Of a stretch of DNA of 64,000 bases, positions 1 to 64,000 are shown piece after piece. Positions within the stretch are counted from its first letter, which is position 1, and each line of letters begins with the position of its first letter. The stretch lies in assembly GCF_988243305.1 (NCBI RefSeq), contig NZ_OZ547136.1. The stretch is one strand, 5' to 3'. Under the pieces are notes generated by a model. The model was not told the origin of the DNA. It made no database searches and saw nothing but the letters and a program-made list of their open reading frames with translations. The position numbers and the translations under genes are program-made.

Positions 1-1039
1 TTTTTTTTGAAACATGTCCCCGAAACGGGCTTAAGGGTCCGGAAGGGGATAAATCCTGCTCCAGAACATTATAGTGCTCAATAAATATTTTTTGCGCTTC
101 AGGCGAAAAATGCAGACAATACCGTTCATCCTCACTGGATTTTTCAATACTGCCTCTGGCCAGTTCCATTAATCGTTCATGAAATGCCGTTAATGATCCT
201 CCCGGAATCACAGCTCCGTTAATAAAGCGTTTCCCCTGCGTGGTTGCAGGTTTACTGATAAGACAACGGGCAAGAAAACCACTGTCCCTGGCAACAGAAC
301 CTTTTCGCTCCATATATCGGTCAAAAAGACCGGGTTGCACCATGAGGGATAACGTCATTCTGGCATTTTCAATCATCTGTTCGGGTTCATTCTTTCTGTC
401 CACAGACAATACAGAGCCATCCCACATTTTGTTAATAAAAGGCAACTCAGACAGGGTATATCCATCAAATATAATACCGGCTTCATCTGACATAATACCA
501 ACTGAACGCCATTTACCACAAAGCTGATTCTTAATTGCCGCAGTCGTGGCATCATTAAAAATGAATTTATACCTCACAGGTTCTTCCGCACTGTTTTTCT
601 GAAGTACTTCCAGTTGTCTGAGGGTTTCTGACTCATCCGCGCCTTTGCGGAGTTCTTTATTCAGTTTTGACAACAATGCTTTTTTCTGAGCCTTTAAAAG
701 CTCTTCCTTGTTTTTCCAGACAGCCAGTTCACTTTTGTATCTGGAATATAACTGCATCTCCTGCTGGTACAGGGGCTTCATTAATAATTTGTCCACTGCG
801 GTTTTTCGTTCTCCGGACTCGGCAAGCGTCAGGAAAAAAAGAGAGACCGGCCCCCGCAGTGTATTCAGTCTGCAGACATCAATCAGATTCTGGCAGACAA
901 GTGAAACAGCGCCCAGGGCAGACGCTGCCACAAGCCCAAGGGGAGCCTGCGTAATTTGCTGAGCTTCAATAACGGCATCACGAATGAGTGGAGGCAGCGA
1001 ACTCAGGGGAAACTCATCACAAGGCTGACCGAATGACAT
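1..1039 (-). CDS. hypothetical island-associated protein; C-terminus cut by window start
   Basis: Manual reverse-strand translation from ATG at 1039-1037 (MSFGQPCDEFPLSSLPPLIRD...) stays open to position 2 (about 346 codons); absent from ORF track because no stop lies inside the window; only short + strand ORFs overlap it. Confidence 0.45.
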   Translation of the reverse strand, partial: MSFGQPCDEFPLSSLPPLIRDAVIEAQQITQAPLGLVAASALGAVSLVCQNLIDVCRLNTLRGPVSLFFLTLAESGERKTAVDKLLMKPLYQQEMQLYSRYKSELAVWKNKEELLKAQKKALLSKLNKELRKGADESETLRQLEVLQKNSAEEPVRYKFIFNDATTAAIKNQLCGKWRSVGIMSDEAGIIFDGYTLSELPFINKMWDGSVLSVDRKNEPEQMIENARMTLSLMVQPGLFDRYMERKGSVARDSGFLARCLISKPATTQGKRFINGAVIPGGSLTAFHERLMELARGSIEKSSEDERYCLHFSPEAQKIFIEHYNVLEQDLSPSGPLSPFRGHVSKK

Positions 1040-2269
1040 AGTAACCTCACTATACACAGATATAAAAGCACTGCAATTCTGGCTATTAATAGCAAAAATA
1101 GCAGTCAAATCAATATGAGGTAAAATTTTTTGTTGATTTAATGGTTAAATAATAACCACAGTGTATTTTGCTGCTGAAGAAAGACAAAATGAATCTGTGT
1201 GTCCCCTCCTTCCCTTCGGAGCACATCCACTATTCAAATTTTACACAACCACGTACGAACAAAAAGCATCATCCCGGGTATTGCAGATACCGGTTTCCTG
1301 CCGGGAAGAATCATAAACAGAACACCGGGAATAACGCCTTCAGGAATCACCCCCCCTCCTGAAGAAGAATAAAATAAAGAAGACTACAGTTCCTGCACTG
1401 AATGCTGAGTACAATATTTTATGGACAGGATGACATTTTTATAAATAACAAAAACCATTTAATACTGATACATCAATAAAATACTTCTTCCCTGCTGACA
1501 CAGATAAAATGCACCATTTTTTCTTCAAATACTTCTGTATAATCGCCAGCCAATGATGAGAATGGATTAAAATAACACTTCTTCGACAAACACAAAAACA
1601 GCCTTCATTTTACATCATCATCCAGTTTCAGTTAACCCCGGACGAGCGACAGTGTTTCAGTACAGGAATTAAAAGCCAGCTTTTGCTCAGTAAAACACAC
1701 TCAACTAATAATATCTCAGCAGATATTATCCTGACCAGGACACCTCACATTACTGAATTCTCTTCCGACAGTATCACTGCACAAATAAAAAAGAACGGGA
1801 TAAATATTCAGACCGGAAGAATGGTGTCACAAAAGCATTTAATCATTACGCATGACCAGGAAGGGAAACACTTAACCACATGGTATCAACAGATATCATT
1901 ACGTGTGCACTCTTATAAAAAACACACAGAAGAAGTAAGATAATTATAAACGTAAATTTAATATCTCCCACTGACATCTCCCCCACAATACACTAAAAAA
2001 TACTCACAGCAGTAAACACAGACACACCTGATAATCATACAGCCGATAAATATTTTCCCCTTTACGGAGAAATCAGCCTGCTGTTTAACAATAACGGCGT
2101 ATTTTCATGGAAGGAGATCACCCAGTAACGGATAAGTCCTGATCTCCTTCATGTTAATACGCAACAATCCCATCGATTCAAAACAATTTCAGACAGATAT
2201 TATCTCCGTGAATCCCCCGCCACCTTTCCGGTGCGCGGGGTTTTGTCTTTTTTCACCGGGAATACATGT

Positions 2270-3142
2270 ATGAATCCGTCTGATGCCATTGAGGCAATTG
2301 AAAAACCGCTCTCCTCCCTGCCTTACTCACTTTCCCGTCACATCCTGGAACATCTGCGCAAACTCACCAGTCACGAACCCGTGATTGGCATTATGGGTAA
2401 AAGCGGGGCCGGTAAATCCTCACTCTGTAATGCACTGTTTCAGGGGGAGGTCACCCCGGTCAGTGATGTTCACGCCGGCACCCGGGAAGTGCGGCGCTTC
2501 CGTCTGAGTGGCCACGGTCACAGCATGGTTATCACTGACCTGCCCGGGGTGGGCGAGAGCCGGGACAGGGATGCAGAGTATGAAGCCCTGTACCGTGACA
2601 TTCTGCCCGAACTGGACCTGGTGCTGTGGCTGATTAAAGCCGATGACCGCGCCCTGTCTGTGGATGAGTATTTCTGGCGACACATCCTGCACCGGGGACA
2701 TCAGCAGGTGCTGTTTGTGGTGACGCAGGCCGACAAAACGGAGCCCTGCCATGAATGGGATATGGCCGGCATTCAGCCTTCTCCCGCACAGGCACAGAAC
2801 ATTCGGGAGAAAACGGAGGCGGTATTCCGTCTGTTCCGGCCCGTACATCCGGTTGTTGCCGTATCGGCCCGCACCGGCTGGGAACTGGATACGCTGGTCA
2901 GTGCGCTAATGACAGCACTTCCCGACCATGCCGCCAGTCCCCTGATGACCCGCCTGCAGGACGAGCTGCGCACGGAATCTGTCCGCGCTCAGGCCCGTGA
3001 ACAGTTTACCGGTGCGGTGGACCGGATATTTGACACGGCGGAGAGCGTCTGTGTTGCCTCTGTTGCCCGTACGGTTCTGCGTGCCGTCCGTGACACGGTG
3101 GTCTCTGTTGCCCGCGCTGTATGGAACTGGATTTTCTTCTGA
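2270..3142 (+). CDS. yeeP: YeeP/YfjP/YkfA-family GTPase (50S ribosome-binding GTPase-like)
   Basis: ORF 2231..3142; P-loop GIMGKSGAGKSSLCN and G3-like DLPGVGE motifs; ORF-track start is GTG at 2231, first in-frame ATG (MNPSD...) is at 2270; start choice uncertain. Confidence 0.7.
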   Translation: MNPSDAIEAIEKPLSSLPYSLSRHILEHLRKLTSHEPVIGIMGKSGAGKSSLCNALFQGEVTPVSDVHAGTREVRRFRLSGHGHSMVITDLPGVGESRDRDAEYEALYRDILPELDLVLWLIKADDRALSVDEYFWRHILHRGHQQVLFVVTQADKTEPCHEWDMAGIQPSPAQAQNIREKTEAVFRLFRPVHPVVAVSARTGWELDTLVSALMTALPDHAASPLMTRLQDELRTESVRAQAREQFTGAVDRIFDTAESVCVASVARTVLRAVRDTVVSVARAVWNWIFF

Positions 3143-3226
3143 ACAGTCTGCCAGGGAAATGCCTGATAACATTACGTTAACCAACTGAAAACATGACACA
3201 AACCCCTCATACTCCTCCTGTTTCTC

Positions 3227-3255
3227 TTGCGTGACCGCCTTGTCGTTAATAGAAT
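3227..3255 (+). promoter_or_regulatory. candidate sigma70 promoter of flu/agn43 (TTGCGT-17 bp-TAGAAT)
   Basis: -35-like ttgcgt 3227-3232, 17-bp spacer, -10-like tagaat 3250-3255, immediately upstream of the GATC cluster. Confidence 0.5.
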
Positions 3256-3260
3256 AAAAC

Positions 3261-3296
3261 GATCGATAAAACAGGTATTGATCGTTGCTATCGATC
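3261..3296. promoter_or_regulatory. three clustered GATC (Dam) sites; agn43 Dam/OxyR phase-variation region
   Basis: GATC at 3261-3264, 3280-3283 and 3293-3296 within 36 bp, about 220 bp upstream of the flu ATG; matches the known three-GATC OxyR operator architecture of agn43. Confidence 0.7.
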
Positions 3297-3513
3297 GTTT
3301 ATAGTGGTTAATGGTCTGCGAAAAGGCAGCTGAATCTCTTCATCATGCAGAACGGAATTGCACACAACGGACTGATACTTCTCTGGCGGATGAGAGAGGG
3401 GAAGCATTTATGTCCGGGAAAAACCACTTTATCTGAGCATGCTGTTTTGTACCTGCCGGTATCCACATTTGTGGGTACCGGCTTTTTTATTCACCCTCTG
3501 TAAGGAAAAGCTG

Positions 3514-6500
3514 ATGAAACGACATCTGAACACCAGCTACAGGCTGGTATGGAATCACATTACGGGCACCCTGGTGGTGGCCTCCGAACTGGCCCGCTCA
3601 CGGGGAAAACGCGCTGGTGTGGCGGTTGCGCTGTCTCTTGCTGCTGTCACATCAGTCCCGGCACTGGCTGCTGACAAGGTTGTACAGGCGGGAGAAACCG
3701 TGAACGACGGAACACTGACAAATCATGACAACCAGATTGTCCTCGGTACGGCCAACGGAATGACCATCAGTACCGGTCTGGAGTATGGGCCGGATAACGA
3801 GGCCAATACCGGCGGACAATGGATACAAAATGGCGGTATCGCCAACAACACTACTGTCACCGGTGGTGGTCTTCAGAGAGTGAATGCCGGAGGAAGCGTT
3901 TCAGACACGGTTATCAGTGCCGGAGGCGGACAGAGCCTTCAGGGGCAGGCAGTGAACACCACTCTGAACGGCGGTGAGCAGTGGGTACATGAAGGCGGGA
4001 TTGCAACGGGTACCGTCATTAATGAGAAGGGCTGGCAGGCCATCAAATCCGGCGCAGTGGCAACCGACACGGTTGTGAATACCGGCGCGGAAGGGGGACC
4101 GGATGCGGAAAATGGTGATACCGGGCAGACCGTCTACGGAGATGCCGTACGCACCACCATCAATAAAAATGGTCGTCAGATTGTGGCTGCTGAAGGAACG
4201 GCAAATACCACTGTGGTTTATGCCGGCGGCGACCAGACTGTACATGGTCACGCACTGGATACCACGCTGAATGGGGGGTACCAGTATGTGCACAACGGCG
4301 GTACGGCGTCTGGCACTGTTGTAAACAGTGACGGCTGGCAGATTGTCAAAAATGGGGGTGTGGCCGGGAATACCACCGTTAATCAGAAGGGCAGACTGCA
4401 GGTGGACGCCGGTGGTACAGCCACGAATGTCACCCTGAAGCAGGGCGGCGCACTGGTTACCAGTACGGCTGCAACCGTTACCGGCATAAACCGCCTGGGA
4501 GCATTCTCTGTTGTGGAGGGTAAAGCTGATAATGTCGTACTGGAAAATGGCGGACGCCTGGATGTGCTGACCGGACACACAGCCACTAATACCCGCGTGG
4601 ATGATGGCGGAACGCTGGATGTCCGCAACGGTGGCACCGCCACCACCGTATCCATGGGAAATGGCGGTGTACTGCTGGCCGATTCCGGTGCCGCTGTCAG
4701 TGGTACCCGGAGCGACGGAAAGGCATTCAGTATCGGAGGTGGTCAGGCGGATGCCCTGATGCTGGAAAAAGGCAGTTCATTCACGCTGAACGCCGGTGAT
4801 ACGGCCACGGATACCACGGTAAATGGCGGACTGTTCACCGCCAGGGGCGGCACACTGGCGGGCACCACCACGCTGAATAACGGCGCCATACTTACCCTTT
4901 CCGGGAAGACGGTGAACAACGATACCCTGACCATCCGTGAAGGCGATGCACTCCTGCAGGGAGGCTCTCTCACCGGTAACGGCAGCGTGGAAAAATCAGG
5001 AAGTGGCACACTCACTGTCAGCAACACCACACTCACCCAGAAAGCCGTCAACCTGAATGAAGGCACGCTGACGCTGAACGACAGTACCGTCACCACGGAT
5101 GTCATTGCTCAGCGCGGTACAGCCCTGAAGCTGACCGGCAGCACTGTGCTGAACGGTGCCATTGACCCCACGAATGTCACTCTCGCCTCTGGTGCCACCT
5201 GGAATATTCCCGATAACGCCACGGTGCAGTCGGTGGTGGATGACCTCAGCCATGCCGGACAGATTCATTTCACCTCCACCCGCACAGGGAAGTTCGTACC
5301 GGCAACCCTGAAAGTGAAAAACCTGAACGGACAGAATGGCACCATCAGCCTGCGTGTACGCCCGGATATGGCACAGAACAATGCTGACAGACTGGTCATT
5401 GACGGTGGCAGGGCAACCGGAAAAACCATCCTGAACCTGGTGAACGCCGGCAACAGTGCGTCGGGGCTGGCGACCAGCGGTAAGGGTATTCAGGTGGTGG
5501 AAGCCATTAACGGTGCCACCACGGAGGAAGGGGCCTTTATCCAGGGGAATAAGCTGCAGGCCGGTGCCTTTAACTACTCCCTCAACCGGGACAGTGATGA
5601 GAGCTGGTATCTGCGCAGTGAAAATGCTTATCGTGCAGAAGTCCCCCTGTATGCCTCCATGCTGACACAGGCAATGGACTATGACCGGATTCTGGCAGGC
5701 TCCCGCAGCCATCAGACCGGTGTAAGCGGTGAAAATAACAGCGTCCGTCTCAGCATTCAGGGCGGTCATCTCGGTCACGATAACAACGGCGGTATTGCCC
5801 GTGGAGCCACGCCGGAAAGCAGCGGCAGCTATGGCTTCGTCCGTCTGGAGGGTGACCTGCTCAGAACAGAGGTTGCCGGTATGTCTGTGACCGCGGGGGT
5901 ATATGGTGCTGCTGGCCATTCTTCCGTTGATGTTAAGGATGATGACGGCTCCCGTGCCGGCACGGTCCGGGATGATGCCGGCAGCCTGGGCGGATACCTG
6001 AATCTGATACACAACGCCTCCGGCCTGTGGGCTGACATTGTGGCCCAGGGAACCCGCCACAGCATGAAAGCCTCATCGGACAATAACGACTTCCGCGTCC
6101 GGGGCTGGGGCTGGCTGGGTTCGCTGGAAACCGGTCTGCCCTTCAGTATCACTGACAATCTGATGCTGGAGCCGCAACTGCAGTACACCTGGCAGGGACT
6201 CTCCCTGGATGACGGCCAGGATAACGCCAGTTATGTGAAGTTCGGGCATGGCAGTGCACAACATGTGCGTGCCGGCTTCCGTCTGGGCAGCCACCACGAT
6301 ATGAACTTTGGTAAAGGCACCTCATCCCGTGACACCCTGCGCGGCAGTGCCAAACACAGTGTGCGTGAACTGCCGGTGAACTGGTGGGTACAGCCTTCTG
6401 TTATCCGCACCTTCAGCTCCCGGGGGGGCATGAGCATGGGTACAGCCGCAGCCGGCAGTAACATGACGTTCTCACCGTCACAGAATGGTACGTCACTGGA

Positions 6501-6633
6501 CCTGCAGGCCGGACTGGAAGCCCGTGTCCGGGAAAATATCACCCTGGGCGTTCAGGCAGGTTATGTCCACAGCGTCAGCGGCAGCAGCGCTGAAGGCTAT
6601 AACGGTCAGGCCACGCTGAATGTGACCTTCTGA
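3514..6633 (+). CDS. flu: antigen 43 self-associating autotransporter
   Basis: ORF 3439..6633; canonical Ag43 N-terminus MKRHLNTSYRLVWNHITGTLVVASELARS begins at ATG 3514 after aaggaaaag; long beta-helical passenger with repetitive G/T/N-rich repeats and C-terminal beta-barrel ending in TLNVTF. Confidence 0.9.
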   Translation: MKRHLNTSYRLVWNHITGTLVVASELARSRGKRAGVAVALSLAAVTSVPALAADKVVQAGETVNDGTLTNHDNQIVLGTANGMTISTGLEYGPDNEANTGGQWIQNGGIANNTTVTGGGLQRVNAGGSVSDTVISAGGGQSLQGQAVNTTLNGGEQWVHEGGIATGTVINEKGWQAIKSGAVATDTVVNTGAEGGPDAENGDTGQTVYGDAVRTTINKNGRQIVAAEGTANTTVVYAGGDQTVHGHALDTTLNGGYQYVHNGGTASGTVVNSDGWQIVKNGGVAGNTTVNQKGRLQVDAGGTATNVTLKQGGALVTSTAATVTGINRLGAFSVVEGKADNVVLENGGRLDVLTGHTATNTRVDDGGTLDVRNGGTATTVSMGNGGVLLADSGAAVSGTRSDGKAFSIGGGQADALMLEKGSSFTLNAGDTATDTTVNGGLFTARGGTLAGTTTLNNGAILTLSGKTVNNDTLTIREGDALLQGGSLTGNGSVEKSGSGTLTVSNTTLTQKAVNLNEGTLTLNDSTVTTDVIAQRGTALKLTGSTVLNGAIDPTNVTLASGATWNIPDNATVQSVVDDLSHAGQIHFTSTRTGKFVPATLKVKNLNGQNGTISLRVRPDMAQNNADRLVIDGGRATGKTILNLVNAGNSASGLATSGKGIQVVEAINGATTEEGAFIQGNKLQAGAFNYSLNRDSDESWYLRSENAYRAEVPLYASMLTQAMDYDRILAGSRSHQTGVSGENNSVRLSIQGGHLGHDNNGGIARGATPESSGSYGFVRLEGDLLRTEVAGMSVTAGVYGAAGHSSVDVKDDDGSRAGTVRDDAGSLGGYLNLIHNASGLWADIVAQGTRHSMKASSDNNDFRVRGWGWLGSLETGLPFSITDNLMLEPQLQYTWQGLSLDDGQDNASYVKFGHGSAQHVRAGFRLGSHHDMNFGKGTSSRDTLRGSAKHSVRELPVNWWVQPSVIRTFSSRGGMSMGTAAAGSNMTFSPSQNGTSLDLQAGLEARVRENITLGVQAGYVHSVSGSSAEGYNGQATLNVTF

Positions 6634-6753
6634 CAGAACCATCGCCTCTCTGTGGTCCCGGTCATCATGATCGGGACCCGGACCGGCGCAACGGATATTC
6701 AACGCCACATTCGCTGGCATTAACAATAACATGATATTCATCACGGAGTGACT

Positions 6754-9270
6754 ATGTTACAGATAGTCGGCGCGCTGATCCTGCTGATCGCAGGATTTGC
6801 CATTCTTCGCCTTTTGTTCAGAGCATTAATCAGCACGGCTTCTGCGCTGGCAGGGCTCATATTGCTGTGTCTGTTCGGCCCGGCCTTACTGGCTGGCTAT
6901 ATCACCGAACGCATAACCCGGTTGTTCCATATTCGCTGGCTGGCAGGCGTATTTCTGACGATTGCCGGAATGATCATCAGCTTCATGTGGGGACTTGATG
7001 GTAAACATATCGCGCTGGAGGCTCACACCTTTGACTCTGTGAAATTTATTCTGACCACCGCTCTCGCCGGTGGTCTGCTGGCTGTTCCCCTGCAGATCAA
7101 AAACATTCAGCAGAACGGGATCACACCAGAAGATATCAGCAAGGAAATTAACGGGTATTACTGCTGTTTTTATACTGCCTTTTTCCTTATGGCGTGTTCT
7201 GCATGCGCACCATTGATCGCGTTACAGTACGATATTTCACCGTCACTGATGTGGTGGGGCGGGTTGTTGTACTGGCTGGCTGCATTAGTGACGCTGCTAT
7301 GGGCGGCCAGCCAAATCCAGGCGCTGAAAAAACTGACCTGTGCCATCAGCCAGACACTGGAAGAACAACCGGTGCTCAACAGTAAATCGTGGCTGACCAG
7401 TTTGCAAAACGATTACAGCCTTCCTGACTCACTGACGGAGCGCATCTGGCTGACGCTCATTTCTCAACGGATTTCCCGGGGAGAGCTGAGGGAATTTGAA
7501 CTGGCAGACGGAAACTGGTTACTGAACAATGCCTGGTATGAAAGAAACATGGCAGGGTTTAACGAACAGTTGAAAGAGAACCTGTCATTCACACCTGATG
7601 AACTGAAAACGCTCTTCCGGAACCGCCTGAATTTATCACCGGAAGCGAATGACGATTTTCTCGATCGTTGCCTGGACGGCGGTGACTGGTATCCCTTTTC
7701 AGAAGGTCGCCGTTTTGTATCATTCCATCACGTGGATGAGCTTCGTATCTGTGCCTCCTGCGGGCTGACAGAAGTACATCATGCCCCGGAAAATCATAAG
7801 CCGGATCCGGAATGGTACTGCTCCTCTCTTTGTCGCGAAACAGAAACACTGTGTCAGGAAATTTATGAACGCCCTTACAACAGCTTTATTTCCGATGCAA
7901 CGGCGAATGGTCTGATTCTCATGAAACTGCCGGAAACCTGGAGTACAAATGAGAAAATGTTTGCTTCCGGAGGGCAGGGACATGGGTTTGCCGCTGAACG
8001 GGGAAACCATATTGTCGACAGAGTCCGTCTGAAAAACGCACGGATCCTCGGTGATAATAATGCCAGAAATGGAGCAGACAGACTGGTCAGCGGAACAGAA
8101 ATCCAGACGAAATATTGTTCAACTGCAGCCCGTAGCGTCGGTGCGGCATTCGACGGACAAAACGGACAGTATCGTTACATGGGAAATAATGGCCCCATGC
8201 AACTGGAAGTCCCCCGTGATCAGTATGCCGGCGCTGTTGAAACCATGAGGAATAAGATCCGCGAAGGTAAAGTACCCGGTGTAACCGATCCCGCAGAAGC
8301 ATCCCGGCTGATTCGTCGGGGACATCTGACTTATACTCAGGCCCGTAATATCACCCGGTTCGGGACCATCGAATCGGTCACTTATGATATTGCCGAGGGT
8401 TCGGTTGTCAGTCTGGCGGCCGGAGGGATCAGTTTTGCCCTGACGGCATCGGTCTTCTGGCTCAGCACCGGCGATCGCGATGCTGCCCTGCAGACAGCTG
8501 CTGTCCAGGCAGGAAAAACCTTCACCCGCACACTGGCTGTCTACGTCACAACCCAGCAACTCCACCGGCTCAGTGTTGTTCAGGGTATGCTGAAGCACAT
8601 TGATTTTTCGACTGCCAGCCCGACTGTTCGACTGGCTCTTCAGAAGGGGACCGGTGCAGGAAATATCAGTGCCCTGAACAAAGTGATGAAGGGTACGCTG
8701 GTGACATCTCTGGCACTGGTAGCTGTCACAACCGGCCCTGACATGATCAAAATGTTGCGGGGACGGATCTCCGGTACGCAGTTCATCAGGAATCTTGCCG
8801 TGGCATCTTCCGGTGTGGCAGGTGGTGCTGTCGGGTCAGTGGCGGGCGGAATACTGTTCAGTCCACTGGGACCATTTGGTGCACTGACAGGGCGTGTGGT
8901 TGGCGGTGTTCTGGGGGGAATGATTGCCTCCGCTGTATCAGGAAAAATTGCCGGAGCGCTGGTTGAAGAAGATCGCGTCAAAATTCTGGCAATGATTCAG
9001 GAGCAGGTGACATGGCTTGCCGGCAGTTTCCTGCTGACCGGACATGAGATTGAAAATCTGAACGAGAATCTGGCCCGTGTTATCGATCAGAATGCTCTGG
9101 AGATCATTTTCGCCGCCGGTATACAACAACGGGCCGCGACCAATATGTTAATCAAACCACTGGTGGTCAGTATCATCAGGCAACGCCCCGTCATGGAATA
9201 TGATGCATCCCATCTCGGCAATATGGTTAACCGACTGGAAGAAGCATTACCCCCGGAGTTACCGGCATAA
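6754..9270 (+). CDS. yeeR: YeeR-like inner membrane protein (enlarged, about 838 aa)
   Basis: ORF 6748..9270; several hydrophobic N-terminal helices and a glycine-rich hydrophobic C-terminal block; sits directly after flu as yeeR does in CP4-44; ATG at 6754 preferred over GTG 6748 (ggag 5 nt upstream). Confidence 0.55.
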   Translation: MLQIVGALILLIAGFAILRLLFRALISTASALAGLILLCLFGPALLAGYITERITRLFHIRWLAGVFLTIAGMIISFMWGLDGKHIALEAHTFDSVKFILTTALAGGLLAVPLQIKNIQQNGITPEDISKEINGYYCCFYTAFFLMACSACAPLIALQYDISPSLMWWGGLLYWLAALVTLLWAASQIQALKKLTCAISQTLEEQPVLNSKSWLTSLQNDYSLPDSLTERIWLTLISQRISRGELREFELADGNWLLNNAWYERNMAGFNEQLKENLSFTPDELKTLFRNRLNLSPEANDDFLDRCLDGGDWYPFSEGRRFVSFHHVDELRICASCGLTEVHHAPENHKPDPEWYCSSLCRETETLCQEIYERPYNSFISDATANGLILMKLPETWSTNEKMFASGGQGHGFAAERGNHIVDRVRLKNARILGDNNARNGADRLVSGTEIQTKYCSTAARSVGAAFDGQNGQYRYMGNNGPMQLEVPRDQYAGAVETMRNKIREGKVPGVTDPAEASRLIRRGHLTYTQARNITRFGTIESVTYDIAEGSVVSLAAGGISFALTASVFWLSTGDRDAALQTAAVQAGKTFTRTLAVYVTTQQLHRLSVVQGMLKHIDFSTASPTVRLALQKGTGAGNISALNKVMKGTLVTSLALVAVTTGPDMIKMLRGRISGTQFIRNLAVASSGVAGGAVGSVAGGILFSPLGPFGALTGRVVGGVLGGMIASAVSGKIAGALVEEDRVKILAMIQEQVTWLAGSFLLTGHEIENLNENLARVIDQNALEIIFAAGIQQRAATNMLIKPLVVSIIRQRPVMEYDASHLGNMVNRLEEALPPELPA

Positions 9271-9345
9271 CGGCTATTCTGCGCCTTTTACGCTTTATCA
9301 CCTGATTTGTCAGTGTCATCGTCATGACTCAGAGAGGTAAATACC

Positions 9346-9801
9346 ATGATTCACCTGTTCAAAACCTGCATGATTACCGCCTTCATTCTGGGGTTAACGT
9401 GGTCTGCCCCACTCCGGGCACAGGATCAACGTTACATCAGTATACGCAATACAGATACGATATGGCTCCCGGGAAATATTTGTGCTTACCAGTTCCGGCT
9501 GGATAATGGCGGAAACGATGAAGGATTTGGCCCCCTCACCATCACTCTGCAACTCAAAGACAAATATGGTCAGACGCTGGTGACCAGAAAAATGGAAACG
9601 GAAGCTTTTGGTGACAGTAATGCCACGCGAACCACAGACGCATTTCTGGAAACGGAGTGCGTGGAAAATGTCGCCACAACCGAAATCATCAAAGCAACTG
9701 AAGAAAGTAACGGCCATCGTGTCAGTCTGCCGTTATCGGTTTTCAATCCCCAGGACTACCATCCACTGCTGATTACCGTTTCCGGAAAAAACGTTAACTG
9801 A
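9346..9801 (+). CDS. hypothetical secreted protein (signal peptide)
   Basis: ORF with N-terminal signal-like sequence MIHLFKTCMITAFILGLTWSAPLRA; gagagg RBS 8 nt upstream. Confidence 0.5.
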   Translation: MIHLFKTCMITAFILGLTWSAPLRAQDQRYISIRNTDTIWLPGNICAYQFRLDNGGNDEGFGPLTITLQLKDKYGQTLVTRKMETEAFGDSNATRTTDAFLETECVENVATTEIIKATEESNGHRVSLPLSVFNPQDYHPLLITVSGKNVN

Positions 9802-9879
9802 TCCCTGAAGTCAGTTTCATGCTTCAGCCTCTGTCACAACGCGTGGCAGAGGCTTTTTATTTATCAGGAGAAAACAGAT

Positions 9880-10113
9880 ATGCCGGGTTACACAGAGTAT
9901 GTCCTGGCTGAAGGATCTTTCTCATACGGGCAGGCGGTTGCTGTCATAACCGCTTACCGCAATGTGTTTATCCAGGATGACCCGGGAATGCATTTCCGTC
10001 GGGTTATCCGCAACGCGGAAGGTCAGCGACGCTGGCGCTGCCGGAATTCTGAACCCGATGCCGGAAAGGTGCTTAATACGCGGCTCGCCAGTGACGGTCT
10101 TCTCAGACAATAA
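9880..10113 (+). CDS. small island protein (DUF905/YkfF-like by position)
   Basis: 77-aa ORF with aggag RBS; occupies the slot of the small DUF905 gene preceding DUF932 in CP4-type modules; family assignment from memory only. Confidence 0.4.
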
Positions 10114-10212
10114 ACGTCATTCATTTCACCCATCAGGCCGCGTCTTCTCCGGGAGACGTGGCTTTTTCATTTATTACACCAGTAAATCTTAACCACCGAT
10201 AAGGAGCAAATT

Positions 10213-11031
10213 ATGCGACTAGCCAGTCGTTTTGGTTATGCGAACCAGATACGCCGTGACCGTCCGCTGACACACGAAGAACTGATGCACTATGTGCCGG
10301 GGATTTTCGGGGAAGATAAACACACGTCCCGAAGCCAGAACTATACGTACATCCCCACCATCACCGTACTGGAAAGCCTGCAGCGGGAAGGCTTTCAGCC
10401 ATTCTTCGCCTGCCAGACCCGTGTGCGCGACCCGGGCCGCCGGGGATACACAAAACACATGCTGCGTCTGCGGCGGGCCGGAGAGATAAACGGAGAACAT
10501 GTCCCTGAAATTATTCTGCTCAACTCTCATGACGGTACCTCCAGCTACCAGATGCTGCCGGGTTACTTCAGGTTCGTCTGCCAGAACGGATGCGTCTGTG
10601 GTCAGTCTCTGGGGGAAGTGCGTGTTCCGCACCGGGGAAATGTGGTGGACAGAGTCATTGAAGGGGCTTACGAGGTGGTGGGCGTGTTTGACCGGATTGA
10701 GGAAAAGCGTGATGCCATGCAGTCGCTGATTCTGCCGCCACCGGCACGCCAGGCGCTGGCACAGGCGGCACTGACTTACCGTTATGGTGACGAACATCAG
10801 CCCGTCACCACCGCCGACATTCTGACGCCACGACGCCGGGAGGATTACGGTAAGGACCTGTGGAGTGCTTATCAGACCATTCAGGAGAATATGCTGAAAG
10901 GCGGAATTTCAGGTCGCAGCGCTAAAGGAAAACGTATCCATACCCGTGCCATTCACAGCATTGACACTGACATTAAGCTCAACCGCGCATTGTGGGTGAT
11001 GGCGGAAACCCTGCTGGAGAGCCTGCGCTGA
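10213..11031 (+). CDS. DUF932 family protein (YfjQ/YafZ-like)
   Basis: 272-aa ORF with aaggag RBS; length and position match the YfjQ/YafZ family of CP4 prophage-like islands. Confidence 0.6.
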   Translation: MRLASRFGYANQIRRDRPLTHEELMHYVPGIFGEDKHTSRSQNYTYIPTITVLESLQREGFQPFFACQTRVRDPGRRGYTKHMLRLRRAGEINGEHVPEIILLNSHDGTSSYQMLPGYFRFVCQNGCVCGQSLGEVRVPHRGNVVDRVIEGAYEVVGVFDRIEEKRDAMQSLILPPPARQALAQAALTYRYGDEHQPVTTADILTPRRREDYGKDLWSAYQTIQENMLKGGISGRSAKGKRIHTRAIHSIDTDIKLNRALWVMAETLLESLR

Positions 11032-11085
11032 TTCAGCCATTACCCTGAAAACCACGCATTTATTTGTCCTTTAAGGAGTCATTTC

Positions 11086-11571
11086 ATGAAAACCATTTCA
11101 CATAATTCCACCACATCTTCTGTTTCCGTAACCGCTGCATCAGGGAATGACCAGCCTCAGTTGGTTGCCACCCTCGTCCCTGATGAACAGCGCATCAGCT
11201 TCTGGCCGCAGCACTTTGGCCTCATTCCACAGTGGGTGACCCTGGAGCCCCGTGTCTTCGGCTGGATGGACCGTCTGTGTGAAGACTACTGCGGTGGTAT
11301 CTGGAATCTGTACACCCTGAACAACGGCGGGGCATTTATGGCACCCGAACCGGATGACGATGATGACGAAACATGGGTACTGTTCAATGCCATGAACGGT
11401 AACCGCGCTGAAATGAGTCCGGAAGCTGCCGGCATTGCTGCCTGTCTGATGACGTACAGTCATCATGCCTGTCGTACGGAGTGTTATGCCATGACGGTCC
11501 ATTATTACCGGCTGCGGGATTACGCCCTGCAGCATCCGGAATGCAGCGCCATTATGCGCATCATCGACTGA
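11086..11571 (+). CDS. antirestriction protein (ArdB/KlcA-like, YfjX/YafX family)
   Basis: 161-aa ORF, aaggag RBS, acidic DDDDDE stretch; conserved position upstream of the radC-like gene. Confidence 0.6.
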   Translation: MKTISHNSTTSSVSVTAASGNDQPQLVATLVPDEQRISFWPQHFGLIPQWVTLEPRVFGWMDRLCEDYCGGIWNLYTLNNGGAFMAPEPDDDDDETWVLFNAMNGNRAEMSPEAAGIAACLMTYSHHACRTECYAMTVHYYRLRDYALQHPECSAIMRIID

Positions 11572-11586
11572 ATGGAGAGAAGTACA

Positions 11587-12063
11587 ATGCAACAGCTTTC
11601 CTTTCTGCCCGGAGAGATGACGCCCGGCGAGCGCAGCCTCATTCAACGGGCCCTGAAAACCCTGGACCGCCATCTTCATGAACCCGGCGTGGCCTTCACC
11701 TCCACCCGTGCGGCACGAGAATGGCTGATTCTGAACATGGCGGGACTGGAGCGTGAAGAGTTCCGGGTGCTGTATCTGAACAACCAGAATCAGCTGATTG
11801 CCGGTGAAACCCTCTTCACCGGCACCATCAACCGCACGGAAGTCCATCCCCGTGAAGTGATTAAACGCGCCCTGTATCACAATGCCGCTGCTGTGGTGCT
11901 GGCACACAATCACCCGTCCGGTGAAGTCACACCCAGCAAGGCAGACCGCCTTATCACGGAACGTCTGGTACAGGCACTGGGCCTGGTGGATATCCGGGTG
12001 CCGGACCATCTGATAGTCGGTGGCAGCCAGGTTTTCTCCTTTGCCGAACATGGTCTGCTTTAA
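11587..12063 (+). CDS. yeeS: RadC-like JAB-domain protein
   Basis: JAMM-like motif HNHPSGEVTPSKADRLIT; K-12 YeeS-like N-terminus MQQLSFLPGEMTPGERS at ATG 11587 (ORF-track start 11572). Confidence 0.75.
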   Translation: MQQLSFLPGEMTPGERSLIQRALKTLDRHLHEPGVAFTSTRAAREWLILNMAGLEREEFRVLYLNNQNQLIAGETLFTGTINRTEVHPREVIKRALYHNAAAVVLAHNHPSGEVTPSKADRLITERLVQALGLVDIRVPDHLIVGGSQVFSFAEHGLL

Positions 12064-12125
12064 CCCGTCACAACCACATCACACCTGTTTTCACTTTTAT
12101 CTTCTGTCTTCAGAGGTATCCCACT

Positions 12126-12347
12126 ATGAAAATCATCACCCGTGGCGAAGCCATGCGTATTCACCGTCAGCATCCGGCATCCCGTCTTTTTCCGTTCTGT
12201 ACCGGCAAATACCGCTGGCACGGCAGTGCTGAAGCGTATACCGGTCGTGAAGTGCAGGATATTCCCGGTGTGCTGGCCGTATTTGCAGAACGCCGTAAGG
12301 ACAGTTTTGGTCCGTATGTCCGGCTGATGAGCGTCACCCTGAACTGA
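12126..12347 (+). CDS. yeeT: DUF987 small protein
   Basis: 73-aa ORF MKIITRGEAMRIHRQHPASRLFPFCTGKYRWHG, in the conserved position upstream of cbeA. Confidence 0.6.
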   Translation: MKIITRGEAMRIHRQHPASRLFPFCTGKYRWHGSAEAYTGREVQDIPGVLAVFAERRKDSFGPYVRLMSVTLN

Positions 12348-12509
12348 TGTTCCGTCACCCGGAAAACGAGTACGACTGGCTGAGCTCAGACGCCGCTGTG
12401 GATGAGGTCCTGCTCATCAACGAATACACCTTTACCGAAGCCGGTCTGCGCGCCGGCTGACCCGTCATCGTTAAACTATCATTCACCGATTTTCTGTGAG
12501 GATTTTATC

Positions 12510-12878
12510 GTGTCAGACACACTTTCCGGGACAACGCATCCCGATGACAATGACGACCATCCCTGGTGGGGACTACCCTGCACAGTGACGCCCTGTTTCG
12601 GCGCCCGTCTGGTGCAGGAGGGTAACCGCCTGCATTACCTTGCCGACCGCGCCGGTATCAGAGGCCTGTTCAGCGATGCAGATGCGTACCACCTGGACCA
12701 GGCCTTTCCGCTGCTGATGAAACAACTGGAACTCATGCTCACCAGCGGTGAACTGAATCCCCGCCATCAGCATACCGTCACGCTGTATGCAAAAGGTCTG
12801 ACCTGCAAAGCTGACACTCTCGGTAGCGGTGGTTACGTTTATCTGGCTGTTTATCCGACGCCCGAAACGAAAAAGTAA
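12510..12878 (+). CDS. cbeA: CbeA antitoxin (YeeU family, type IV TA)
   Basis: In-frame GTG at 12510 gives a 122-aa product [38 protein letters not shown]...; the ORF-track start at 12402 is probably an upstream extension. Confidence 0.8.
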
Positions 12879-12967
12879 ACCACCGGAATAACCTTCTGCT
12901 CCGGCCTGGTGCTTTCACCACGCCACTTTTCCATTTTTCATCTCTGCATATCAGGAAAACCTTCAGT

Positions 12968-13342
12968 ATGAAAACATTACCCGATACACACGTACGGGAG
13001 GCATCGAGCTGCCCGTCTCCCGTCACCATCTGGCAGACTCTGCTCTCCCGACTACTGGGCCAGCATTACGGCCTTACACTGAATGACACACCGTTCGCCG
13101 ATGAACGTGTGATTGAGCAGCATATTGAAGCTGGCATTTCACTGTGTGATGCGGTGAATTTTCTCGTGGAAAAATACGCGCTGGTGCGTACCGACCAGCC
13201 GGGATTCAGCACTTGTCCCCGCTCTCAGTTAATAAACAGTATTGATATCCTCCGGGCTCGCAGGGCGACCGGCCTGATGACCCGCGACAATTACAGAACG
13301 GTAAATAACATTACCCTGGGTAAGCATCCGGAGAAACGATGA
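12968..13342 (+). CDS. cbtA: CbtA toxin (YeeV family; cytoskeleton-targeting)
   Basis: 124-aa ORF immediately downstream of cbe[71 protein letters not shown]. Confidence 0.8.
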
Positions 13343-13827
13343 AACTTTCCCTGATGCTGGAAGCCGACAGAATTAATGTGCAGGCACTGAACATGGGGCG
13401 AATTGTCGTTGACGTCGATGGTGTTAATCTCACTGAACTGATTAACAAGGTCGCTGAAAACGGTTATTCACTCCGCGTGGTGGAGGAATCCGACCAACAG
13501 TCAACCTGCACACTACCACCGTTTGCAACCCTTGCCGGCATACGCTGCAGTACCGCACATATCACGGAAAAGGATAACGCCTGGCTGTACTCGCTGTCGC
13601 ATCAGACCAGTGACGTTGGTGAATCAGAATGGATTCATTTCACAGGTAGCGGATATCTGTTACGTACCGATGCGTGGTCATATCCGGTTCTGCGGCTTAA
13701 ACGCCTGGGGCTGTCAAAAACGTTCCGTCGTCTGGTTATCACACTTACCCGACGTTATGGCGTCAGTCTCATTCATCTGGATGCCAGCGCTGAATGCCTG
13801 CCGGGTTTACCCACTTTCAACTGGTAA
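13339..13827 (+). CDS. yeeW: YeeW-like protein
   Basis: 162-aa ORF overlapping the cbtA stop by 4 bp (ATGA), the position yeeW holds in CP4-44. Confidence 0.5.
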
Positions 13828-13838
13828 CCAGGAACAAC

Positions 13839-14036
13839 ATGAAATCATTAACCACGGAAACCGCACTGGATATTCTGATTGCGTGGCTGCAGGACAATAT
13901 CGACTGCGAATCGGGAATTATCTTTGACAACAATGAGGATAAAACGGATTCAGCAGCACTGTTGCCCTGTATCGAACAGGCCAGAGAGGATATCCGTACC
14001 CTGCGCCAACTGCAGCTTCAGCACCAGAACCGGTGA
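13839..14036 (+). CDS. small hypothetical protein (65 aa)
   Basis: ATG at 13839 preceded by aggaa; followed by a clear terminator. Confidence 0.35.
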   Translation: MKSLTTETALDILIAWLQDNIDCESGIIFDNNEDKTDSAALLPCIEQAREDIRTLRQLQLQHQNR

Positions 14037-14066
14037 GTCTTACTCACCAGACTTCATTCCACTGAC

Positions 14067-14097
14067 GCCAGCCTGAACAGGGCTGGCATTTTCATTT
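14067..14097 (+). terminator. rho-independent terminator
   Basis: Stem gccagcc (14067-14073) / ggctggc (14081-14087), loop tgaacag, then attttcattt. Confidence 0.6.
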
Positions 14098-14753
14098 ATC
14101 TGCAAAAAGGAATATCGATTATGTCTGATATCACAGCCTACCGTCCGGAAGTGGTCAACGAGAATACGGACGTTATCTGCTCAACCAGCATCCGCCGCAT
14201 TCTGGCTGTACGAAAGAGTTCACTGCTGCAAATCGACACAATTATCCGGCATCAAGTGAGCGATATCAGTTAACAGATATAGATGGAGAAGATGCTTTTA
14301 TCCGGATTGGTTCTATCGCGATGGTGCGAGTACTACTTGATGCAATGAAGCCTGTCGAGGAAGATGACGAGTAACAGAGCTCGGTATCTCAATCAGGAGC
14401 TGATTGTCCTGGTTCGATGCCGAAAACCAGTGATTTTTCGTGTTGGTATCTGTGTTGGTATAAGATGATATTGTTTATTATTAACAATTTTAAATCATGA
14501 GGTTAAGTCACATGTTTGAGTCCGGCCTTCGCACCTTCGCACCTTCGCACCATCGGAACATCAATAGACATCAACGGACGTTTTTTTATGACTGAAATCC
14601 GCGCCACACAAGGCTTTTCGCTATTTTTCGCTCAACCTAAGTCAACCTACATCAACTTACTGATGTGGATACAGCTACAGCTGCGGCTATACCCCGATTC
14701 GATAATGTTTGTACCCACACAAAACCCTTGAAAGGCTACAAGGCTGAAATTGT

Positions 14754-15238
14754 CTAAACCATAGAGATGATTTTTATGATCCAGTCTTTCTCTTGTTGAG
14801 ATAGTTCCAGTTTGCTCACTCGTGTTAAGAAGGTATTGATCACCTGAACATCCGAATTGGTGAGCCTATTTAATAGAGCGGGTGGTATACCTTTACTAAC
14901 AATCGCTTTGCGGTGACTTTCGTAGTTTTTATTACTCATTGTTGATCCTAAAAAATCATTGTATGGCGGCATTGATCGTTTCCAGCAACCTTTACTTACT
15001 CACTTCGAACTGCATCCTCGTAGACTGTTCCACTACAATAATCGAAAAGGCGCGGATGTCCATTCAGGTATCCCGCTAATACGTATAGCAATAACAATGG
15101 CTTATGCGGCGCGCGCTGTTCACCCTTGTGCCAGATTTTTATATTGGCAATTGCCTGCTGTAGCGATTTACTGGAAGCTATTGATATCCCTGGCAGTGAA
15201 ATAATTGCGATCATGCTCGCAAATTTTCTGCTGTTCAA
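14754..15238 (-). pseudogene. possible disrupted gene (two adjacent short ORFs, 80 aa and 72 aa)
   Basis: ORFs 14996..15238 and 14754..14972 on the same strand in different frames separated by 23 bp; divergent from the HNH gene; no recognisable family. Confidence 0.25.
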
Positions 15239-15317
15239 GCCTGCAAGTGAAGATATATTACCTTGATCTCATTTGTTTTTTTGCTGCCTGTTCTGAGAAC
15301 GTATAAGGACATTCTCC

Positions 15318-15968
15318 ATGAATAAACTCCCTGATCATCTTCCGCGGCGGTATATCATCGAAGCTATCCATTTATGGGATGCGGGAGAAACTCATCAGTT
15401 CCAGCCTGCGCGGTTGTATGAGATTGAATATCATGGCCGACGTTACCCCTCGAAGGCGATTGCTGGCATCGCAGCGACATTGATGACGGGGACGCAATTT
15501 ACCCCTGCGGATTTCACCGGCGGAATAAAATCTAAATGTGTCAAGCTACTCATAGAGCAGGGATTTCATATTCATCTGGATAAAGCCGCTGCGGCTCCCA
15601 TAGCCGACGTTCTGTTCCCGGATGAGTTGCCGTCGCAGGAGACATACCTTGAAGGTGCGGCGATAAAGGTGACAGTAAACCGCTATGAACGCGATAAAAA
15701 GGCCCGAGATAAAGCGGTCGAACATCATGGATGCCAGTGCAACGTATGCGGTGTTGATCTGGTGAAGATCTATGGTGATATCGCTGAAGGCTTTATCCAT
15801 GTGCATCACCTGGTGCCGCTGTCAGCCATTAAAGAGGATTACCAGCTGGATCCAGTTAATGATTTGCTGCCTGTGTACCCTAATTGCCATGCGATGTTGC
15901 ACCGACGCAAACCACCGTTTACGCCGGAGCAGTTAAAAGCGCTGATGGATGCGAATAAATCAAATTAA
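15318..15968 (+). CDS. HNH endonuclease family protein
   Basis: 216-aa ORF; C-terminal HNH signature CQCNVCG ... HVHHLVPLS ... NCHAMLH (two Cys pairs flanking His/Asn catalytic positions); N-terminal about 120 aa of unknown function. Confidence 0.7.
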   Translation: MNKLPDHLPRRYIIEAIHLWDAGETHQFQPARLYEIEYHGRRYPSKAIAGIAATLMTGTQFTPADFTGGIKSKCVKLLIEQGFHIHLDKAAAAPIADVLFPDELPSQETYLEGAAIKVTVNRYERDKKARDKAVEHHGCQCNVCGVDLVKIYGDIAEGFIHVHHLVPLSAIKEDYQLDPVNDLLPVYPNCHAMLHRRKPPFTPEQLKALMDANKSN

Positions 15969-15975
15969 TGAACGC

Positions 15976-16956
15976 TCACCTTTCGCGCCAAAACTGCAAA
16001 ATTGCTTCTACAAACTTGTCAGAAATAATCCCCCGACGGGCTGCCGTGCTGAAATGACTGCTTCGCAGTGCCGTCGTCCAGTTCTCCGGTGACCGGTACG
16101 CTGAACCGTAATATCCCGTGCTTAAATCGTCCGGGTCTTCATCAGGCGCGTTCGTCAGTCCTCTTTCACCTTGTTGCTGGAAGTCGACGAAAATAATATT
16201 GGCTAAAACATTATTTTGATAATTGCCATAAATAACTTCATACGCATGAGGGAAATTTTCTTTCCAGTACCAGGTGGTATCGCCGCAAAACCACGGTGCG
16301 TCAGTAATATTATTAAGCTGAGAATGGTATTGTTTTAGATCCCTACGAAAGGCTTCAACCATATGATTAAAGTGTTGAGGGTGTGACGCGTAGTCACTGG
16401 TCATTAAGTCAAATTCGCCTTGCATCCAGCATACGCCGAGGAATTTGTTATGCGGATTTTTTGCCAGTGCGGCTCGCGTTCTGCTGACTAAATCCTGGTA
16501 TAGCGGAGTATCCGTTCCCCAACGACAAGCATCATGGCTGGCTCCGTGCCGTTCTGAATATGTTCCTTCGCTGCCCGCGGTAAAAGCCGATCCGCCACGG
16601 CAACACGGAACGATGAGAACCCCTGCATTATCAGGAATAAAGGGCAGTAATTTCCGTGCTATATGCAGTGCCTGGCCAACGGTGCCGTACTGTGTTTGAT
16701 GATTCGTTGCCAGAGGATGGTGATAACCCTGCATATCCTGAACATCGTGTGGGCAGTGAGTCAGTGGAATAATGTCGTTAAAGTGACATGACGGGCCTCC
16801 GGGATGCGTATGCGCAAATCTCGCTAATTGTTTAATTCTGGGATGAGGCGCATCTTCCCTGTCCGGTAATGGCAGTCCTTCGCCATACGCCATGGCATTA
16901 GACTGACCAGCAACGGTAAGAATATAGTAATAATCAGGCGATATTATTGCGTTCAT
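15976..16956 (-). CDS. nanS: N-acetyl-9-O-acetylneuraminate esterase
   Basis: ORF 15976..16983; K-12-like N-terminus MNAIISPDYYYILTVAGQSNAMAYGEG starts at ATG 16956; 326 aa. Confidence 0.85.
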   Translation of the reverse strand: MNAIISPDYYYILTVAGQSNAMAYGEGLPLPDREDAPHPRIKQLARFAHTHPGGPSCHFNDIIPLTHCPHDVQDMQGYHHPLATNHQTQYGTVGQALHIARKLLPFIPDNAGVLIVPCCRGGSAFTAGSEGTYSERHGASHDACRWGTDTPLYQDLVSRTRAALAKNPHNKFLGVCWMQGEFDLMTSDYASHPQHFNHMVEAFRRDLKQYHSQLNNITDAPWFCGDTTWYWKENFPHAYEVIYGNYQNNVLANIIFVDFQQQGERGLTNAPDEDPDDLSTGYYGSAYRSPENWTTALRSSHFSTAARRGIISDKFVEAILQFWRER

Positions 16957-17020
16957 ATAAATTTCGCGTAATTGAAATGACAAATTGATAGCAGGGCCCC
17001 TTTACCGGGGCCCTGAAGCG

Positions 17021-18127
17021 TTAGTTTTGTACTGTGACTTTATTATCCTTCACAGAAATTAAAACTGAATCCATCACTGCTTTGCCGCCTGCAGTTTCAC
17101 CGCCAATAATTAATAAACTATTATTCCAGGGCAATGATACTCCGTAGGCCCGACCTTGCGATAATTCACCCGATTTATCCCATTTCCCGTTATACCAAAG
17201 ATGAATATCAACGCTATATGATTTTTTCAGGCCTTCATGCGCATAGTTCTTACCGTTCTGGTAATTTTCTCGTGAACCTTTGAATCCGGCCCCTCCAGCA
17301 AATATAAGAGAATCATTGCTTATCCCCGCAAAACCGCCAGCGACGCCATCTGGTGATGAGACGGGATCAAGCTTATTCCATTTTAAATTATCACCGGTGA
17401 AGTCAAGTTCAAATACGGCATCCGTTCGCAATCCTGGTTTGGCTTCGCCATTAATAAGCCAGGTTTTATCACCTTTATTCACAACCGCCGCACCAGCCGT
17501 TCCGTACCAGGGAGATTCGCCAGCGTAACTCCATTGCTGTGTTGAGGGATCAAAAGACAACAGAAACTTATTGAAGAAATAATCTTCTGCTTTTTTGTCA
17601 AAATAGTAGGCGTTGATTTTATCTATAGCGGTTGAATCTTTTCCAGCTTCGTTGAGATCTTCAAAATAGCCATTGAAGATATTCTGGTTAACACCGCCAG
17701 TAACATAAGCCTTGCCGTTGTGTACAAAAGTCACATGGCCCGCCATGCCCATCGGCGCGTGCGACATCAATTTAACCCAGCTATTGGTTTTGGGGTTGTA
17801 TTTGTGTACGTCATTAAATACCTGAGTCAAGCCCTCGCTGTTTTTGCCAATGCCGCCAAACACATACAGATTGCCATCAATAAATGCAGAGGTTGCTTGA
17901 TCTCTCGGTCCGCCAGGGAATGCAGCTAACGCTGTCCATCTTTTATCTTTGGCCTGTGTATCCAGCTTGTACCATGCCGTACCTGCGCTACCTAAACCAA
18001 TGTAGACAGTGTCGTTATCAATTGCTCCGGTACCACTTTTAAATGGCACAGGAGTTTCCGGTAATACAGACGCGTTTGCGGCAAATGAAGCCATTATGAT
18101 AGTAAGCGCCGTTATTGTTTTATTCAT
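17021..18127 (-). CDS. nanM: N-acetylneuraminate epimerase (sialic acid mutarotase, Kelch repeats)
   Basis: ORF 17021..18235; signal peptide MNKTITALTIIMASFAANA at ATG 18127 preceded by aggag; 368 aa. Confidence 0.85.
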   Translation of the reverse strand: MNKTITALTIIMASFAANASVLPETPVPFKSGTGAIDNDTVYIGLGSAGTAWYKLDTQAKDKRWTALAAFPGGPRDQATSAFIDGNLYVFGGIGKNSEGLTQVFNDVHKYNPKTNSWVKLMSHAPMGMAGHVTFVHNGKAYVTGGVNQNIFNGYFEDLNEAGKDSTAIDKINAYYFDKKAEDYFFNKFLLSFDPSTQQWSYAGESPWYGTAGAAVVNKGDKTWLINGEAKPGLRTDAVFELDFTGDNLKWNKLDPVSSPDGVAGGFAGISNDSLIFAGGAGFKGSRENYQNGKNYAHEGLKKSYSVDIHLWYNGKWDKSGELSQGRAYGVSLPWNNSLLIIGGETAGGKAVMDSVLISVKDNKVTVQN

Positions 18128-18146
18128 TGTGACTGTCTCCTGTCTA

Positions 18147-18863
18147 CTACAGTTTAAATGACACACCAATGCGATAACTGTTTTCCGATAAATTATCTCT
18201 GCCGTTGTAAACACCCTGACGGTCAAGGTAGTCATATTCTATGTATGGCGTAATATCGGGCGTCATATGGTATTGTAGAACAAATGCATTTTCCGTCGCC
18301 CATTTCTTATGGTTTGCATAGCGATAATCGTTCTGTTTACTGTATAGCGTCGTTTGCCATGCGAAGGTGAAATCACTATTAATATGGTAAGTGACATATC
18401 CATCCCAACGATGAACGTTATCACGAGACATATCACCAGATAAGTCTTGTTGTCGGTAAGCTTTCCAGTCGTAACGATAGCGAATGCCAAAATTAAGATC
18501 TTTTGTCGCGTCCCAGGACAGTTTTACGTAGGGTCCGTAGCGTGTGCCATTGCTGCTAAAATGCGTTAACATTCCCGGGCGCACCGTCCATTGATCATCA
18601 AGTTTAATCGCGTAATTAACTTCAACCTGAACATCATTGAGTGCGGCATTTTCCTTTTTATTATCATGAATGGTATTCCAGGTATTACTTTCCATGCTTG
18701 CCCACCATCCATTTTGCCATCCCTCACTGACTTTGAGTCGAGTCTCATAGGCGTGGCTTCCACTACGATATCCACCACGTACGTCCAGTGTCGCAGCCTG
18801 AGAAATTAATGGGGACGAAAAGCACAGTAATAATACGCTAGAAAGTATTTTAGCCTTTTTCAT
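18147..18863 (-). CDS. nanC: N-acetylneuraminic acid outer membrane channel (KdgM family)
   Basis: ORF 18147..18872; MKKAKILSSVLLLCFSSPLISQA signal peptide from ATG 18863; beta-barrel-like alternating pattern. Confidence 0.85.
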   Translation of the reverse strand: MKKAKILSSVLLLCFSSPLISQAATLDVRGGYRSGSHAYETRLKVSEGWQNGWWASMESNTWNTIHDNKKENAALNDVQVEVNYAIKLDDQWTVRPGMLTHFSSNGTRYGPYVKLSWDATKDLNFGIRYRYDWKAYRQQDLSGDMSRDNVHRWDGYVTYHINSDFTFAWQTTLYSKQNDYRYANHKKWATENAFVLQYHMTPDITPYIEYDYLDRQGVYNGRDNLSENSYRIGVSFKL

Positions 18864-20316
18864 AAATTTCACTCATTTGTAGGATACAGAAAGCAATACA
18901 AAGCCCGCATAAACAATTAGCATTTATGTTGTGTAATATTTTTTTGCCAGGCTTATAGTGTCTTTGGCAACCGGTAGCTGTATTTTATATTTTTTGTATA
19001 ATATCTCCTGTGAAAAATCTCTTTCCACATTATTTAAATAAACAGAGGGCCAGATTAAATACCTGAGTATAAAATCTCTGCTGATGTTTAATTGATTTGA
19101 ATTTTCGTAAGCTATATCGCTTACTCAATCCATTTTACCCAGAGTCATAAAATAGAGTGTCTGTTGATCTCATTTTCATATTCCTTTCAGACTGAAGTGC
19201 GTTTTCATCACCCGATGAGAAAGAACTGAAGTGATGTTTGCCATAGATTACGAGATGCCCAGTCTCATTGACTATCGCGGTGCACCTTTATACCTGTTAT
19301 ACCAGATCAAAAATCACGCAATCCATACAACAAAACCAGATTTGCAATTCGTGTCACAAAATATGTCGATCTTTTCCTAAGAAGCAGATGCCATGTGAAG
19401 CCAGACGAACACTTGCATTGGTCTTCAAAAACTAAAGGTTTTCTTTTAACAATCTGTTTTGTAAATAATTTATTTAGAATCTAAACAAAGAAAGCTTTGC
19501 AAGCTAACTCAGTGAGCTTGGTGAAAATAAGTGTTTACCCGCCATCAGGCTGAGTATAATTCTCATCATGAAATATGTTTCTTGGTTTGTGGCTTGTAAC
19601 TGGTCACTCCTGATGTCGATCTGGAGAGGCTTGTTGATGTTGGTGTTTTCAGGATGATGTTTCACTTAGTTTGTTTGCCGTATCGCCCGGCGAATAGCTG
19701 TGATTGAGGAAGGTTTAAGTCGTAGTGACCAAAGCCATAGTTACCAACGGATGTAGATGAAAAAGCGTCGCCTGCGTTCCCCCATATCTCCAGGATAAAA
19801 GGGAATGTAACAATCTCATGGCCTAAGCTGACGAACCAGGCAGGAATAATCGCTAGGGATCTAAGAATTAGCATGATAATAGCCACTAAGAAATTACTGC
19901 GTTCCATGAAATAGCCATTTTGTGGCAAATGGAGTTGACTAATAATGTCATATGTGAGACGGCTAGTTGAACGAATATTAAATTTTGCTGAATTTTTTAT
20001 GTTGATTTTACTTGTTACAGAACATATCACATGATATATAGATAAGATTAGTTGCATTAATGATGAGGGTTATTATTAGATTCGTATCAGATTGATAAAT
20101 ATATAAAGGTACATAGCATGCAAGAGCATGGCGTTTGTATGGCAAAGTTATTATAAGTAACTATCGCTACTCCATTTAAGTTCGCTCAGAAGAACTGGTC
20201 CACTTACGTTAGTTATTAAGCAAACGTTCGCTTTTATAAACATAATCAGGATTAAAATGTTGGATTATTGCTAACCCAGCACAGCTAGTGCGCGTCTGTA
20301 ATTATAAGGGAAAACG

Positions 20317-20919
20317 ATGAAGAATAAGGCTGATAACAAAAAAAGGAACTTCCTTACCCATAGTGAAATCGAGTCACTCCTTAAAGCAGCAAATACCGGG
20401 CCTCATGCAGCACGTAATTATTGTCTGACTTTGCTTTGTTTTATTCATGGTTTCCGGGCGAGTGAAATTTGTCGATTGAGGATTTCGGATATTGATCTTA
20501 AGGCAAAGTGTATATATATCCATCGATTAAAAAAAGGCTTTTCAACAACGCACCCGCTATTGAACAAAGAAGTTCAGGCTTTAAAAAACTGGTTGAGTAT
20601 CCGTACTTCTTATCCGCATGCTGAGAGCGAGTGGGTATTTTTATCACGTAAGGGGAATCCGCTTTCTCGGCAACAGTTTTACCATATTATCTCGACTTCT
20701 GGTGGTAATGCCGGGTTGTCACTGGAGATTCATCCGCACATGTTACGCCATTCGTGTGGTTTTGCTTTGGCGAATATGGGAATAGATACGCGACTTATCC
20801 AGGATTATCTTGGGCATCGCAATATTCGTCATACTGTCTGGTATACCGCCAGCAATGCAGGGCGTTTTTACGGCATCTGGGATAGAGCCAGAGGACGACA
20901 GCGTCACGCTGTTTTATAG
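20317..20919 (+). CDS. fimB: type 1 fimbriae switch recombinase FimB (tyrosine recombinase)
   Basis: 200-aa ORF MKNKADNKKRNFLTHSEIESLL...; catalytic motif HPHMLRHSCGFALA...LGHRNIRHTVWYT. Confidence 0.95.
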   Translation: MKNKADNKKRNFLTHSEIESLLKAANTGPHAARNYCLTLLCFIHGFRASEICRLRISDIDLKAKCIYIHRLKKGFSTTHPLLNKEVQALKNWLSIRTSYPHAESEWVFLSRKGNPLSRQQFYHIISTSGGNAGLSLEIHPHMLRHSCGFALANMGIDTRLIQDYLGHRNIRHTVWYTASNAGRFYGIWDRARGRQRHAVL

Positions 20920-21396
20920 AGATAGTTGAGATACCAGGGATGGTGTTAAAAACTACATTATTCTTACGATATATCAAAAATGATTAACCATTTATTAATT
21001 GATGTTATTGTAAGTGTGATTCTTAATTATCATAATAAACATTAAGTTAACCATACCCATACAAAATCCAATGGTTTATGTTCTTCAAAATAAATAAACA
21101 AAATCATTCATAAATTTACACATCACTTAAATTCTCCTGTTTCCACACTTTTTTCTTTATTTTTTAAGCAACTGGAAGTTAATCTTCTGCAATCTATTGT
21201 TATATTGAATCAAATCAATGAAAATAGATGTTGTCACATCAGTGATATTTTATTTTTGTATGATATTTAATGTAATTGACTGATAGCCACATCACTTCGT
21301 GTGTGGTTATCTTTTTATCTATTGGGCTAATTTTGACCGATTGAGGTTTCCTATAGGTATTCATTCAAATATATCTCAGTCAGGAGTACTACTATT

Positions 21397-21993
21397 GTGA
21401 GTAAACGTCGTTATCTTACCGGTAAAGAAGTTCAGGCCATGATGCAGGCGGTTTGTTACGGGGCAACGGGAGCCAGAGATTATTGTCTTATTCTGTTGGC
21501 ATATCGGCATGGGATGCGTATTAGTGAACTGCTTGATCTGCATTATCAGGATCTTGACCTTAATGAAGGTCGAATAAATATTCGCCGACTGAAGAACGGA
21601 TTTTCTACCGTTCACCCGTTACGTTTTGATGAGCGTGAAGCCGTGGAACGCTGGACCCAGGAACGCGCTAACTGGAAAGGCGCTGACCGGACCGACGCTA
21701 TATTTATTTCTCGCCGCGGGAGTCGGCTTTCTCGCCAGCAGGCCTATCGCATTATTCGCGATGCAGGTATTGAAGCTGGAACCGTAACGCAGACTCATCC
21801 TCATATGTTAAGGCATGCTTGCGGTTATGAACTGGCGGAGCGTGGTGCAGATACTCGTTTAATTCAGGATTATCTCGGGCATCGAAATATTCGCCATACT
21901 GTGCGTTATACCGCCAGTAATGCTGCTCGTTTTGCCGGATTATGGGAAAGAAATAATCTCATAAACGAAAAATTAAAAAGAGAAGAGGTTTGA
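21397..21993 (+). CDS. fimE: type 1 fimbriae switch recombinase FimE (ON-to-OFF)
   Basis: 198-aa ORF from GTG 21397 with caggag RBS; paralogous to FimB (HPHMLRHACGYELA...LGHRNIRHTVRYT). Confidence 0.95.
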   Translation: MSKRRYLTGKEVQAMMQAVCYGATGARDYCLILLAYRHGMRISELLDLHYQDLDLNEGRINIRRLKNGFSTVHPLRFDEREAVERWTQERANWKGADRTDAIFISRRGSRLSRQQAYRIIRDAGIEAGTVTQTHPHMLRHACGYELAERGADTRLIQDYLGHRNIRHTVRYTASNAARFAGLWERNNLINEKLKREEV

Positions 21994-22040
21994 TTTAACT
22001 TATTGATAATAAAGTTAAAAAACAAATAAATACAAGACAA

Positions 22041-22049
22041 TTGGGGCCA
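22041..22049. repeat. fimS left inverted repeat (IRL)
   Basis: ttggggcca. Confidence 0.9.
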
Positions 22050-22059
22050 AACTGTCCAT

Positions 22060-22089
22060 ATCATAAATAAGTTACGTATTTTTTCTCAA
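22060..22089 (-). promoter_or_regulatory. fimA promoter inside fimS, here facing away from fimA (phase-OFF)
   Basis: On the minus strand: TTGAGA (22089-22084), 18-bp spacer, TATGAT (22065-22060), next to IRL; no comparable rightward promoter next to IRR. Confidence 0.55.
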
Positions 22090-22345
22090 GCATAAAAATA
22101 TTAAAAAACGACAAAAAGCATCTAACTGTTTGATATGTAAATTATTTCTCTTGTAAATTAATTTCACATCACCTCCGCTATATGTAAAGCTAACGTTTCT
22201 GTGGCTCGACGCATCTTCCTCATTCTTCTCTCCAAAAACCACCTCATGCAATATAAAAATCTATAAATAAAGATAACAATAGAATATTAAGCCAACAAAT
22301 AAACTGAAAAAGTTTGTGCGCGATGCTTTCCTCTATGAGTCAAAA

Positions 22346-22354
22346 TGGCCCCAA
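22346..22354. repeat. fimS right inverted repeat (IRR)
   Basis: tggccccaa, reverse complement of IRL. Confidence 0.9.
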
Positions 22355-22473
22355 ATGTTTCATCTTTTGGGGGAAAACTGTGCAGTGTTGGCAGTCAAAC
22401 TCGTTGACAAAACAAAGTGTACAGAACGACTGCCCATGTCGATTTAGAAATAGTTTTTTTAAAGGAAAGCAGC

Positions 22474-23022
22474 ATGAAAATTAAAACTCTGGCAATCGTT
22501 GTTCTGTCGGCTCTGTCCCTCAGTTCCGCAGCGGCTCTGGCCGATACTACGACGGTAAATGGTGGGACCGTTCACTTTAAAGGGGAAGTTGTTAACGCCG
22601 CTTGCGCAGTTGATGCAGGCTCTGCTGATCAAACCGTTCAGTTAGGGCAGGTTCGTACCGCATCGCTGGCACAAGAAGGAGCAACCAGTTCTGCTGTCGG
22701 TTTTAACATTCAACTGAACGATTGTGACACTACTGTTGCAGATAAAGCTGCTATTGCCTTCCTTGGTACCGCAATTGATGGAACTCATCCTAACGTATTA
22801 GCTTTGCAGAGTTCAGCTGCGGGTAGCGCAACAAAAGTTGGTGTGCAGATCCTGGACAGAACGGGTGCTGCGCTGGCGCTGGACGGTGCGACATTTAGTG
22901 CACAAACAACCCTGAATAACGGAACCAACACCATTCCGTTCCAGGCGCGTTATTTTGCAACCGGTGCCGCAACCCCAGGTGCTGCTAATGCGGATGCGAC
23001 CTTCAAGGTTCAGTATCAATAA
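22474..23022 (+). CDS. fimA: type 1 fimbrial major subunit
   Basis: ORF 22417..23022; [23 protein letters not shown] signal peptide from ATG 22474 after aaaggaaag. Confidence 0.95.
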
Positions 23023-23086
23023 CCTACCCAGGTTCAGGGACGTCATTACGGGCAGGGATGCCCACCCTTGTGCGATAAAAATAACG

Positions 23087-23626
23087 ATGAAAAGGAAGAG
23101 ATTATTTCTATTAGCGTCGTTACTGCCAATGTTTGCTCTGGCCGGAAATAAATGGAATACCACGCTGCCCGGCGGAAATATGCAATTTCAGGGCGTCATT
23201 ATTGCGGAAACTTGCCGAGTTGAAGCTGGTGATAAACAAATGACGGTCAATATGGGGCAAATCAGCAGTAACCGGTTTCATGCGGTAGGGGAAGATAGCG
23301 CACCGGTGCCTTTTGTTATTCATTTACGGGAATGTAGCACGGTGGTGAGTGAACGTGTGGGTGTGGCGTTTCACGGTGTCGCGGATGGTAAAAATCCGGA
23401 TGTGCTTTCCGTGGGAGAGGGGCCAGGGATAGCCACAAATATTGGCGTAGCGTTATTTGATGATGAAGGAAACCTCGTACCGATTAATCGTCCTCCAGCA
23501 AACTGGAAACGGCTTTACTCAGGCTCTACTTCGCTACATTTCATCGCCAAATATCGTGCTACCGGGCGTCGGGTTACTGGCGGCATCGCCAATGCCCAGG
23601 CCTGGTTCTCTTTAACCTATCAGTAA
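23087..23626 (+). CDS. fimI: fimbrial protein FimI
   Basis: ORF 22955..23626; [19 protein letters not shown] from ATG 23087; 179 aa. Confidence 0.9.
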
Positions 23627-23662
23627 TTGTTCAGCAGATAATGTGATAACAGGAACAGGACA

Positions 23663-24388
23663 GTGAGTAATAAAAACGTCAATGTAAGGAAATCGCAGGA
23701 AATAACATTCTGCTTGCTGGCAGGTATCCTGATGTTCATGGCAATGATGGTTGCCGGACGCGCTGAAGCGGGAGTGGCCTTAGGTGCGACTCGCGTAATT
23801 TATCCGGCAGGGCAAAAACAAGTGCAACTTGCCGTGACAAATAATGATGAAAATAGTACCTATTTAATTCAATCATGGGTGGAAAATGCCGATGGTGTAA
23901 AGGATGGTCGTTTTATCGTGACGCCTCCTCTGTTTGCGATGAAGGGAAAAAGAGAGAATACCTTGCGTATTCTTGATGCAACAAATAACCAATTGCCACA
24001 GGATCGGGAAAGTTTATTCTGGATGAATGTTAAAGCGATTCCGTCAATGGATAAATCAAAATTGACTGAGAATACGCTACAGCTCGCAATTATCAGCCGC
24101 ATTAAACTGTACTATCGCCCGGCTAAATTAGCGTTGCCACCCGATCAGGCCGCAGAAAAATTAAGATTTCGTCGTAGCGCGAATTCTCTGACGCTGATTA
24201 ACCCGACACCCTATTACCTGACGGTAACAGAGTTGAATGCCGGAACCCGAGTTCTTGAAAATGCATTGGTGCCTCCAATGGGCGAAAGCACGGTTAAATT
24301 GCCTTCTGATGCAGGAAGCAATATTACTTACCGAACAATAAATGATTATGGCGCACTTACCCCCAAAATGACGGGCGTAATGGAATAA
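23663..24388 (+). CDS. fimC: periplasmic fimbrial chaperone FimC
   Basis: 241-aa ORF; PapD-like chaperone. Confidence 0.9.
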   Translation: MSNKNVNVRKSQEITFCLLAGILMFMAMMVAGRAEAGVALGATRVIYPAGQKQVQLAVTNNDENSTYLIQSWVENADGVKDGRFIVTPPLFAMKGKRENTLRILDATNNQLPQDRESLFWMNVKAIPSMDKSKLTENTLQLAIISRIKLYYRPAKLALPPDQAAEKLRFRRSANSLTLINPTPYYLTVTELNAGTRVLENALVPPMGESTVKLPSDAGSNITYRTINDYGALTPKMTGVME

Positions 24389-24454
24389 CGCAGGGGGAAT
24401 TTTTCGCCTGAATAAAAAGAATTGACTGCCGGGTGATTTTAAACCGGAGGAATA

Positions 24455-27091
24455 ATGTCATATCTGAATTTAAGACTTTACCAGCGAAACACACAATGCT
24501 TGCATATTCGTAAGCATCTTTTGGCTGGTTTTTTTGTCCGGCTCTTTGTCGCCTGTGCTTTTGCCGCACAGGCACCTTTGTCATCTGCCGAACTCTATTT
24601 TAATCCGCGCTTTTTAGCGGATGATCCCCAGGCTGTGGCCGATTTATCGCGTTTTGAGAATGGGCAAGAATTACCGCCAGGGACGTATCGTGTCGATATC
24701 TATTTGAATAATGGTTATATGGCAACGCGTGATGTCACATTTAATACGGGCGACAGCGAACAAGGGATTGTTCCCTGCCTGACACGCGCGCAACTTGCCA
24801 GTATGGGGCTGAATACGGCTTCTGTCTCCGGTATGAATCTGCTGGCGGATGATGCCTGCGTGCCATTAACCTCAATGATCCATGACGCTACTGCGCATTT
24901 AGATGTTGGTCAGCAGCGACTCAACCTGACGATCCCTCAGGCATTTATGAGTAATCGCGCGCGTGGATATATTCCTCCTGAGTTGTGGGATCCCGGTATT
25001 AATGCCGGATTGCTCAATTATAATTTCAGCGGAAATAGTGTACAGAATCGGATTGGGGGTAACAGCCATTATGCATATTTAAACCTACAGAGTGGGTTAA
25101 ATATTGGTGCGTGGCGTTTACGCGACAATACCACCTGGAGTTATAACAGTAGCGACAGTTCATCAGGTAGCAAAAATAAATGGCAGCATATCAATACCTG
25201 GCTTGAGCGAGACATAATTCCGTTACGTTCCCGGCTGACGCTGGGTGATGGTTATACCCAGGGCGATATTTTCGATGGTATTAACTTTCGCGGCGCACAA
25301 TTGGCCTCAGATGACAATATGTTACCCGATAGCCAAAGAGGATTTGCCCCGGTGATCCACGGTATTGCTCGTGGTACTGCACAGGTCACTATTAAACAAA
25401 ATGGGTATGACATTTATAATAGTACGGTGCCACCGGGGCCTTTTACCATCAACGATATCTATGCCGCAGGTAATAGTGGTGACTTGCAGGTAACGATTAA
25501 AGAGGCTGACGGCAGCACGCAGATCTTTACCGTACCCTATTCGTCAGTCCCGCTTTTGCAACGGGAAGGACATACTCGTTATTCCATTACGGCAGGAGAA
25601 TACCGTAGTGGAAATGCGCAGCAGGAAAAACCTCGCTTTTTCCAGAGTACATTACTCCACGGCCTTCCGGCTGGCTGGACAATATATGGTGGAACGCAAC
25701 TGGCGGATCGTTATCGTGCTTTTAATTTCGGTATCGGGAAAAACATGGGGGCACTGGGCGCTCTGTCTGTGGATATGACGCAGGCTAATTCCACACTTCC
25801 CGATGACAGTCAGCATGACGGACAATCGGTGCGTTTTCTCTATAACAAATCGCTCAATGAATCAGGCACGAATATTCAGTTAGTGGGTTACCGTTATTCG
25901 ACCAGTGGGTATTTTAATTTCGCTGATACAACATACAGTCGAATGAATGGCTACAACATCGAAACACAGGATGGTGTTATTCAGGTTAAGCCGAAATTCA
26001 CCGACTATTACAATCTCGCTTATAACAAACGCGGGAAATTACAACTCACCGTTACTCAGCAACTCGGGCGCACATCAACACTGTATTTGAGTGGTAGCCA
26101 TCAAACTTATTGGGGAACGAGTAATGTCGATGAGCAATTCCAGGCTGGTTTAAATACTGCATTCGAAGATATCAACTGGACGCTCAGCTATAGCCTGACG
26201 AAAAACGCCTGGCAAAAAGGACGGGATCAGATGTTAGCGCTTAACGTCAATATTCCTTTCAGCCACTGGCTGCGTTCTGACAGTAAATCTCAGTGGCGAC
26301 ATGCCAGTGCCAGCTACAGCATGTCACACGATCTCAACGGTCGGATGACCAATCTGGCCGGTGTATACGGTACGTTGCTGGAAGACAACAACCTCAGCTA
26401 TAGCGTGCAAACCGGCTATGCCGGGGGAGGCGATGGTAATAGCGGAAGCACAGGCTACGCCACGCTGAATTATCGCGGTGGTTACGGCAATGCCAACATC
26501 GGTTACAGCCATAGCGATGATATTAAGCAGCTCTATTATGGAGTCAGCGGTGGGGTACTGGCTCATGCCAATGGCGTAACGCTGGGGCAGCCGTTAAACG
26601 ATACGGTGGTGCTTGTTAAAGCGCCTGGCGCAAAAGATGCAAAAGTCGAAAACCAGACGGGGGTGCGTACCGACTGGCGCGGTTATGCCGTGCTGCCTTA
26701 TGCCACTGAATATCGGGAAAACAGAGTAGCGCTGGATACCAATACCCTGGCTGATAACGTCGATTTAGATAACGCGGTCGCTAACGTTGTTCCCACTCGT
26801 GGGGCGATAGTGCGAGCAGAGTTTAAAGCGCGCGTTGGGATAAAACTGCTCATGACGCTAACCCACAATAATAAGCCGCTGCCGTTTGGGGCGATGGTGA
26901 CATCAGAGAGTAGCCAGAGTAGCGGCATTGTTGCGGATAATGGTCAGGTTTACCTCAGCGGAATGCCTTTAGCGGGAAAAGTTCAGGTGAAATGGGGAGA
27001 AGAGGAAAATGCTCACTGTGTCGCCAATTATCAACTGCCACCAGAGAGTCAGCAGCAGTTATTAACCCAGCTATCAGCTGAATGTCGTTAA
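24455..27091 (+). CDS. fimD: outer membrane fimbrial usher FimD
   Basis: 878-aa ORF MSYLNLRLYQRNTQCLHIRKH...; usher-size protein. Confidence 0.95.
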   Translation: MSYLNLRLYQRNTQCLHIRKHLLAGFFVRLFVACAFAAQAPLSSAELYFNPRFLADDPQAVADLSRFENGQELPPGTYRVDIYLNNGYMATRDVTFNTGDSEQGIVPCLTRAQLASMGLNTASVSGMNLLADDACVPLTSMIHDATAHLDVGQQRLNLTIPQAFMSNRARGYIPPELWDPGINAGLLNYNFSGNSVQNRIGGNSHYAYLNLQSGLNIGAWRLRDNTTWSYNSSDSSSGSKNKWQHINTWLERDIIPLRSRLTLGDGYTQGDIFDGINFRGAQLASDDNMLPDSQRGFAPVIHGIARGTAQVTIKQNGYDIYNSTVPPGPFTINDIYAAGNSGDLQVTIKEADGSTQIFTVPYSSVPLLQREGHTRYSITAGEYRSGNAQQEKPRFFQSTLLHGLPAGWTIYGGTQLADRYRAFNFGIGKNMGALGALSVDMTQANSTLPDDSQHDGQSVRFLYNKSLNESGTNIQLVGYRYSTSGYFNFADTTYSRMNGYNIETQDGVIQVKPKFTDYYNLAYNKRGKLQLTVTQQLGRTSTLYLSGSHQTYWGTSNVDEQFQAGLNTAFEDINWTLSYSLTKNAWQKGRDQMLALNVNIPFSHWLRSDSKSQWRHASASYSMSHDLNGRMTNLAGVYGTLLEDNNLSYSVQTGYAGGGDGNSGSTGYATLNYRGGYGNANIGYSHSDDIKQLYYGVSGGVLAHANGVTLGQPLNDTVVLVKAPGAKDAKVENQTGVRTDWRGYAVLPYATEYRENRVALDTNTLADNVDLDNAVANVVPTRGAIVRAEFKARVGIKLLMTLTHNNKPLPFGAMVTSESSQSSGIVADNGQVYLSGMPLAGKVQVKWGEEENAHCVANYQLPPESQQQLLTQLSAECR

Positions 27092-27100
27092 GGGGGCGTG

Positions 27101-27631
27101 ATGAGAAACAAACCTTTTTATCTTCTGTGCGCTTTTTTGTGGCTGGCGGTAAGTCACGCTTTGGCTGCGGATAGCACGATTACTATCCGCGGCTATGTCA
27201 GAGATAACGGCTGTAGTGTGGCCGCTGAATCAACCAATTTTACTGTTGATCTGATGGAAAACGCGGCGAAGCAATTTAACAACATTGGCGCGACGACTCC
27301 TGTCGTTCCATTTCGTATTTTGCTGTCACCCTGTGGTAATGCCGTTTCTGCCGTAAAAGTTGGGTTTACCGGTGTTGCAGATAGCCACAATGCCAACCTG
27401 CTTGCACTTGAAAATACGGTGTCAGCGGCTGCGGGACTGGGAATACAGCTTCTGAATGAGCAACAAAATCAGATACCCCTTAATGCCCCATCGTCCGCGA
27501 TTTCGTGGACGACCCTGACGCCGGGTAAACCAAATACGCTGAATTTTTACGCCCGGCTAATGGCGACACAGGTGCCTGTCACTGCAGGGCATATCAATGC
27601 CACGGCTACCTTCACTCTTGAATATCAGTAA
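27101..27631 (+). CDS. fimF: fimbrial minor subunit FimF
   Basis: ORF 27098..27631; ATG at 27101 ([22 protein letters not shown]). Confidence 0.9.
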
Positions 27632-27643
27632 CTGGAGATGCTC

Positions 27644-28147
27644 ATGAAATGGCGCAAACGTGGGTATTTATTGGCGGCAATATTGGCGCTCGCAAGTGCG
27701 ACGATACAGGCAGCCGATGTCACCATCACGGTGAACGGTAAGGTCGTCGCCAAACCGTGCACGGTTTCCACCACCAATGCCACGGTAGATCTCGGCGATC
27801 TTTATTCTTTCAGTCTGATGTCTGCCGGGGCGGCATCGGCCTGGCATGATGTTGCGCTTGAGTTGACTAATTGTCCGGTGGGAACGTCGAGGGTCACTGC
27901 CAGCTTCAGCGGGGCAGCCGACGGTACCGGATATTATAAAAATCAGGGGACCGCGCAAAACATCCAGTTAGAGCTACAGGATGACAGTGGCAACACATTG
28001 AATACTGGCGCAGCCAAAACAGTTCAGGTGGATGATTCCTCACAATCAGCGCACTTCCCGTTACAGGTCAGAGCATTGACGGTAAATGGCAGAGCCACTC
28101 AGGGAACCATTCAGGCAGTGATTAGCATCACCTATACCTACAGCTGA
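27644..28147 (+). CDS. fimG: fimbrial minor subunit FimG
   Basis: ORF 27638..28147; ATG 27644 (MKWRKRGYLLAAILALASA) with ggag 6 nt upstream. Confidence 0.9.
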   Translation: MKWRKRGYLLAAILALASATIQAADVTITVNGKVVAKPCTVSTTNATVDLGDLYSFSLMSAGAASAWHDVALELTNCPVGTSRVTASFSGAADGTGYYKNQGTAQNIQLELQDDSGNTLNTGAAKTVQVDDSSQSAHFPLQVRALTVNGRATQGTIQAVISITYTYS

Positions 28148-28166
28148 ACCCGAAGAGATGATTGTA

Positions 28167-29069
28167 ATGAAACGAGTTATTACCCTGTTTGCTGTACTGC
28201 TGATGGGCTGGTCGGTAAATGCCTGGTCATTCGCCTGTAAAACCGCCAATGGCACCGCTATCCCTATTGGCGGTGGCAGCGCCAATGTTTATGTAAACCT
28301 TGCGCCCGCCGTGAATGTGGGGCAAAACCTGGTCGTAGATCTTTCGACGCAAATCTTTTGCCATAACGATTACCCGGAAACCATTACAGACTATGTCACA
28401 CTGCAACGAGGCTCGGCTTACGGCGGCGTGTTATCTAATTTTTCCGGGACCGTAAAATATAGTGGCAGTAGCTATCCATTTCCGACCACCAGCGAAACGC
28501 CGCGCGTTGTTTATAATTCGAGAACGGATAAGCCGTGGCCGGTGGCGCTTTATTTGACGCCTGTGAGCAGTGCGGGCGGGGTGGCGATTAAAGCTGGCTC
28601 ATTAATTGCCGTGCTAATTTTGCGACAGACCAACAACTATAACAGCGATGATTTCCAGTTTGTGTGGAATATTTACGCCAATAATGATGTGGTGGTGCCT
28701 ACTGGCGGCTGTGATGTTTCTGCTCGTGATGTCACCGTTACTCTGCCGGACTACCCTGGTTCAGTGCCAATTCCTCTTACCGTTTATTGTGCGAAAAGCC
28801 AAAACCTGGGGTATTACCTCTCCGGCACAACCGCAGATGCGGGCAACTCGATTTTCACCAATACCGCGTCGTTTTCACCAGCGCAGGGCGTCGGCGTACA
28901 GTTGACGCGCAACGGTACGATTATTCCAGCGAATAACACGGTATCGTTAGGAGCAGTAGGGACTTCGGCGGTAAGTCTGGGATTAACGGCAAATTACGCA
29001 CGTACCGGAGGGCAGGTGACCGCAGGGAATGTGCAATCGATTATTGGCGTGACTTTTGTTTATCAATAA
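28167..29069 (+). CDS. fimH: mannose-specific fimbrial tip adhesin FimH
   Basis: ORF 28158..29069; MKRVITLFAVLLMGWSVNAWS signal peptide then FACKTANGTAIPIGGG; 300 aa. Confidence 0.95.
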   Translation: MKRVITLFAVLLMGWSVNAWSFACKTANGTAIPIGGGSANVYVNLAPAVNVGQNLVVDLSTQIFCHNDYPETITDYVTLQRGSAYGGVLSNFSGTVKYSGSSYPFPTTSETPRVVYNSRTDKPWPVALYLTPVSSAGGVAIKAGSLIAVLILRQTNNYNSDDFQFVWNIYANNDVVVPTGGCDVSARDVTVTLPDYPGSVPIPLTVYCAKSQNLGYYLSGTTADAGNSIFTNTASFSPAQGVGVQLTRNGTIIPANNTVSLGAVGTSAVSLGLTANYARTGGQVTAGNVQSIIGVTFVYQ

Positions 29070-29139
29070 AGAAATCACAGGGCATTGCTAATGCAGGTAC
29101 GCAATATTACCTGAAGCTAAAACCTGCACGTTAGCCCTT

Positions 29140-29177
29140 TGTAGGCCAGATAAGACGCGTCAGCGTCGCATCTGGCA
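29140..29177. repeat. REP-like palindromic element
   Basis: gtaggccagataagacgcgtcagcgtcgcatctggcat, typical REP composition between convergent fimH and gntP. Confidence 0.55.
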
Positions 29178-29209
29178 TAAACAAAGCGCACTTTACCGAC
29201 AATCCGAAC

Positions 29210-29243
29210 AGAGCCTGCCAATGGCAGGCTCTGGTGTTCTTTT
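29210..29243. terminator. hairpin terminator between convergent fimH and gntP
   Basis: gagcctgcc...ggcaggctc stem followed by tggtgttctttt. Confidence 0.5.
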
Positions 29244-30585
29244 ACGCTACCATGCTAATAATCAGCACAATAATCAGCCCAACCACGGAGTTGACCAGCT
29301 CCAGCAGACCCCAGGTTTTCAACGTGTCTTTTACTGACAGGTCAAAGTAACCTTTGAACAACCAGAAAGATGCATCGTTAATGTGGGTGAGGGTGTTGGA
29401 ACCCGCAGCCGTCGCCAGTACCAGCAGCGCCGGATTCACGCCAACCAGCTGACCAGTTGCTGGATCAAGGATTGCTGCACTGATAATCCCGGCAGCGGTC
29501 ATCGCCGAAACGACACCCTGACCCGTCGCCAGACGAATCAGTACGGTGATCAGCCATGCCATGATGTAGGGCGAGATATTGCCGTGGGACATCAACATGC
29601 CGATGGTGTCGCCAATGCCGGTGTCGATGATGGTCTGCTTCAGCACGCCACCCGCACCGATGATCAGAATCACCATTGCAATACTCTTCACCGCGCTTTC
29701 AAAAGCGTTCATCACCCACTGCATGTCATGACCACGCGCGGTACCAAAGAGTACGAATGCAACCACCATCGCAATAAACATCGCAATCGGCGAGGAACCA
29801 ATAAAGTTAACCACTTCCCAGGCAGGGGTATCTTTTACCAGCCAGATATTGGCGATGGTGGTGGAGATCATAATGATCGCTGGGATCAGCGGCACCAGAA
29901 TCGAAACGCCGAAAGAGGGCAGATTATTCATATCAACCGGTTGATCTGCTTTCAGGAATGATGGCGTTGGGCGCTCAAGATTGCCGAGGAACTTCGGCAG
30001 GATCAGACCTGCGCAGATGACACTTGGGATCGTCACCAGTACGCCATAGATATAAACCATCCCCATATCTGCGCCATAAGCATTCACCAGCGCCACCGGA
30101 CCCGGCTGCGGTGGGAACAGTGAATGTGCGGTAGTGGCAGCTGCTACTGCCGGGATCGCCAGTTTCAGGAACGGAATTTTAGCTTCGGCGGCAATAACAA
30201 TAACCAGCGGCGCTAACATGATAAAGGCCACTTCATAGAACATCGCCAGACCGAAAATCAGGCCGATGATAATCACCGACAGCTGTACATAGCGCAGACC
30301 GAGACGCGCCAGCAGCGTATGTGCTATCTGGTGAGCCGCGCCGGAGTCGACCATCAATTTACCGATGACCGCACCGAACACCACGATGATAGCCAGTTCC
30401 CCCAGCGTGTTGCCGAAGCCCGCTTTCATGGTGTGCAGCAGCGACATCAAATCCATGCCCGCCAGCATCCCGACGGACAGCGCCGCCACCAACAAAGCCA
30501 CCATTGAATTGATTTTGAACTTCAAATTCAGTACCAGCATCAGACCAATGCCGAATACCACCCAGAGAATGTTAAGCACATGCAT
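29242..30585 (-). CDS. gntP: gluconate/fructuronate transporter (GntP family)
   Basis: 447-aa polytopic membrane ORF; recognised GntP sequence. Confidence 0.9.
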
Positions 30586-30642
30586 AACGTTTTACCTTAC
30601 CTGGTTGAACCGTTGTTATTTTGGGCGACATGTTATGTAAAT

Positions 30643-30758
30643 TGGTCAACCATTGTTGCGATGAATGTCACATCCTCTGATCAATAACCATCGATTACCC
30701 TTTGCTGCAATTTGCAGCAACAACCAGGAGAGTGAAATTCTTGTGATGTGGTTAACCA
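30643..30758. promoter_or_regulatory. uxuA control region with two TGGT-N2-ACCA palindromes (candidate UxuR/ExuR operators)
   Basis: tggtcaacca at 30643-30652 and the perfect palindrome tggttaacca at 30749-30758, followed by ttgaca at 30774-30779. Confidence 0.45.
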
Positions 30759-30924
30759 ATTTTAGATTTCGGGTTGACATGTCTTACCAAAAGGTAGAAC
30801 TTATACGCCATCTCATCCGATGCAACGCCACGGCTGCGGTCTGGTTGTTCATCCGGATACCTAAACAACTCCGGGGCTCCACGTCTCTTTGCTGTGGAAC
30901 CCACTATGTGAAAGAGGAAAAATC

Positions 30925-32109
30925 ATGGAACAGACCTGGCGCTGGTACGGCCCAAACGATCCGGTTTCTTTAGCTGATGTCCGCCAGGCGGGCGCAACTG
31001 GCGTGGTTACCGCGCTGCACCATATCCCGAACGGCGAAGTATGGTCCGTAGAAGAGATCCTCAAACGCAAGGCGATCGTTGAAGACGCAGGCCTGGTATG
31101 GTCTGTCGTAGAAAGCGTGCCAATTCACGAAGATATCAAAACCCACACTGGCAACTACGAGCAGTGGATCGCTAACTATCAGCAGACTCTGCGCAACCTG
31201 GCGCAGTGCGGCATTCGCACCGTGTGCTACAACTTCATGCCGGTGCTCGACTGGACCCGTACTGACCTCGAATACGTGCTGCCAGACGGCTCCAAAGCTC
31301 TGCGCTTCGACCAGATCGAATTCGCTGCATTCGAAATGCATATCCTGAAACGTCCAGGCGCGGAAGCGGATTACACCGAAGAAGAAATTGCTCAGGCAGC
31401 TGAACGCTTCGCGACTATGAGCGACGAAGACAAAGCGCGTCTGACCCGTAACATCATTGCCGGTCTGCCGGGCGCGGAAGAAGGGTATACCCTCGACCAG
31501 TTCCGTAAGCACCTGGAGCTGTACAAAGATATCGACAAAGCCAAACTGCGCGAAAACTTCGCTGTCTTCCTGAAAGCGATTATTCCGGTTGCCGAAGAAG
31601 TCGGCGTGCGTATGGCTGTTCACCCGGACGATCCGCCGCGCCCGATCCTCGGCCTGCCGCGCATTGTTTCCACCATTGAAGATATGCAGTGGATGGTTGA
31701 TACCGTAAACAGCATGGCGAACGGTTTCACCATGTGCACCGGTTCCTACGGCGTGCGTGCTGACAACGATCTGGTTGATATGATCAAGCAGTTCGGTCCG
31801 CGTATTTACTTCACCCATCTGCGTTCCACCATGCGTGAAGATAACCCGAAAACCTTCCACGAAGCGGCGCACCTGCACGGCGACGTTGATATGTACGAAG
31901 TGGTGAAAGCGATTGTGGAAGAAGAACACCGTCGTAAAGCGGAAGGCAAAGAAGACCTGATCCCGATGCGTCCGGACCACGGTCACCAGATGCTGGACGA
32001 CCTGAAGAAGAAAACCAACCCAGGTTACTCCGCAATTGGTCGTCTGAAAGGCCTGGCCGAAGTTCGCGGTGTCGAACTGGCGATCCAGCGCGCTTTCTTT
32101 AGCCGTTAA
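30925..32109 (+). CDS. uxuA: mannonate dehydratase
   Basis: ORF 30889..32109; [35 protein letters not shown] from ATG 30925 with agagg RBS; 394 aa. Confidence 0.95.
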
Positions 32110-32189
32110 TATCCACCGGCATGGCTGCGCGCCGTGCCGGTTCCTTCTTCCTTGCCGTCACTCTCTGAAGACGGATTCTGGAGTTTACG

Positions 32190-33650
32190 ATGACTACTAT
32201 TGTTGACAGCAATCTGCCGGTTGCCCGCCCGTCATGGGATCATTCTCGTCTGGAATCACGCATTGTGCATCTCGGTTGCGGGGCGTTTCACCGCGCGCAC
32301 CAGGCGCTGTATACCCATCATCTGCTGGAAAGCACCGACAGCGACTGGGGTATCTGCGAAGTTAACCTGATGCCAGGTAACGACCGCGTGCTGATCGAAA
32401 ACCTGAAAAAACAGCAACTGCTGTACACCGTGGCGGAAAAAGGCGCAGAAAGCACCGAGCTGAAAATTATCGGTTCGATGAAAGAAGCGCTGCATCCGGA
32501 AATCGACGGCTGCGAAGGTATTCTCAACGCGATGGCGCGTCCGCAGACGGCGATTGTCTCCCTGACGGTCACAGAGAAAGGTTATTGTGCCGATGCGGCA
32601 AGCGGTCAGTTGGATCTCAATAACCCGCTGATCAAGCACGATCTGGAAAACCCGACTGCGCCGAAGTCCGCGATTGGTTACATCGTCGAAGCCTTGCGTC
32701 TGCGTCGTGAAAAAGGGCTGAAAGCGTTTACGGTGATGTCCTGCGACAACGTGCGTGAAAACGGTCATGTGGCGAAGGTCGCGGTTCTGGGGCTGGCTCA
32801 GGCGCGTGATCCACAGCTGGCGGCATGGATTGAAGAGAACGTCACCTTCCCGTGCACCATGGTTGACCGCATCGTTCCGGCGGCGACGGCAGAAACCTTA
32901 CAGGAAATTGCTGACCAGCTGGGTGTTTACGACCCATGCGCCATTGCCTGCGAACCGTTCCGTCAGTGGGTGATTGAAGATAACTTCGTTAATGGTCGTC
33001 CGGACTGGGATAAAGTGGGCGCACAGTTCGTTGCAGACGTTGTGCCGTTCGAAATGATGAAACTGCGTATGCTGAACGGCAGCCACTCTTTCCTGGCGTA
33101 CCTCGGTTACCTCGGCGGCTATGAAACCATTGCCGACACCATGACTAACCCGGATTATCGCAAAGCGGCCTTCGCCCTGATGATGCAGGAACAAGCGCCA
33201 ACGCTGTCGATGCCGGAAGGTACAGACCTGAACGCCTATGCGACGCTGCTGATCGAGCGTTTCAGTAACCCGTCTCTGCGTCACCGTACCTGGCAGATTG
33301 CGATGGACGGCAGCCAGAAGTTACCGCAGCGTCTGCTGGATCCGGTGCGTCTGCACCTGCAAAACGGCGGTAGCTGGCGTCACCTGGCGCTGGGCGTGGC
33401 TGGCTGGATGCGTTACACCCAGGGCGTGGATGAGCAGGGTAAAGCTATTGACGTGGTCGACCCGATGCTGGCGGAGTTCCAGAAGATCAACGCGCAGTAT
33501 CAGGGCGCAGACCGCGTGAAAGCGCTGCTGGGCCTGAGCGGTATCTTTGCCGATGATCTGCCGCAGAATGCCGACTTTGTTGGCGCGGTGACGGCGGCAT
33601 ATCAGCAGCTGTGCGAACGCGGTGCGCGCGAGTGTGTGGCTGCGCTGTAA
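32190..33650 (+). CDS. uxuB: D-mannonate oxidoreductase (fructuronate reductase)
   Basis: 486-aa ORF; N-terminal Rossmann motif HLGCGAFHRAHQA. Confidence 0.95.
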   Translation: MTTIVDSNLPVARPSWDHSRLESRIVHLGCGAFHRAHQALYTHHLLESTDSDWGICEVNLMPGNDRVLIENLKKQQLLYTVAEKGAESTELKIIGSMKEALHPEIDGCEGILNAMARPQTAIVSLTVTEKGYCADAASGQLDLNNPLIKHDLENPTAPKSAIGYIVEALRLRREKGLKAFTVMSCDNVRENGHVAKVAVLGLAQARDPQLAAWIEENVTFPCTMVDRIVPAATAETLQEIADQLGVYDPCAIACEPFRQWVIEDNFVNGRPDWDKVGAQFVADVVPFEMMKLRMLNGSHSFLAYLGYLGGYETIADTMTNPDYRKAAFALMMQEQAPTLSMPEGTDLNAYATLLIERFSNPSLRHRTWQIAMDGSQKLPQRLLDPVRLHLQNGGSWRHLALGVAGWMRYTQGVDEQGKAIDVVDPMLAEFQKINAQYQGADRVKALLGLSGIFADDLPQNADFVGAVTAAYQQLCERGARECVAAL

Positions 33651-33673
33651 CTAACTGATTACCCTACAGACTT

Positions 33674-33719
33674 ACTGGTCAATCAAACGCATATTTGGTT
33701 GACCAGTTTTCGTTTTTTT
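33674..33719 (+). terminator. uxuB rho-independent terminator (also contains a TGGT-N2-ACCA box)
   Basis: Stem actggtcaa (33674-33682) / ttgaccagt (33699-33707), then tttcgttttttt; tggttgacca at 33696-33705. Confidence 0.6.
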
Positions 33720-33801
33720 GCCCACCTGTACGTGCCAACTTCCAGTGCTAATGGTATAGTTTGAGATTAACGGGTGCCGTAAAATTGCCCGTTGTAGGCC
33801 G

Positions 33802-33838
33802 GATAAGGCATTCACGCCGCATCCGGCAAAATTTGATT
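33802..33838. repeat. REP-like palindromic element
   Basis: tgtaggccggataaggcattcacgccgcatccggcaa. Confidence 0.5.
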
Positions 33839-33863
33839 AACCGCACCTAACGGACACAACACC

Positions 33864-34637
33864 ATGAAATCTGCCACCTCTGCGCAAAGACCTTACCAGG
33901 AAGTCGGGGCGATGATCCGCGATCTGATCATAAAGACGCCGTACAATCCTGGCGAACGGCTGCCGCCGGAGCGTGAAATTGCAGAAATGCTTGATGTCAC
34001 GCGGACGGTGGTACGTGAAGCGCTGATCATGCTGGAGATCAAAGGGCTGGTGGAAGTGCGCCGGGGTGCCGGTATTTATGTTCTTGATAGCTCAGACAGC
34101 CAGAACACAGACAGTCCGGATGCCAACGTCTGCAATGATGCCGGTCCTTTTGAGCTGTTACAGGCGCGTCAGTTACTGGAAAGTAACATCGCGGAATTTG
34201 CCGCCCTGCAGGCTACCCGCGAAGATATCGTCAAAATGCGTCAGGCATTGCAACTGGAAGAGCGTGAGCTTGCTTCCAGCGCGCCGGGCAGCAGCGAAAG
34301 TGGTGACATGCAGTTCCATCTCGCCATTGCCGAAGCGACGCATAACAGCATGCTGGTGGAGCTATTCCGTCAGTCCTGGCAGTGGCGGGAAAACAATCCG
34401 ATGTGGATCCAGTTGCACAGCCATCTGGATGACAGCCTGTATCGCAAAGAGTGGTTGGGCGATCACAAACAGATCCTCGCCGCGTTAATCAAAAAAGATG
34501 CCCGTGCGGCGAAGCTGGCAATGTGGCAGCATCTGGAAAACGTTAAGCAACGTCTGCTGGAATTCTCGAACGTTGACGATATTTATTTTGACGGCTATCT
34601 GTTTGATTCATGGCCGTTGGATAAAGTCGACGCCTGA
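33864..34637 (+). CDS. uxuR: GntR-family transcriptional repressor UxuR
   Basis: 257-aa ORF; N-terminal winged-HTH (EREIAEMLDVTRTVVREAL) and FCD domain. Confidence 0.95.
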   Translation: MKSATSAQRPYQEVGAMIRDLIIKTPYNPGERLPPEREIAEMLDVTRTVVREALIMLEIKGLVEVRRGAGIYVLDSSDSQNTDSPDANVCNDAGPFELLQARQLLESNIAEFAALQATREDIVKMRQALQLEERELASSAPGSSESGDMQFHLAIAEATHNSMLVELFRQSWQWRENNPMWIQLHSHLDDSLYRKEWLGDHKQILAALIKKDARAAKLAMWQHLENVKQRLLEFSNVDDIYFDGYLFDSWPLDKVDA

Positions 34638-34777
34638 CTGATTATGATAAGCGCAAGGGTAAACGTTCCTTGCGCTTTCTTAAATTAAGAAGTCGCAATG
34701 AGTATTACTTTGTAAATTGCAGGGTATTGTTTAAATATCTGTATAACCTGAATGTTAGTACTCATTCTTCTCAGTAG

Positions 34778-35608
34778 TCATTTACCAATATAATTCCATT
34801 CACCATTTTTTAATTCAAACAGTTCTGGAAGAGATGACGGTTGCAGAGTCATGCGTTTGAGTGGCGCATCTTCATCACCGGGGATAACTTTATATCCCAT
34901 TTTTGCATGGATCTCCGCGGTACCTGGATAGGCTTCTATACCAATTATTGGGTCATTTCCCATTCCAATATTAGCATTAAGTAATGCGGCAAGGGCGAAT
35001 CCGGAAGAATTTGCTACCCCGGTTACCGTCATTATCTGATCAATATAGATATCAATTCTTGGCTGCTCATTGGTCCATCTTTTTGCCTGAGAAGCTGGAA
35101 GGGTTGAAATATATCCTATCGTGGTTCCGGCATAACCAGGAACATTGCAACCAGGGCCTAATGTTATTTCATGAACTGTATAGTCCTCAACAGGATCGAA
35201 AGGGCTCTTCATAAATAAATTTAGCCGTAAACCTTCTGCTAACTCTGTGGCAGCATGCGCCTTTTTACATATACCACCATATATTTCGTCTAAAGCTGAG
35301 GTGATTTTCAAGTTTCGATAGAGCATACGCCCTGTTGTTGTAATACCATTGAATTCGCTGCATGTTTCTGTTACATAATTAAATGGCCAGGACTGTTTGC
35401 CAATATTAAGTTTTCTAATTTCGACAACGCTTTTTCCATCGTAATTATGGTTATTGCCACGAGTAAGAGGCAGAAGATAGATATTTTCCGTATCCATGCG
35501 TGCATATTCATATCGACGTGTTAACTCATTGTCGACTTTTGGGTGATGAAGGAAGTGATTATTTGTATTGAATTGGTTATTAGCGGCATTGCTTAATGGC
35601 ATAGACAT
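34778..35608 (-). CDS. yjiC: uncharacterised protein YjiC
   Basis: 276-aa ORF in the K-12 yjiC position between uxuR and iraD. Confidence 0.7.
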   Translation of the reverse strand: MSMPLSNAANNQFNTNNHFLHHPKVDNELTRRYEYARMDTENIYLLPLTRGNNHNYDGKSVVEIRKLNIGKQSWPFNYVTETCSEFNGITTTGRMLYRNLKITSALDEIYGGICKKAHAATELAEGLRLNLFMKSPFDPVEDYTVHEITLGPGCNVPGYAGTTIGYISTLPASQAKRWTNEQPRIDIYIDQIMTVTGVANSSGFALAALLNANIGMGNDPIIGIEAYPGTAEIHAKMGYKVIPGDEDAPLKRMTLQPSSLPELFELKNGEWNYIGK

Positions 35609-36280
35609 AATAGTTACCTTTTATGAGTATTTCAATGATGTTTAGAAAAATAGATAAATTTTTCTGTAGTAAAAAGAGAAGTAAACAAATGACATGCATG
35701 TTTCTGTTGTAGTGATATCAACTCTACACGGTGATATTAAAGGGTGGGAAACACTATAAAGTATCAAAAAACGCTCATTTAAAATTATTTGCATGCAATT
35801 TAAAAGCATATCTTATTACTAATTGGAATTTGATGTTGCTATATTGATGTCTATATTAATAATGCCTGTGAATGGTATTTTTGATGTATTTGATATGTTA
35901 TCAATTTATATTATTTACAAACTAATTGTTTCAAATAATACATGGCTGATTATGCGAAGATAAATAATTGCTTTCCGGGATTATGTAGCGACGGTGACAA
36001 GTATTTTCATCTACGTAACTATTCGGAATATTCAGAATATACTAGCAGTTTTTTTTTGAGTTTGATGATTTTTATCAAATCATGACTTTTTTCCTGAAAA
36101 GTCAGTAGATATTCATAGGCAAGTAAGGTTTTATACTTTGCTGACAGGATTCAGGCCTGTCTCAGACTGACATGGATGTAATGAACAAAAGGGAATGGCT
36201 ATGGAAAATGAGCATCAATACAGTGGTGCCCGGTGTTCAGGGCAAGCCGCATATGTTGCTAAACGTCAGGAGTGCGCAAA

Positions 36281-36673
36281 ATGATGCGCCAATCACTTCA
36301 GGCTGTTTTACCTGAAATTTCAGGCAATAAAACGTCATCGCTGCGTAAATCGGTATGCAGCGATCTCCTCACTCTTTTTAATTCTCCTCATTCGGCATTA
36401 CCGTCATTACTTGTTTCAGGCATGCCCGAGTGGCAAGTGCATAACCAGAGCGACAAACATCTTCAGAGCTGGTATTGCCGTCAGCTGCGTTCTGCACTGT
36501 TATTTCATGAGCCACGGATTGCGGCGTTGCAGGTCAATTTGAAAGAAGCGTACAGCCACACGCTGGCGATCAGCCTTGAGATAATGCTGTACCACGACGA
36601 TGAACCGCTAACGTTTGATCTGGTCTGGGATAATGGCGGTTGGCGTAGTGCGACGCTGGAGAATGTCAGCTAA
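36281..36673 (+). CDS. iraD: anti-adaptor protein IraD (inhibits RssB-mediated RpoS degradation)
   Basis: ORF 36272..36673; [24 protein letters not shown] from ATG 36281 with caggag RBS. Confidence 0.85.
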
Positions 36674-37577
36674 GCACAATCTCCAGCTCGCGCAGTTCAC
36701 GCCAGAAGCGTTCGGCAACGGGATTCATACGGGTGTTCATCCGGTATGCGTAGGCCTGAATCGGGATCACCAGTTCGTCCCGATTAAGCACAACGAGCTG
36801 CCCGCTGCGAATTTCTTGTTGGATGGCGTACTCCGGCAGCCAGGCAATCCCACAGCCGTCGAGGGCAACCTGCTTTAATAGCTCGCTCATCGAAGAGACA
36901 AAAAAGGTGCTGAAACTTAACTCGCTGTGGCGCGTCAGGGTGCGATTAATCAATCGCCCCATGTAGGAGTTGCGGCTGTAATTCAGTAACGGAAAGTGTG
37001 GCTGCGCGAGGTTAAACAGTGCTTCTCCGTGTTCGTCACTGGCGCAGACGGGGAATAATTGAGATTCAAATAAGCGAATGTGGTCAAACGGCGCTTCCAG
37101 CAAATCTTCGTCGTGAAAGGAAAAAATACAGTCACTTTGCCCTTCACGCAGTTTATCGACCGCTTCATCGACATCAATGGCTTCAATCGCCCAGGTAAAG
37201 AACGGCGGCATCTGGCTGATAATGGACGGTAACAGGCCGAGGGAAAGAGAGTGTGCAGCGGCTATCTTGATTTTACGTTGCGCGTAATCGCTGCCGCCAC
37301 GCAGCTCTGCCAGGTTGCTTTCTAACTGTTGCAACAGATGGCGGATCTGCGAATGGAAGATTTTCCCTTGTTCCGAGAGTTGCAGCGGCGTCACCTGGCG
37401 GTTAAACAATTCAACGCCAATCGCCTGTTCCAGTGCACGGATGCGGCGGCTGAATGCCGGTTGTGAGACGTTGCGACTGACTGCTGCCTGGGAAAAGTTG
37501 CGGCATTTTTCCAGGGTCAGAAAATCATAAAGCCATTTTGTTTCAATATTATGCAAAACCGCACCACAGTCATCCAT
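36666..37577 (-). CDS. hypT: LysR-family regulator HypT (YjiE)
   Basis: 303-aa ORF with N-terminal LysR HTH ([32 protein letters not shown]); 3' end overlaps iraD by 8 bp (convergent). Confidence 0.85.
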
Positions 37578-37641
37578 TACGTTTTACTCTGTCAGCCGCC
37601 CTTGCGGGCATTCTACGTCCATTCGGGCGGCTGACAACCGT

Positions 37642-38814
37642 TTAAGCCATTTCAAACGTTCCTTTCACGCAGGCTTTGCCGTCTTTGACCATCAGTTTGC
37701 CGCGAGCGTATACCTGCTCAATGCGCAATTCTGGCGTCATGACCAGTAAGTCTGCGTCATTGCCTGGCAGAATTTCGCCTTTCCCGCTCAGGTTAAGGAA
37801 ACCGGCTACGCTACTGGTGAGCGGGCGCAGGGCATCGCTGATACTGAAATCATAGTCTTTGACCAGCACCTGCACGGTTTCCAGCAACGTTTCAAAACCT
37901 GCAACACCGATATGGGTTAAATTCCCTTCGTCATCGAAGAACGGCTGGCTACCGTTGCCGTCGGAGCTGAGGGTGACGCGTGCCAGCGGAATACCGGCCT
38001 GAACGGCGCGGGCAATACCTTCGGCAGGGGCAACCGGTTCGTCAATGCTGCTGGTGATGTCGATAGTGCCGCCTTTGCGCGCGAACTCCAGCGCCTGCTC
38101 AAACAACGGTACGTTGCGGTTAACGTGGGTCGGCAGCAGCTTGCTGATCGGCACATCGCAGTTTTCCAGCAGGTCATAGACAGGCTGTAACGCCTTTTTA
38201 CTGTCGCCCATGTGGAACACGGTGACGCCAGGTTTACCGCCGAGCAAACCGCCAACGCGGGATTCTGCCGCCATATTAGCCAGGTGATAAACGTCCGGTG
38301 CGGCAGAACGGTGATCAGAGATGGCGCATTTCACGCCAATCACACGATCGATAATCGCCACGTCTTTTTCCACGGAACCCGTAATAGTGCGGGAAGGGAC
38401 ATGATAAGCGCCGGTCAGCATCCAGGCGCTGATGCCTTCTTCATTGAGCGCACGGGTCTTGGCGAGCAGGGATTCCGGGTGACGAGAGATAGAGTCAGTG
38501 CCGAGCAGACCAACCACTGACGTGACGCCCGCTTCCGTCAGACGACTTAACGCCACTTCCGGCGTGCGCGTCGTGGGACCTGCTTCACCGCCACCGCCAA
38601 TTAAATGAACGTGTTGATCAATAAAACCTGGGCAGAGGATCTGCCCGCTGAGATCGACAACCGTGCAGTCCGGTACAATATCAGAAGGGATATTACTGGC
38701 AACGGCGATAATTTTGCCGTTAGCGACGAGGACATCGCAAACTCCCCGATCTTCCGGCGCATACAAATGCGCTCCCTGCAGCAGGGTAAAACCGGCTGCG
38801 GTATAATCAATCAT
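37642..38814 (-). CDS. iadA: isoaspartyl dipeptidase
   Basis: 390-aa ORF; amidohydrolase metal-binding motif FIDQHVHLIGGGGE. Confidence 0.9.
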   Translation of the reverse strand: MIDYTAAGFTLLQGAHLYAPEDRGVCDVLVANGKIIAVASNIPSDIVPDCTVVDLSGQILCPGFIDQHVHLIGGGGEAGPTTRTPEVALSRLTEAGVTSVVGLLGTDSISRHPESLLAKTRALNEEGISAWMLTGAYHVPSRTITGSVEKDVAIIDRVIGVKCAISDHRSAAPDVYHLANMAAESRVGGLLGGKPGVTVFHMGDSKKALQPVYDLLENCDVPISKLLPTHVNRNVPLFEQALEFARKGGTIDITSSIDEPVAPAEGIARAVQAGIPLARVTLSSDGNGSQPFFDDEGNLTHIGVAGFETLLETVQVLVKDYDFSISDALRPLTSSVAGFLNLSGKGEILPGNDADLLVMTPELRIEQVYARGKLMVKDGKACVKGTFEMA

Positions 38815-38826
38815 GGTAACTCCTTG

Positions 38827-39288
38827 TTAAACAATAAGCTGCATAACCCAGATCGACAGCAATGCGTTAATCACGCAGACCGTAATGATATGCGGGTAAT
38901 ATTTGGCATTCACTTCGGCTGTCCCCAGGCAGCGACCGACATTTTGCACCGGGTTGCCCATTAAATACATCGCGGGCAGTAAAACGGTGACATCGTGACC
39001 GGTTAATGCGCCAGCGGTTGCCAGACTGGCGGCAACACCGACTGCGCCACCCATACTCATTAATGCGGCTAAAAGGACGGTTGCCGCTTCACCTGGCAAT
39101 CCCCACAGCGCCATTACCGGTTCACAGATATGCCCCACCCAGTCGAGCAGGCCGGTAATTTTCAGCGCCTGAATGATGACAAACGCCATCACCACGTTTG
39201 GTAGCAGGTTGGTGGTGGCGATAGTAAAGCCACGGCGCGCGCCATCGATAAACATATCCATGACGTTTTTGCGGACCTGAGTTGTCAT
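38827..39288 (-). CDS. yjiG: inner membrane protein YjiG (SpmB-like)
   Basis: 153-aa hydrophobic ORF overlapping yjiH by 4 bp. Confidence 0.8.
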   Translation of the reverse strand: MTTQVRKNVMDMFIDGARRGFTIATTNLLPNVVMAFVIIQALKITGLLDWVGHICEPVMALWGLPGEAATVLLAALMSMGGAVGVAASLATAGALTGHDVTVLLPAMYLMGNPVQNVGRCLGTAEVNAKYYPHIITVCVINALLSIWVMQLIV

Positions 39289-39968
39289 GCTTGCGCTCCT
39301 TGCGTTGGGTTGCGACGTTCTTCGAAGTTAAGCCAGACGCGCAAAATGTTGGCTCCGACAAATTTAAACACCAGGATGACTGCTAAAGGTACGATTACGG
39401 ACGTGCCCAGAAAGGCAAACACCGCGACGCCGGAAGAGAAGTAGTTGGTGATGATGGCGCTACCACTGGTTTGATATGCGGCGAAAATCACTTTATCGCG
39501 TTCGGTAATTTCACCTTCCTGCGCCAGCTCTTTGGTCATACCGGCGGCGGCATCAGTGTTTTGCAGGTTAGCGATCAGCGCCAGCGAGCAGATCCCTGGA
39601 ATACCCAACAACGGTTTTAGCACAGGTGTCATTAACTGCTGCGCGGCGCGTAATCCACCAAGACCATCGGTAATTGAAATAATCCCCAGAGAGAGAATGA
39701 CTGACGGTGCCAGCTCCAGCGCAAAGAGAAAGCCATCTTTAGCCCCCGCGCCACCCGCGCCGCGAAACGAGGTGGTGGCTCCGTTCGCACCAGGCAGTTG
39801 CCCAAACGATCCGTTCAGCACGGAAAAATCAAAAACGCGCCACCAACTGTCTGTCCCGGAAAAAACACCGGAAAAAAAGATTATGGTGAGAAAAAAAGCC
39901 AGATACCCTTTAATGCCCACTTTTTCTGTCGCCAGCTCCCCGGCTACAGCATCCCCTTGTTGTGTCAT
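39285..39968 (-). CDS. yjiH: inner membrane protein YjiH (SpmA-like nucleoside-recognition domain)
   Basis: ORF 39285..39980; ATG at 39968 has a gggga RBS, the 39980 start has none. Confidence 0.8.
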   Translation of the reverse strand: MTQQGDAVAGELATEKVGIKGYLAFFLTIIFFSGVFSGTDSWWRVFDFSVLNGSFGQLPGANGATTSFRGAGGAGAKDGFLFALELAPSVILSLGIISITDGLGGLRAAQQLMTPVLKPLLGIPGICSLALIANLQNTDAAAGMTKELAQEGEITERDKVIFAAYQTSGSAIITNYFSSGVAVFAFLGTSVIVPLAVILVFKFVGANILRVWLNFEERRNPTQGAQA

Positions 39969-40217
39969 AACAATCCCCATTGTTTTTTTGTGTTTGTGTG
40001 TTGCTTGAGCCAGGAAAATTCCTGGAGCTGAAAAACCTTATCAGCCATGTGGGTATGGGGAAAATGCAAGTATGTTTCTGGCTATGCGTTTTTTGCATAG
40101 CGGAAAAATTACGCTGTGGGGAAAAGGTTCTGCGCAGGATTGAGTTGCAGTAAATTCATAAACCCAGTGACAATGACATCAGTAAATTAAAGCAGAAAAT
40201 CCAGGGACGAAAACGAG

Positions 40218-40802
40218 ATGGCAAAGTACAACGAAAAAGAGCTGGCGGATACGAGCAAGTTTTTAAGTTTTGTCCTCCGACACAAACCGGAGGCGATTGG
40301 TATCGTACTGGACCGTGAAGGATGGGCGGATATCGATAAGCTCATACTTTGTGCCCAAAAATCGGGCAAGCGGTTAACCCGTGCATTGCTGGATACCGTT
40401 GTCGCCACCAGCGATAAAAAGCGTTTTAGTTATTCCAGTGATGGTAGGTGCATTCGCGCGGTTCAGGGGCATTCGACTTCGCAGGTCGCCATTTCCTTTG
40501 CCGAAAAAACACCGCCACAGTTTCTTTACCACGGTACGGCAAGCCGTTTCCTTGACGAGATAAAAAAACAGGGGCTGATTGCAGGGGTGCGTCACTACGT
40601 ACATCTCTCTGCTGATGAAGCAACGGCACGCAAAGTGGGAGCAAGACACGGATCGCCGGTTATTTTAACCGTCAAAGCACAGGAAATGGCGAAACGAGGC
40701 CTCCCTTTCTGGCAAGCGGAAAACGGGGTCTGGCTGACATCAACGGTTGCTGTTGAGTTTCTTGAGTGGCCGTTCATGCCGGCTGGGGTACAAAAACAAT
40801 AA
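40218..40802 (+). CDS. kptA: RNA 2'-phosphotransferase (Tpt1/KptA family)
   Basis: 194-aa [42 protein letters not shown]...; Tpt1 motifs HGT and RHYVHLS. Confidence 0.9.
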
Positions 40803-40827
40803 ATTCAATATATTGCAGGGGTTATAT

Positions 40828-40856
40828 AGGCCTGATAAGCGCAGCGCATCAGGTAA
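40828..40856. repeat. REP-like element
   Basis: aggcctgataagcgcagcgcatcaggta, followed by hairpin aaggataccc...gggtatcctt at about 40880-40910. Confidence 0.45.
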
Positions 40857-40922
40857 TGTAGCGTTTGTTATCAGTCGGAAAGGATACCCTCGCACAAGGG
40901 TATCCTTAATAACCTACTAAAA

Positions 40923-64000: not shown

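Follow-up and report, generated by a model that had tools for sequence, protein, structure and literature searches.

An AT-rich non-coding gap between yfjI and a GTPase gene in an Escherichia coli genomic island: candidate control sites at the edges and probable filler between them

The window is the whole stretch of 64,000 nucleotides that was analyzed (contig NZ_OZ547136.1), and its positions 1–2269 span the boundary between two modules of an E. coli genomic island of the CP4-57/CP4-44 type. On the minus strand, yfjI, a gene of the DUF3987 helicase family, occupies positions 1–1039. A YeeP/YfjP/YkfA-like GTPase gene follows on the plus strand (2270–3142; Pfam MMR_HSR1, E = 8.9e-15; "GTPase family protein" in RefSeq) and is the first gene of a GTPase-Ag43-...-CbeA/CbtA block. 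These divergently oriented genes are separated by a gap of 1,230 bp with about 62% AT, which is present at full length in approximately 1,870 of 5,426 complete E. coli genomes.

The assignment of yfjI was based on the open frame, Pfam and RefSeq. A sequence-only reading of this DNA had described a minus-strand frame running open from an ATG at 1039 to the window edge, and re-translation to base 2 indeed gave 346 codons with zero stops, corresponding to the 5' 70% of the gene (346/494 codons). The remaining part of about 446 nt, with the stop codon, falls outside the window, in agreement with the description as a truncated island gene. The frame was also correctly reported as missing from the list of open reading frames, because the tool that produced the list omits ORFs running off the end of the source sequence. 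While the gene had been said to belong to no recognizable family, PF13148 (DUF3987) matched with E = 1.3e-95, and DUF3987 was thus rightly named among the families to check by Pfam profile search. On a full-length copy (L001:8555–10039, minus strand) the match reached 321 bits (gathering cutoff 27) and spanned profile positions 1–363 of 364. In RefSeq, in records 100% identical over window positions 1–2300, this CDS is the 494-aa "YfjI family protein" WP_001297234.1.

Two nucleotide-binding-like motifs were found in YfjI, SGERK(T/S) at residues 75–80 (Walker A-like) and MSDE at 183–186 (Walker B-like), of which S75–K79 and M183–E186 were invariant in an alignment of 13 sequences. Both motifs fall within the part encoded in the window, and the Walker A motif is deviant, with R where the second G is expected. 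The DUF3987 protein AgaPH is an ATP-dependent 5'–3' helicase of mobile elements (PMC11724360), and by analogy YfjI is a putative helicase; however, AgaPH combines PriCT with DUF3987, while the window YfjI has neither a PriCT domain nor an adjacent primase. The AlphaFold model of YfjI was poor (pLDDT 60 overall), all Foldseek matches, including MCM, had E > 0.05, and a sequence-profile search of the PDB with YfjI was empty.

YfjI of the K-12 cryptic prophage CP4-57 (b2625) likewise showed a full-length DUF3987 match and kept the Walker A/B-like motifs, and the window protein was about 50% identical to the type found in K-12 and other genera. The window island and CP4-57 also share an AlpA-like HTH protein and an inovirus-Gp2/YfjJ-like gene, and the palindrome upstream of yfjI described below is found in K-12 as well. 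In the window, yfjI has the reverse orientation relative to alpA, with the GTPase gene on the far side of the 1.2-kb gap, a layout seen only in E. coli. In loci of other genera found via YfjI homologues (n = 16) the order was alpA-yfjI-yfjJ and the gap was absent; these loci are informative on the palindrome only.

The gap had been delimited earlier as a very AT-rich stretch at 1040–2230 without a convincing gene. It is real, but its end lies at 2269 and not at 2230, as the GTPase ATG is at 2270. The GC content in 300-nt windows was 35–42%, compared to 48.7% for the whole window; nevertheless, "very" overstated the AT-richness, since the AT content is higher in five other segments of the window. 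Only short ORFs are present, as had been noted, the longest with 86 aa (1683–1943). In the RefSeq E. coli records sampled, among them strain AR_0104, no CDS is annotated in the gap, and no ORF of at least 15 aa was intact across all four lineages compared, except for an 18-aa frame inside the conserved GTPase leader. Pfam and PHROG scans of the gap in six frames gave no trace apart from one sub-threshold chance match. With the Rfam 15 covariance models nothing was detected in 1–2270 at E ≤ 1; the sole match within 1–8000 was IS102/IsrC at 3259–3495. Sliding-window folding z-scores were significant only at a palindrome derived from ISEc12 and at the GTPase leader hairpin (both described below), and were about 0 across 1150–1950 on both strands.

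The sequence-only reading had suggested that such a spacer could hide a small RNA, a short toxin or H-NS-bound regulatory DNA. Small RNA genes and type I toxin/antitoxin pairs do sometimes sit in AT-rich island spacers. Promoter-like hexamers were found on both strands of the middle part of the gap, termed filler here, and a 46-aa ORF with the hydrophobic run FTFIIILLLLCVFY is located at 1846–1986 (minus strand). However, this ORF is frameshifted in L003 and L030, broken in L028 and intact in no other lineage, no other toxin candidate was conserved, and the promoter-like sites (5, with a shuffle expectation of 3.4) were not above chance. In addition, Rfam was empty, the folding signal was confined to the two elements named above, and the filler outpaces synonymous sites and tolerates IS insertions. 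We therefore consider a concealed small RNA or type I toxin/antitoxin pair most improbable. The suggestion of regulatory DNA fared better, as candidate control sites were read from the sequence at both ends of the gap. With regard to H-NS, the gap is only moderately AT-rich, and the nucleation motif had three matches with at most two mismatches, a density of 2.4 per kb compared to a background of 1.5 per kb, which is not striking.

The filler (1106–2095) is AT-rich and non-coding, with a strong strand asymmetry (plus strand A.37, C.23, G.15, T.25). In the comparison of four lineages, which recombine so that weak or short constrained elements could escape detection, filler blocks were 68–79% identical, compared to 81–89% at 4-fold sites of the two flanking genes, yfjI and the GTPase gene. 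Indels of 1–71 nt, some of them not multiples of three, separate the lineages; IS600 and IS3 insertions are found in the filler of other strains, and two MITE-like insertions have been tolerated. As the filler diverges faster than 4-fold sites and tolerates insertions, we regard it as unconstrained in sequence. Iterons and k-mer enrichment did not exceed Markov shuffles, and no repeat family was found beyond chance.

The strand asymmetry is common to all lineages, and a status as "junk" leaves it unexplained; other AT-rich segments of the window do not resemble the filler in this respect. It fits the alternative that the filler is a decayed cargo gene, perhaps a minus-strand gene for a membrane protein, from a slot of variable content ahead of the GTPase module: hydrophobic runs appear in the frames of the minus strand, which is rich in T and G, and the slot before the conserved 95 nt does vary, with rnlAB in K-12, a 383-aa hypothetical protein in SF-088, and SIR2 or TrlF neighbours. 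Nevertheless, no similarity to Pfam or PHROG families was detected in any frame, and the plasmid and E. coli collections contained no DNA related to the filler outside these islands of E. coli. A decayed gene thus appears unlikely.

At the yfjI edge a 36-bp palindrome is located at 1070–1105, recognized by its inverted repeat and cross-genus conservation, as a candidate operator/promoter element; an origin site is the less likely option. Its sequence on the yfjI strand, ACTGCTATTTTTGCTATTAATAGCCAGAATTGCAGT, comprises four GCTATT-like hexamers arranged as two inverted pairs with a spacing of about 9 bp. Across 14 sequences the core TGCTATTT...TAGC...GC showed no variation, while the flanks could not be aligned; at least nine named genera are represented (E. 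coli, K-12 CP4-57, Dickeya, Pectobacterium, Siccibacter, Mangrovibacter, Kluyvera, Erwinia, Citrobacter and MAGs). YfjI itself is about 50% identical across the genera sharing this core. The center of the palindrome lies 48 nt from the yfjI ATG in the window; among the measured copies, the distance to the start codon is 48–63 nt. There is one copy per island, and it was present upstream of every yfjI examined except L017. The palindrome is most likely an operator or core promoter, at which a dimeric or tetrameric DNA-binding protein would control yfjI. A literature search for the palindrome sequence returned nothing relevant.

The same palindrome, together with the AT-rich DNA, could instead form the replication origin of CP4-57-type islands, with YfjI or a partner binding the four GCTATT hexamers and the filler melting. 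Origins of mobile elements commonly adjoin the initiator gene (PMC6092414), and here an extremely conserved palindrome with paired hexamers lies beside a helicase gene, with AT-rich flanks in all loci, in islands that also encode an inovirus-Gp2-like protein. Residues 395–466 in the YfjI model show an H-E-H-H-E-E pattern with pLDDT 80–89, a possible C-terminal winged helix, which is a weak hint only within a poor model whose fold matches were all insignificant. As in E. coli PICIs, an AT-rich stretch adjoins a replication gene of an AlpA-carrying integrative island. However, PICI origins are located 3' of pri-rep and consist of two iteron sets flanking an AT-rich region (Fillol-Salom et al., 2018, PMC6092414), while the window DNA lies 5' of the helicase gene and contains one palindrome, no iterons and unconstrained sequence. 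Both the layout and the lack of a repeat family above chance differ from a PICI/SaPI-type origin. Moreover, the distance from the palindrome to the yfjI start is near-fixed, as in promoters, and islands of other genera keep the palindrome yet lack the filler. We judge an origin rather unlikely; if it were true, these "cryptic prophages" would replicate autonomously from a palindromic origin of viral style, and the filler would be the unwinding region. Under either function, the conserved palindrome makes the regulation, or origin, of CP4-57-type elements testable.

At the other edge, a conserved block upstream of the GTPase gene begins at 2172–2176, whatever adjoins it upstream. Within it we read a sigma-70-type promoter of the GTPase operon at 2177–2203 (plus strand; TTCAAA-15 nt-TATTAT), recognized from the sequence and its match to K-12. 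A 25-bp palindrome, TTCAGACAGATAT-TATCTCCGTGAA, is centered on the -10 element (2188–2212) and is a candidate repressor operator. Terminator scan and folds revealed a hairpin in the leader that resembles a terminator, CCCCGCCACC-TTTCC-GGTGCGCGGGG, with the T-run TTTTGTCTTTTTT after it (2215–2253, plus strand), 17 nt before the GTPase ATG. In K-12, the ykfA and yfjP promoters TTGAAA-15-TATCAT were identified by RpoD genomic SELEX as predictions within RNAP-bound peaks, not as mapped start sites (Shimada et al., 2014, PMC3946193), and we verified this architecture in the K-12 sequence. The window shares with them the 15-nt hexamer spacing, the position relative to the GTPase start, the palindrome over the -10 element and the hairpin with T-run. 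It differs in the hexamers (TTCAAA/TATTAT vs. TTGAAA/TATCAT) and in the entirely different upstream DNA; its hairpin is unrelated in sequence and begins about 11 nt nearer to the -10 element. Literature searches on a yeeP sRNA or start sites gave nothing relevant.

Eight paralogue or orthologue leaders, including those of K-12 yfjP and ykfA, a Klebsiella plasmid and Mangrovibacter, were compared. The palindrome arms TTCAG-N15-(C/G)TGAA were kept in seven of them, the left arm being TTTAG in L069. Hairpin and T-run were likewise found in seven of the eight by MFE folds, with stems unrelated between classes, and in L024 the MFE favored another pairing. Within one leader class a compensatory change, CACC/GGTG to CTCC/GGAG, was observed. 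The GTPase edge thus looks like a compact module of a sigma-70 promoter, a putative repressor site overlapping the -10 element and a GC-rich hairpin with T-run, and the hairpin would be expected to terminate or attenuate most transcripts ahead of the GTPase-Ag43 genes. It is unusual for a terminator to follow its own promoter by only a few nucleotides. Blocking read-through from upstream cargo may be the main role of the hairpin, since the conserved block of L005 contains the end of a co-directional gene located upstream. Thousands of genomes have this promoter-operator-leader-terminator module in front of the GTPase-Ag43-CbtA/CbeA block, and it could explain the usual silence of these genes.

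In Pseudomonas aeruginosa, AlpA acts by AlpA/Q-type promoter-proximal antitermination (PMC7969949), and the arrangement is similar, with a conserved element between or over the promoter hexamers and an intrinsic terminator soon after, before the first operon gene. However, P. aeruginosa AlpA is larger and 21Q-like, while the AlpA-family protein of the island has 68 aa and belongs to PF05930, with 8c3t and TorI as its only PDB matches. The two "AlpA" proteins are unrelated, and an action of the island protein as an AlpA-type antiterminator on the leader hairpin was rejected; no homologous antiterminator was identified for the GTPase module.

Antitermination also enters a further alternative, in which transcription starts near yfjI and runs through the whole gap as a long, Rho-sensitive 5' leader of the GTPase-Ag43 operon, with a boxA-like signal at the end of this leader. 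The plus-strand RNA would have more C than G (C/G 1.3–3.4) and would be A-rich and unstructured over about 900 nt. The sequence TGCTGTTTAACAA at 2079–2091 agrees with rrn boxA in 12 of 13 positions; no other one-mismatch match occurs in the 64 kb. The mismatch, however, falls in GCTCTT, the core of boxA, and the site is not conserved in L028. Furthermore, no convincing plus-strand promoter was found at the yfjI end, the gap contains no ops element, and the GTPase module works under entirely different upstream DNA in other islands. We hold this leader to be very improbable.

The reading that we prefer, and consider likely, is that yfjI is followed by a non-coding gap with control sites at its edges and about 1 kb of filler that collects mobile DNA, without a conserved hidden gene or structured RNA. 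Functions of the cis-elements are all deduced from sequence. The middle part would be unconstrained filler that spaces two divergent control regions apart and offers mobile DNA a safe place to insert; by analogy with other AT-rich island DNA it is probably coated by H-NS. A known gene family and a spacer without hidden gene or RNA remove a false lead. The by-products, cis-elements and a MITE, are of modest value to those working on E. coli islands, while the filler as a site of mobile-DNA accumulation is useful for strain markers and annotation.

One such insertion, at 2096–2163, is a MITE-like element of 68 bp derived from ISEc12 (IS21 family), of which it keeps the two terminal inverted repeats with the interior deleted. 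Its arms were about 88% identical to the ISEc12 ends (left 30/34, right 21/24 positions; ends of L054), where the parent was named from RefSeq annotation and the ends were taken from 2,581-bp copies. Like ISEc12 the element has terminal repeats including TG..CA-type ends, and like MITEs in general it is short and has no transposase; the window copy is degenerate, with G instead of T as its first base. Before full-length ISEc12 was found, the palindrome at 2097–2162 had been considered as an RNA hairpin, an SD-sequestering element, an attC or a dif-like site; these candidates were then dropped. ISEc62, an IS21-family element of the same island, was rejected as parent because its ends do not match. 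ACAAT flanks the element at 2088–2092 and 2164–2168, the left copy being offset by three extra nucleotides (AAC). Copies with unrelated flanks were found at five other loci, one of which (L026) has a clean 5-bp duplication, CCAGG; of 11 full-length ISEc12 copies, 9 carried duplications of 5 or 7 bp. In lineage L028 the element is missing precisely at its borders, which represents an empty-site allele. We found no description of an ISEc12-derived MITE in the literature searched; such miniature elements have value as strain markers and for annotation. The copy number of the element is low, with a handful of other contexts outside this island family.

The start of the window is ordinary: a gene of a known family followed by a non-coding, insertion-prone spacer, in which three small cis-elements merit annotation. 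On re-translation, the minus-strand frame remained open for 346 codons from 1039 to the window edge, as the sequence-only reading had held in describing a truncated gene here; the frame is absent from the ORF list because the ORF tool omits frames running off the source. Many complete E. coli chromosomes are 100% identical to positions 1–2300; their annotation calls the gene product a "YfjI family protein" (494 aa) and that of the neighboring gene a "GTPase family protein". The earlier reading, which recognized no family, had advised searching the full protein for DUF3987, and Pfam DUF3987 indeed covered full-length YfjI end to end (E = 1.3e-95). DUF3987 proteins contain Walker A/B motifs, and the member AgaPH is an ATP-dependent 5'-3' helicase (PMC11724360), a role predicted for these proteins earlier (PMC5862659). 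The counterparts of Walker A/B in YfjI, SGERK and MSDE, were invariant across 13 YfjI sequences, and both lie inside the window part. A sequence search of YfjI against the PDB gave no match. The AlphaFold model was poor (pLDDT 60), and its best Foldseek matches (MCM subunits, small winged-helix regulators) had E values above 0.05 throughout; a C-terminal winged-helix pattern is suggested, and the model shows nothing further.

The neighborhood is a CP4-57/CP4-44-type island. It comprises an inovirus-Gp2/YfjJ-like gene, an AlpA-family HTH gene (PF05930) and a 200-aa hypothetical, and continues with yfjI, the gap and the GTPase gene (2270–3142, plus strand). The IS102/IsrC RNA (3259–3495, plus strand; Rfam RF00124, 69.9 bits, E = 1.9e-10) lies between the GTPase and Ag43 genes, the same placement as in K-12 CP4-44, and DUF932, antirestriction, RadC and CbeA/CbtA-type genes are found farther along.

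The gap between yfjI and the GTPase gene had been described as an AT-rich stretch without a convincing gene. This description stood, as all ORFs were short (longest 86 aa) and GC in 300-nt windows was 35–42% (whole window, 48.7%); its end is at 2269 rather than 2230, directly before the GTPase ATG at 2270. Five other window segments exceed the gap in AT content. The full gap was present in 1,866 of 5,426 complete E. coli genomes, with no annotated CDS inside it in the RefSeq E. coli records sampled; outside E. coli chromosomes, matches were limited to the last ~95 nt and one 64-nt piece.

We aligned four gap lineages (the window type, also seen in L001, and the comparison records L003, L030, and L028). 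Diverged blocks were 68–79% identical, below the 4-fold degenerate sites of yfjI (81–88%) and the GTPase gene (86–94%) in the same comparison, and the identity pattern was mosaic, which indicates recombination. Indels measured 1 to 71 nt, the majority not multiples of three. Among 23 gap ORFs of at least 15 aa, only an 18-aa frame in the conserved leader before the GTPase gene was intact in all four lineages; the 86-aa ORF and a hydrophobic 46-aa ORF were broken in every other lineage. Six-frame translations matched no Pfam or PHROGs family, the Rfam scan of the gap returned nothing at E ≤ 1, folding z-scores were ~0 over 1150–1950 on both strands, and no repeated word exceeded Markov expectation. 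By these comparisons, the gap is non-coding, and most of it evolves without sequence constraint. The earlier interpretation is partly supported: the small RNA and short toxin suspected in the gap were not found, candidate regulatory DNA is present, and H-NS may bind there.

The middle part of the gap, the filler (1106–2095), shows strong strand asymmetry (plus strand: A.37, C.23, G.15, T.25). Every spacer lineage has this asymmetry, which the window's other AT-rich segments do not share. In addition, TGCTGTTTAACAA at 2079–2091 (plus strand) agrees with rrn boxA, an antitermination sequence, in 12 of 13 positions, and the 64 kb contains no other one-mismatch boxA match; the site is present in L003 and L030 and not conserved in L028. 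Together, the asymmetry and the boxA-like match leave a small probability to two rival readings: descent of the filler from a minus-strand gene that has decayed, and a Rho-sensitive leader spanning the gap.

The strongest structure signal of the gap was a 66-nt palindrome at 2097–2162 (z = -5). Short matches to its arms occur on pVir68 (downstream of cdtC), on a Yokenella plasmid and at further E. coli loci, each time between unrelated flanks. In a pattern scan of viral contigs, the left arm formed one end of a 2,581-bp element with ~28 different insertion places; this element, named ISEc12 in RefSeq, codes for IstA and IstB of the IS21 family and has 5- or 7-bp target duplications in 9 of 11 copies having both ends. 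By sequence, the window element (2096–2163) is two ISEc12 ends joined (~88% identity), a dead ISEc12. It is flanked by ACAAT on each side, and L028 lacks it exactly at its borders (AACAAT/GTTC); an ISEc12-derived copy in L026 has a clean CCAGG duplication. In one full-length ISEc12 copy (L054, 7009–7018), five extra bases, AAAAG, separate the right end from the target duplication TTAGC; this resembles the three extra bases at the window element's left junction. In strain FORC_043 (L025, 3720–4067), an annotated hypothetical gene has its GTG start within an ISEc12-derived palindrome, in the loop, and takes AAGGAG in the arm as ribosome-binding site.

L003 (3834–3904) and L030 contain another small TG...CA element, related to the first and ~67 nt long, at the site equivalent to TACG 1847–1850 of the window, flanked by a TACG duplication; L027 (4001–4098), L040, and L045 have it as well, the overall size range being about 67–98 nt. 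Its TGCGTATT terminus is also found in ISEc12, whereas its right end, ...GATGCCATTT(T/G)GCA, is different; no parent IS was identified. Given the ISEc12-derived and TG...CA insertions, the filler is a sink for mobile DNA. Full-length IS600 (L004, 1802–2958) and IS3 (L029, 1262–2424) interrupt this spacer in other E. coli strains, at ~1483 and ~1236, respectively.

An inverted repeat lies before yfjI (1070–1105). K-12 CP4-57 has it upstream of its yfjI too, as do 15 of the 16 homologous loci compared from other genera; there is one copy per island, usually between alpA and yfjI. TGCTATTT...TAGC...GC was invariant in 14 aligned sequences, whereas the intergenic DNA around it could not be aligned and YfjI itself is only ~50% identical. 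In the copies measured, the palindrome center lies 48–63 nt from the yfjI start codon. This fixed distance and the -10-like center favor a core promoter or an operator as its function. An origin is the less probable option, since PICI origins are laid out differently and iterons are absent. No description of the palindrome was found in the literature searched.

The last ~95 nt of the gap (from 2172–2176) are conserved in ~4,270 genomes and also on Klebsiella plasmids, irrespective of upstream DNA. They contain a candidate promoter, TTCAAA-15-TATTAT (2177–2203), a 25-bp palindrome over the -10 element (2188–2212) and a GC-rich hairpin with T-run (2215–2253), 17 nt before the GTPase ATG. A check of the K-12 sequence showed TTGAAA-15-TATCAT in the corresponding position for ykfA and for yfjP, and these are listed as RpoD-holoenzyme SELEX promoters (PMC3946193). 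Comparing eight diverged leaders from E. coli, Klebsiella, and Mangrovibacter, the -10 region was present in all, TTCAG-N15-(C/G)TGAA was kept in seven (TTTAG in L069), and in 7/8 the MFE structure had a hairpin with a T-run after it. Hairpin stems were unrelated in sequence between leader classes and compensated within a class. We infer that a repressible promoter and then an attenuator would precede the GTPase gene; the hairpin may additionally terminate transcription of upstream cargo. The island AlpA was considered as an antiterminator of the P. aeruginosa AlpA type and rejected, as the two proteins are unrelated. The slot upstream of the GTPase module (L005, L065, L068, L069) holds varied, often defense-like cargo: K-12 has rnlAB and abpAB there, and other islands have a SIR2 family protein, a TrlF-like ATPase or a hypothetical protein of 383 aa. 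In L068 and in L069, the gene after the GTPase gene codes for a WYL-domain regulator.

Follow-up and report, generated by a model that had tools for sequence, protein, structure and literature searches.

Genes and Features of the Locus

Between its first position and nanS the window (the whole stretch of 64,000 nucleotides that was analysed) carries the features listed below. Genes were called using Pfam and the RefSeq annotation of the near-identical genomes B7A and NCTC10973.

1–1039, minus strand: YfjI-family (DUF3987) gene with its 5' end outside the window (RefSeq, identical coordinates in B7A and NCTC10973)
1040–2269, no strand: AT-rich spacer, ~37% GC (composition profile; no ORF of at least 100 aa in the ORF list)
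2270–3142, plus strand: YeeP/YfjP-type GTPase, 290 aa (Pfam MMR_HSR1, E = 1e-14; RefSeq 'GTPase family protein')
3259–3495, plus strand: agn43 regulatory region with an IsrC/IS102-type sRNA match (Rfam RF00124, 69.9 bits, E = 5e-10) and three GATC sites
3514–6633 (start 3439 or 3514), plus strand: agn43/flu, intact, encoding the Ag43 self-associating autotransporter, 1039 aa (Pfam ESPR, five AIDA, AC_1, Autotransporter)
6754–9270 (start 6748 or 6754), plus strand: YeeR, full-length, 838 aa (BLASTP)
9346–9801, plus strand: IrmA family gene (Pfam IrmA, E = 2e-37)
9880–10113, plus strand: DUF905 gene (Pfam, E = 1e-17)
10213–11031, plus strand: DUF932 gene (Pfam, E = 7e-52; phrog_12094, E = 5e-128, function unknown)
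11086–11571, plus strand: antirestriction protein (Pfam Antirestrict, E = 2e-37; PHROG 'anti-restriction protein', E = 1e-63)
11587–12063 (start 11572 or 11587), plus strand: YeeS, RadC-like JAB domain protein (Pfam RadC, E = 2e-44)
12126–12347, plus strand: YeeT (DUF987; Pfam, E = 2e-40)
12510–12878 (start 12402 or 12510), plus strand: CbeA/YeeU type IV antitoxin (Pfam CbeA_antitoxin, E = 1e-52, profile positions 1–100 of 101)
12968–13342, plus strand: CbtA type IV toxin, intact (Pfam CbtA_toxin, E = 1e-61, profile positions 1–112 of 112)
13339–13827, plus strand: YeeW (DUF5983), 162 aa, both domains (Pfam DUF5983_N and DUF5983)
13839–14036, plus strand: DUF957 gene, name from RefSeq alone (annotation in B7A and NCTC10973)
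14121–14374, plus strand: fused fragments, DUF4942 gene 5' end and HTH regulator gene 3' end (RefSeq pseudogene)
14516–14552, plus strand: attR, a displaced degenerate leuX 3' end (TTTGAGTCCGGCCTTCG CACC TTCGCACC TTCGCACCA; match to leuX)
14553–14739, no strand: flank with a decayed leuX terminator (alignments)
14996–15238, minus strand: remnant, N-terminal part only, of a gene for a phosphorothioated-DNA-binding restriction endonuclease (NCBIfam NF045808, E = 2e-16, profile positions 2–45 of 284 only; RefSeq pseudogene)
15318–15968, plus strand: HNH endonuclease gene, the final variable gene ahead of nanS (RefSeq annotation)
15976–16956, minus strand: nanS, intact, the first gene common to K-12 (BLASTP, 318 of 326 residues, 98%, identical to K-12 NanS)

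All genes that a preliminary description had named in a CP4-44/CP4-57-type module at 2231–13827 were recovered by Pfam and in the annotation of the near-identical genomes, on the plus strand and with the order and coordinates it reported. The Pfam E-values in this range ran from 1e-14 to 1e-62, well outside chance, and the module and K-12 CP4-44 share 96–97% DNA identity over their overlapping parts. The IrmA gene was absent from that earlier gene list, and the element exceeds the flagged range, leftward past the window start and rightward to the att repeat. The YfjI-family gene at the window start, whose full-length copy in NCTC10973 matched DUF3987 (Pfam, E = 1e-95), is part of a CP4-57-type backbone, and in the relatives Gp2/YfjJ-like and AlpA-like genes accompany it just upstream of the module. 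The GTPase frame is open from a GTG at 2231, leaving 2231 or 2270 as its start, and this gene is 95.9% identical in DNA to the yeeP fragment of K-12; the yeeS-yeeT segment is 97% identical to its K-12 counterpart. The DUF957 gene had no Pfam or NCBIfam match in our own profile searches. The fused fragments at 14121–14374 are the decayed end of the element, and the same DUF4942/HTH fusion is found in ST131 AR_0104 at ~89% identity.

The Ag43 protein comprises ESPR, AIDA repeats, autochaperone and beta-barrel (Pfam), and from just 5' of agn43 to the first part of yeeR (3450–8274) the window is 96.5% identical in DNA to K-12 CP4-44. The GATC sites upstream of agn43 (3261, 3280 and 3293) are spaced by 19 and 13 nt, the same as at K-12 flu, and would constitute a Dam/OxyR phase switch. 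The YeeR of K-12 (510 aa) was identical to the window's protein at 507 of 507 residues (BLASTP), beyond which the latter continues for 331 more; judged from this alignment, the K-12 protein is a truncated copy of the 838-aa form, to which no family was assigned in Pfam, NCBIfam or PHROG.

Right Boundary of the Element

The attR repeat lies 690 nt past yeeW and contains a 14-nt exact core (leuX positions 66–79, same orientation), which was matched once in 64 kb against 0.01 expected; the earlier suggestion of a leuX-associated island is thereby supported. The repeat is imperfect, with one G absent and an 8-mer triplicated. The breakpoint relative to strain I4, which is without the 39.5-kb module-bearing element described below, falls within 14516–14552, and this interval is the right boundary of that element. 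For the flank beyond it, homologous DNA lies in the leuX-integrase spacer of both K-12 and B27, as well as directly 3' of leuX in an 'empty-site' genome, the empty-site search having returned two genomes in which leuX is followed directly by the flank, the HNH gene and nanS. The HNH gene is not in K-12, to which homology begins at window position 15973, three bases ahead of the nanS stop (blastn breakpoint). The variable leuX-nanS interval is bounded by nanS, after which come nanM, nanC and fimB, so that the module does lie upstream of nanS-nanM-nanC-fimB as previously described.

Upstream Structure and Frequency of the Arrangement

No tRNA and no integrase were found in the 64 kb of the window. 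Since the window stops short of leuX, the upstream structure of the source genome is inferred here from B7A and NCTC10973, each with nine differences from window positions 1–16000, and not seen directly. The search upstream for leuX and an integrase that the preliminary description had called for was run in these two genomes; both lie ~35 kb upstream, with fecIRABCDE between, and on this ground the reading as a leuX island holds. The expectation of an integrase stood only in part, as that of NCTC10973 belongs to a separate element. The array in NCTC10973 begins with leuX, followed by a 7.3-kb element that encodes a 636-aa tyrosine integrase; after a perfect 25-nt repeat of leuX come the 39.5-kb module-bearing element, which has no integrase, attR, a 1.4-kb remnant and nanS. 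The junctions of the array are exactly at GGTTCGAGTCCGGCCTTCGGCACCA. The two relatives differ from one another upstream, B7A having the same right-hand part preceded by an intact integrase, IntB (P4-type), as one unit with no internal att, and the integrase-less state could therefore be simple decay. Each unit also occurs alone in other strains with junctions precisely at the att core: the 7.3-kb element in strain I4, and the module-bearing element directly 3' of leuX in S88 and ATCC 11775. Outside the island (39001–64000) the source genome reached at best 98.4% identity to any complete RefSeq E. coli, and, given this divergence, a third version of the left part may be present there.

Junctions were counted in 5426 complete genomes. 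The window's exact right junction was present in 295 (5.4%), the tandem junction in 286, leuX joined directly to the module-bearing element in 67, the flank-HNH-nanS junction (HNH gene contiguous with nanS) in 881 and the K-12-type yjhR-nanS junction in 1570; most genomes have other DNA in the leuX-nanS interval. The module at this position is thus a minority arrangement (295 vs 1570 of the K-12 type). Per genome, modules of this kind matched at a median of 4 places.

Interpretation and Alternative Explanations

We consider it very probable that an integrative genomic island of the known 'Fec + Ag43' type has inserted into the 3' end of tRNA-leuX and that window positions 1–14552 are its distal, attR-side portion. 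The island's backbone is of the CP4-57/CP4-44 type (YfjJ-like, AlpA-like, YfjI, GTPase, DUF932, antirestriction, RadC, DUF987, CbeA/CbtA, YeeW and DUF957), and its cargo comprises the phase-variable agn43-yeeR-irmA operon inside the window and, upstream of it, a predicted fecIRABCDE. Dam/OxyR would control the switching of Ag43 and IrmA through the three conserved GATC sites. Units may be gained and lost by site-specific recombination at the leuX core, with putative excision, and the integrase-less element would now be mobile only in trans or via homologous recombination of its flanks. CbtA/CbeA may aid retention of the island, and the antirestriction, RadC and DUF932 genes have putative roles in establishment after transfer. 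KpLE2 of K-12 would be a relative that lost the module by an IS1F-adjacent deletion.

The preliminary description had the module lying here instead of at its K-12 locus, and this did not hold: NCTC10973 retains a CP4-44-type island between cobU and tmaR, modules are multicopy, and the module at leuX is an extra copy, not a relocated one. A move of CP4-44 itself from the cobU-side locus to leuX is thus quite improbable and, for the NCTC10973 lineage, largely refuted. Such a move would fit the near-identity of 3450–8274 and of YeeR with K-12, as well as the cobU-side island of NCTC10973, which has dynamin, RdcB and patatin genes at the position of flu in K-12, so that Ag43 is on the leuX copy only in that lineage. 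However, that island is full, with its own GTPase, DUF932, antirestriction, yeeS, yeeT, cbeA, cbtA and yeeW genes, the att repeats of the element at leuX are specific to leuX, modules occupy several places per genome, and exchange of flu-yeeR between paralogous islands accounts for the similarity with no move needed. A still inducible prophage or P4-like phage satellite is scarcely credible and is effectively refuted by gene content. The K-12 relatives CP4-44 and CP4-57 are called 'cryptic prophages', leuX is the attachment site of phage P4, and AlpA-like, YfjI and Gp2/YfjJ-like genes lie just upstream; yet genes for capsid, tail, packaging, lysis or primase, and P4 genes of the psu/sid/delta type, are all missing, the PHROG matches were confined to antirestriction, a RadC family labelled 'DNA repair' and families with no known function, the element is without an integrase, and the true P4-like satellite that strain B27 carries at this att is quite different in its genes.

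The age and the mode of arrival of the island are separate matters. Collinearity between K-12 and S88 extends over IS911/IS30, fec and IS1F, after which K-12 is without 27.3 kb including the module and resumes at yjhU; as this gap begins exactly at the right end of IS1F, KpLE2 appears to have arisen by deletion from an island that bore the module. It is conceivable, though we rather doubt it, that a leuX Fec island bearing the module is the older state and that the window keeps it, the K-12 form being derived. Besides this gap, the fec block is 99.3–99.8% identical across K-12, S88, NCTC10973 and B7A, ATCC 11775 has a module-bearing leuX island too, and ST131 AR_0104 carries a related module that terminates at a leuX-type att, with an R-M system behind it such as has been reported for GI-leuX of ST131 strain EC958. 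Against this stand the low frequency of the exact right junction, the differing DNA between leuX and nanS in most genomes, and the yjh/sgc segment, which is common to K-12 and S88 and missing from the window, so that the latter is not simply the ancestor of K-12. As to arrival, we give even chances to replacement of the resident leuX-nanC interval by a larger donor segment (island and nanS-nanM-nanC) through homologous recombination in flanking core DNA, which bears solely on how the island arrived and does not conflict with the island reading preferred above. From position 1 to ~19800 the window has 10 differences from NCTC10973 and 10 from B7A, followed by 108 differences from NCTC10973 (~3.4%) at 19800–23000, and the core beyond is 96.8–97.3% identical to NCTC10973 (best 98.4% in any complete genome); near-identity extending past attR to ~19.8 kb points to homologous recombination over integration in this lineage. 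The break in identity falls in the nanC-fimB intergenic region, 5 kb past attR. However, the left end of the transferred block is outside view, and fim is a known recombination hotspot, at which the break could instead be a fim replacement in either lineage.

Comparison with Known Systems

In Streptococcus thermophilus, integrative elements are described that accrete in tandem with integrase-less partners mobilisable in cis (CIME/ICE accretion). The tandem units of NCTC10973 resemble this case in their internal att copy and in pairing one unit with an integrase and one att-flanked unit without; they differ in being without conjugation genes, and are known here at the level of sequence. The SRL island of Shigella flexneri integrates at serX. 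In the summary of it (Luck et al., 2001, summarised in PMC6980539) it is described as integrase-bearing, with a fec operon and backbone-type ORFs such as DUF4942, and to the extent of that description it resembles the leuX island, from which it differs by a 16-kb multiresistance locus.

The agn43-yeeR-irmA operon is known from PAIs at several tRNAs, in PAI-CFT073-serX/-pheV, EC958 and AGI-3 module 5 (Moriel et al., 2016, PMC4807369), and from the duplicated ~17-kb flu-yeeR-irmA 'region 2' of EAEC 042 (PMC6480617). These copies have the same three-gene order and OxyR/Dam-type regulatory region, with toxin-antitoxin and unknown-function genes alongside, in tRNA-linked islands and in multicopy, but their sites are serX, pheV or selC; for them, co-transcription and control by OxyR were demonstrated, and both are presumed for the window. 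K-12 CP4-44 shares the backbone order (GTPase, flu, yeeR, yeeS, yeeT, cbeA, cbtA, yeeW), the 96–97% identity holding over flu-yeeR and yeeS-yeeT, and the same GATC switch and IsrC, and CP4-57 (ssrA) has AlpA, YfjI and YfjJ homologues, whereas the attachment site of the window's element is leuX and not that of CP4-44 (cobU side) or CP4-57. The window copy is the fuller form: a 3.3-kb deletion in CP4-44 (window 8275–11610) truncates yeeR and removes irmA, DUF905, DUF932 and the antirestriction gene, and yeeP and yeeW are also truncated.

The placement of KpLE2 downstream of tRNA-leuX in K-12, as stated in the preliminary description, was borne out, the order there being leuX, intB', fec, yjh/sgc, yjhR and nanS. 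KpLE2 occupies the same leuX-nanS interval, and its cargo, which had been thought different, is so in part: the IS911/IS30-fecEDCBA-fecRI block is common (99.3–99.7% identical) and the module is missing from K-12. It further differs on its left side by an intB pseudogene, IS2, IS4 and nanXY and on its right side by yjhU through sgc to yjhR, and is without the CP4-type backbone, Ag43, attR and the HNH gene. The leuX islands PAI-S88-leuX ('Fec, Ag43', 39 kb) and PAI-ED1a-leuX ('MsbB2, VirK, fec, Ag43') are already published (Desvaux et al., 2020, PMC7545054), as is the agn43-yeeR-irmA operon. PAI-S88-leuX, with ATCC 11775 of the same island type, shares the leuX insertion, an AbiJ-NTD4 gene after the att core (99.95%, S88 vs NCTC10973), the IS30/IS3-fec block, a phytase-like esterase, IS66, a Zn-ribbon pair, Gp2/YfjJ-like and AlpA-like genes, GTPase, an Ag43-family adhesin, DUF905, DUF932, antirestriction, JAB, DUF987 and YeeU/CbtA. 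S88 differs in that the 7.3-kb integrase element in front is missing, IS1F and 2 kb follow fecI, the Ag43 allele is of the Cah type without yeeR and irmA, an ISEc12 insertion and a truncated cbtA are present, and attR is missing, with mtnKA and yjh/sgc genes after the island instead of attR-HNH-nanS; compared with the window's relative, the identity of its module is mosaic (89–99%). The island of the window is thus of a type, combining iron-citrate uptake with the Ag43 adhesin, that is already catalogued in other E. coli strains.

Gene content of the module

The gene order given in the preliminary description, with all genes on the plus strand, was borne out by the ORF list, by Pfam and by the RefSeq annotation of near-identical genomes; the irmA gene, which had not been named there, was added.

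Genes of the module (window positions, strand, product, source of the assignment)
2270-3142, plus: GTPase, reading frame open from the GTG at 2231 (Pfam, RefSeq annotation of relatives)
3514-6633, plus: Ag43 (agn43/flu) (Pfam, RefSeq annotation of relatives)
6754-9270, plus: YeeR, 838 aa (ORF list, RefSeq annotation of relatives)
9346-9801, plus: IrmA (Pfam)
9880-10113, plus: DUF905 (Pfam)
10213-11031, plus: DUF932 (Pfam)
11086-11571, plus: antirestriction (Pfam)
11587-12063, plus: RadC/JAB (Pfam)
12126-12347, plus: DUF987 (Pfam)
12510-12878, plus: CbeA (Pfam CbeA_antitoxin, profile 1-100 of 101, E=1e-52)
12968-13342, plus: CbtA (Pfam CbtA_toxin, profile 1-112 of 112, E=1e-61)
13339-13827, plus: YeeW/DUF5983 (Pfam)
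13839-14036: DUF957 (RefSeq annotation of relatives), followed by two fused gene fragments, nanS, nanM, nanC and fimB

The CP4-44/CP4-57 backbone was recovered in order (Pfam), from the GTPase through the adhesin, YeeR, antirestriction, RadC/JAB, DUF987, CbeA and CbtA to YeeW, and the type IV toxin-antitoxin pair is formed by intact, adjoining CbeA and CbtA genes with the antitoxin upstream and a gap of 89 nt (Pfam). The Pfam, NCBIfam and PHROG scans returned no family match for DUF957, YeeR, the DUF4942 fragment and a 72-aa ORF at 14754-14972 (minus). An AT-rich stretch of 1.2 kb with no sizeable ORFs (1040-2269, ~37% GC) separates a YfjI-like gene from the GTPase gene; because a hypothetical gene of ~300-380 aa occupies the equivalent place in S88, the strain with PAI-S88-leuX, and in the NCTC10973 island next to cobU, this stretch may be the remnant of a gene or a silencing region of the H-NS type.

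A prophage or P4-like satellite was ruled out as the identity of the element by the lack of virion, packaging, lysis, P4-type primase and capsid-redirection genes (PHROG on 10 module proteins; Pfam), and the label ‘prophage’ is nominal. The PHROG matches of the 10 proteins were limited to antirestriction, RadC-type and function-unknown families.

The agn43, yeeR and irmA genes follow each other on one strand with short gaps (3514-6633, 6754-9270 and 9346-9801, all plus). Three GATC sites of the Dam/OxyR switch lie upstream of agn43 at 3261, 3280 and 3293, spaced by 19 and 13 nt as in K-12 flu, and the regulatory region matches the IsrC/IS102 sRNA family (Rfam). The agn43-yeeR-irmA operon, its OxyR control, the islands at serX, pheV and selC that carry it and its truncation in K-12 have all been published, co-transcription and OxyR repression having been addressed in EC958 and CFT073 by RT-PCR or with an oxyR mutant (PMC4807369). 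By analogy with that work, expression of Ag43 and IrmA from the window copy would be phase-variable under Dam/OxyR control. A ~17-kb region with flu, yeeR, irmA and the toxin-antitoxin genes is duplicated in several pathotypes (PMC6480617).

Boundaries and upstream structure of the island

At 14518-14531 the window matches the 3' end of leuX (leuX positions 66-79) exactly over 14 nt, in leuX orientation, and this match is embedded in TTTGAGTCCGGCCTTCGCACCTTCGCACCTTCGCACCA (14516-14552); it is unique within the 64-kb window, where 0.01 such matches are expected by chance. Compared with the leuX end, 14516-14552 lacks one G and contains the 8-mer TTCGCACC three times, and it is read as attR, a degenerate displaced tRNA end. 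The breakpoint of strain I4, which carries no copy of the module-bearing element, also falls within this direct repeat, in which the 3' end of the tRNA recurs at the distal boundary. The 8-mer TTCGCACC is present in three copies in the window and in NCTC10973, in five in I4 (L004, the I4 locus, 8975-9030) and in one in ST131 AR_0104 and in B27 (L006 8620-8650 and L005 5985-6015, the loci of these two strains), and it behaves like a small microsatellite within the att site.

Window 1-22000 is 99.8% identical to many genomes, and over 1-16000 there are 9 differences to B7A and 9 to NCTC10973. The tRNA scan found no tRNA gene in the whole 64-kb window; leuX lies ~35 kb upstream of window position 1 in both relatives. 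In NCTC10973, leuX adjoins ahr and is accompanied by a tyrosine recombinase of 636 aa (Phage_integrase and DUF6538), with fecIRABCDE between these and the window. Comparison with I4 resolved the NCTC10973 locus into a tandem array of leuX, a 7.3-kb element, a perfect 25-nt copy of the leuX end, a 39.5-kb element and attR.

Units of the tandem array in NCTC10973
7.3-kb element: integrase, NIPSNAP, DUF1643, serine recombinase, two hypothetical proteins, HTH gene
39.5-kb element, left part: AbiJ-NTD4, IS30/IS3/group II intron, fec, phytase-like esterase, IS66
39.5-kb element, right part: two Zn-ribbon genes, YfjJ/Gp2-like, AlpA-like, YfjI, the module

I4 has only the 7.3-kb element, with breakpoints exactly in the att cores. 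In S88 and in ATCC 11775, the type strain, leuX is followed immediately by an element of the 39.5-kb type. In B7A, leuX is followed by an intact IntB (P4-type, 422 aa), dptFGH and dndBCDE, an IS3 fragment and then the right part common with the window, and no internal att was found between leuX and this shared part. The left part therefore varies among strains sharing the island of the window. The integrases next to leuX in the two relatives are unrelated, the 636-aa DUF6538 protein belonging to the separate 7.3-kb unit and the 422-aa IntB/P4 protein to the same unit as its cargo; tblastn with both integrase types detected no integrase or remnant in the window or in the 39.5-kb element. The preliminary description had placed leuX and an integrase upstream on the assumption of a leuX-associated island: the leuX-derived repeat at 14516-14552 and the leuX gene upstream in near-identical relatives agree with this, and both predicted features are present in the NCTC10973 and B7A variants, from which the window's own left part is extrapolated.

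The 636-aa recombinase (18819-20729 of L002, the leuX locus of NCTC10973, and 1762-3672 of L004) is unusually long, with an N-terminal DUF6538 domain, and gives no significant BLASTP match to the IntB/P4 type (best E = 0.5), yet the same leuX core is used. O157:H7 genomes have an element with a right end related to that of the 7.3-kb element (89.5% identity).

The stretch between attR and nanS

The 1.4 kb between attR and nanS (14553-15972) comprise a decayed terminator, part of a gene for a phosphorothioate-dependent restriction endonuclease (NCBIfam) and an HNH endonuclease gene. Our first view of this stretch as plain chromosomal flank was put in doubt by an alignment (A1) showing homology of the initial 187 nt to the spacer between leuX and the integrase gene in K-12 and B27, and because of this homology the stretch may be an arm, now fixed, of an older P4-type element from which the integrase has been lost. 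It may instead be the native leuX trailer: in a second alignment (A2) the same 187 nt show homology to the sequence immediately behind leuX in an empty-site genome, where the terminator hairpin is intact. Empty-site genomes fit both the native-flank and the fixed-remnant readings.

As gene content, the stretch is a small decayed defence islet next to nanS, with the 45 first codons of the gene for the restriction endonuclease of phosphorothioated DNA (minus) and an intact 216-aa HNH endonuclease gene, for which Pfam gave no match and NCBIfam a weak sub-threshold one (E=0.0019, 17 bits vs a cut-off of 180). The islet is shared by B7A, in which the opposite end of the same island encodes a complete dnd/dpt system for phosphorothioation. 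The adjacent nanS gene (15976-16956) has 326 intact codons in the window and 98% identity to K-12 NanS; RefSeq annotates nanS as an incomplete pseudogene in B7A, NCTC10973, I4 and GN06156, either a real lesion or an annotation artefact.

Frequency of the leuX-nanS arrangements

Junctions were counted in 5426 complete genomes.

Junctions in the leuX-nanS interval (number of genomes)
Module end-attR-HNH-nanS: 295 (5.4%)
attR flank-HNH-nanS, any upstream content: 881
K-12 yjhR-nanS: 1570
7.3-kb element-att-39.5-kb element: 286
leuX joined directly to the 39.5-kb element: 67
leuX followed directly by flank-RE'-HNH-nanS: 2, plus one interrupted by IS1

The island is thus variably present, its right junction occurring in 295/5426 genomes beside many alternative fillings, and the arrangement in the window is a minority state, which speaks against its being the ancestral one in most E. 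coli. Defence islands are among the alternative contents: type I R-M and TIR genes in GN06156, a P4-like satellite with Dpd genes in B27, and R-M and McrBC genes after att in ST131 AR_0104, the last in line with the R-M system that GI-leuX is reported to encode in ST131 strain EC958.

Comparison with the K-12 elements

K-12 has KpLE2 downstream of leuX, as the preliminary description states, in the order leuX, intB', fec, yjh/sgc, yjhR and then nanS, these genes up to yjhR forming KpLE2. Homology to the K-12 locus begins at window 15973, three bases ahead of the nanS stop, and the KpLE2 cargo between fec and nanS (yjhU-yjhI, the sgc operon, yjhPQ/topAI, yjhR) was not found, 1-15972 having no such homology. 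The KpLE2 and NCTC10973 loci have in common ahr-leuX, the IS911/IS30-fec block (99.3-99.7%) and the DNA from nanS onward. The proposal of a different cargo accordingly holds for the yjh/sgc segment, which is absent from the window, but not for the IS911/IS30-fec block, which KpLE2 shares with the relatives. KpLE2 is collinear with S88 through fec and IS1F, lacks 27.3 kb that start exactly where IS1F ends on its right side, and is collinear again from yjhU; the missing DNA comprises the whole CP4-type backbone, an Ag43/Cah gene, mtnK and mtnA (24473-25340 of the K-12 locus, L003, vs 15017-43160 of the S88 locus, L007). The simplest reading of this gap would be an IS1-adjacent deletion in the K-12 lineage, under which KpLE2 would be a decayed member of the same island family and not unrelated cargo; this would bear on the reading of the label ‘phage-like element’ in the K-12 reference annotation.

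The CP4-44 segments of K-12 are 89-97% identical in DNA to the window module, in the same order, with 96-97% over flu-yeeR and yeeS-yeeT. CP4-44 has a 3.3-kb deletion corresponding to window 8275-11610; K-12 YeeR (510 aa) is therefore cut short, and irmA, DUF905, DUF932 and the antirestriction gene are missing. The first 507 residues of the 838-aa window YeeR are 100% identical to the K-12 protein (BLASTP). The module had been thought to lie at leuX instead of at its K-12 locus, which NCTC10973 contradicts by keeping a CP4-44-type island at cobU-tmaR with its own GTPase, DUF932, antirestriction, yeeS, yeeT, cbeA, cbtA and yeeW genes. Matches to the module occurred at a median of 4 places per genome; the copy at leuX is an extra, paralogous island and has not been relocated. 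The initial interpretation, a leuX-associated island, was right in substance, with its ‘instead of’ and its simple ‘different cargo’ corrected. At cobU-tmaR of NCTC10973 (L009 25143-29508), dynamin-family, RdcB-family and patatin-like phospholipase genes occupy the position of flu in K-12. The slot for cargo behind the GTPase gene is exchangeable.

Mode of arrival

Near-identity to B7A and NCTC10973 runs past attR through nanS, nanM and nanC to ~19.8 kb, with ~10 differences in the first 19.8 kb, and divergence then jumps to ~3.4% (108 differences in the next 3.2 kb). The break falls at ~19800-19950 in the nanC-fimB intergenic region, 5 kb past the end of the island, and is taken as a recombination breakpoint. 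This extension of near-identity beyond attR suggests that, in the source lineage, homologous recombination brought in the island along with the core genes next to it. Backgrounds that are 2-3% apart in the core DNA nearby have nearly identical copies of the island and nanSMC, pointing to a recent spread by horizontal transfer.

The remaining window has 96.8-97.3% identity to NCTC10973, the content of which differs at window 40769-51251. Since no complete RefSeq E. coli exceeds 98.4% identity over 39001-64000 (the best match), the source lineage is poorly represented among complete genomes. Genes in this core segment are kptA, a 5.2-kb iatD inverse-autotransporter gene, yjiJ, yjiK, a pentapeptide-repeat gene, yjiL, yjiM, yjiN, mdtM, an rpn gene, yjiR, yjiS and type I R-M hsdR/hsdS.

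Putative mechanism and relation to known islands

The set of genes, the att repeats, the discrete units joined at exact positions and the conservation of the GATC switch were observed directly; from established knowledge of such elements, site-specific recombination acting on the leuX core would have assembled the array. In CP4-57, both the expression of the integrase and excision are under the control of AlpA-type regulators. The CbtA/CbeA pair may help the island to be retained, and the antirestriction gene with its conserved neighbours may aid establishment after transfer. A joint reading, speculative and in our estimate rather improbable as a whole, would make the 39.5-kb Fec-Ag43 unit a non-autonomous element, flanked by att sites and lacking an integrase, that persists at leuX and is moved in trans by an adjacent leuX-specific integrase (the DUF6538 type of the 7.3-kb element, or IntB), the leuX locus growing and shrinking by accretion of independent units and the right-end block (DUF932, antirestriction, RadC, DUF987, CbeA/CbtA, YeeW, DUF957) being an establishment-plus-addiction cassette common to all such units.

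Because leuX is a well-known integration hotspot, Fec and Ag43 islands at leuX are listed for S88 and ED1a, and the operon is published, the present analysis adds little beyond an explicit anatomy of the locus, in which the att junctions are placed exactly and one architecture is a tandem array, another a single unit headed by IntB. This kind of element is catalogued already as PAI-S88-leuX (‘Fec, Ag43’) and PAI-ED1a-leuX (PMC7545054), and the agn43-yeeR-irmA operon has likewise been described before, including its occurrence in several islands linked to tRNA genes.

Follow-up and report, generated by a model that had tools for sequence, protein, structure and literature searches.

The window, by which we mean the whole 64,000-nucleotide stretch of DNA analysed, very probably carries the known epigenetic switch of antigen 43 in functional form, and agn43 (flu) is predicted to phase-vary in this strain. 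The Dam/OxyR mechanism of agn43 is established for Escherichia coli K-12 (PMC3764049, PMC4872104, PMC13337833). A preliminary description of the DNA had matched the region to this switch, and the match holds, every sequence-level hallmark being present and in the same register as in K-12 and a dozen further E. coli copies. The sequence elements, their conservation and their homology are documented here, and the features are collected with their coordinates in Table 1.

For this strain we infer the start site, OxyR binding, differential methylation, switching and co-transcription, and the elements would work together as follows. A sigma-70 promoter (TTGCGT, 17 nt, TAGAAT) would start transcription at about G3261. 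On unmethylated DNA an OxyR tetramer would occupy the half-sites at 3249-3263 (over the -10 hexamer) and 3281-3295; once bound, it would block RNA polymerase and shield the three GATC sites from Dam, giving a heritable OFF state. Dam methylation of the GATC sites after replication would exclude OxyR and leave the promoter free, giving a heritable ON state. Many transcripts in ON cells would stop at 3455-3488 and yield an IsrC-like RNA, and read-through would produce an agn43-yeeR-irmA mRNA ending near 9860. Neither dam nor oxyR lies within the 64-kb window. Dam and OxyR are core genes in E. coli, and both are assumed to be present in the host because the organism is E. coli.

Table 1. Features of the predicted agn43 switch, its leader and its operon, with positions in the window
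Feature	Position	Strand	Basis and remarks
yeeP-like GTPase gene, intact	2270-3142		Upstream of agn43; 1297KP annotation
-35-like hexamer TTGCGT, 3/6 to TTGACA	3227-3232	+	Reading; TTG at the same position in 13/13 other E. coli copies
Predicted upstream OxyR half-site ATAGAATAAAACGAT, 8/10 to ATAGnTnnnAnCTAT	3249-3263 (-12 to +3)		Consensus match; overlaps -10 and GATC-I
-10 hexamer TAGAAT	3250-3255	+	Reading; in conserved block AATAGAATAAAACGATC
Predicted transcription start (+1), G of GATC-I	3261	+	Homology to K-12 isrC 5' end and EC958 RACE start
Three Dam target sites: GATC-I 3261-3264, GATC-II 3280-3283, GATC-III 3293-3296	3261-3296		Direct reading
Predicted IsrC-like RNA (terminated agn43 leader), ~228 nt	~3261-3488	+	Rfam RF00124, terminator, homology
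Rare T (C elsewhere) immediately 5' of GATC-II, in central spacer of operator	3279	+	Comparison
Predicted downstream OxyR half-site ATCGTTGCTATCGAT, 8/10	3281-3295 (+21 to +35)		Consensus match; spans GATC-II and GATC-III
Intrinsic terminator/attenuator in leader	3455-3488	+	12-bp stem GCCGGTATCCAC/GTGGGTACCGGC, loop ATTT, then TTTTTT
agn43 (flu), full-length Ag43 autotransporter, 1039 aa	3514-6633	+	Annotation, NCBIfam, K-12 comparison
yeeR-like gene, full-length, 838 aa, second gene of operon	6754-9270	+	Hypothetical protein in 1297KP annotation
irmA, 151 aa, third gene of operon	9346-9801	+	Annotated IrmA family; 99% identical to Nissle IrmA
Strong intrinsic terminator immediately downstream of irmA	9826-9862 (9826-9854, then T-run)	+	12-bp stem, 7 GC pairs, then TTTTTATTT

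The window is E. coli DNA, its first 25 kb being 99.4% identical to several complete genomes. Its agn43 upstream region was placed in register with the K-12 yeeP-flu spacer and 12 other E. coli agn43/cah upstream regions, giving a comparison set of 14 sequences. On re-reading, the GATC sites that the preliminary description had placed at 3261, 3280 and 3293, inside 36 bp, were found at the same positions; the distance to the flu ATG (3514-3516), given there as about 220 bp, measures 217 nt from the end of GATC-III. The three sites correspond to 1818/1837/1850 of the K-12 sequence used for comparison. Their spacing (I-II 19 bp, II-III 13 bp) is identical in all 14 E. coli copies and in three Citrobacter/Enterobacter loci.

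A TTGCGT-17-TAGAAT promoter had also been proposed just upstream of the GATC sites, and all of its elements lie where they were said to be, with a 17-nt spacer reading GACCGCCTTGTCGTTAA. Thirteen of the 14 E. coli copies share an identical block from the -10 hexamer through GATC-I, AATAGAATAAAACGATC, and the block is almost invariant overall. In the Nissle 1917 agn43 copy (at about 7094-7099 of its sequence) the -10 hexamer is AAGAAT, not TAGAAT, a change that also alters the ATAG arm of the upstream OxyR half-site. The -35 hexamer TTGCGT is weak, and a consensus promoter scan did not call the pair, which matches at 8 of 12 positions and falls below the scan threshold; support for this promoter comes from positional homology together with start sites mapped in other strains. 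The scan did call TTGATC-16-TATAGT at 3278-3305, but the -35 of this pair relies on the rare T3279, and for that reason it was discarded as a candidate for the main promoter.

G3261, with which GATC-I begins, is the probable transcription start; it lies six nucleotides past the -10 hexamer. In K-12 the isrC annotation begins at the G of GATC-I, and Wallecha et al. (2002) reportedly placed the start at the G of the upstream GATC. Nissle-type leaders have GATC-I exactly 228 nt ahead of the ATG, which equals the distance found by 5'-RACE in UPEC strain EC958, where the agn43-yeeR-irmA mRNA starts 228 bp upstream of the ATG (PMC4807369). The GATC sites had been described as lying just downstream of the promoter. 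The hexamers are indeed upstream of all three, but GATC-I does not lie past the start site; it coincides with the predicted +1, as judged from the K-12 isrC 5' end and the EC958 RACE result.

OxyR half-sites were scored against the dimer consensus ATAGnTnnnAnCTAT, as quoted in PMC2909390, which has 10 specified positions. A score of at least 8 is reached at only 20 of the ~64,000 positions of the window, and the pair at 3249-3263 and 3281-3295, whose starts are 32 bp apart, is the only one in the 64 kb with this spacing and a summed score of 16. The OxyR site overlapping the GATC sites and the promoter is a predicted site, found by consensus matching only. The 15-mer at 3249-3263 is shared unchanged by 13 of the 14 E. 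coli copies, with a single difference in Nissle, and in the three Citrobacter/Enterobacter loci it differs at one or two unspecified positions. Both half-sites are retained in every leader type and in all three genera; the centre is variable.

The OxyR site of K-12 is drawn as a compact four-element site with half-sites 22 bp apart. No such compact site was found here, as the upstream half-site in this register (3259-3273) scores 2/10 in the window versus 6/10 in K-12. With the two half-sites conserved and the compact register at 2/10, conservation favours the extended pair, which would place one OxyR dimer on the -10 hexamer. We infer that such an arrangement fits the K-12 OxyR DNase I footprint, which presumably runs from -16 to +42 (equal to 3245-3302 in the window). 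This operator type lacks the K-12 CTAT arm, which would permit a compact four-groove site. Were the extended 32-bp pair, the geometry of reduced OxyR, the only one available, oxidised OxyR might fail to hold the OFF state, and oxidative stress would push Ag43, YeeR and IrmA towards ON in most E. coli. We consider this distinctly improbable. In K-12, by contrast, agn43 phase variation is reported to be independent of the oxidation state of OxyR. The direct evidence for the switch all comes from K-12-type or Nissle-type operators, and in the literature searched there were neither experiments on this strain nor experimental or methylome data for this operator type or for cah.

A switch that is present but altered is the alternative that survives best, although it too is unlikely. 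T3279 and the divergent left half of the operator would then weaken OxyR binding or limit it to one geometry, with an ON bias or a changed switching rate relative to K-12. Position 3279 is C in all 13 other E. coli copies, and of 3274 matching records only 14 contain the 68-mer 3245-3312 exactly. T3279 also breaks the ATCGATA-N7-TATCGAT dyad present in other sequences of this operator type, and the low score in the compact register (2/10, against 6/10 in K-12) points in the same direction. Against alteration, position 3279 is outside the specified positions of the OxyR consensus, in the variable central stretch, and Enterobacter wuhouensis has the same T. Furthermore, both 8/10 half-sites and the three GATC sites are untouched, and among E. 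coli this operator type, in its C3279 form, is in the majority. The same substitution creates the promoter-like match TTGATC-16-TATAGT at 3278-3305.

The full agn43 leader, to position 3513, is 253 nt long. Rfam RF00124 (IS102 RNA) matches 3259-3495 with 69.9 bits (gathering score 46; model positions 1-206), compared with 252.6 bits on the annotated K-12 isrC and 258.2 bits on the Nissle leader. Homology to RF00124 does not cover the whole RNA: only the 5' ~40 nt and the 3' ~50 nt align, and the replaced middle has insertions of 41 and 63 nt where the model has 35 and 35. Megablast matches to K-12 strains are confined to query positions 308-372, the final 65 nt of the spacer. The ~150-nt middle is a non-homologous cassette with respect to K-12, for which MAFFT finds no real alignment. 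Alignment to the K-12 flu regulatory region, suggested in the preliminary description as a check, therefore holds at both ends of the region but not across this middle. A 13-nt gap that MAFFT placed between GATC-I and GATC-II was false, and the ungapped register is correct. The leader type of the window is the commoner one, found in 3445 of 5426 complete genomes versus 1781 for the K-12 type (at least 80% query coverage).

The predicted IsrC-like RNA ends at an intrinsic terminator that shortly precedes the ribosome-binding site of agn43. This terminator (hairpin 3455-3482 plus T6) ends 26 nt before the ATG and was found in six of six leader variants examined, in AST46 with one stem mismatch; one pair of its stem is U-G in K-12 and in the window, and U-A in Nissle. 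An IsrC-like RNA had been suggested for 3143-3513. The RF00124 match bears out its presence, but the span is narrower, ~3261-3488. As the 5' end of IsrC is the agn43 start and its 3' end is the leader terminator, IsrC here would be the terminated leader made from the same phase-variable promoter; judged from these ends, the IsrC-like RNA is predicted to be prematurely terminated agn43 leader with no separate gene.

Were IsrC instead a gene for a trans-acting small RNA, transcribed independently from a promoter of its own and apart from agn43 regulation, its annotation as an ncRNA in K-12 and its own Rfam family would be accounted for, and the second promoter-like match, TTGATC-16-TATAGT at 3278-3305, might serve it. 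This is very unlikely, since the RNA begins where agn43 transcription starts, at GATC-I, and ends at the leader terminator, and the second promoter-like match depends on the rare T3279. In addition, the literature treats IsrC as the agn43 leader (PMC5389530), and the central ~150 nt are unrelated between leader types (69.9 versus 252.6 bits), which argues against a conserved base-pairing function.

Expression of flu is controlled by antitermination of IsrC (PMC5389530), and an upstream open reading frame was tested as an explanation. Such a frame, ATG-started and in the 'LYLPVSTFVGTGFFIHP' frame, occurs in five of six leader variants and is absent in AST46; it is without a Shine-Dalgarno sequence and appears in 14-37% of shuffles per variant. 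In the window a 52-codon ATG-started frame at 3345-3503 (+) runs across the leader terminator, its stop lying 11 nt short of the agn43 ATG. In K-12 the frame over the leader terminator is in frame with flu.

The gene downstream of the leader encodes an Ag43-family autotransporter, scoring 1898 bits against NCBIfam NF033177 (cut-off 1200) and showing 94% identity to K-12 Flu over 1039 aa, ungapped. Residues 246-675 are 100% identical to K-12 Flu, and the N- and C-terminal parts diverge. This mosaic structure, together with the non-homologous middle of the leader (3300-3445), implies recombination within the locus.

agn43, yeeR and irmA are intact and lie on one strand. On the + strand, no terminator-like site was found between the agn43 stop and the irmA stop, and 9826-9862 is the first such site past the leader attenuator. 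Repression by OxyR and co-transcription of agn43-yeeR-irmA have been shown in UPEC, the latter only in EC958, and agn43 was up 121-fold in an oxyR mutant of EC958 (PMC4807369). The absence of an internal terminator, taken with the EC958 data, suggests that the switch controls a three-gene operon of ~6.6 kb. It probably drives agn43-yeeR-irmA as a single operon ending at the post-irmA terminator. Moriel et al. could not map the 3' end of the operon by 3'-RACE (PMC4807369), and the terminator at 9826-9862 is a candidate for it. YeeR and IrmA have no match in NCBIfam or PHROGs. IrmA, a cytokine-receptor mimic, is protective as a vaccine antigen (PMC4807369), and an intact switch predicts population heterogeneity of all three operon products in this strain.

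GATC clustering alone is not distinctive in the window. There are six GATC triplets within 36 bp, as against 1.1 ± 1.1 (maximum 4) in 200 dinucleotide shuffles, and among the six the agn43 triplet is the sole instance of 19/13-bp spacing. The five others lie at 29866-29887, 32613-32643, 33914-33929, 53996-54029 and 55948-55968, none of them spaced 19/13. The surroundings of the agn43 triplet are GATC-poor, with no GATC for 1120 bp upstream and 3376 bp downstream. The six triplets might be taken to mean that the cluster is chance or a relic with no regulatory role, agn43 being constitutive or silent, a reading that can practically be dismissed given that its spacing and flanks are conserved across three genera and across leader types otherwise without homology, that it overlaps two strong predicted OxyR half-sites and the -10 hexamer, and that it sits in DNA otherwise depleted of GATC.

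Depletion of GATC extends over the agn43 open reading frame, which has none in four alleles, down to 88.8% nucleotide identity. Synonymous-codon permutation gives an expectation of ~9 ± 2.3, and zero was reached in 0 of 2000 permutations. Long GATC-free tracts in the window are 3297-6668 and 9918-14777; the 4.86 kb from the DUF905 to the DUF957 gene contain zero GATC versus a Markov expectation of 22.6. GATC density in yeeR-irmA is normal. Depletion in agn43 is strongest for GATC, and TCGA, ACGT and AATT are depleted too, so an insulating role of GATC absence for the switch is not established. The GATC-free tracts may reflect general palindrome avoidance in a mobile island rather than a tie to the switch.

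When bacteria were scanned with one genome per species, the same module turned up in Citrobacter braakii (5108-5146, minus strand), Enterobacter wuhouensis (5671-5709, minus strand) and Citrobacter amalonaticus (940-978, plus strand). All three loci keep TAGAAT and the 19/13 spacing, with GTAAC or ATAAC replacing AAAAC between the -10 hexamer and GATC-I. The stretch from GATC-I to GATC-II varies among operator types. The Citrobacter/Enterobacter modules follow a yeeP-like GTPase gene, and a 154-aa signal-peptide protein is encoded ~90 nt later; neither Ag43 nor the IsrC terminator was found after the module at these loci. The 154-aa protein of Citrobacter has no Pfam or NCBIfam match, and its PHROG match is only to a function-unknown family. 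From this distribution the switch looks like a portable module, which may phase-vary other secreted cargo. A switch of the window's E. coli agn43 type was also seen on a 1.56-kb contig labelled Collinsella sp. MAG (JAIJJM010000733.1), which is probably mis-binned Enterobacteriaceae DNA.

The gene order around the switch, taken from the annotation of the near-identical strain 1297KP, is YfjI family protein, yeeP-like GTPase, agn43, the 838-aa hypothetical protein and IrmA, followed by DUF905, DUF932, antirestriction protein, YeeS, YeeT, CbeA, CbtA, nanM, nanC and the fim operon. Between fimE and fimA lies the fimS invertible element, with 9-bp inverted repeats TTGGGGCCA at 22041-22049 and 22346-22354. 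fimS is a second, recombinase-based phase switch inside the same 64-kb window.

The agn43 switch is a textbook system, already known and present in most E. coli genomes, and the copy described here leaves knowledge of its mechanism unchanged. Its bearing is on genome annotation: K-12 represents the less common type of regulatory region, IsrC should carry the label of agn43 leader, and the operon probably ends at the terminator following irmA.

The closest comparison is with agn43 of the K-12 CP4-44 prophage. The two share AATAGAATAAAACGATC, three GATC sites spaced 19/13, a downstream half-site of the type ATCG-N7-CGAT, the leader terminator, the ribosome-binding region and an upstream yeeP-like GTPase gene. 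They differ in the -35 hexamer (TTGCGT in the window, TTGTCC in K-12) and between GATC-I and GATC-II, where the window is without the K-12 CTAT arm. The leader is 253 nt in the window and 222 nt in K-12, with ~150 nt non-homologous. Furthermore, yeeP and yeeR are intact and irmA is present in the window, whereas K-12 has a yeeP pseudogene, a shorter yeeR and no irmA. The island adjoins nanC/fim in the window but occupies the CP4-44 site in K-12.

The agn43-yeeR-irmA loci of UPEC strains EC958, CFT073 and 83972 (Moriel et al. 2016, PMC4807369) resemble the window in gene order, in an OxyR-repressed operator type and in a mapped start at about GATC-I. Nissle 1917, a relative of CFT073, served as proxy for the EC958 and CFT073 loci, and judged from it the UPEC copies have a K-12-like leader of 228 nt, unlike that of the window.

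More distant parallels are found in other methylation-dependent switches. Salmonella gtr (P22, LT2) and opvAB likewise combine OxyR half-sites with GATC pairs 13 bp apart (PMC2909390), and the half-site spacing of gtr, derived here from the published GATC coordinates, is 32 bp, the same as in the window. The half-site arrangement of gtr is, according to its authors, consistent with reduced OxyR (PMC2909390), and in both gtr and opvAB methylation blocks OxyR and OxyR blocks Dam (PMC2909390, PMC4856963). However, the Salmonella switches work with three or four alternatively occupied half-sites and an activating OxyR, whereas agn43 has a single repressing site over its promoter. The pap Lrp/Dam system is alike in the heritable competition of Dam with a DNA-binding regulator at GATC sites, but it uses Lrp and PapI rather than OxyR, and it has two GATC boxes 102 bp apart, with mutually exclusive sites.

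Follow-up and report, generated by a model that had tools for sequence, protein, structure and literature searches.

Do the two adjacent genes at positions 12510 to 13342 of the window (the whole stretch of 64,000 nucleotides analysed here) form an intact toxin-antitoxin pair of the CbeA-CbtA type, where does the antitoxin gene begin, and how far can the behaviour of the K-12 homologues be expected of them? CbtA/CbeA, the founding member of the type IV toxin-antitoxin systems, is present in ~91% of complete E. coli genomes, where the median copy number is three. The window itself is part of an E. coli chromosome; over 24 kb, it is 99.5% identical to several strains. The features to which we refer are collected in Table 1.

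Table 1 Positions of the cbeA-cbtA pair and of neighbouring features in the window
Feature	Position	Strand	Remarks
Hypothetical membrane-associated protein gene	6748-9270	+	840 aa
Terminator-like hairpin	10135-10164		before the eight-gene string
Remnant ORF MFRHPENEYDWLSSDAAVDEVLLINEYTFTEAGLRAG	12347..12460	+	37 codons; in the DUF987-cbeA gap; own ATG overlaps the DUF987 stop
Shine-Dalgarno-like GAGGA	12495..12499	+	ends 10 nt upstream of the cbeA GTG; read from the sequence
cbeA/yeeU-family type IV antitoxin gene	12510..12878	+	122 aa; GTG start, stop TAA; Pfam PF06154
cbeA-cbtA spacer	12879..12967	+	89 nt; 93% identical to the 88-nt K-12 spacer
Spacer hairpin GGCcUGGUG-CUUU-CACCAcGCC	about 12903-12924	+	U-rich run to 12940; shared with K-12
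cbtA/yeeV-family toxin gene	12968..13342	+	124 aa; ATG start, stop TGA; Pfam PF06755
DUF5983 (YeeW-like) gene	13339..13827	+	162 aa, full length; Pfam PF25638 plus PF19419
DUF957 small gene (PGAP name)	13839-14036	+	longer ORF from 13794, 80 aa
Terminator-like hairpin	14067-14087		after the eight-gene string
DUF4942 N-terminal pseudogene piece	14121-14270		transferred from GE3 and O26 annotations
HTH regulator pseudogene piece	14246-14374		transferred from GE3 and O26 annotations
Phosphorothioated-DNA restriction endonuclease pseudogene piece	15032-15181	-	transferred from GE3 and O26 annotations
HNH endonuclease gene	15318-15968		intact; after the distal pseudogene run

Identity and extent of the pair

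Both genes are covered end to end by their family domains. The toxin matches CbtA_toxin (PF06755) over profile positions 1-112 of 112 (E 9.6e-62, 206.4 bits, curated cut-off 25), and the antitoxin matches CbeA_antitoxin (PF06154) over positions 1-100 of 101 (E 4.7e-53, 178.4 bits, curated cut-off 27). Their nearest K-12 relatives are CbeA and CbtA themselves: the antitoxin protein is 93% identical to CbeA, 65% to YfjZ and 62% to YafW, and the toxin 88% identical to CbtA, 63% to YpjF and 59% to YkfI. The CbeA-CbtA identity proposed in the original prediction is thus borne out. Residues 18-104 of the antitoxin are those of K-12 CbeA without a single difference, the toxin aligns with K-12 CbtA without a gap, and alignment with the YeeU/YeeV, YfjZ/YpjF and YafW/YkfI pairs found the conserved core undamaged. 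Internal stops are absent from both reading frames, in keeping with the predicted full length and lack of frameshifts, and the unbroken 124-aa toxin frame can be set beside a canonical family length of about 109-124 aa. As in seven loci from four other genera, cbeA sits immediately 5' of a CbtA-family gene on the same strand.

The same two genes, with the same coordinates, are annotated by PGAP in E. coli O26:H11 11368 and in strain GE3: the antitoxin gene, of 369 nt, as "YeeU family antitoxin" (WP_001315620.1), and the toxin gene, of 375 nt and thus of the predicted length, as "CbtA family toxin" (WP_000854753.1). Window DNA from 12300 to 13500 is 100% identical to that locus and represents the same allele. 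The 840-aa gene further upstream is broken by IS600 in O26:H11 11368, whereas it is intact in the window; the pair itself shows no difference. The pair is therefore already known, its family being characterised and its exact allele present in RefSeq. Neither CbeA nor CbtA was matched by any NCBIfam model, so the names that PGAP gives to the pair rest on no model of the current NCBIfam release.

The start of cbeA required closer attention. The list of open reading frames gives a frame of 158 aa counted from its first ATG (12402..12878, plus strand, with no internal stops), whereas translation from the GTG at 12510 yields a product of 122 aa that begins MSDTLSGTT. The PF06154 match spans residues 18-117 of the shorter form and residues 54-153 of the longer one; its position merely shifts, so the 36 extra N-terminal codons contribute nothing to it. 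K-12 cbeA starts at the homologous GTG, and about 23 nt upstream of this codon are shared with K-12, the Shine-Dalgarno sequence included (GAGGA here, AAGGA in K-12). The block TTTTCTGT(G/A)AGGATTTTATCGTG before cbeA is kept in K-12, and the sequence further upstream is unrelated. The solved YeeU structure (PDB 2H28) aligns over residues 1-121 with residues 1-121 of the antitoxin (E 3.7e-76); its chain sequence opens with MSDTL, and its residue 1 pairs with residue 1 of the 122-aa form. Since the K-12 GTG, the N-terminus of 2H28 and the PGAP coordinates agree, the correction of the start to the GTG, and with it the predicted length of 122 aa, is right. The ATG at 12402 was ruled out as a start: the codons it would add are not covered by the Pfam match, K-12 does not share the region, and the frame it opens is an alternative one through a gene remnant. 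The warning that the listed frame over-extends cbeA was well founded.

The remnant lies in the gap between the DUF987 gene and cbeA, which measures 162 nt here as against an unrelated 73 nt in K-12. Its last 32 residues resemble the C-terminus of a 213-aa gene (47% identity, E 2e-6) that is unannotated and lies between DUF987 and cbeA in an Enterobacter bugandensis locus (L010:1899-2540). Because the remnant matches the end of a larger gene, we interpret the "intergenic" gap as the scar of an internal deletion, and the extension to the ATG at 12402 is explained as another frame running through the remnant. The check thus gives the correct cbeA start codon and accounts for the misleading longer frame. 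The fold of the gap was no better than those of shuffled sequences (z -0.59).

With the CP4-44 pair of K-12 the locus shares its gene order, the lengths of both proteins, the GTG start, the ribosome-binding site, the length of the spacer, the overlap (ATGA) of the toxin stop with the start of the next gene (yeeW/DUF5983), and RadC and DUF987 genes upstream. It differs from that pair in toxin residues 6-11 (DTHVRE in the window, VLPGQA in K-12), in C15 for R15 and in T20, T24 and G31, in the longer, remnant-bearing upstream gap, in the length of DUF5983, and in its location, as the island lies beside the nan and fim loci and not at the CP4-44 site. The YfjZ/YpjF (CP4-57) and YafW/YkfI (CP4-6) pairs have the two Pfam families, the gene order and the upstream antirestriction-RadC-DUF987 string in common with the window, and their toxins likewise carry C15 and F65 (PMC5624674). 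However, they are only 62-65% (antitoxin) and 59-63% (toxin) identical to the window pair, their proteins are shorter (antitoxins of 105 aa, toxins of 109-113 aa; PMC5371832), their spacer is 20 nt long, and the DUF5983 gene is absent downstream of them in K-12.

Taken at the level of sequence, the locus very probably represents a functional-looking CbeA/CbtA (YeeU/YeeV) type IV module at the distal end of an Ag43-type (CP4-like) island, with the E. coli nan and fim loci next to it.

The N-terminal segment of the toxin and residue 15

Relative to the K-12 pair, both genes are under purifying selection, with a pairwise dN/dS of 0.15 for cbeA and of 0.30 for cbtA as a whole. The differences between the toxin and K-12 CbtA are concentrated at the N-terminus: 10 of 15 fall within the first 31 residues, and residues 32-119 differ at positions 82 and 84 only. 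Correspondingly, dN/dS is 0.53 over codons 1-31 and 0.14 over codons 32-124, and dS is 0.60 over codons 1-31 against 0.22 in the rest of the gene. This suggests that the N-terminal segment (12968-13060) had a mosaic or recombinant origin, or that it has been under relaxed or diversifying selection. The diverged segment is also the one that contains the K-12 MreB determinant.

The determinant of FtsZ binding lies outside this segment. Substitution of F65 (F65S) removes FtsZ binding in CbtA, YpjF and YkfI (PMC5624674); F65 is present in the window toxin and invariant in all 119 of the aligned relatives. At positions 14-15, on the other hand, the window toxin reads S14-C15 and K-12 CbtA S14-R15, and the R15C substitution in K-12 CbtA abolishes the two-hybrid interaction with MreB and leads to filaments instead of lemon-shaped cells (PMC5624674). 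The allele could accordingly be a natural separation-of-function toxin: with arginine at neither position, it would bind MreB poorly or not at all and act on FtsZ only, producing filaments. Such a reading draws on the presence of the R15C state in a protein 88% identical to CbtA, on the clustering of differences and the raised dN/dS in the N-terminal segment, and on the dipeptides found at these positions in 79 N-terminally intact cluster representatives of the toxin family. Most C15 alleles of the subgroup have an arginine at position 14 (RC, 33 of 79), and the SC of the window is a minority type (5 of 79); the K-12 type, SR, accounts for 21, and the remainder comprises CC (5), GC (5), HC (4) and others (6).

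The same counts, however, also weigh against a loss of MreB targeting. C15 is the majority state at position 15 (56 representatives, against 21 with R15), which makes R15 the derived state, peculiar to the K-12 type. No N-terminal position varies more than position 14 (R, S, C, G, H, P, A), and this freedom speaks against an obligatory arginine there. Moreover, YpjF and YkfI, in which C15 is natural, block elongation all the same; YpjF also binds MreB, and C15R is without effect in either toxin (PMC5624674). Going by this distribution, C15 is a natural polymorphism in the CbtA family and not damage, and we consider it rather unlikely that the window allele acts on FtsZ only. Conserved residues do not guarantee a target either, since the CbtA of Erwinia amylovora keeps both R15 and F65 and yet interacted with neither FtsZ nor MreB in yeast two-hybrid assays (PMC6521040); its expression leads to cell elongation and not to lemon-shaped cells (PMC6521040). 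As a natural S14-C15 allele on an otherwise CbtA-like core, accompanied by an intact DUF5983 gene, the locus can be used to test the specificity of MreB targeting.

The AlphaFold model of the toxin is of moderate quality (pLDDT 65.6) and all-helical, with helices at residues 18-34, 46-55, 59-73, 91-100 and 106-116. A Foldseek comparison of the model with the PDB returned no structural neighbour (best E 4.2), and the toxin sequence found no significant solved relative there (best E 0.21).

The coupled DUF5983 gene and the surrounding island

Directly downstream, the ATG of the DUF5983 gene overlaps the cbtA stop by 4 nt (ATGA, 13339-13342), and this overlap is kept in K-12, Cronobacter, Enterobacter and Klebsiella loci (four genera). 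Judging from this arrangement, DUF5983 is probably co-translated with the toxin. That it is a constant neighbour of cbtA and cbeA has been noted independently in a 2026 preprint (10.64898/2026.06.09.728211). In K-12, yeeW is cut to 64 aa, compared with 162 aa for DUF5983 here. As the K-12 pairs work without DUF5983, we do not count it in the toxin-antitoxin mechanism; on the other hand, because of the same truncation, experiments in K-12 would have missed a role of DUF5983, if real. In a broader reading, the pair would be the front half of a co-translated cbeA-cbtA-DUF5983(-DUF957) module in which DUF5983 modulates the level or activation of the toxin and, separately, S14-C15 would mark a natural FtsZ-only variant of CbtA. 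We regard this combination as unlikely. Nevertheless, the coupling between toxin and DUF5983 is the most interesting loose end of the locus, and the intact coupled gene found here can be used to ask whether this conserved gene takes part in the system. An AlphaFold2 model of DUF5983 was unusable (pLDDT 36.6 on an alignment of 20 sequences); the available homologues are all 85-99% identical.

The pair belongs to a same-strand string of eight genes (10213-14036) that are separated by short gaps or overlap: DUF932, antirestriction, RadC/JAB, DUF987, CbeA, CbtA, DUF5983 and DUF957. Cronobacter, Enterobacter and Klebsiella loci carry the same string, and Citrobacter has it in a partly decayed form. 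The last member of the string is known by its PGAP name, and a current Pfam-A search of the 80-aa frame was without a match; the preprint mentioned above argues that an AntiFam "spurious" family next to DUF5983 (ANF00264) is a real protein. Ahead of the string come, in this order, a YfjI-family protein, a GTPase, Ag43, the 840-aa hypothetical protein, IrmA and DUF905. Beyond it lie remains of pseudogenes (DUF4942, HTH, restriction endonuclease) and an HNH endonuclease, followed by the nan and fim loci. The distal run of pseudogenes spans 14121-15181; the toxin-antitoxin string is intact, and its neighbours just 3' of it are decayed. The window contains no tRNA attachment site, and the integration end of the island lies outside it. 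In an annotation of anti-phage defence with PADLOC, neither the pair nor any of its seven neighbours in the operon was matched; the 840-aa protein showed weak matches (E 5e-6) to PDC-M09B, one of the candidate defence families of PADLOC.

Between the two genes, an AGGA motif precedes the cbtA ATG by 11 nt, in a spacer whose K-12 counterpart has its length reported in PMC5371832 as well. The hairpin in this spacer, followed by its U-rich run, resembles a weak intrinsic terminator or attenuator. The fold of the whole spacer has an energy of -17 kcal/mol with a z-score of only -1.76, and no such hairpin occurs in the spacers of other genera, which measure 50-60 nt, or between yfjZ and ypjF, where the spacer has 20 nt; because of this z-score and the confinement of the hairpin to the E. 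coli YeeU/YeeV subgroup, we do not claim it as either. A search of Rfam over 9000-15000 returned nothing credible, the sole match being to an IRES model (15.6 bits against a gathering score of 191). As for regulation in K-12, neither toxin nor antitoxin autoregulates its operon (PMC5371832).

Given the decay around it, the pair might be an intact-looking but silent passenger of the island, without meaningful expression or current function. The pseudogene fragments strewn over the distal end and the deletion remnant directly upstream of cbeA are compatible with this, as is a scan of the plus strand over 9000-15000 for the sigma-70 consensus, which found no promoter-like site; the scan, however, is a crude consensus match that would miss weak or non-sigma-70 promoters. 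Against such a passenger stand the purifying selection on both genes (dN/dS of 0.15 for cbeA and 0.14-0.30 for cbtA), the retention of both reading frames with their ribosome-binding contexts, the 100% identical sequence in many lineages, and the preservation of synteny and ATGA coupling across genera. We find it decidedly unlikely that the pair is silent.

Mode of action by homology

By homology to the K-12 systems, the pair is a type IV module, in which the antitoxin would protect the targets of the toxin rather than bind the toxin. K-12 CbtA blocks division and elongation independently, by contacting FtsZ at its H6/H7 loop and MreB at its flat face (PMC5624674), and the action on FtsZ and MreB that the original prediction attributed to CbtA toxins agrees with the published work (PMC5624674, PMC5371832). 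By analogy, the 124-aa toxin would bind the H6/H7 loop of FtsZ with F65 as a determinant, and assembly of the Z-ring would be blocked. MreB is probably a second target: binding of the toxin to its flat double-protofilament face would block elongation. For the antitoxin, both papers relay that CbeA binds and bundles FtsZ and MreB and makes no contact with CbtA, which is given as the defining feature of type IV systems (PMC5624674, PMC5371832). Since its core is identical to that of CbeA, the same behaviour is expected of the window antitoxin: without contacting the toxin, it would bind FtsZ and MreB and promote their bundling, rendering the targets resistant. The most likely role of such a module would be stabilisation of the island or a growth arrest linked to stress.

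A type II-like neutralisation by direct binding of antitoxin to toxin, for which one may note that the type IV model comes mainly from one in-vitro study cited in both papers, is extremely improbable in view of the lack of a CbeA-CbtA interaction and the bundling of FtsZ and MreB by CbeA as recounted in PMC5624674, the rescue by CbeA of cells from unrelated FtsZ inhibitors reported in the same account, and the ability of each K-12 antitoxin to neutralise all three toxins despite toxin identities of only 59-63% (PMC5371832).

All three K-12 toxins are toxic, and each is neutralised by every one of the three antitoxins (PMC5371832). Because of this cross-neutralisation within the family and the identical core, the window pair should buffer other genomic copies and be buffered by them. 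A tblastn search of the window found the pair there in a single copy, with no second one. Of 5426 complete E. coli genomes, 4937 contained matching DNA, with a median of 3 places in each and up to 15, as the predicted occurrence of several paralogous copies had led one to expect.

What the first reader, a model, noticed from the sequence alone, without database searches (positions are those of the whole stretch)
14040..15975. Island junction: decayed fragments, a 9-bp tandem repeat, a split ORF pair and an HNH nuclease 7 bp from nanS
After the terminator at 14067-14097 the sequence holds only short frame fragments (for example a 50-codon frame at 14120-14272) and ccttcgcac repeated three times at about 14520-14546. 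Two same-strand short ORFs (14754-15238, minus) look like one gene split by a frameshift. Divergent from them is a 216-aa HNH-motif protein whose stop lies 7 bp from the convergent nanS stop, which argues for insertion directly against core DNA. Stand-alone HNH nucleases at island edges are frequent type IV restriction-like or other defence components, and the N-terminal 120 aa match nothing I recognise.
Basis: partly seen in the sequence, partly recalled or inferred. Interest (0 to 1): 0.55.

Follow-up and report, generated by a model that had tools for sequence, protein, structure and literature searches.

The report
Decayed restriction-gene pair beside nanS
This stretch is the worn end of an E. 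coli genomic island next to the sialic-acid gene nanS: it holds a tRNA-derived integration scar, a dead stub of a known sulfur-DNA-specific restriction enzyme, and an intact but probably crippled copy of an uncharacterised restriction-like HNH nuclease, so it is mostly ordinary.

Summary
The sequence features are real, but several interpretations change.

- **Tandem repeat.** It has an 8-bp unit (CCTTCGCA, 3.8 copies), not 9 bp. It is the multiplied end of a 17-bp copy of the leuX tRNA-Leu 3' end, which is the island's attachment-site scar.
- **The two minus-strand ORFs are not one frameshifted gene.**
  - One is the first 50 codons of an EcoWI-type SBD-HNH phosphorothioate-dependent restriction endonuclease. 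Its start codon is also mutated.
  - The other contains a complete 61-aa gene of unknown function (phrog_25874).
- **The 216-aa protein is ScoMcrA_N (head domain, PF26345) plus a McrA-type HNH.**
  - It belongs to a widespread, uncharacterised family.
  - Its domain partners (EVE, SRA, MrcB_N, McrB-like AAA_5) and its neighbours are those of type IV restriction systems.
  - PGAP already annotates it as "HNH endonuclease".
- **It is not a fresh insertion against core DNA.**
  - The intact divergent pair sits beside nanS in about 6% of complete E. coli genomes.
  - The two genes are retained independently of each other.
  - K-12 keeps only relics, and its small protein YthB is one of them.
- **The window allele is probably impaired.** It carries C187Y at a structural zinc ligand that is otherwise nearly invariant.

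Interest is modest.

The parts
13794..14036 (+). DUF957 gene, the last intact gene of the CP4-type island. PGAP calls a shorter version at 13839-14036.
   Evidence: ORF list. PGAP annotation of identical DNA in strain TUM9757.
14067..14097 (+). Terminator-like hairpin GCCAGCC-TGAAC-AGGGCTGGC followed by a T-run.
   Evidence: Consensus scan. Function was not tested.
14121..14273 (+). N-terminal fragment (50 codons) of a DUF4942 gene.
   Evidence: ORF. PGAP annotates it as 'DUF4942, incomplete, missing C-terminus' in identical genomes. No HMM hit was obtained here.
14246..14374 (+). C-terminal fragment of a helix-turn-helix regulator gene.
   Evidence: PGAP annotation of identical DNA. Not tested independently.
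14518..14534 (+). Copy of the leuX tRNA-Leu(CAA) 3' end, GAGTCCGGCCTTCGCAC. This is the att core and the right end of the CP4-type island.
   Evidence: Aligns to the genuine leuX 3' end in strain rl0044 and in C. freundii. It is unique in the window. Strain I2 is 95.5% identical up to this point and diverges immediately after it.
14526..14555 (+). 8-bp tandem repeat CCTTCGCA, 3.8 copies. It is the multiplied end of the att core.
   Evidence: TRF. Genuine leuX has one copy. Other E. coli strains have 3 or 4 copies.
14552..14740 (+). Homologue of the sequence that follows intact leuX, up to the start of a tyrosine-integrase gene. The integrase itself is absent.
   Evidence: Alignment to L004 4001-4215.
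14754..14939 (-). Complete 61-aa gene of unknown function (phrog_25874; WP_000066585.1). It lies within the 72-aa ORF 14754-14972.
   Evidence: PHROG match covers profile positions 1-61 of 61, E 6.5e-47. PGAP calls it in strain 81 and on a plasmid. No Pfam, NCBIfam or PADLOC hit.
15032..15181 (-). Dead stub (codons 2-51) of an EcoWI-type SBD-HNH phosphorothioate-dependent restriction endonuclease. The start codon is ATG->ATA, and homology ends at about 15038.
   Evidence: NF045808 profile positions 2-45 of 284, E 1.7e-16. tblastn with the intact I2 enzyme matches residues 1-50 only. Alignment with intact alleles.
15182..15317 (.). Divergent intergenic region. It contains the conserved palindrome TTGCGATCATGCTCGCAA (15205-15222) and the translation start region of the HNH gene.
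   Evidence: Alignment A4 shows conservation in Citrobacter. The K-12 small protein YthB, which uses the same start region, was detected by tagging.
15318..15968 (+). 216-aa ScoMcrA_N (head domain) plus HNH endonuclease (WP_001037966.1), the allele with C187Y.
15968..16057 (+). 29-codon ORF antisense to the nanS 3' end. It supplies the C-terminal part of K-12 YthB.
   Evidence: Translation. PGAP 'hypothetical protein'.
15976..16956 (-). nanS (sialate O-acetylesterase). The ORF is open for 326 codons and is convergent with the HNH gene.
   Evidence: ORF list and translation. Annotated intact in GF43 and EC12.

Best explanation
The region is the nanS-proximal edge of the variable DNA downstream of tRNA leuX in E. 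coli.

Layout, left to right:
1. The right end of a CP4-type island: DUF957, a truncated DUF4942 gene and a truncated HTH gene. It stops at a 17-bp copy of the leuX 3' end, whose last 8 bp are multiplied 3.8 times.
2. About 190 bp that normally follow leuX and lead into an integrase gene. The integrase is gone.
3. An intact 61-aa gene of unknown function.
4. The remains of an older two-gene restriction islet.
   - One gene is an EcoWI-type SBD-HNH enzyme that cuts phosphorothioated DNA. Here it is reduced to 50 codons without a start codon.
   - The other, divergently transcribed, is an intact ORF for a ScoMcrA_N-HNH protein.

Inferred mechanism of the family:
- It is a stand-alone nuclease that probably dimerises and depends on a divalent metal (beta-beta-alpha-Me fold).
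- The flexible N-terminal head domain directs it to foreign, probably modified, DNA. It would act like a type IV restriction enzyme and independently of the SBD-HNH neighbour.

Inferred for this allele: the C187Y change removes one of the four cysteines that hold the structural zinc. The protein in this strain is therefore probably inactive or weakened, a gene early in decay.
For: Shown: anatomy
- leuX copy and integrase leader.
- Repeat.
- SBD-HNH stub.
- 61-aa gene.

Shown: ancestral state and decay
- The intact divergent pair lies beside nanS in ARS-C101, GF43, EC12 and PEC422.
- Among 5426 complete E. coli genomes, 1238 hold at least 80% of the HNH gene, 1707 hold at least 80% of the SBD-HNH gene, and 326 hold both. 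About 389 would be expected if the two were independent.
- K-12 and BL21 keep only a stub of each gene.

Shown: identity of the 216-aa protein
- A 99%-identical cluster carries PF26345 ScoMcrA_N.
- phmmer matches the ScoMcrA head domain (5zmm residues 29-92) and the EcoKMcrA HNH domain.
- The AlphaFold model has mean pLDDT 83.

Shown: selection
- dN/dS is 0.07-0.25 among E. coli alleles.

Shown: type IV vocabulary
- The ScoMcrA_N profile finds 3763 cluster representatives.
- Of 82 longer proteins scanned, partners include HNH/HNH_2, EVE (13), NOV_C (8), AAA_5 (7), SAD_SRA, MrcB_N, AspBHI_N and Mrr_N.
- The same HNH cassette is fused to DUF3427, EVE and DpnI_C in other proteins.

Shown: context
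- Neighbours include a type I R subunit, Mrr_N-HNH and McrBC.

Shown: independence from the neighbour
- EcoWI cuts and restricts on its own (PMC7461809).
- Seven of 11 full-length family loci have no SBD gene nearby.

Shown: C187Y
- Cys is present at this position in at least 90% of the 51 aligned family members and in all six other E. coli alleles examined.
- It aligns to C248 of EcoKMcrA, in the second CxxC motif that binds the structural Zn.
Against: - No experiment exists for any ScoMcrA_N-HNH protein.
[quoted passage not shown] Its role as a DNA or modification sensor is inferred only from domain company.
- PADLOC hits are weak: mREase_IV at E 1e-4 over partial stretches.
- The C187Y allele is identical in roughly 630 genomes, and the ORF is otherwise intact with all catalytic histidines. 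The change might therefore be tolerated.
- The lineage-specific count of 4 nonsynonymous and 3 synonymous changes is too small to show relaxed selection.
- The co-occurrence counts are not corrected for phylogeny.
Confidence: 0.6

Rival explanations
1. The 216-aa protein is a fully active stand-alone defence nuclease in this strain. The C187Y change is tolerated, for example through a three-ligand zinc site or a zinc-independent fold.
For: The ORF is intact and all catalytic residues are kept (H163, H164, N189, H191, H195). The identical allele is carried by hundreds of genomes. The family is under purifying selection. The shared start region is translated in K-12, as shown by YthB.
Against: Cys187 is nearly invariant across the family and aligns to a structural Zn ligand of EcoKMcrA. 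The window lineage has 4 private amino-acid changes against 3 silent ones. Its partner gene is already destroyed.
Confidence: 0.28
2. The two divergent genes form an obligate two-component system, a 'split ScoMcrA' made of head-HNH plus SBD-HNH. The surviving HNH gene is then a useless orphan.
For: The divergent pair is conserved in E. coli, Citrobacter, Enterobacter and K. aerogenes. ScoMcrA carries both the head and SBD domains in one chain. An E. coli integrative-element paralogue has an SBD-HNH_2 gene 4 kb away.
Against: EcoWI-type enzymes work alone in vitro and in vivo. The KO11FL genome has the SBD-HNH gene intact with the HNH gene deleted. The two genes are retained independently in E. 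coli (326 genomes with both against about 389 expected). Seven of 11 more distant family loci have no SBD neighbour.
Confidence: 0.08
3. The protein is a homing endonuclease, a mobile-element maintenance nuclease or a housekeeping nuclease rather than a defence protein.
For: HNH domains occur in homing endonucleases. PHROG HNH families give weak hits (E 3e-7).
Against: There is no intron, intein or phage-packaging context. Distribution is patchy, about 23% of E. coli genomes. The closest structures are type IV restriction enzymes. The N-domain keeps company with restriction-type readers.
Confidence: 0.04

Closest known systems
ScoMcrA (Streptomyces coelicolor Sco4631; PDB 5ZMM), a type IV PT- and 5mC-dependent restriction endonuclease
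   Different: ScoMcrA is 561 aa and has SBD and SRA reader domains between head and HNH. The 216-aa protein has only a disordered ~30-residue linker. In ScoMcrA, PT recognition is done by the SBD, not by the head domain, whose function is unknown.
EcoKMcrA (E. coli K-12 McrA; PDB 6GHC)
   Same: McrA-type HNH domain with CxxC...CxxC zinc site and HH...H...H active site. Two-domain plan of N-terminal specificity domain plus C-terminal HNH.
   Different: The N-terminal domain (NEco) is unrelated to ScoMcrA_N. EcoKMcrA keeps all four Zn cysteines, whereas the window allele has Tyr in place of the third.
EcoWI (SBD-HNH, cuts GpsAAC N7/N6; PMC7461809)
   Same: The 50-codon stub at 15032-15181 is the N-terminus of this type of enzyme (NF045808). 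The intact allele in the E. coli W derivative KO11FL sits at the same nanS-adjacent site and has a calculated mass of 33.3 kDa, against 33.4 kDa reported for EcoWI.
   Different: In the window the gene is dead. That the KO11FL gene is EcoWI is inferred, because the paper gives no accession. The 216-aa protein itself is not an SBD protein (NF045808 17 bits against a cut-off of 180).
EVE-HNH, SRA-HNH and wH-HNH modification-dependent endonucleases (VcaM4I, TagI, HhiV4I-type)
   Different: The reader domain here is ScoMcrA_N. No ligand is known for it.

Membership tests
PF26345 ScoMcrA_N (ScoMcrA-like N-terminal head domain) | Sequence match to the family profile or to the founding structure | tested here: met
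   The 99%-identical cluster P0001 and most homologues carry a precomputed PF26345 hit (name). phmmer to 5zmm_A residues 29-92 gives E 1e-3. The Pfam copy used by profile_search lacks this family.
PF26345 ScoMcrA_N | Same fold as the ScoMcrA head domain | tested here: met
HNH / beta-beta-alpha-Me endonuclease (PF01844, McrA type) | Catalytic His-His, Asn and metal-binding His residues | tested here: met
   H163, H164, N189, H191 and H195 are invariant in the family and present in the window protein. They align to H228, H229, H252 and H256 of EcoKMcrA. The Pfam HNH hit is weak (E 0.006).
HNH / beta-beta-alpha-Me endonuclease (McrA type) | Structural zinc held by two CxxC motifs | tested here: not met
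   C141-x2-C144 is present. The second motif reads Y187-P-N-C190 in the window allele, against C187 in at least 90% of the family and in six other E. coli alleles. The role of the motif is taken from PMC6182155.
Type IV (modification-dependent) restriction endonuclease | Cleaves only modified DNA and restricts modified phage or plasmid | not testable with these tools
   No experimental data were found for any ScoMcrA_N-HNH protein.
Type IV (modification-dependent) restriction endonuclease | Architecture of reader domain plus nuclease, located in a defence neighbourhood | tested here: inconclusive
   The architecture and domain company fit, and so do the neighbours. PADLOC mREase_IV models match only weakly and partially (E 1e-4 and 2.5e-4). 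No ligand is known for the head domain.
NF045808 phosphorothioated DNA-binding restriction endonuclease (SBD-HNH), tested on the 80-aa ORF | Full-length match above the curated cut-off (180 bits) | tested here: not met
   60.2 bits, covering profile positions 2-45 of 284 only. tblastn with an intact enzyme matches residues 1-50 only. The start codon is ATA. It is a fragment, not a gene.
One gene split by a frameshift (80-aa plus 72-aa ORFs) | Both ORFs align to consecutive parts of one intact homologue | tested here: not met
   No part of the intact 289-290-aa enzyme aligns to 14754-14972. That ORF contains a complete phrog_25874 protein.
Homing endonuclease | Encoded in an intron, an intein or free-standing in a phage genome next to its target | tested here: not met
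   The gene is chromosomal, lies between a restriction-gene stub and nanS, and there is no intron or intein.

The most novel reading that the evidence does not exclude
ScoMcrA_N is a new sensor domain for a DNA modification or DNA feature that has not been identified. On this reading, ScoMcrA_N-HNH proteins are a large unstudied family of minimal type IV restriction enzymes. In enterobacteria they would pair with an SBD-HNH enzyme as a two-specificity cassette that has sat at the leuX flank across genera.
Probability: 0.3. Interest if true: 0.5.

Novelty: new member of a known kind. Interest (0 to 1): 0.3.

Why it matters
For this window it matters little. The locus is a decaying remnant, it is already annotated by PGAP, and the surviving allele is probably impaired.

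Three points have some wider use:
- The ScoMcrA head domain, left without a function in the 2018 structure paper, turns out to be a widespread module. It hit 3763 cluster representatives. It keeps company with EVE, SRA, MrcB_N, McrB-type and HNH modules, which makes its role testable in a minimal 216-aa protein.
- The nanS-adjacent SBD-HNH gene is probably the source of EcoWI. Its presence or absence across E. coli is a natural data set on the cost of PT-dependent restriction. The PT-modified strain B7A carries the dead version.
- The K-12 small protein YthB is explained as a deletion relic of this HNH gene.

Tried and rejected
- Frameshift-split gene: rejected.
- PADLOC on the four local ORFs: only weak mREase_IV hits for the 216-aa protein and nothing for the others.
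- NCBIfam: nothing for the DUF957, DUF5983 or DUF4942-fragment ORFs, nor for the 72-aa ORF.
- Pfam on the 72-aa ORF: nothing.
- Rfam on 13500-16500: nothing.
- ARAGORN on the whole window: no tRNA. The leuX copy is only a 3' fragment.
- Search for a second att copy between the HNH gene and nanS: none. No right-hand island boundary can be placed there.
- Homologue search with the N-domain alone through the word-indexed database: it returned only short fragments and was uninformative. The exhaustive profile search replaced it.
- Literature searches for PF26345/ScoMcrA_N and for the WP accessions: nothing found.
- Confirming EcoWI's accession from the paper and its supplement: not given. Only the predicted mass (33.4 kDa reported, 33.3 kDa calculated) and the strain lineage support the link.
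- Promoter scan: no promoter-like site above chance for the HNH gene (5 sites found, 4.4 expected).
Full report
**Observation**

- A terminator-like hairpin lies at 14067-14087 with a T-run.
- A 50-codon ORF lies at 14121-14273.
- Two minus-strand ORFs of 72 and 80 aa lie at 14754-14972 and 14996-15238.
- A 216-aa ORF lies at 15318-15968. Its stop is 7 bp from the nanS stop at 15976-15978.

The tandem repeat was mis-measured. Tandem Repeats Finder gives an 8-bp unit, CCTTCGCA, with 3.8 copies at 14526-14555.

**Where the window comes from**

The first 16 kb of the window are 100% identical to E. coli TUM9757 and several other strains. PGAP annotation of that DNA gives this order:
- the fec operon and IS66 elements;
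- a CP4-type island (YfjI, GTPase, Ag43, antirestriction protein, yeeS/yeeT, cbeA/cbtA, DUF5983, DUF957);
- a DUF4942 fragment;
- an HTH fragment;
- a fragment of a "phosphorothioated DNA-binding restriction endonuclease";
- an "HNH endonuclease" (WP_001037966.1);
- nanS, nanM and nanC.

The finding therefore lies at the nanS-proximal edge of the leuX-associated variable region. K-12 has KpLE2 in this position (my own knowledge).

**The repeat is an attachment-site scar**

Window 14518-14534 (GAGTCCGGCCTTCGCAC) is a copy of the 3' end of tRNA-Leu(CAA), leuX. The next ~190 bp (14552-14740) align to the sequence that follows genuine leuX in strain rl0044, up to the start codon of a tyrosine-integrase gene. 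ARAGORN finds no tRNA in the window, and the 17-mer occurs only once.

The 8-bp repeat is the end of this att core, multiplied. Genuine leuX has one copy, the window and one other strain have three, and two other strains have four. Strain I2 is 95.5% identical to the window up to the att core and diverges directly after it. This marks the core as the right end of the CP4-type island.

What lies to the right is older DNA that once followed leuX directly. The integrase is gone.

**The two minus-strand ORFs are not one split gene**

The 80-aa ORF matches NCBIfam NF045808 (PT-DNA restriction endonuclease), but only at profile positions 2-45 of 284. tblastn with the intact 289-aa enzyme of strain I2 aligns residues 1-50 to 15032-15181 and nothing else in the region. 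Alignment with intact E. coli alleles shows two things:
- homology stops at about 15038;
- the start codon is ATA instead of ATG.

Residues 12-72 of the 72-aa ORF match the whole 61-position profile of phrog_25874, of unknown function, at E 6.5e-47. PGAP calls this 61-aa protein (WP_000066585.1) in other records. So the stub of one gene abuts a complete, unrelated small gene.

The 297-bp segment 14741-15037 occurs at ≥80% coverage in 930 genomes. In every listed record it overlaps a restriction-endonuclease feature, and in the one record inspected (pPK8568) that feature is the truncated stub.

**Ancestral state**

Strains ARS-C101, GF43, EC12 and PEC422 carry an intact 290-aa SBD-HNH gene. It is transcribed divergently from an intact 216-aa HNH gene, with the same 7-bp junction to nanS. 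McrBC-family genes often lie further upstream.

Counts among 5426 complete E. coli genomes:

| Gene(s), at least 80% covered | Genomes |
|---|---|
| HNH gene | 1238 |
| SBD-HNH gene | 1707 |
| Both | 326 |
| Both, expected if independent | about 389 |

These counts are not corrected for phylogeny. As they stand, they give no sign that either gene needs the other.

K-12 and BL21 retain only a frameshifted SBD-HNH stub and the first 11 codons of the HNH gene. Strain HUM3355 retains only the last 34 bp of the HNH gene (41 bp matched including the 7-bp spacer) beside an IS1.

Alleles of the HNH gene differ by dS up to 0.19, with dN/dS of 0.07-0.25. The pair is thus an old resident that is being lost piecemeal, not a recent insertion against core DNA.

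Across genera the family also sits at the leuX flank:
- the att core lies 43 bp upstream of family members in Enterobacter sp. C2 and in an Enterobacteriaceae MAG;
- it lies about 400 bp from the SBD-HNH 3' end in three Citrobacter genomes, and similarly close in strain I2;
- a C. freundii member lies 1.6 kb downstream of intact leuX.

**The SBD-HNH neighbour**

KO11FL, a derivative of E. coli W (my own knowledge), has the gene order McrC, McrB, intact SBD-HNH (WP_000168572.1), HNH remnant, nanS. The calculated mass of that SBD-HNH protein is 33.3 kDa.

EcoWI is the characterised SBD-HNH enzyme. It cuts GpsAAC N7/N6, is a dimer, restricts dnd+ plasmids on its own, and has a predicted mass of 33.4 kDa (PMC7461809). 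The paper gives no accession. The identity of the two is therefore probable, not shown.

E. coli B7A has a chromosome PT-modified at GpsAAC. It carries the window-identical locus with the dead SBD-HNH gene (H9). That fits the incompatibility of an EcoWI-type enzyme with self PT modification. It also shows that this HNH allele coexists with PT-modified DNA.

**The 216-aa protein**

- Domains.
  - Pfam HNH matches weakly.
  - The 99%-identical database cluster and nearly all homologues carry PF26345, ScoMcrA_N.
  - phmmer against PDB sequences aligns residues 24-86 to the head domain of ScoMcrA (5zmm residues 29-92).
  - It aligns residues 123-198 to the HNH domain of EcoKMcrA.
- Model. An AlphaFold model built on 51 homologues has mean pLDDT 83. 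It shows two confident domains joined by a disordered linker at residues 92-121.
- The head domain. [quoted passage not shown]

**What the head domain keeps company with**

A profile of the N-domain finds 3763 cluster representatives of 100-1567 aa. Eighty-two of the longer ones were scanned with Pfam. Partner domains were:

| Partner domain | Members (E ≤ 0.001) |
|---|---|
| HNH | 30 |
| HNH_2 | 20 |
| EVE | 13 |
| NOV_C | 8 |
| AAA_5 (McrB-type) | 7 |
| nSTAND3 | 6 |
| SAD_SRA | 2 |
| DUF3427 | 2 |
| MrcB_N | 2 |
| AspBHI_N | 1 |
| Mrr_N | 1 |

Conversely, the C-terminal HNH cassette of this protein (NRYERDxxAR ... PNCHAMLH) occurs with other N-terminal domains in 69 of 80 genomic loci. Among the 67 proteins from those loci that were scanned with Pfam, these domains include DUF3427, EVE and DpnI_C.

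Neighbours of full-length members include a type I R subunit, Mrr_N-HNH, an HNH_2 protein and a dnd-like cluster. This is the domain vocabulary and the setting of type IV restriction. It supports a sensor-plus-nuclease mechanism by analogy but does not reveal the ligand.

The divergent SBD-HNH partner is present only in the closest relatives: 4 of 11 full-length loci, plus K. aerogenes and strain I2.

**The window allele**

In the 51-sequence alignment, Cys187 is at least 90% conserved (PVCPNCH). The window protein has Tyr (TGC to TAC). Six other E. coli alleles have Cys.

The position aligns to C248 of EcoKMcrA, the first Cys of the second CxxC motif. The two CxxC motifs coordinate the structural Zn2+ around which HNH domains are built (PMC6182155). 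All catalytic residues are intact.

The window lineage has 4 private nonsynonymous and 3 private synonymous changes. That count is too small to test for relaxed selection. By the ranking, the identical allele occurs in roughly 630 genomes.

I infer that this allele is probably weakened or inactive, with about 60% confidence.

**Expression**

The consensus scan gives no convincing promoter. However, K-12 YthB starts with the same 11 codons and the same upstream region (85.6% identical). It was detected as a chromosomally tagged protein, so the start region is translated.

**Verdict**

The junction and its decay are real and are now explained. The frameshift idea and the "inserted against core DNA" idea are not supported. 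The type IV-like reading of the HNH protein is supported by architecture, structure and context, but it is untested, and the copy in this window is probably impaired. The gene is already annotated and the domains are in Pfam. This is a new member of a known kind, of modest interest.

Noticed in passing
window 15318-15350 and 15968-16057; L005 3706-3804: The K-12/BL21 small protein YthB (32 aa) is a relic of this HNH gene. Its first 11 codons are the HNH start (MNKLPAHLSRQ against MNKLPDHLPRR). A deletion of about 626 bp between ~15-bp similar sequences fused them to a 29-codon ORF antisense to the nanS 3' end.
   Followed up: partly
window 14518-14555; L014, L105, L017, L019-L024, L101: The leuX att core recurs immediately upstream of ScoMcrA_N-HNH genes, or of the SBD-HNH/HNH pair, in Enterobacter, Citrobacter and an Enterobacteriaceae MAG. 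The 8-bp unit at its end varies between 3 and 4 copies among E. coli strains.
   Followed up: partly
E. coli B7A NZ_CP035812.1 456351-458286 (H9): The naturally PT-modified strain B7A carries the window-identical locus, with the dead SBD-HNH gene and the C187Y HNH allele. This is consistent with selection against an EcoWI-type enzyme in a dnd+ host.
   Followed up: no
L018 (KO11FL) 256-3373; L104, L106: In several strains McrB/McrC-family genes lie directly upstream of the intact SBD-HNH gene, forming a small restriction cluster beside nanS. The KO11FL gene is probably EcoWI.
   Followed up: partly
L015 (strain 81) 1-1247: A retron St85 (reverse transcriptase plus effector) lies just upstream of the att scar in strain 81. 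This is another defence system at the same hotspot.
   Followed up: no
L108 (plasmid pPK8568-122kb) 4074-6274: The 61-aa gene plus the SBD-HNH stub occur on plasmids between two IS1 copies, apparently a chromosomal fragment captured by IS1.
   Followed up: no
window 15205-15222: A perfect palindrome, TTGCGATCATGCTCGCAA, lies in the divergent intergenic region just upstream of the SBD-HNH start. It is conserved in Citrobacter despite ~70% overall identity and is deleted in BL21. It may be an operator or a 5'-UTR hairpin.
   Followed up: no
window 15976-16956: PGAP annotates nanS as an incomplete pseudogene in window-identical genomes although the 326-codon ORF is open. The cause may be that the overlapping YthB-like ORF at 15968-16057 is called instead; that is a guess.
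   Followed up: no
L100 (C. freundii) 6001-12651: A 54%-identical family member lies 1.6 kb downstream of intact leuX. It sits next to a 675-aa unknown protein and a dnd-like cluster (Aminotran_5, dnd-associated domain, SMC/AAA_23 protein).
   Followed up: no

Follow-up and report, generated by a model that had tools for sequence, protein, structure and literature searches.

The 1453-bp spacer between nanC and fimB in the window (the whole 64-kb stretch of DNA that was analysed) is very probably the orthologous and intact nanC-fimB regulatory spacer of Escherichia coli, as in K-12. We read it as an intact control region because every published site that could be obtained is present at the K-12 spacing, and from this agreement in sequence we infer that the sites work here as they do in K-12. 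The control region, including the conservation of its NagC sites across strains, is already known, and the finding is correct but ordinary. The nanC (yjhA)-fimB region of K-12 has reportedly been studied by El-Labany in 2003, Sohanpal in 2004 and 2007, Condemine in 2005, McVicker in 2011, and Moores in 2014.

The nanC-fimB locus

The spacer and the genes that bound it are laid out as follows.

18147..18863, minus strand: nanC, sialic-acid outer-membrane channel, first gene of nanCMS (ORF call; 717 bp, as in K-12)
18864..20316: nanC-fimB intergenic regulatory region, 1453 bp, AT-rich, nanC and fimB being divergent
18964..18991, plus strand: promoter-like TTGGCA-16-TATATT pointing to fimB (10 of 12 matches; a candidate)
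20317..20919, plus strand: fimB, tyrosine recombinase of the type 1 fimbrial switch (603 bp, the K-12 length)

A preliminary description of this DNA had stated that a 1.45-kb spacer is kept between the two genes, and this is accurate: its coordinates were exact, the genes are divergent, and the 1453 bp compare with 1455 bp in K-12 MG1655 (NC_000913.3 4539502..4540956). The locus and its flanking genes are the same as in K-12, with 95.9% identity overall; nanC is 99.4% identical to K-12 nanC, and the NanC protein matches the KdgM family (PF06178). The G+C content is 36.5% in the spacer vs 48.7% in the whole window. The spacer has been described as 1456 or 1458 bp long and H-NS-bound, with two RNA polymerase binding peaks, and the TTGGCA/TATATT hexamer pair is listed for it (PMC3946193). 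A consensus promoter and terminator scan of the spacer was uninformative, since it gave fewer promoter-like matches than shuffled sequences did, and an Rfam search of 18000-21500 at a permissive threshold returned no RNA family. Downstream, the window has fimE, fimA, and the fimS element (314 bp, with inverted repeats of 9 bp at 22041 and 22346), so that the target of FimB, and with it the output of the circuit, is intact.

Spacer matches were found in 5109 of 5426 complete E. coli genomes and are essentially full length in 5020 of them, in agreement with the published presence of nanCMS in about 93% of isolates (PMC10088187). Retention of the spacer is the rule among E. coli; it is not very informative and offers no clue. 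Beyond nanS the window carries another island than K-12. Homology to K-12 begins exactly at the nanS stop codon (15973), so that the differing island, which ends 2.9 kb from the spacer, never touched it. The preliminary description had taken the retained spacer as a sign that the regulatory link is conserved despite the different island; this holds at the level of the sequence, in that the NanR and NagC operators are in place, while the argument from retention carries little weight, both because retention is so common and because the island is so far off.

NanR and NagC operators

The elements were mapped by pairwise alignment to K-12 and by exact and one-mismatch searches, with the GGTATA repeat, reportedly described by Kalivoda (2003 and 2013), as the NanR operator. 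The spacing between ONC1 and ONC2 is 212 bp here and in K-12, and the same distance was reportedly given by Sohanpal in 2007. The NagC operator sequences were taken from Table 1 of PMC3098098, the SlyA and H-NS sites with their offsets from PMC3173223, and the 271-nt leader, ops-like element, MicA target, and Shine-Dalgarno sequence of fimB from PMC3911127. Variation was followed in a 14-genome alignment from nanC to fimB, which comprised the window, its closest match (strain 89-3156, 99.7%), K-12, and eleven more genomes sampled at regular intervals from a list ranked by similarity, and in a second, independent sample of metagenome contigs scanned for ONC1 and ONC2 at a gap of 175-205 nt, which gave 92 matches.

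19289..19303, minus strand: NanR operator core, two exact GGTATA repeats (GGTATAACAGGTATA on the minus strand), identical to K-12
19305..19308: Dam site (GATC) abutting the NanR operator, kept as in K-12
19343..19365, plus strand: NagC operator ONC1, TGCAATTCGTGTCACAAAATATG, 23/23 match to the published 'fimB1' site (PMC3098098 Table 1)
19368..19371: Dam site (GATC) abutting ONC1, kept as in K-12
19555..19577, plus strand: NagC operator ONC2, TATAATTCTCATCATGAAATATG, 22/23 match, with T for the K-12 C at the first (outermost) base

That the spacer carries NanR and NagC operators had been proposed in the preliminary description, with alignment to K-12 as the way to detect their loss. The alignment found them: the NanR repeats and ONC1 are identical to K-12, ONC2 differs at its outermost base only, and the spacing and the distance to the fimB promoter are unchanged. 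The NanR repeats lie at -758 from the inferred fimB start site, compared with the published '760 bp upstream' (PMC3173223), and the block from NanR to ONC2 spans -758 to -470, compared with published sites at about 760 and 470 bp upstream. Three independent published offsets thus fit the mapping, namely the 271-nt leader, the SlyA sites at -194 to -167, and the NanR/NagC sites at -760 to -470.

The NanR repeats are exact in 91 of the 92 metagenome contigs, and the abutting GATC, next to which NanR binds within 5 bp in K-12 (PMC5155068), is present in all 92. ONC1 is identical in 14/14 genomes, and the 95-mer from NanR to ONC1 is exact in 3936 of 5099 genomes. The GATC by ONC1 varies within the species: 74 of the 92 contigs have GATC and the other 18 have GATA.

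The T of ONC2 is a minority allele; the corresponding 50-mer of the window is exact in 227 of 5074 genomes, and T is found in 4/92 metagenome contigs. El Qaidi and Plumbridge (2008) reportedly found that G or C at the outer base of the operator favours NagC. On a matrix built from the nine other validated sites, ONC2 being left out, the operator scores 18.0 bits here vs 18.5 bits in K-12, above most of the validated sites (11.8-20.4 bits), and T occupies the first position in two of the ten validated sites, ONC1 among them. That the C-to-T change abolishes NagC binding was rejected as the main reading by this scoring against the ten validated sites; the substitution is predicted to be harmless and NagC to bind at ONC2.

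SlyA and H-NS sites, promoter, and leader of fimB

The elements closer to fimB are the following.

19844..19853, plus strand: H-NS3, exact vs K-12
19853..19864, plus strand: SlyA site OSA2, CTAGGGATCTAA, 11/12 match, one change creating GATC
19868..19879, plus strand: SlyA site OSA1, exact vs K-12
19873..19882, plus strand: H-NS2, exact vs K-12
20012..20047, plus strand: predicted fimB sigma-70 promoter, -35 TTGTTA (20012..20017), 17-bp gap, -10 TATATA (20035..20040), start at about 20047
20047..20316, plus strand: 5' untranslated leader of fimB, 270 nt here vs the published 271 nt
20129..20140, plus strand: ops-like element, exact vs K-12
about 20272..20309, plus strand: MicA target, exact vs K-12
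20306..20311, plus strand: Shine-Dalgarno sequence AAGGGA, exact, with one A fewer than K-12 before the ATG

OSA1 and OSA2 overlap H-NS2 and H-NS3, and the SlyA sites fall at -194 to -168 from the inferred fimB start site, compared with the published -194 to -167 (PMC3173223). The -35 and -10 hexamers given above are those that the published 271-nt leader would imply (PMC3911127); not a single variable site is found from 19983 to 20057 in 14 genomes. Offsets from the fimB start are equal to those of K-12, and the OSA1 and H-NS sites, the core promoter, the ops-like element, and the MicA target are identical to K-12, as are the NanR repeats and ONC1.

The differences from K-12 are one base each in ONC2 and OSA2, a leader that is 1 nt shorter, 14 differences in the 104-bp core of the loop between the NagC operators, and two changes in GATC sites, K-12 having one at spacer position 575 that is missing here and the window having a new one in OSA2. 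The T in OSA2 is common to 3 of the 14 genomes, and the changed position fits the SlyA consensus in neither allele (PMC3173223). The leader allele with four A residues occurs in 5/14 genomes and in 22 of the 53 contigs that span both genes. The response could differ in strength from that of K-12, given that OSA2 and the spacing from Shine-Dalgarno sequence to ATG are not the same.

The proposed circuit

Judging from these sites, the spacer would consist of two divergent promoter regions and a distant module that activates fimB. NanR would bind the GGTATA repeats, as established in K-12, and NagC would occupy both of its operators, which are 212 bp apart, and would probably loop the DNA, assisted by IHF. 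From 470-760 bp upstream the two regulators would raise the transcription of fimB, and both would also repress nanCMS; in K-12, genetics has shown that the NanR and NagC sites activate fimB (PMC3173223). The activation would be lifted by sialic acid through NanR or by GlcNAc-6-phosphate through NagC, whereupon FimB would drop, fewer cells would switch type 1 fimbriae on, and the sialic-acid porin operon would be induced. Nearer to fimB, SlyA would counteract H-NS, and the long fimB leader would be the target of the small RNA MicA. The genes nanR, nagC, ihfAB, and slyA lie outside the 64-kb window; in K-12 they are far from nanC-fimB.

Strain LF82 has both NagC sites, with no change in sequence or spacing, and there too NagC activates type 1 fimbriae (PMC6013987). 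Genomic SELEX studies treat the spacer as long and H-NS-bound (PMC3946193), and as the single strong target of NanR (PMC5934670).

The DNA between the NagC operators

19385..19545: hypervariable, length-constrained DNA between the NagC operators (core 19417..19520)
19447..19474: candidate IHF core region at the midpoint of ONC1 and ONC2, with loose consensus matches only, in a very variable stretch

In the 14 genomes, the mean pairwise difference is 0.007 in nanC, 0.010 in fimB, and 0.039 in the spacer, compared with 0.0285 at the 178 four-fold sites of nanC and fimB. The spacer contains conserved islands, namely the NanR-ONC1 block (19278-19372), the core of ONC2, the core promoter (19958-20082, where 4 of 125 sites vary), and the leader towards its 3' end. 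Diversity is 0.012-0.015 at the operators and core promoter vs 0.04 over the spacer, which is the pattern expected of functional operators.

The opposite extreme is 19385-19545, with a diversity of 0.12 vs 0.03 at the four-fold sites of nanC and fimB. Its core (19417-19520) has a diversity of 0.125, with 38 of its 104 sites variable and pairwise differences of up to 21% among the 14 genomes, and variable sites are in significant excess over both the four-fold sites (Fisher p = 4e-6) and the remainder of the spacer (p = 1e-10). Over the 8.4 kb in which the window and K-12 were compared, only the variable part of fimA diverges more than the loop. Among 5074 genomes, identity to the 161-bp allele of the window is at least 99% in 255, 95-99% in 948, 90-95% in 2469, and 80-90% in 1402. 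The metagenome sample gives the same picture: in the 85 contigs with a 190-nt gap, the core has a diversity of 0.125 and a maximum difference of 32/104, with a peak of 0.145-0.148 over 19423-19482, and the haplotypes of the loop form clusters of 24, 20, 18, 15, and 5 contigs, or four to five classes of comparable frequency. In the 53 contigs spanning both genes, the core has 0.120, the four-fold sites 0.033, the NanR-ONC1 block 0.013, and the core promoter 0.014. In both samples, which are independent of each other, the core is thus 3.6-4.4 times as diverse as the four-fold sites of nanC and fimB. The possibility that the peak is an artefact of choosing genomes by spacer identity was ruled out by the unbiased population counts and the metagenome sample.

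The ONC1-ONC2 interval has one length in all 14 genomes. The gap is 190 nt in 86 of the 92 contigs, 189 nt in four, and 191 nt in two, and the six off-length contigs represent four different 1-bp events; strict invariance of the loop length was rejected, as these six are off by one base. Common indels, 10 and 12 bp among them, are found only outside 19278-19577 in the 53 contigs. The loop DNA is free, or driven, to change in sequence and not in length, and its fixed length fits a need for helical phase between the NagC sites. One loose, 8-of-9 match to the IHF consensus WATCAANNNNTTR is present at 19462-19474 on the minus strand, and the consensus match of K-12 at 19447-19459 is weakened here; in other strains, two allele classes are devoid of an IHF consensus match at the 8-of-9 level.

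With some hesitation, and as a reading that we hold to be rather unlikely, we mention that the loop may be a lineage-specific tuning element, whose length is selected and whose sequence either is pushed to diverge or persists as old allele classes. Its sequence could then set IHF affinity, intrinsic bend, and H-NS occupancy, and lineages could differ in the baselines or sensitivities of fimB and nanC. Two simpler readings are equally open, namely relaxed constraint together with a raised mutation rate in AT-rich, H-NS-bound DNA, and recombination between old alleles; distances in the loop track those in the flanking genes only weakly (Spearman 0.23). Hypervariability of the loop is not mentioned in the literature that was searched, from which key primary papers on the region were absent.

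Alternative readings of the spacer

A different account of the sequence differences is that the circuit has been quantitatively rewired in this lineage through the T of ONC2, the diverged loop and IHF region, the Dam site in OSA2, and the shorter gap from Shine-Dalgarno sequence to ATG, so that the fimB response to GlcNAc, to SlyA/H-NS, or at the level of translation control would shift. The rarity of the alleles speaks for it: as given above, the ONC2 allele and a loop allele matched at 99% or better occur in only 227 and 255 of 5074 genomes, the OSA2 T is in 3/14 genomes, and the IHF-like core of K-12 is weakened. However, the ONC2 change costs 0.5 bit and places there a base that two validated NagC sites have, the OSA2 position is off the SlyA consensus in both alleles, the 4-A leader is common, and the spacing is unchanged, and we consider rewiring doubtful. 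The reading that the spacer is kept merely for local needs at its ends (the promoters and leaders of nanC and fimB), its middle being neutral filler, is very unlikely; on that view the presence of the spacer would tell nothing of a link from sialic acid to fimB. Outside the operators, 19385-19957 does evolve at or above the rate of four-fold sites, and the NanR repeats and ONC1 would be conserved for the regulation of nanC alone, the NanR module being present upstream of nanXY as well. Yet ONC2, which lies 212 bp beyond the NanR/ONC1 module (itself probably overlapping the nanC promoter), is conserved at a fixed spacing, and in K-12 the NanR and NagC sites activate fimB, as genetics has shown (PMC3173223).

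Hardly credible is a third reading, in which the spacer is not purely regulatory and the longest of its open reading frames is a real small gene.

19662..20057, minus strand: 131-aa open reading frame, a non-gene that overlies the H-NS and SlyA sites and the fimB promoter

This frame starts with ATG and is the single one of at least 60 aa in the spacer, four more being of 45-55 aa; it is full length in 6 of the 14 E. coli genomes, and one strain has an 81-aa PGAP version, annotated as 'hypothetical protein'. Indels of 1 bp break the frame in the other eight, one of which is K-12, and leave 73-105 aa. The polymorphism shows no significant third-position excess (12:15:22 by codon position in the 14 genomes), a Pfam search with the 131-aa sequence gave no match, and PGAP/RefSeq leaves the spacer unannotated in nearly all of the genomes listed. 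The preliminary description had called the frame low-complexity; its peptide appears more hydrophobic than repetitive. The spacer holds no conserved protein-coding gene, as the preliminary description had judged; it had also called this frame AT-rich, and the G+C content is indeed 38.9%. The reading of the spacer as the intact K-12-type control region is the one that we retain.

Related systems and relatives

A module similar to that of NanR is found upstream of nanXY (yjhBC), where 53-77 bp around the GGTATA repeats (19284-19360) show 83-91% identity to the DNA upstream of nanX, with the same repressor and an adjacent GATC; the module recurs in genomes carrying nanXY, and the similarity ends before the NagC loop. 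To our knowledge, no activation of the fimB type is known for nanXY. The NagC loops at nagE-nagB, glmU, and chb likewise have two cooperating 23-bp sites at a constrained distance (PMC5401889). These repress at the promoter, whereas at fimB NagC would activate a promoter 470-680 bp off, and the looped DNA is unusually variable here.

The closest relatives of FimB, in Klebsiella and another genus, have 84-86% identity. They share the fimB-fimE-fimA order and a spacer of 0.8-0.9 kb ahead of fimB, but lack nanC, the neighbours being a LysE exporter with an AsnC-type regulator or a LOG-family gene, and blastn of the E. coli spacer against their fimB upstream DNA found no similarity at E < 0.01. 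The nearest NanC from outside E. coli (78%) lies beside nanM in a sialic-acid cluster of Aeromonas, without fimB. Among the relatives examined, the nanC-fimB link is confined to E. coli. No outgroup spacer was found through the relatives of FimB and NanC, the NanC search yielding also a short, error-prone E. coli contig. When species-representative genomes were scanned for exact copies of a 20-mer of ONC1, one contig was hit, an E. coli fragment binned in a 'Bacteroides' MAG, and the E. coli representative was unmatched.

Implications

A modest by-product of this analysis is the NagC loop, with its hypervariable sequence and nearly fixed length; if its alleles differ in output, they would be natural variants for studying how regulators act 500-750 bp from a promoter. 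The finding that the circuit is intact in sequence supports treating the strain like K-12, and like LF82 for NagC, in its response to sialic acid and GlcNAc. This circuit lets E. coli reduce type 1 fimbriation on host-derived sialic acid and GlcNAc, two signals of inflammation.

Variation within the nanC-fimB regulatory region

The stretch that separates NagC operators ONC1 and ONC2 (19385-19545) is 3.6-4.4 times as diverse as the 4-fold sites of nanC and fimB and falls into 4-5 haplotype classes, while its length is constant to ±1 bp; two independent samples, the aligned E. coli panel of 14 genomes and the 92 metagenome contigs, agree on this pattern. The ONC1 20-mer was invariant across every E. 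coli sequence examined. Of the 92 metagenome contigs, 18 have GATA in place of the GATC beside ONC1 (19368-19371), as do 2 of the 14 genomes; Dam-dependent control at this site, if any, cannot be universal. The NanR operator and its flank (19284-19360) show 83-91% identity to the DNA upstream of nanX-nanY (yjhBC) in genomes carrying that operon, and this segment is a paralogous module.

Both SlyA sites also vary within the species. OSA2 (19853-19864) reads CTAGGGATCTAA in the window vs CTAGGGACCTAA, a variant common to 3 of the 14 genomes, and the change from CTAGGGACCTAA to CTAGGGATCTAA creates a new Dam GATC within the SlyA/H-NS3 overlap. The sixth base of OSA1 (19868-19879) is A in the window and K-12, T in O157:H7 and three further panel genomes, and C in two others.

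A promoter-like element lies on the nanC side of the spacer:

18964-18991, + strand (towards fimB): strong sigma-70-like element TTGGCA-16-TATATT, about 1.3 kb upstream of the fimB ATG

The same TTGGCA / TATATT pair is also given for the nanC-fimB spacer in a genomic SELEX paper (PMC3946193). Poly-T length polymorphisms were observed inside or adjoining this element. At the other end of the spacer, the run of A that separates the Shine-Dalgarno sequence from the fimB ATG (20312-20315) is 4 or 5 nt long within the species, the 4-A allele being found in the window, 5 of the 14 genomes, and 22 of the 53 contigs that span both genes, indicating that the spacing from the Shine-Dalgarno sequence to the fimB start codon is a common polymorphism.

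Flanking DNA

Downstream of fimB lies the invertible element of the fim locus:

22041-22354: fim switch, full-length (314 bp), both 9-bp inverted repeats present

The switch is oriented as in the K-12 reference sequence, and the O157-type deletion is absent from it. The fimA variable region (22669-22868), which differs from K-12 by 13-24%, is the most divergent part of the 8.4 kb common to the window and K-12. Some genomes (e.g., strain SX12, L014 4190-5128) carry an IS1 element at the fimB start site together with a deletion from fimB through most of fimH, and the nanC-side regulatory DNA is retained in them (query coverage 1-1191).

Upstream of nanS, positions 1-15972 are unlike K-12 and, by homology to the annotated strain 89-3156, hold CP4-type island genes (antirestriction, JAB/RadC-like, YeeU/CbtA toxin-antitoxin, and DUF genes) and an HNH endonuclease gene whose end coincides with the nanS stop codon.

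Matches filed under other taxa

The sole match to the ONC1 20-mer among the species-representative genome set was a 3.3-kb contig (L004) filed under an "uncultured Bacteroides" MAG; this contig is E. coli nanC-fimB DNA and plainly reflects misbinning. A nanC-nanM pair was also observed within a cluster for sialic-acid catabolism and sialidase attributed to Aeromonas (L019, L020). Its NanC is 78% identical to that of E. coli, and the pair hints at horizontal spread of nanCM.

Follow-up and report, generated by a model that had tools for sequence, protein, structure and literature searches.

A 314-bp invertible element upstream of fimA poses the question of which of its two orientations an assembled genome records, and of what that orientation says about the capacity of a strain to produce type 1 fimbriae. 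This question was addressed here within the window, i.e. the whole 64-kb stretch of DNA analysed, in which the element occupies positions 22041–22354 between fimE and fimA. In the original prediction it was placed in phase OFF from the direction of a promoter-like site alone; we considered its identity, its orientation and its ability to invert separately, and compared its state with that of the same locus in other complete genomes.

Identity of the invertible element

The element is bounded by a left 9-bp inverted repeat, IRL (TTGGGGCCA, 22041–22049), and a right one, IRR (TGGCCCCAA, 22346–22354), which are exact reverse complements of one another. A repeat finder lengthens each of the two arms to 22 nt, with 77% complementarity (22028–22049 and 22346–22367), and in published work the recombinase half-sites flank and overlap the core repeats. 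The published definition of fimS is that of a 314-bp invertible element with 9-bp repeats, 5′-TTGGGGCCA, lying directly upstream of fimA, and the window reproduces the repeat sequence, the length and the location between fimE and fimA, with fimB found farther upstream. Perfect 9-bp inverted repeats are not unusual in such an AT-rich stretch, and a second one was detected there; the element is identified by where it lies and by its identity in sequence to fimS rather than by repeat statistics. There is no doubt that 22041–22354 represents the canonical fimS of E. coli and not a mere lookalike, and its initial description as an intact 314-bp element with perfect 9-bp inverted repeats holds for both the repeats and the length. 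An Rfam search returned nothing at fimS, as expected for a switch that operates at the level of DNA.

Two predicted binding sites for IHF, both on the minus strand, are placed as in the published locus. The consensus match TATCAATAAGTTA (21996–22008), which fits WATCAANNNNTTR, lies just outside IRL in the position of IHF-1, reported to adjoin this repeat, while the match TATCAAACAGTTA (22123–22135) lies inside the element in the position of IHF-2, a site within fimS that has been reported to boost the fimA promoter. These are two of only seven matches to the consensus in the 64-kb window.

Orientation of fimS

The published orientation assays were run in silico both on the window as it stands and on the window with 22041–22354 reverse-complemented. 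The published primers CMD1258 and CMD1259 delimit an amplicon of 650 bp (21927–22576), which HinfI cuts into fragments of 411 and 239 bp as the sequence stands and of 128 and 522 bp with the element flipped; the patterns published for this assay are 411 + 239 for OFF and 128 + 522 for ON. Digestion of the OL20/OL4 amplicon with BstUI gives 539 + 188 bp as is and 293 + 434 bp when flipped, against published patterns of 539 + 187 (OFF) and 433 + 293 (ON), the 1-bp difference in fragment length being accounted for by an amplicon of 727 bp here versus 726 bp in the published work. Both assays thus return the OFF fragments for the present sequence and the ON fragments for its inverted form. In the present orientation the diagnostic sites are found near IRR (22319–22341), where BstUI (CGCG) cuts before 22321 and HinfI (GAGTC) before 22338.

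Alignment of the region from fimE to fimA revealed collinearity from end to end, at ∼99% identity, with UTI89 as well as with MG1655. The UTI89 reference genome has been published as fimS OFF, and a match to the published ON form was not found. It is therefore very likely that fimS was assembled in the phase-OFF orientation, a call that follows from the HinfI and BstUI patterns and the collinearity with UTI89 and is independent of promoter direction. The conclusion originally drawn from the promoter is in agreement with both digests and with this alignment.

OFF and ON among complete genomes

A 1,001-bp query (window 21700–22700) was compared with 5,426 complete E. coli genomes, as was a second query consisting of the same 1,001 bp with 22041–22354 reverse-complemented, and an orientation was assigned where at least 80% of the query was covered in one collinear place. 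This cut-off separates the two orientations, because a genome in which the element is inverted relative to the query reaches a collinear coverage of no more than ∼69%. The query as it stands matched 4,725 of the 5,426 genomes, with 4,455 reaching at least 80% coverage and hence sharing the orientation of the window, and the flipped query was covered to the same extent in 251. The resulting split among classifiable genomes (∼95% OFF and ∼5% ON) agrees with the read-level ON figures published for K-12 colonies (∼1%) and for gut metagenomes (∼7.7%).

An OFF consensus is what would be expected of an assembly, since FimE biases switching from ON to OFF. OFF is the default, majority state of the locus in assemblies, and the finding, while correct, is an ordinary one that was already known. 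With 4,455 genomes OFF against 251 ON, the weight attached to it is the one thing that the original prediction overstated, and these counts provide a baseline against which orientation calls of this kind can be judged.

A single assembly is a consensus snapshot and tells nothing of the fraction of the culture that is ON. It could accordingly be argued that the orientation is only the assembler's resolution of a substantially mixed culture and carries little information on the state of the strain, given that fimS is reported to be heterogeneous within cultures and samples and that an assembly reports one consensus. We consider this unlikely, as both recombinases are present and the bias of FimE would leave OFF in a large majority under ordinary growth, which is what the split among complete genomes fits; moreover, it qualifies what 'captured' means rather than giving the element another identity. 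The reading of the locus as a typical phase-OFF fimS is preferred.

Recombinases, fim operon and the capacity to switch

The two tyrosine recombinase genes of the locus, fimB and fimE, encode proteins that are 52% identical to each other. fimB (20317–20919, plus strand; 200 aa) specifies the recombinase that inverts fimS in both directions, and its product matches MG1655 FimB exactly and UTI89 FimB at 99.5% identity over the full length. fimE (21397–21993, plus strand; 198 aa, stop codon at 21991–21993) encodes a protein identical to MG1655 FimE, for which a bias towards ON-to-OFF inversion is described in the literature. A search of the window for fimX, ipuA and similar genes revealed no FimB-family recombinases beyond these two.

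Downstream of the element, fimA (22474–23022, plus strand), which codes for the major subunit of type 1 fimbriae, is matched over its full length by UTI89 FimA in tblastn (91% identity), and fimI, fimC, fimD, fimF, fimG and fimH (23087–29069, plus strand) are likewise intact, with full-length tblastn matches to the UTI89 proteins at 98–99.8%. Just after fimA lies the sequence of the FimR2 sRNA, which stems from the fimA 3′ region (23033–23067, plus strand); all 35 nt agree with the fimR2 feature of the MG1655 annotation. The integrity of every gene of the locus is thus a matter of observation, as are the identity and orientation of the element that precedes them.

The flipped form of the element is likewise observed in nature. 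NZ_LR778147.1 matches the sequence flipped in silico along its entire 1,001 bp at 100.0% identity, and in NZ_CP148331.1 the fimE–fimS–fimA kilobase shows 100% identity to the unflipped window. The occurrence of the same allele in both orientations implies that it inverts naturally, the breakpoints lying inside the 9-bp repeats, and inversion at the repeats is in this way supported by the genomes of other isolates rather than by reads of the strain itself. As judged from its sequence, the switch appears to be intact and reversible rather than locked: the element is complete, FimB and FimE do not differ from those of K-12, fimA to fimH are full length, and the flipped allele exists elsewhere. 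This bears out the original view that both recombinases are intact and that the population should still be able to switch.

These observations also bear on whether the switch could be genetically locked OFF, through locking mutations of the kind reported in EHEC or through loss of a recombinase, such that the strain would be unable to make type 1 fimbriae. Lineages of this type do exist, EHEC and the EPEC strain E2348/69 being published examples, and three bases inside fimS set the window apart from K-12; however, two of these three differences are shared with UTI89, a switching strain, the full 314 bp and perfect repeats are retained, neither recombinase differs from its K-12 counterpart, and NZ_LR778147.1 carries the very same allele inverted, with 1,001 bp matching at 100% identity. 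A locked variant is rejected on these grounds (a complete element, intact recombinases and an identical allele inverted elsewhere) as highly improbable. Since the locus is complete and switchable, the OFF orientation of the phase-variable fimS found here should not be read as a loss of type 1 fimbriation. The result has little significance beyond correct annotation, and is of relevance where type 1 fimbriation is to be predicted from this genome.

The candidate fimA promoter and the fimA leader

A consensus scan of 21900–22520 identified TTGAGA-18-TATGAT as the top sigma-70 match, with 10 of 12 consensus positions. This site lies inside the element beside IRL on the minus strand (22060–22089; −35 TTGAGA at 22089–22084, an 18-nt spacer and −10 TATGAT at 22065–22060) and faces fimE, so that the leftward-reading promoter originally described at these positions is also the best site of the scan. 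Weaker sites with 9 of 12 positions were found inside fimS at 22130–22159 (plus strand) and 22279–22250 (minus strand). The number of hits does not exceed chance (three sites versus 2.3 ± 1.5 expected in shuffled sequences), and the promoter match alone is therefore not beyond chance. The TTGAGA and TATGAT hexamers are, however, invariant across the window, MG1655 and UTI89, and the IHF-2 consensus match is located ∼35 bp upstream of the −35 hexamer in the promoter's own direction. The two hexamers reportedly correspond to the fimA promoter mapped by Olsen & Klemm 1994. The scan, the conservation, the position relative to IHF-2 and this reported mapping together make the site a candidate for the fimA promoter, and in the present orientation fimA is cut off from it.

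The same scan gave no plus-strand sigma-70 site near IRR or in the fimA leader, in line with the initial observation that no comparable rightward promoter is present in either place. The fixed leader (22355–22473, plus strand) is without a promoter match and measures 119 nt, with the fimA ATG at 22474, and not 120 bp as first given. It does contain a lone perfect −35 hexamer, TTGACA (22404–22409), which is TTTACA in K-12 and is present as TTGACA in UTI89 too, and for which the scan of 21900–22520 found no −10 partner. It seems very improbable that this hexamer pairs with a non-canonical −10 and thereby allows a low, inversion-independent transcription of fimA even in phase OFF.

That the element is really ON, its promoter direction having been misjudged in the original prediction, can be rejected as having next to no probability, since the one point in its favour is the weakness of the consensus promoter scan, whereas two independent published restriction assays give OFF patterns in silico and the region is collinear with a UTI89 reference stated to be OFF.

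Proposed mechanism

Our results are consistent with a model in which the 314-bp element bears the promoter serving the fim operon and is flipped when FimB and FimE recombine the two 9-bp repeats. In the OFF orientation, the promoter beside IRL would read leftward towards the 3′ end of fimE, leaving fimAICDFGH without a promoter, and type 1 fimbriae would not be produced. According to published work, FimB flips the element either way while FimE returns it to OFF, and a Rho-dependent terminator in fimS acts on the fimE mRNA. Inversion of fimS may thus also join fimE to this terminator or part the two, and so affect the production of FimE; it has further been suggested, in one paper, that antisense transcription from the OFF promoter may destabilise fimE. 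The strong preference of FimE for ON-to-OFF inversion would leave most cells in most cultures OFF and hence produce an OFF consensus upon assembly, while, with all parts intact, a minority of cells could still turn ON through FimB. For promoter activity, termination of the fimE mRNA and the rates of switching, this model draws on the literature. Nothing that we observed contradicts its explanation of the locus as a phase-OFF fimS.

Surroundings of the locus in the 64-kb window

The left end of the window (1–14400) corresponds to a CP4-type island, as identified by comparison with strain 1297KP. Its genes encode a YfjI family protein, a GTPase family protein, the Ag43 autotransporter adhesin (agn43), an IrmA-family protein, DUF932 and an antirestriction protein, followed in this inventory by yeeS and yeeT, the CbeA/CbtA toxin–antitoxin pair, DUF5983 and DUF957. 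The agn43 gene lies within 3259–6633, and three GATC sites (3261, 3280 and 3293) just upstream of it are arranged as in the Dam/OxyR epigenetic phase switch; these sites are overlapped by an Rfam match to the IS102 RNA (3259–3495, 69.9 bits). Judging by this arrangement, agn43 would be a second phase-variable surface-adhesin locus, ∼19 kb from fimS.

Positions 1–20000 are covered to at least 80% in one place in only 145 of the 5,426 genomes. Between the island and nanM (15000–17000), annotation of a near-identical genome places an HNH endonuclease (15318–15968), part of a phosphorothioated-DNA-binding restriction endonuclease gene, and a sialate O-acetylesterase (nanS) pseudogene that is truncated, so that the interval looks like a decayed junction. 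NZ_CP148331.1 lacks the agn43 island upstream of nanS and has there instead a class I SAM-dependent DNA methyltransferase along with large helicases. This genome has the same fim kilobase and a different island, indicating that there is no linkage between the fim allele and the island next to it.

On the other side of the fim operon, an ORF of 1,746 aa (40923–46163, minus strand) matches what related genomes annotate as the inverse autotransporter IatD, another large adhesin-type gene. The right end of the window (60329–63957, minus strand) encodes the R subunit of a type I restriction endonuclease together with the start of the S subunit gene. Divergence is greatest in the right 24 kb of the window, where the best genome match is 98.4%.

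Comparison with known switches

Among the known systems, fimS of E. coli K-12 MG1655 (NC_000913.3) shares with the window its repeats, its length of 314 bp, its orientation, its promoter hexamers and both of its recombinases. The window differs from MG1655 by the three substitutions within fimS (window 22150, 22258 and 22318), by an A-run to the left of IRL that is one A shorter, and by two substitutions in the leader, including TTGACA in place of TTTACA at 22404–22409.

The fimS of the UPEC strain UTI89 (NC_007946.1) is collinear with that of the window and carries two of its three non-K-12 bases, the shorter A-run to the left of IRL and both leader variants, TTGACA among them. Its fim proteins are 98–99.8% identical to those of the window with the exception of FimA, which is only 91% identical and shows a 2-residue difference in length, and, unlike the window, it has about a dozen further substitutions inside fimS.

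The same logic, with tyrosine recombinases of the FimB family flipping a promoter carried on a short segment between short inverted repeats, is seen in other switches such as ipuS of UPEC and fimS of Klebsiella pneumoniae. These are, however, other loci with other repeats, in contrast to the element in the window, which is the fimS of E. coli.

Follow-up and report, generated by a model that had tools for sequence, protein, structure and literature searches.

Consensus FimH adhesin encoded by an intact fim locus, predicted to be a functional low-affinity mannose binder

The FimH adhesins of Escherichia coli form two major clades, and the FimH of strain K-12 is placed in the consensus clade "with A27V substitution" (Dreux et al. 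2013, PMC3554634). The second clade carries N70S and S78N and belongs to phylogroup B2 in 24 of 25 strains; A27 is the consensus state in most natural variants, those of non-pathogens included, and V27 of K-12 is derived (PMC3554634). High binding to single mannose needs additional point mutations, and the binding by K-12 FimH is shear-dependent (Dreux et al., PMC3554634). The combination A27/S62/V163 is the most abundant one in nature (169 of 254 urine isolates and 28 of 33 faecal isolates), and it was of low affinity when tested in the UTI89 background (Kalas et al., PMC5302871); the roles of the mannose-pocket residues, of the tyrosine gate, and of I13 and I52 are described in the same work (PMC5302871). 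In the O157:H7 strains EDL933 and Sakai, FimH carries N135K and the switch region has lost 16 bp (PMC8605689).

The window analysed here is a 64,000-nucleotide stretch of contig NZ_OZ547136.1 (RefSeq assembly GCF_988243305.1). Its fimH coding sequence (28167..29069, + strand) is an uninterrupted open reading frame of 300 codons followed by a TAA stop, with 98.6% nucleotide identity to K-12 fimH and a product one amino acid apart. The listing of open reading frames also offers an in-frame ATG upstream, at 28158, which would give a 303-aa frame; position 28167 is the better start, because a 903-nt coding sequence is annotated in RefSeq for the nearest genomes and because a GAAGAG Shine-Dalgarno-like motif ends 9 nt 5' of this ATG.

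The 300-aa precursor consists of a 21-residue signal peptide, MKRVITLFAVLLMGWSVNAWS (28167..28229, +), and a 279-aa mature chain, FACKTANG...VTFVYQ. Cleavage that leaves Phe1 at the N-terminus is predicted by identity with the precursors of chains that start at FACK. The first-pass annotation had numbered mature residues from F1 after a 21-aa signal peptide, and this numbering agrees with the structures: mature PDB chains, among them the 279-aa 1KLF_B, begin at FACK, and with the precursor chain 5MTS_A, of 300 aa, the alignment runs over residues 22-300.

The lectin (mannose-binding) domain (28230..28703, +) comprises mature residues 1-158, as in the 158-aa PDB constructs (e.g. 1UWF_A), and holds all of the pocket residues; the pilin domain (28707..29066, +) comprises mature residues 160-279, and PDB 1ZE3_H aligns to residues 158-279. 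In Pfam, the FimH_man-bind profile (PF09160) was matched in full (profile 1-145; precursor residues 24-168) with 245.7 bits at a cut-off of 25, and the Fimbrial profile (PF00419) was matched at precursor residues 181-300 with 32.8 bits at a cut-off of 25.6. Aligned over its full length, the window FimH also covers the pilin domains found in 1KLF and 3JWN. A search of FimH against the NCBIfam profiles returned only sub-threshold matches to the YehD and FimI models; this is no evidence against the identity of the protein, since that library appears to hold no FimH HMM. No Rfam match at gathering thresholds was obtained in or near fimH, and no tRNA gene was found in the 64-kb window.

The exact 300-aa protein is present under FimH names on at least 1,000 contigs in a collection of 15 billion proteins. 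The nearest complete genomes annotate their fimH product as WP_000832227.1, and their genes translate to the window protein; fimH DNA was matched at an identity of at least 95% in 5,354 of the 5,426 complete RefSeq E. coli genomes. The identification is far beyond chance, given the full-length identity to named FimH proteins and these genome matches.

All eight residues of the mannose pocket that the first-pass annotation had listed as intact were confirmed by script, with the codons F1 TTC, N46 AAC, D47 GAT, D54 GAC, Q133 CAG, N135 AAC, D140 GAT and F142 TTC; the tyrosine gate (Y48 and Y137) is present, as are I13 and I52. Codon 135 (28632..28634, +) thus reads Asn, and the claim that this is not the inactive N135K-type allele of O157:H7 EDL933 and Sakai (PMC8605689, Table 1) holds. 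The sole amino-acid difference from K-12 MG1655 lies at codon 27 (28308..28310, +), which is GCC (Ala) in the window and GTC (Val) in K-12 (C vs T at gene nt 143). Codon 70 (28437..28439, +) is AAT (Asn) and codon 78 (28461..28463, +) is AGT (Ser), both in the consensus state; the S70/N78 clade, to which the PDB 3JWN group belongs, has Ser and Asn there. The further positions S62, G66, T158, V163 and R166 were read from the window protein, and residue 201 is T in both MG1655 and the window FimH.

Since the protein is the K-12 sequence with V27A and no other replacement, it corresponds to the consensus variant itself as this is defined in PMC3554634. Alignment with reference FimH, a check that the first-pass annotation had proposed, put the protein one amino acid from K-12. 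Judged from its sequence, the window FimH is the consensus, ancestral and commonest variant, and neither a member of the S70/N78 clade nor the N135K allele of O157.

The residues A27, N70 and S78 had been called correctly in the first-pass annotation (GCC, AAT and AGT); its mention of pathoadaptive alleles needs the refinement that this combination is no particular pathoadaptive one, being the ancestral consensus (PMC3554634). A high-affinity, shear-independent FimH of the pathoadaptive kind that is overrepresented among uropathogenic or Crohn's-associated strains of E. coli is a highly improbable reading of this gene. Some authors do call A27 pathoadaptive relative to V27 of K-12, a usage that is cited and disputed in PMC3554634; against it, A27 is the state of most natural variants, positions 62, 66, 70, 78, 158, 163 and 166 are as in K-12 with V27A as the sole change, and A27/S62/V163 is a low-affinity combination (PMC5302871). 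None of the affinity-raising substitutions that were checked is present in the window FimH.

At the nucleotide level the allele is less common than the protein. The exact 903-nt sequence occurs in none of the 5,426 complete RefSeq E. coli genomes, where the best match reaches 99.4% with five synonymous differences, and neither half of the gene was matched exactly in the same set. When the exact FimD of the window was used to retrieve the contigs that encode it, three draft or metagenome assemblies (GCA_012891955.1, GCA_051344385.1 and an ENA metagenome contig) were found to carry an identical fimH at all 903 positions, by which the notion that the allele is wholly absent from public data was ruled out. 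From the four nearest alleles the window allele differs at synonymous third positions only. It agrees throughout gene nt 1-431 with the allele of TUM14771 and NY1601 and throughout nt 319-854 with the allele of 19KM1831 and N3, and the synonymous base at nt 855 (codon T264) is unlike that of all six comparison alleles; apart from those of K-12 and 1297KP, the comparison alleles encode the window FimH protein. Two synonymous lineages appear to be combined in the window allele as an intragenic mosaic.

An apparent new allele of this kind might be made by errors of sequencing or assembly, as the count of 0 in 5,426 complete genomes and the base at nt 855, unlike that of all six comparison alleles, could suggest. 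We give this explanation next to no weight: the same allele, the base at nt 855 included, recurs in the three assemblies named above, and the differences from the four nearest alleles all fall on synonymous third positions. Because these three assemblies are independent, a sequencing error is very unlikely, and the altered codons that could have overturned the first-pass reading of the pocket are thereby set aside.

The gene is the last of fimAICDFGH, adjoined by fimB, fimE and fimS, in a gene-by-gene match to the K-12 locus, and the neighbours of fimH in the annotations of NY1601 and 1297KP agree with this order. The other eight fim genes are all full length and without internal stops (all on the + strand). 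The recombinases FimB (20317..20919) and FimE (21397..21993) are identical in protein sequence to those of K-12. By comparison with the K-12 locus, fimI (23087..23626), the chaperone gene fimC (23663..24388), the usher gene fimD (24455..27091; its exact protein was also looked up, as described), fimF (27101..27631) and fimG (27644..28147) are intact. The major subunit gene fimA (22474..23022) is intact but variable, with 92.3% nucleotide identity and 14 amino-acid changes vs K-12; no other fim gene comes near it in divergence, and 61 differences from 1297KP fall in one 500-bp tile. In the fimH-gntP spacer (window positions ~29195-29212), two related loci (L009 and L012) are ~78 bases longer than the window.

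The invertible switch fimS (22041..22354; 314 bp) is bounded by 9-bp inverted repeats, TTGGGGCCA at 22041-22049 and TGGCCCCAA at 22346-22354, and is collinear with the MG1655 reference. Its orientation was assigned by the published assay (PMC6727828), in which primers CMD1258 and CMD1259 yield a 650-bp product for digestion with HinfI, with fragments of 128 and 522 bp for ON and of 411 and 239 bp for OFF (PMC6727828). Such sizes assign ON or OFF only when the primer positions are known. In silico, the two primers anneal at 21927 and 22576, for an amplicon of 650 bp, which HinfI would cut into 411 and 239 bp as assembled and into 128 and 522 bp with fimS inverted. As the digest reproduces the published OFF pattern, fimS is OFF in the assembly, in an orientation that mirrors only the majority of the cells sequenced, and the assembled sequence thus represents non-expressing cells. 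The best sigma-70-like promoter in fimS, TTGAGA-18-TATGAT (22060..22089, - strand; 10 of 12 matches), faces fimE and points away from fimA; it is likely to be the fimA promoter, and this agrees with the OFF call from the HinfI digest.

The OFF orientation is the sole point in favour of a strain in which fimH is intact but silent, with type 1 fimbriae locked OFF as in O157:H7. We hold this to be improbable, because the MG1655 reference has fimS in the same orientation, both 9-bp repeats are intact in a switch of canonical length, and FimB and FimE are those of K-12. The fimE-fimA spacer differs from that of K-12 by a single 1-nt indel only, so the 16-bp deletion of O157 is absent. Switching of fimS looks possible, as its inverted repeats and both recombinases are intact.

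We therefore read the locus as a whole, with a probability of about 0.93, as a consensus fimH within an intact fimB-fimE-fimS-fimAICDFGH locus, for which a functional adhesin of low affinity is predicted. A FimH that would be functional and mannose-sensitive in switch-ON cells, as the first-pass annotation had expected of the adhesin's function, is the best-supported reading of the gene, because the protein is one residue (A27V) from a FimH that has been crystallised and studied functionally, and because it is the commonest natural variant.

In the established model of type 1 fimbriae, a donor strand from FimG completes the pilin domain of FimH. By what is known of the family, the FimH precursor of the window would be exported by means of its 21-aa signal peptide, folded by FimC and installed at the fimbrial tip by the FimD usher, and the FimG donor strand would complete the pilin domain here as well. 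The lectin domain would then bind terminal alpha-D-mannose through the pocket (F1, N46, D47, D54, Q133, N135, D140 and F142) and the Y48/Y137 gate with I13 and I52. Expression would depend on fimS, such that the adhesin would be made only in phase-ON cells.

The window FimH, with A27/S62/V163, would reside mostly in the low-affinity 'tense' state, a prediction made because the allele has this combination and lacks the affinity-raising substitutions that were checked. Its binding to single mannose would be weak under static conditions and stronger under shear (catch bond); the expressed adhesin would still give mannose-sensitive agglutination of yeast or erythrocytes. Weak, shear-dependent binding to single mannose is the most likely behaviour of the window FimH, as such binding is described for FimH variants without affinity-raising mutations; the low-affinity class is extrapolated from measurements in UTI89, an S70/N78 background, to a protein with N70/S78.

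The surroundings of the fim locus have been described as a recombination hotspot. To the left of fimB, the window has only 8 mismatches to E. coli 1297KP in 19,931 nt, and 99.9% identity with strain B7A; from position 19932 rightward, its divergence from 1297KP is 1-3%. Against the drafts GCA_051344385.1 and ERZ27246331, 31 mismatches fall within 18549-19873, whereas the 13.2 kb of 19874-33091 contain only 2. These opposite mismatch patterns place a sharp recombination junction between nanC and fimB, at 19873-19932, an interval of ~60 bp located about 385-445 bp upstream of fimB. We lean towards a history in which the fim-gntP-uxu segment was joined to a different background by homologous recombination within this interval, with the intragenic mosaic of fimH in addition. 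In that event, clonal typing by fimH would no longer track the chromosomal background of this lineage, and the junction upstream of fimB would add a further example of mosaic ancestry at fim.

In its left 19.9 kb, the window contains agn43, the island genes cbtA, cbeA, yeeS and yeeT, and nanM and nanC. A 1064-aa open reading frame (3439-6633, +), which adjoins the cbtA/cbeA/yeeS/yeeT island, is the gene annotated as Ag43 autotransporter adhesin (agn43) in 1297KP, and an Rfam match to IS102 RNA (69.9 bits; 3259-3495, +) lies at its 5' end. To the right of fimB, none of the 5,426 complete genomes matches the window at >99.3%, and over 32000-56000 none matches at >98.9%. 1297KP lacks the stretch at ~40700-46000, whose counterpart in NY1601 is iatD, annotated as an inverse autotransporter gene of ~5.2 kb; the flanking region at 46-48.5 kb has only about 80-82% identity with 1297KP. 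For 46000-64000, where a type I restriction-modification region lies, the best identity is 98.1%, and at least 80% of it is covered in only 47 of the 5,426 complete genomes.

For the strain, this analysis predicts complete, apparently switchable type 1 fimbriae with a standard FimH, of neither the inactive O157 type nor the pathoadaptive type of high affinity. Such an assignment to a FimH class is useful for predicting the adhesion phenotype or the sensitivity to mannoside inhibitors, though it is unsurprising to a specialist. The consensus FimH is already known, well described and ordinary, and the importance of finding it here is small beyond correct annotation.

Set against the described systems, the window FimH is separated from the structural references by few residues. 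It is one amino acid from the PDB group of 1KLF, 1QUN and 4XO9 (V27, the K-12 mature sequence), two from the group of 3JWN and 4XOD (A27, S70, N78), with N70/S78 in the window and an identical pocket, and three from the group of 9CCS (A27, A62, S70, N78); no full-length PDB chain is identical to it, the closest being 99.6% identical. The candidate view of 3JWN (strain F18) as a pure consensus FimH was ruled out, as the alignment shows S70/N78 in the 3JWN group. With the S70/N78 clade, that of LF82 and CFT073, the window protein has A27 and the pocket in common, whereas S70/N78 are absent from it. With O157:H7 EDL933 and Sakai it shares the gene and the locus; their N135K and their 16-bp deletion in the switch region are both absent from the window.

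K-12 MG1655 is nearer. Its FimH (b4320, NP_418740.1) shares 299 of 300 residues, the exception being V27 in K-12 and A27 in the window, and the two genes have 13 nucleotide differences, 12 of which are synonymous; the pocket, the disulfide cysteines, the domain layout, the organisation of the locus and the orientation of fimS (in the reference sequence) are alike. Nearest is the consensus FimH (WP_000832227.1; UniProt Q83TY4; 'Variant 2' of PMC3554634), with which the window protein is identical in all 300 residues and which has the same position in the operon; the consensus alleles of the nearest complete genomes are 5-8 synonymous sites apart from that of the window and encode the same protein.

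Follow-up and report, generated by a model that had tools for sequence, protein, structure and literature searches.

The UxuR regulon of Escherichia coli has been under study since the 1980s. UxuR recognizes the TKGT/ACMA boxes of the FadR subfamily with GT-N2-AC spacing (PMC4494728), and its regulon includes gntP, uxuA, uxuB and uxuR, with autorepression described (PMC9369180, PMC10016265). Genomic SELEX with UxuR returned gntP/uxuABR as the only target, with two binding sites (PMC5934670). AAATTGGTATACCAATTT serves as a functional UxuR operator, and aaattggtataccaattt inserted in a promoter brought about UxuR-dependent repression that was relieved by glucuronate and exploited in a biosensor; the operator used in that work was attributed there to the uxuR promoter (PMC8092373). 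The paralogous repressor ExuR has an overlapping regulon and operators with the same TKGT/ACMA half-sites, spaced GT-N3-AC, and the two proteins have been reported to bind each other’s sites and to cross-regulate (PMC11806353, PMC9369180).

Here we compare these systems with the gntP/uxuA-uxuB-uxuR cluster (Table 1) in a 64-kb stretch of DNA, referred to throughout as the window. The E. coli K-12 UxuR operators (consensus AAATTGGTATACCAATTT) lie at the same genes and share with the window the TGGT-N2-ACCA core and the A/T flanks; the control regions of the window are ~99% identical to those of K-12 and the boxes are identical, with no sequence difference. By offset the three boxes map to MG1655 4,551,354-363, 4,551,460-469 and 4,554,407-416. 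A full-text literature search with the three 10-mers returned unrelated papers only. At the level of sequence, the three palindromes are the UxuR binding sites already described before gntP, uxuAB and uxuR in E. coli, textbook sites and not new ones, and since they fit a regulon that has long been studied they carry little importance beyond annotation. The only less familiar point of the case is that box 3 is also half of the hairpin predicted to end the uxuAB transcript. We conclude that the three palindromes are very probably UxuR operators, and we think that box 3 is shared with the uxuAB terminator by economy, rather than as a dedicated regulatory device.

Table 1. Genes and regulatory features of the gntP/uxuABR locus (positions in the window).
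Feature	Position	Strand	Basis or remark
gntP (fructuronate transporter)	29242-30585	-	
UxuR box 1 TGGTCAACCA, candidate gntP operator	30643-30652		exact match; extended site 30639-30656 = AAATTGGTCAACCATTGT
CRP-like site TGTGACATTCATCGCA, gntP promoter region	30657-30672	-	
UxuR box 2 TGGTTAACCA, candidate uxuAB operator	30749-30758		exact match; extended site 30745-30762
uxuA	30925-32109	+	
uxuB	32190-33650	+	stop codon 33648-33650
uxuAB intrinsic terminator (predicted)	33674-33719	+	terminator scan, inverted repeat, fold
Pseudo-box TGGTCAATCA, terminator 5' arm, one mismatch	33676-33685		complement of box 3
UxuR box 3 TGGTTGACCA, candidate uxuR autoregulatory operator and core of terminator 3' arm	33696-33705		exact match
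Predicted uxuR promoter: GTGCCA 33732-33737, 17 nt, TG-n-TATAGT 33752-33760	33732-33760	+	promoter scan
uxuR (GntR/FadR-family repressor, 257 aa)	33864-34637	+	

Three UxuR boxes in two control regions

Exact matches to TGGTNNACCA occur only three times in the 64-kb window, at 30643, 30749 and 33696, all of them within the two intergenic control regions of the cluster (339 nt between gntP and uxuA, 213 nt between uxuB and uxuR). The original prediction had singled out these sequences as sharing TGGT-N2-ACCA, with two in the gntP/uxuA divergent region and one upstream of uxuR, and had called TGGTTAACCA a perfect palindrome; the positions proved exact, the 10-bp palindrome is indeed perfect and the genes had been correctly identified. 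Boxes 1 and 3 are mutual reverse complements, and on the gntP sense strand box 1 reads TGGTTGACCA. The number of exact boxes in the window is not significant by itself (1.06 expected, with at least three in 7 of 100 shuffles), and with one mismatch tolerated 26 matches are found against 23.6 expected. Scored against the published 18-mer AAATTGGTNNACCAATTT, boxes 1, 2 and 3 reach 14, 13 and 13 of 16, the highest and the joint second-highest scores in the window; an unrelated site at 14854 likewise reaches 13, making four sites at or above this score where 0.37 are expected. The argument that these are operators rests on their placement and on comparative data.

All three boxes consist of inverted TGGT/ACCA half-sites with GT and AC 2 nt apart, the arrangement that defines the UxuR N2 type (PMC4494728). 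Their flanks are A/T-rich (AAAT...ATTT), in agreement with the profile of 169 sites, and they lie in hexuronate-gene control regions and are kept in the orthologous regions. The comparative set, from which that profile derives, comprised 80 uxuR loci from other bacteria and holds 195 exact boxes against 10.4 expected; the enrichment is limited to the 2-nt spacer (2 to 25 matches for other spacers), and the flanks reproduce wwATTGGTyrACCAATww. The equation of TGGT-N2-ACCA with the UxuR motif is thus borne out by these loci as well as by the published motif and SELEX (PMC4494728, PMC8092373, PMC5934670). A box stands upstream of uxuR in 54 of the 80 loci, and 35 of these lack a uxuB gene immediately before uxuR; in this setting, and with no strong hairpin, an identically flanked TGGTTGACCA is found in Salmonella, Photorhabdus, Morganella, Providencia and Photobacterium/Vibrio. 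The uxuR box is far more widespread than the terminator hairpin, which is retained in Escherichia, Citrobacter and Klebsiella.

UxuR would act at each TGGT-N2-ACCA box as one GntR-family, FadR-subfamily dimer bound to double-stranded DNA, from which fructuronate or glucuronate would release it. Box 1 precedes the gntP ATG by 58 nt and is flanked by a conserved TAACAT and by a CRP-like site that is the sole TGTGA-N6-TCRCA match in the window and is conserved across genera; ATTGGTyAACC is kept at box 1 in Escherichia, Citrobacter and Klebsiella. On the positions inferred, this box would fall in the gntP core promoter between the CRP-like site and the -10, where bound repressor would exclude RNA polymerase. 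At box 2, GGTTAACCAAT is conserved across genera and lies ~20 nt upstream of an invariant TTGACA (30774-30779), and the box overlaps the weak right half (TAACC, 30753-30757) of a second CRP-like site (TGTGA, 30742-30746) centred ~60 nt upstream of the predicted uxuAB start. Repressor bound there, just upstream of the putative uxuAB -35, would be expected to hinder activation. The fold of the uxuA leader showed no extra stability relative to shuffles (z -1.2), and an Rfam scan of 29000-36000 gave nothing above threshold and a single sub-threshold REP-like match.

Box 3 would be the autoregulatory operator of uxuR; ~49 nt downstream of it comes a conserved extended -10 whose ATGsTATAGT is nearly invariant in Escherichia, Citrobacter, Klebsiella, Salmonella, Atlantibacter and Cedecea. 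The box is ~67 nt upstream of the predicted uxuR start, an uncommon position for a repressor that acts by simple occlusion, and this counts against our main explanation.

Box 3 within the predicted uxuAB terminator

A 14-bp inverted repeat, ACTGGTCAATCAAA (33674-33687) and TTTGGTTGACCAGT (33694-33707), encloses a 6-nt loop, CGCATA, and is followed directly on its 3' side by the T-run TTTCGTTTTTTT (33708-33719). The element starts 23 nt past the uxuB stop codon, its RNA folds at -19.7 kcal/mol (z = -4.5), and box 3 makes up positions 3-12 of the 3' arm. These features, a stable stem-loop, an immediate U-run and a location downstream of a stop codon, are those of an intrinsic terminator, and its pairing has been maintained in evolution over a sample of three genera: among 18 Escherichia, Citrobacter and Klebsiella sequences 99.2% of cells are paired, with 2 compensatory pairs, as against 17-50% in slid controls. 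The embedding of the third site in a uxuB terminator hairpin, as originally predicted, therefore holds for stem, T-run, fold and conserved paired arm alike. Ordinary intrinsic terminators share the stem-loop, the T-run directly after a stop codon and the support from covariation; unlike them, the uxuAB terminator has an A/T-rich stem (5 G-C pairs of 14) and a protein-binding palindrome as its 3' arm. The T-run of the Klebsiella terminator is short.

Where uxuR directly follows uxuB (Escherichia, Citrobacter, Klebsiella), box 3 would also be copied into RNA and there form the 3' arm of the uxuAB terminator, completed by its complementary 5' arm and by the T-run that follows. TTTGGTTGACC at box 3 is invariant in the 18 sequences; the last base of the box is the only one that varies and it changes together with its compensatory partner, the box reading TGGTTGACCC (one mismatch) in Citrobacter and Klebsiella. 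In Klebsiella the 5'-arm partners of TGG are altered while TGG itself is fixed, and overall the 3' arm is better conserved than the 5' arm. In Escherichia sp. E1V33 box 3 reads ACCT and the T-run is degraded; this, the one-mismatch box of Citrobacter and Klebsiella and the three-genus sample for the hairpin likewise weigh against our main explanation. Of the 19 box-bearing loci of the comparative set in which uxuB immediately precedes uxuR, 17 have 9 or all 10 of the box bases paired to an arm that lies upstream, and the median energy is -19.8 kcal/mol over all 19 versus -8.1 in the 35 without uxuB in that position. In the remaining two (L021 and L022) a small separate hairpin precedes an unpaired box. 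Taken together, the alignments support a double constraint, from protein binding and from RNA pairing, on the bases of box 3 in the three genera, and we think that an ancestral autoregulatory operator may have been reused as a terminator arm, its palindrome being recruited into the hairpin.

The 5'-arm sequence TGGTCAATCA, which lies 20 bp from box 3, might have been a further operator cooperating with it, but we rejected this possibility: the arm reads GGGTCAATCA in Citrobacter and GGGTCAACTG in Klebsiella, and as the pseudo-box there tracks the pairing and not the motif, it is not an independent operator.

Alternative explanations

The overlap might be a working device that couples read-through and uxuR initiation to the level of inducer, with bound UxuR either blocking uxuAB polymerases before the hairpin forms or controlling access to a T-rich stretch that the uxuR promoter uses as an UP-like element. 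The position of box 3 inside the terminator 3' arm speaks for such a device, as does the distance from box to -10, which stays within 48-50 nt in Escherichia, Salmonella and Klebsiella, with Citrobacter departing from it by 20 nt, or two helical turns; the T-run, moreover, would be 47-60 nt upstream of the predicted uxuR start. Repressor roadblocks within transcription units are familiar from LacI at O2, PurR in purB, CcpA and CodY, and box 3 resembles these in placing a repressor site in the path of the elongating polymerase; unlike them, it lies at the extreme end of the unit, within the terminator, and a roadblock effect is not required. In synthetic promoters, repressors can work 49-59 nt upstream of the start (PMC11806353). 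Salmonella, however, shares box, T-rich stretch and spacing but has neither uxuB upstream nor a complementary arm, so that the promoter architecture can do without the terminator, and at L021 and L022 terminator and box are separate. Furthermore, bound UxuR already represses uxuAB, and few polymerases would then reach the site to be blocked. We therefore regard a device of this kind as unlikely. Decidedly doubtful, too, is the notion that the overlap was selected for its own sake, with UxuR on the 3' arm setting read-through from uxuAB into uxuR and the T-run serving as a repressor-masked promoter element; if true, a single 46-nt segment would be terminator, operator and promoter element at once.

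The original prediction had named ExuR alongside UxuR. That the boxes serve chiefly as operators of ExuR in place of UxuR, or that ExuR homodimers use them on an equal footing, is very unlikely. ExuR has been reported to repress uxuAB and uxuR through a motif common with UxuR (PMC9369180, PMC11806353), and among the ExuR sites listed in PMC4494728 some from Pectobacterium and Edwardsiella have the N2 form, TTGGTTTACCAA or TTGGTTGACCAA. The five listed there for E. coli nevertheless all have 3-nt spacing and belong to other loci (uxaB, uxaCA, exuT, exuR and one with no gene assigned), whereas the three boxes here are spaced by 2 nt, the spacer to which the enrichment around uxuR genes is specific. 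UxuR alone, moreover, selects the gntP/uxuABR locus in SELEX (PMC5934670). Sites of the ExuR type (TKGT-N3-ACMA) are not enriched in the window and have no exact match in the uxu region. Two conserved N3 near-matches lie at 30602-30612 and 30779-30789. The UxuR half of the prediction stands, the 2-nt spacing being of the UxuR type, and the ExuR half has to be qualified: the listed E. coli ExuR sites all have the 3-nt spacing and fall outside this locus, although cross-binding has been reported.

Finally, it is highly improbable that site 3 is a terminator stem only, with a coincidental match to the UxuR box and autoregulation located elsewhere: chance would supply ~1 exact 10-mer match per 64 kb, the box is far upstream of the predicted uxuR promoter, and in Citrobacter and Klebsiella its last base changes along with its pairing partner, but against this stand the identically flanked TGGTTGACCA that precedes uxuR in Salmonella, Photorhabdus, Morganella, Providencia and Vibrionaceae with no strong hairpin present, the greater conservation of the 3' arm, the two UxuR sites found by SELEX in gntP/uxuABR (PMC5934670) and the attribution of the biosensor operator to the uxuR promoter (PMC8092373).

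Implications

Under the reading that we prefer, in which three UxuR operators serve gntP, uxuAB and uxuR and the third is shared with the terminator by economy, the overlap would illustrate how compactly signals can be superimposed and would offer a possible test case for repressors acting ~67 nt upstream of a start. As by-products, the comparative data cleanly confirm the specificity of the 2-nt-spaced box for UxuR and point to an autoregulatory operator of uxuR that is old and widespread.

UxuR operators in the control regions of the uxu locus

The three TGGT-N2-ACCA 10-mers of the original prediction (boxes 1 to 3) lie exactly at the positions claimed for them and are the only exact matches to TGGTNNACCA in the 64 kb window (see table). 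By itself this count is not significant (3 against 1.06 expected, with at least three in 7 of 100 shuffles), and one-mismatch matches to TGGTNNACCA in the window are at background (26 against 23.6 expected). The weight of the box evidence is in placement, not count; all three boxes fall inside the non-coding regions between gntP and uxuA (339 nt) and between uxuB and uxuR (213 nt). Boxes 1 and 3 are mutual reverse complements, and each reads TGGTTGACCA on the sense strand of its gene (gntP and uxuR, respectively). Against the longer published consensus AAATTGGTNNACCAATTT the boxes score 14, 13 and 13 of 16, the best and joint second-best scores in the window; an unrelated site at 14854 likewise scores 13, bringing the sites at 13 or more to four, against 0.37 expected.

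Genes, boxes and promoter signals of the locus (window positions)
Feature	Position	Strand	Sequence	Remark
gntP	29242-30585	minus		Escherichia coli
uxuA	30925-32109			E. coli
uxuB	32190-33650			E. coli
uxuR	33864-34637			E. coli
Box 1	30643-30652		TGGTCAACCA	exact match
Box 2	30749-30758		TGGTTAACCA	exact match, perfect palindrome
Box 3	33696-33705		TGGTTGACCA	exact match
CRP-like site, gntP side	30657-30672	minus	TGTGACATTCATCGCA	only TGTGA-N6-TCRCA match in window; kept in Escherichia, Citrobacter, Klebsiella
Conserved hexamer, gntP side	30635-30630	minus	TAACAT	downstream of gntP CRP-like site
CRP-like site, uxuA side	30742-30746; 30753-30757		TGTGA; TAACC	right half weak
Hexamer, uxuA side	30774-30779		TTGACA	invariant in divergent-region alignment
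Predicted extended -10 of uxuR	33752-33760		TG-n-TATAGT	nearly invariant across genera

FadR-subfamily regulators recognise TKGT/ACMA boxes, in which GT and AC are 2 nt apart (N2) for UxuR and 3 nt apart (N3) for most members, including ExuR (PMC4494728). When aaattggtataccaattt, attributed to the uxuR promoter, was inserted into a synthetic promoter, repression was UxuR-dependent and relieved by glucuronate (PMC8092373), and SELEX with purified UxuR yielded one genomic region, gntP/uxuABR, containing two binding sites (PMC5934670). Regulon lists include gntP, uxuA, uxuB and uxuR, and autorepression has been described (PMC9369180, PMC10016265). Across 80 uxuR loci (Enterobacterales and Vibrionales; 749 kb), the exact box occurs 195 times against 10.4 expected; its half-sites set 0, 1, 3, 4 and 5 nt apart occur 2, 25, 14, 22 and 8 times. 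With its flanks the box in these loci reads wwATTGGTyrACCAATww, and its commonest central dinucleotides, TA, CA and TG, are the same three as in the window. From the published UxuR evidence and this comparison we infer that boxes 1 to 3 are UxuR operators. The proposal that they serve UxuR or ExuR thus stands for UxuR, on the published N2 motif and the 80 loci, and needs qualifying for ExuR, whose five listed E. coli sites (at uxaB, uxaCA, exuT and exuR, and one unassigned to a gene) have 3-nt spacing, with UxuR/ExuR cross-binding and heterodimers also reported (PMC9369180, PMC11806353). Overall, the observation of three palindromes is confirmed and its operator interpretation supported; the sites were already known, being the UxuR operators of a well-studied regulon.

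Both control regions are ~99% identical to those of K-12 MG1655, where the boxes are unchanged and, by offset, lie at 4,551,354-363, 4,551,460-469 and 4,554,407-416. Of 5,426 complete E. coli genomes, 5,396 carry the uxuB-uxuR segment, at an identity of at least 95% in all except one. Between uxuA and uxuB, an 11-bp GC-rich hairpin without a T-run (32115-32141) may be an intercistronic RNA structure; it is overlapped on the minus strand by a weak, false-looking match to the DnaX frameshift element.

The gntP/uxuA divergent region

Aligned across Escherichia, Citrobacter and Klebsiella, the divergent region shows sharp islands of conservation. Box 1 lies inside the gntP core promoter, between the CRP-like site and TAACAT, an arrangement that suggests a CRP-dependent promoter with box 1 in its spacer; a UxuR dimer bound there should shut RNA polymerase out. 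Box 2 lies ~20 nt upstream of the uxuA TTGACA and overlaps the weak right half of a CRP-like site centred ~60 nt before the predicted start, and because of this overlap repression of uxuAB from box 2 would interfere with activation. Both modes of action are read from conserved signals, and the transcription starts are predicted.

Two conserved N3 near-boxes differ from the ExuR-type TKGT-N3-ACMA at one position each and are possible ExuR or secondary UxuR sites. One, TGGTTGAACCG, lies in the gntP leader (30602-30612); the other, aTGTCTTACCA (30779-30789), falls between TTGACA and the presumed -10 on the uxuA side and reads TGCTTGACCA, near an N2 box, in Klebsiella. In the uxuA leader, an ~80-nt segment of the Escherichia sequences (~30826-30905) is missing from most aligned Citrobacter sequences, and its fold is no stabler than shuffles (z -1.2).

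An operator within the uxuAB terminator

The predicted uxuAB terminator begins 23 nt past the uxuB stop codon and consists of a 14-bp inverted repeat (ACTGGTCAATCAAA and TTTGGTTGACCAGT) around a 6-nt loop, followed by the tail TTTCGTTTTTTT; the folding energy of its RNA is -19.7 kcal/mol (z = -4.5). Box 3 takes up positions 3-12 of the 3' arm, which bears out the claim of a repressor site in the uxuB terminator hairpin. Since box 3 all but equals its reverse complement, the 5' arm inevitably carries a look-alike with one mismatch (TGGTCAATCA). Standard pairs fill 99.2% of pair cells across 18 sequences (Escherichia, Citrobacter and Klebsiella), against 17-50% with the partner slid, and two pairs are altered on both sides, which together indicate that the hairpin is selected as RNA. 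Within the same set TTTGGTTGACC never varies in the 3' arm; in Klebsiella the bases opposite its TGG are altered in the 5' arm (ATCA to ACTG), every change still pairing. Variation within box 3 is limited to its last base (A, C or T), the change from A to C being accompanied by a compensating T to G in its partner. This asymmetry between the arms is what an extra protein-binding constraint on the 3' arm would predict. In Escherichia sp. E1V33 (L006, 4295-4362), box 3 reads TGGTTGACCT, giving a hairpin mismatch, and the T-run is degraded to TTTTCGTTTATACTG; operator and terminator may both be weakened there.

The predicted uxuR promoter has GTGCCA 17 nt upstream of its extended -10. Box 3 ends 49 nt from this -10, which puts the box centre ~67 nt before the predicted start; the gap between box and -10 measures 48 nt for Salmonella, 49-50 nt for Klebsiella, 29 nt for Citrobacter and 7 nt for Cedecea. 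Repression from box 3 at such a distance is more than simple occlusion can account for. The overlap of operator and terminator is most likely incidental. A minority reading holds that the overlap is functional: in synthetic promoters some repressors are effective at 49-59 nt before the start (PMC11806353), and the terminator T-run would sit where an UP element belongs. Against that reading, Salmonella keeps the same box-to-promoter layout without any hairpin. We found no discussion of the overlap in the accessible literature; it is supported by covariation and comparative data and amounts to a small refinement. The uxuR leader carries, between predicted promoter and start codon, a REP-like element (33797-33841; inverted repeat 33798-33827) with a sub-threshold naRNA4 match (33.8 bits), at which several other Escherichia genomes have ~56 nt extra.

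Relative age of the uxuR box and the hairpin

Of the 80 loci, 54 have a box, exact or with one mismatch, no more than 320 nt upstream of uxuR; 35 of these 54 lack uxuB directly upstream. Among the 35 are Salmonella (TGGTTGACCAGTTTCGCGTTTTTGG, followed by a T-rich stretch resembling that of Escherichia), Photobacterium and Vibrio (AGGTTGACCAAT), and Photorhabdus, Morganella and Providencia (TTTTGGTTGACCAAT, at 53-73 nt from the start codon). In two Salmonella loci (L013 and L017) another exact box, TTATTGGTAAACCAATAA, lies ~229 nt ahead of uxuR and may serve an oppositely read neighbouring gene. Where uxuB is directly upstream, an upstream arm pairs with 9-10 of the 10 box bases in 17 of 19 box-bearing loci; the other two (L021 and L022) have a separate small GC hairpin followed by a largely unpaired box. 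Median fold energy is -19.8 kcal/mol in all 19 uxuB-adjoining loci, against a weak -8.1 elsewhere. By this comparison we judge the box to be older than the hairpin, and the simplest reading would be that one lineage co-opted an ancestral autoregulatory operator as an arm of the terminator.
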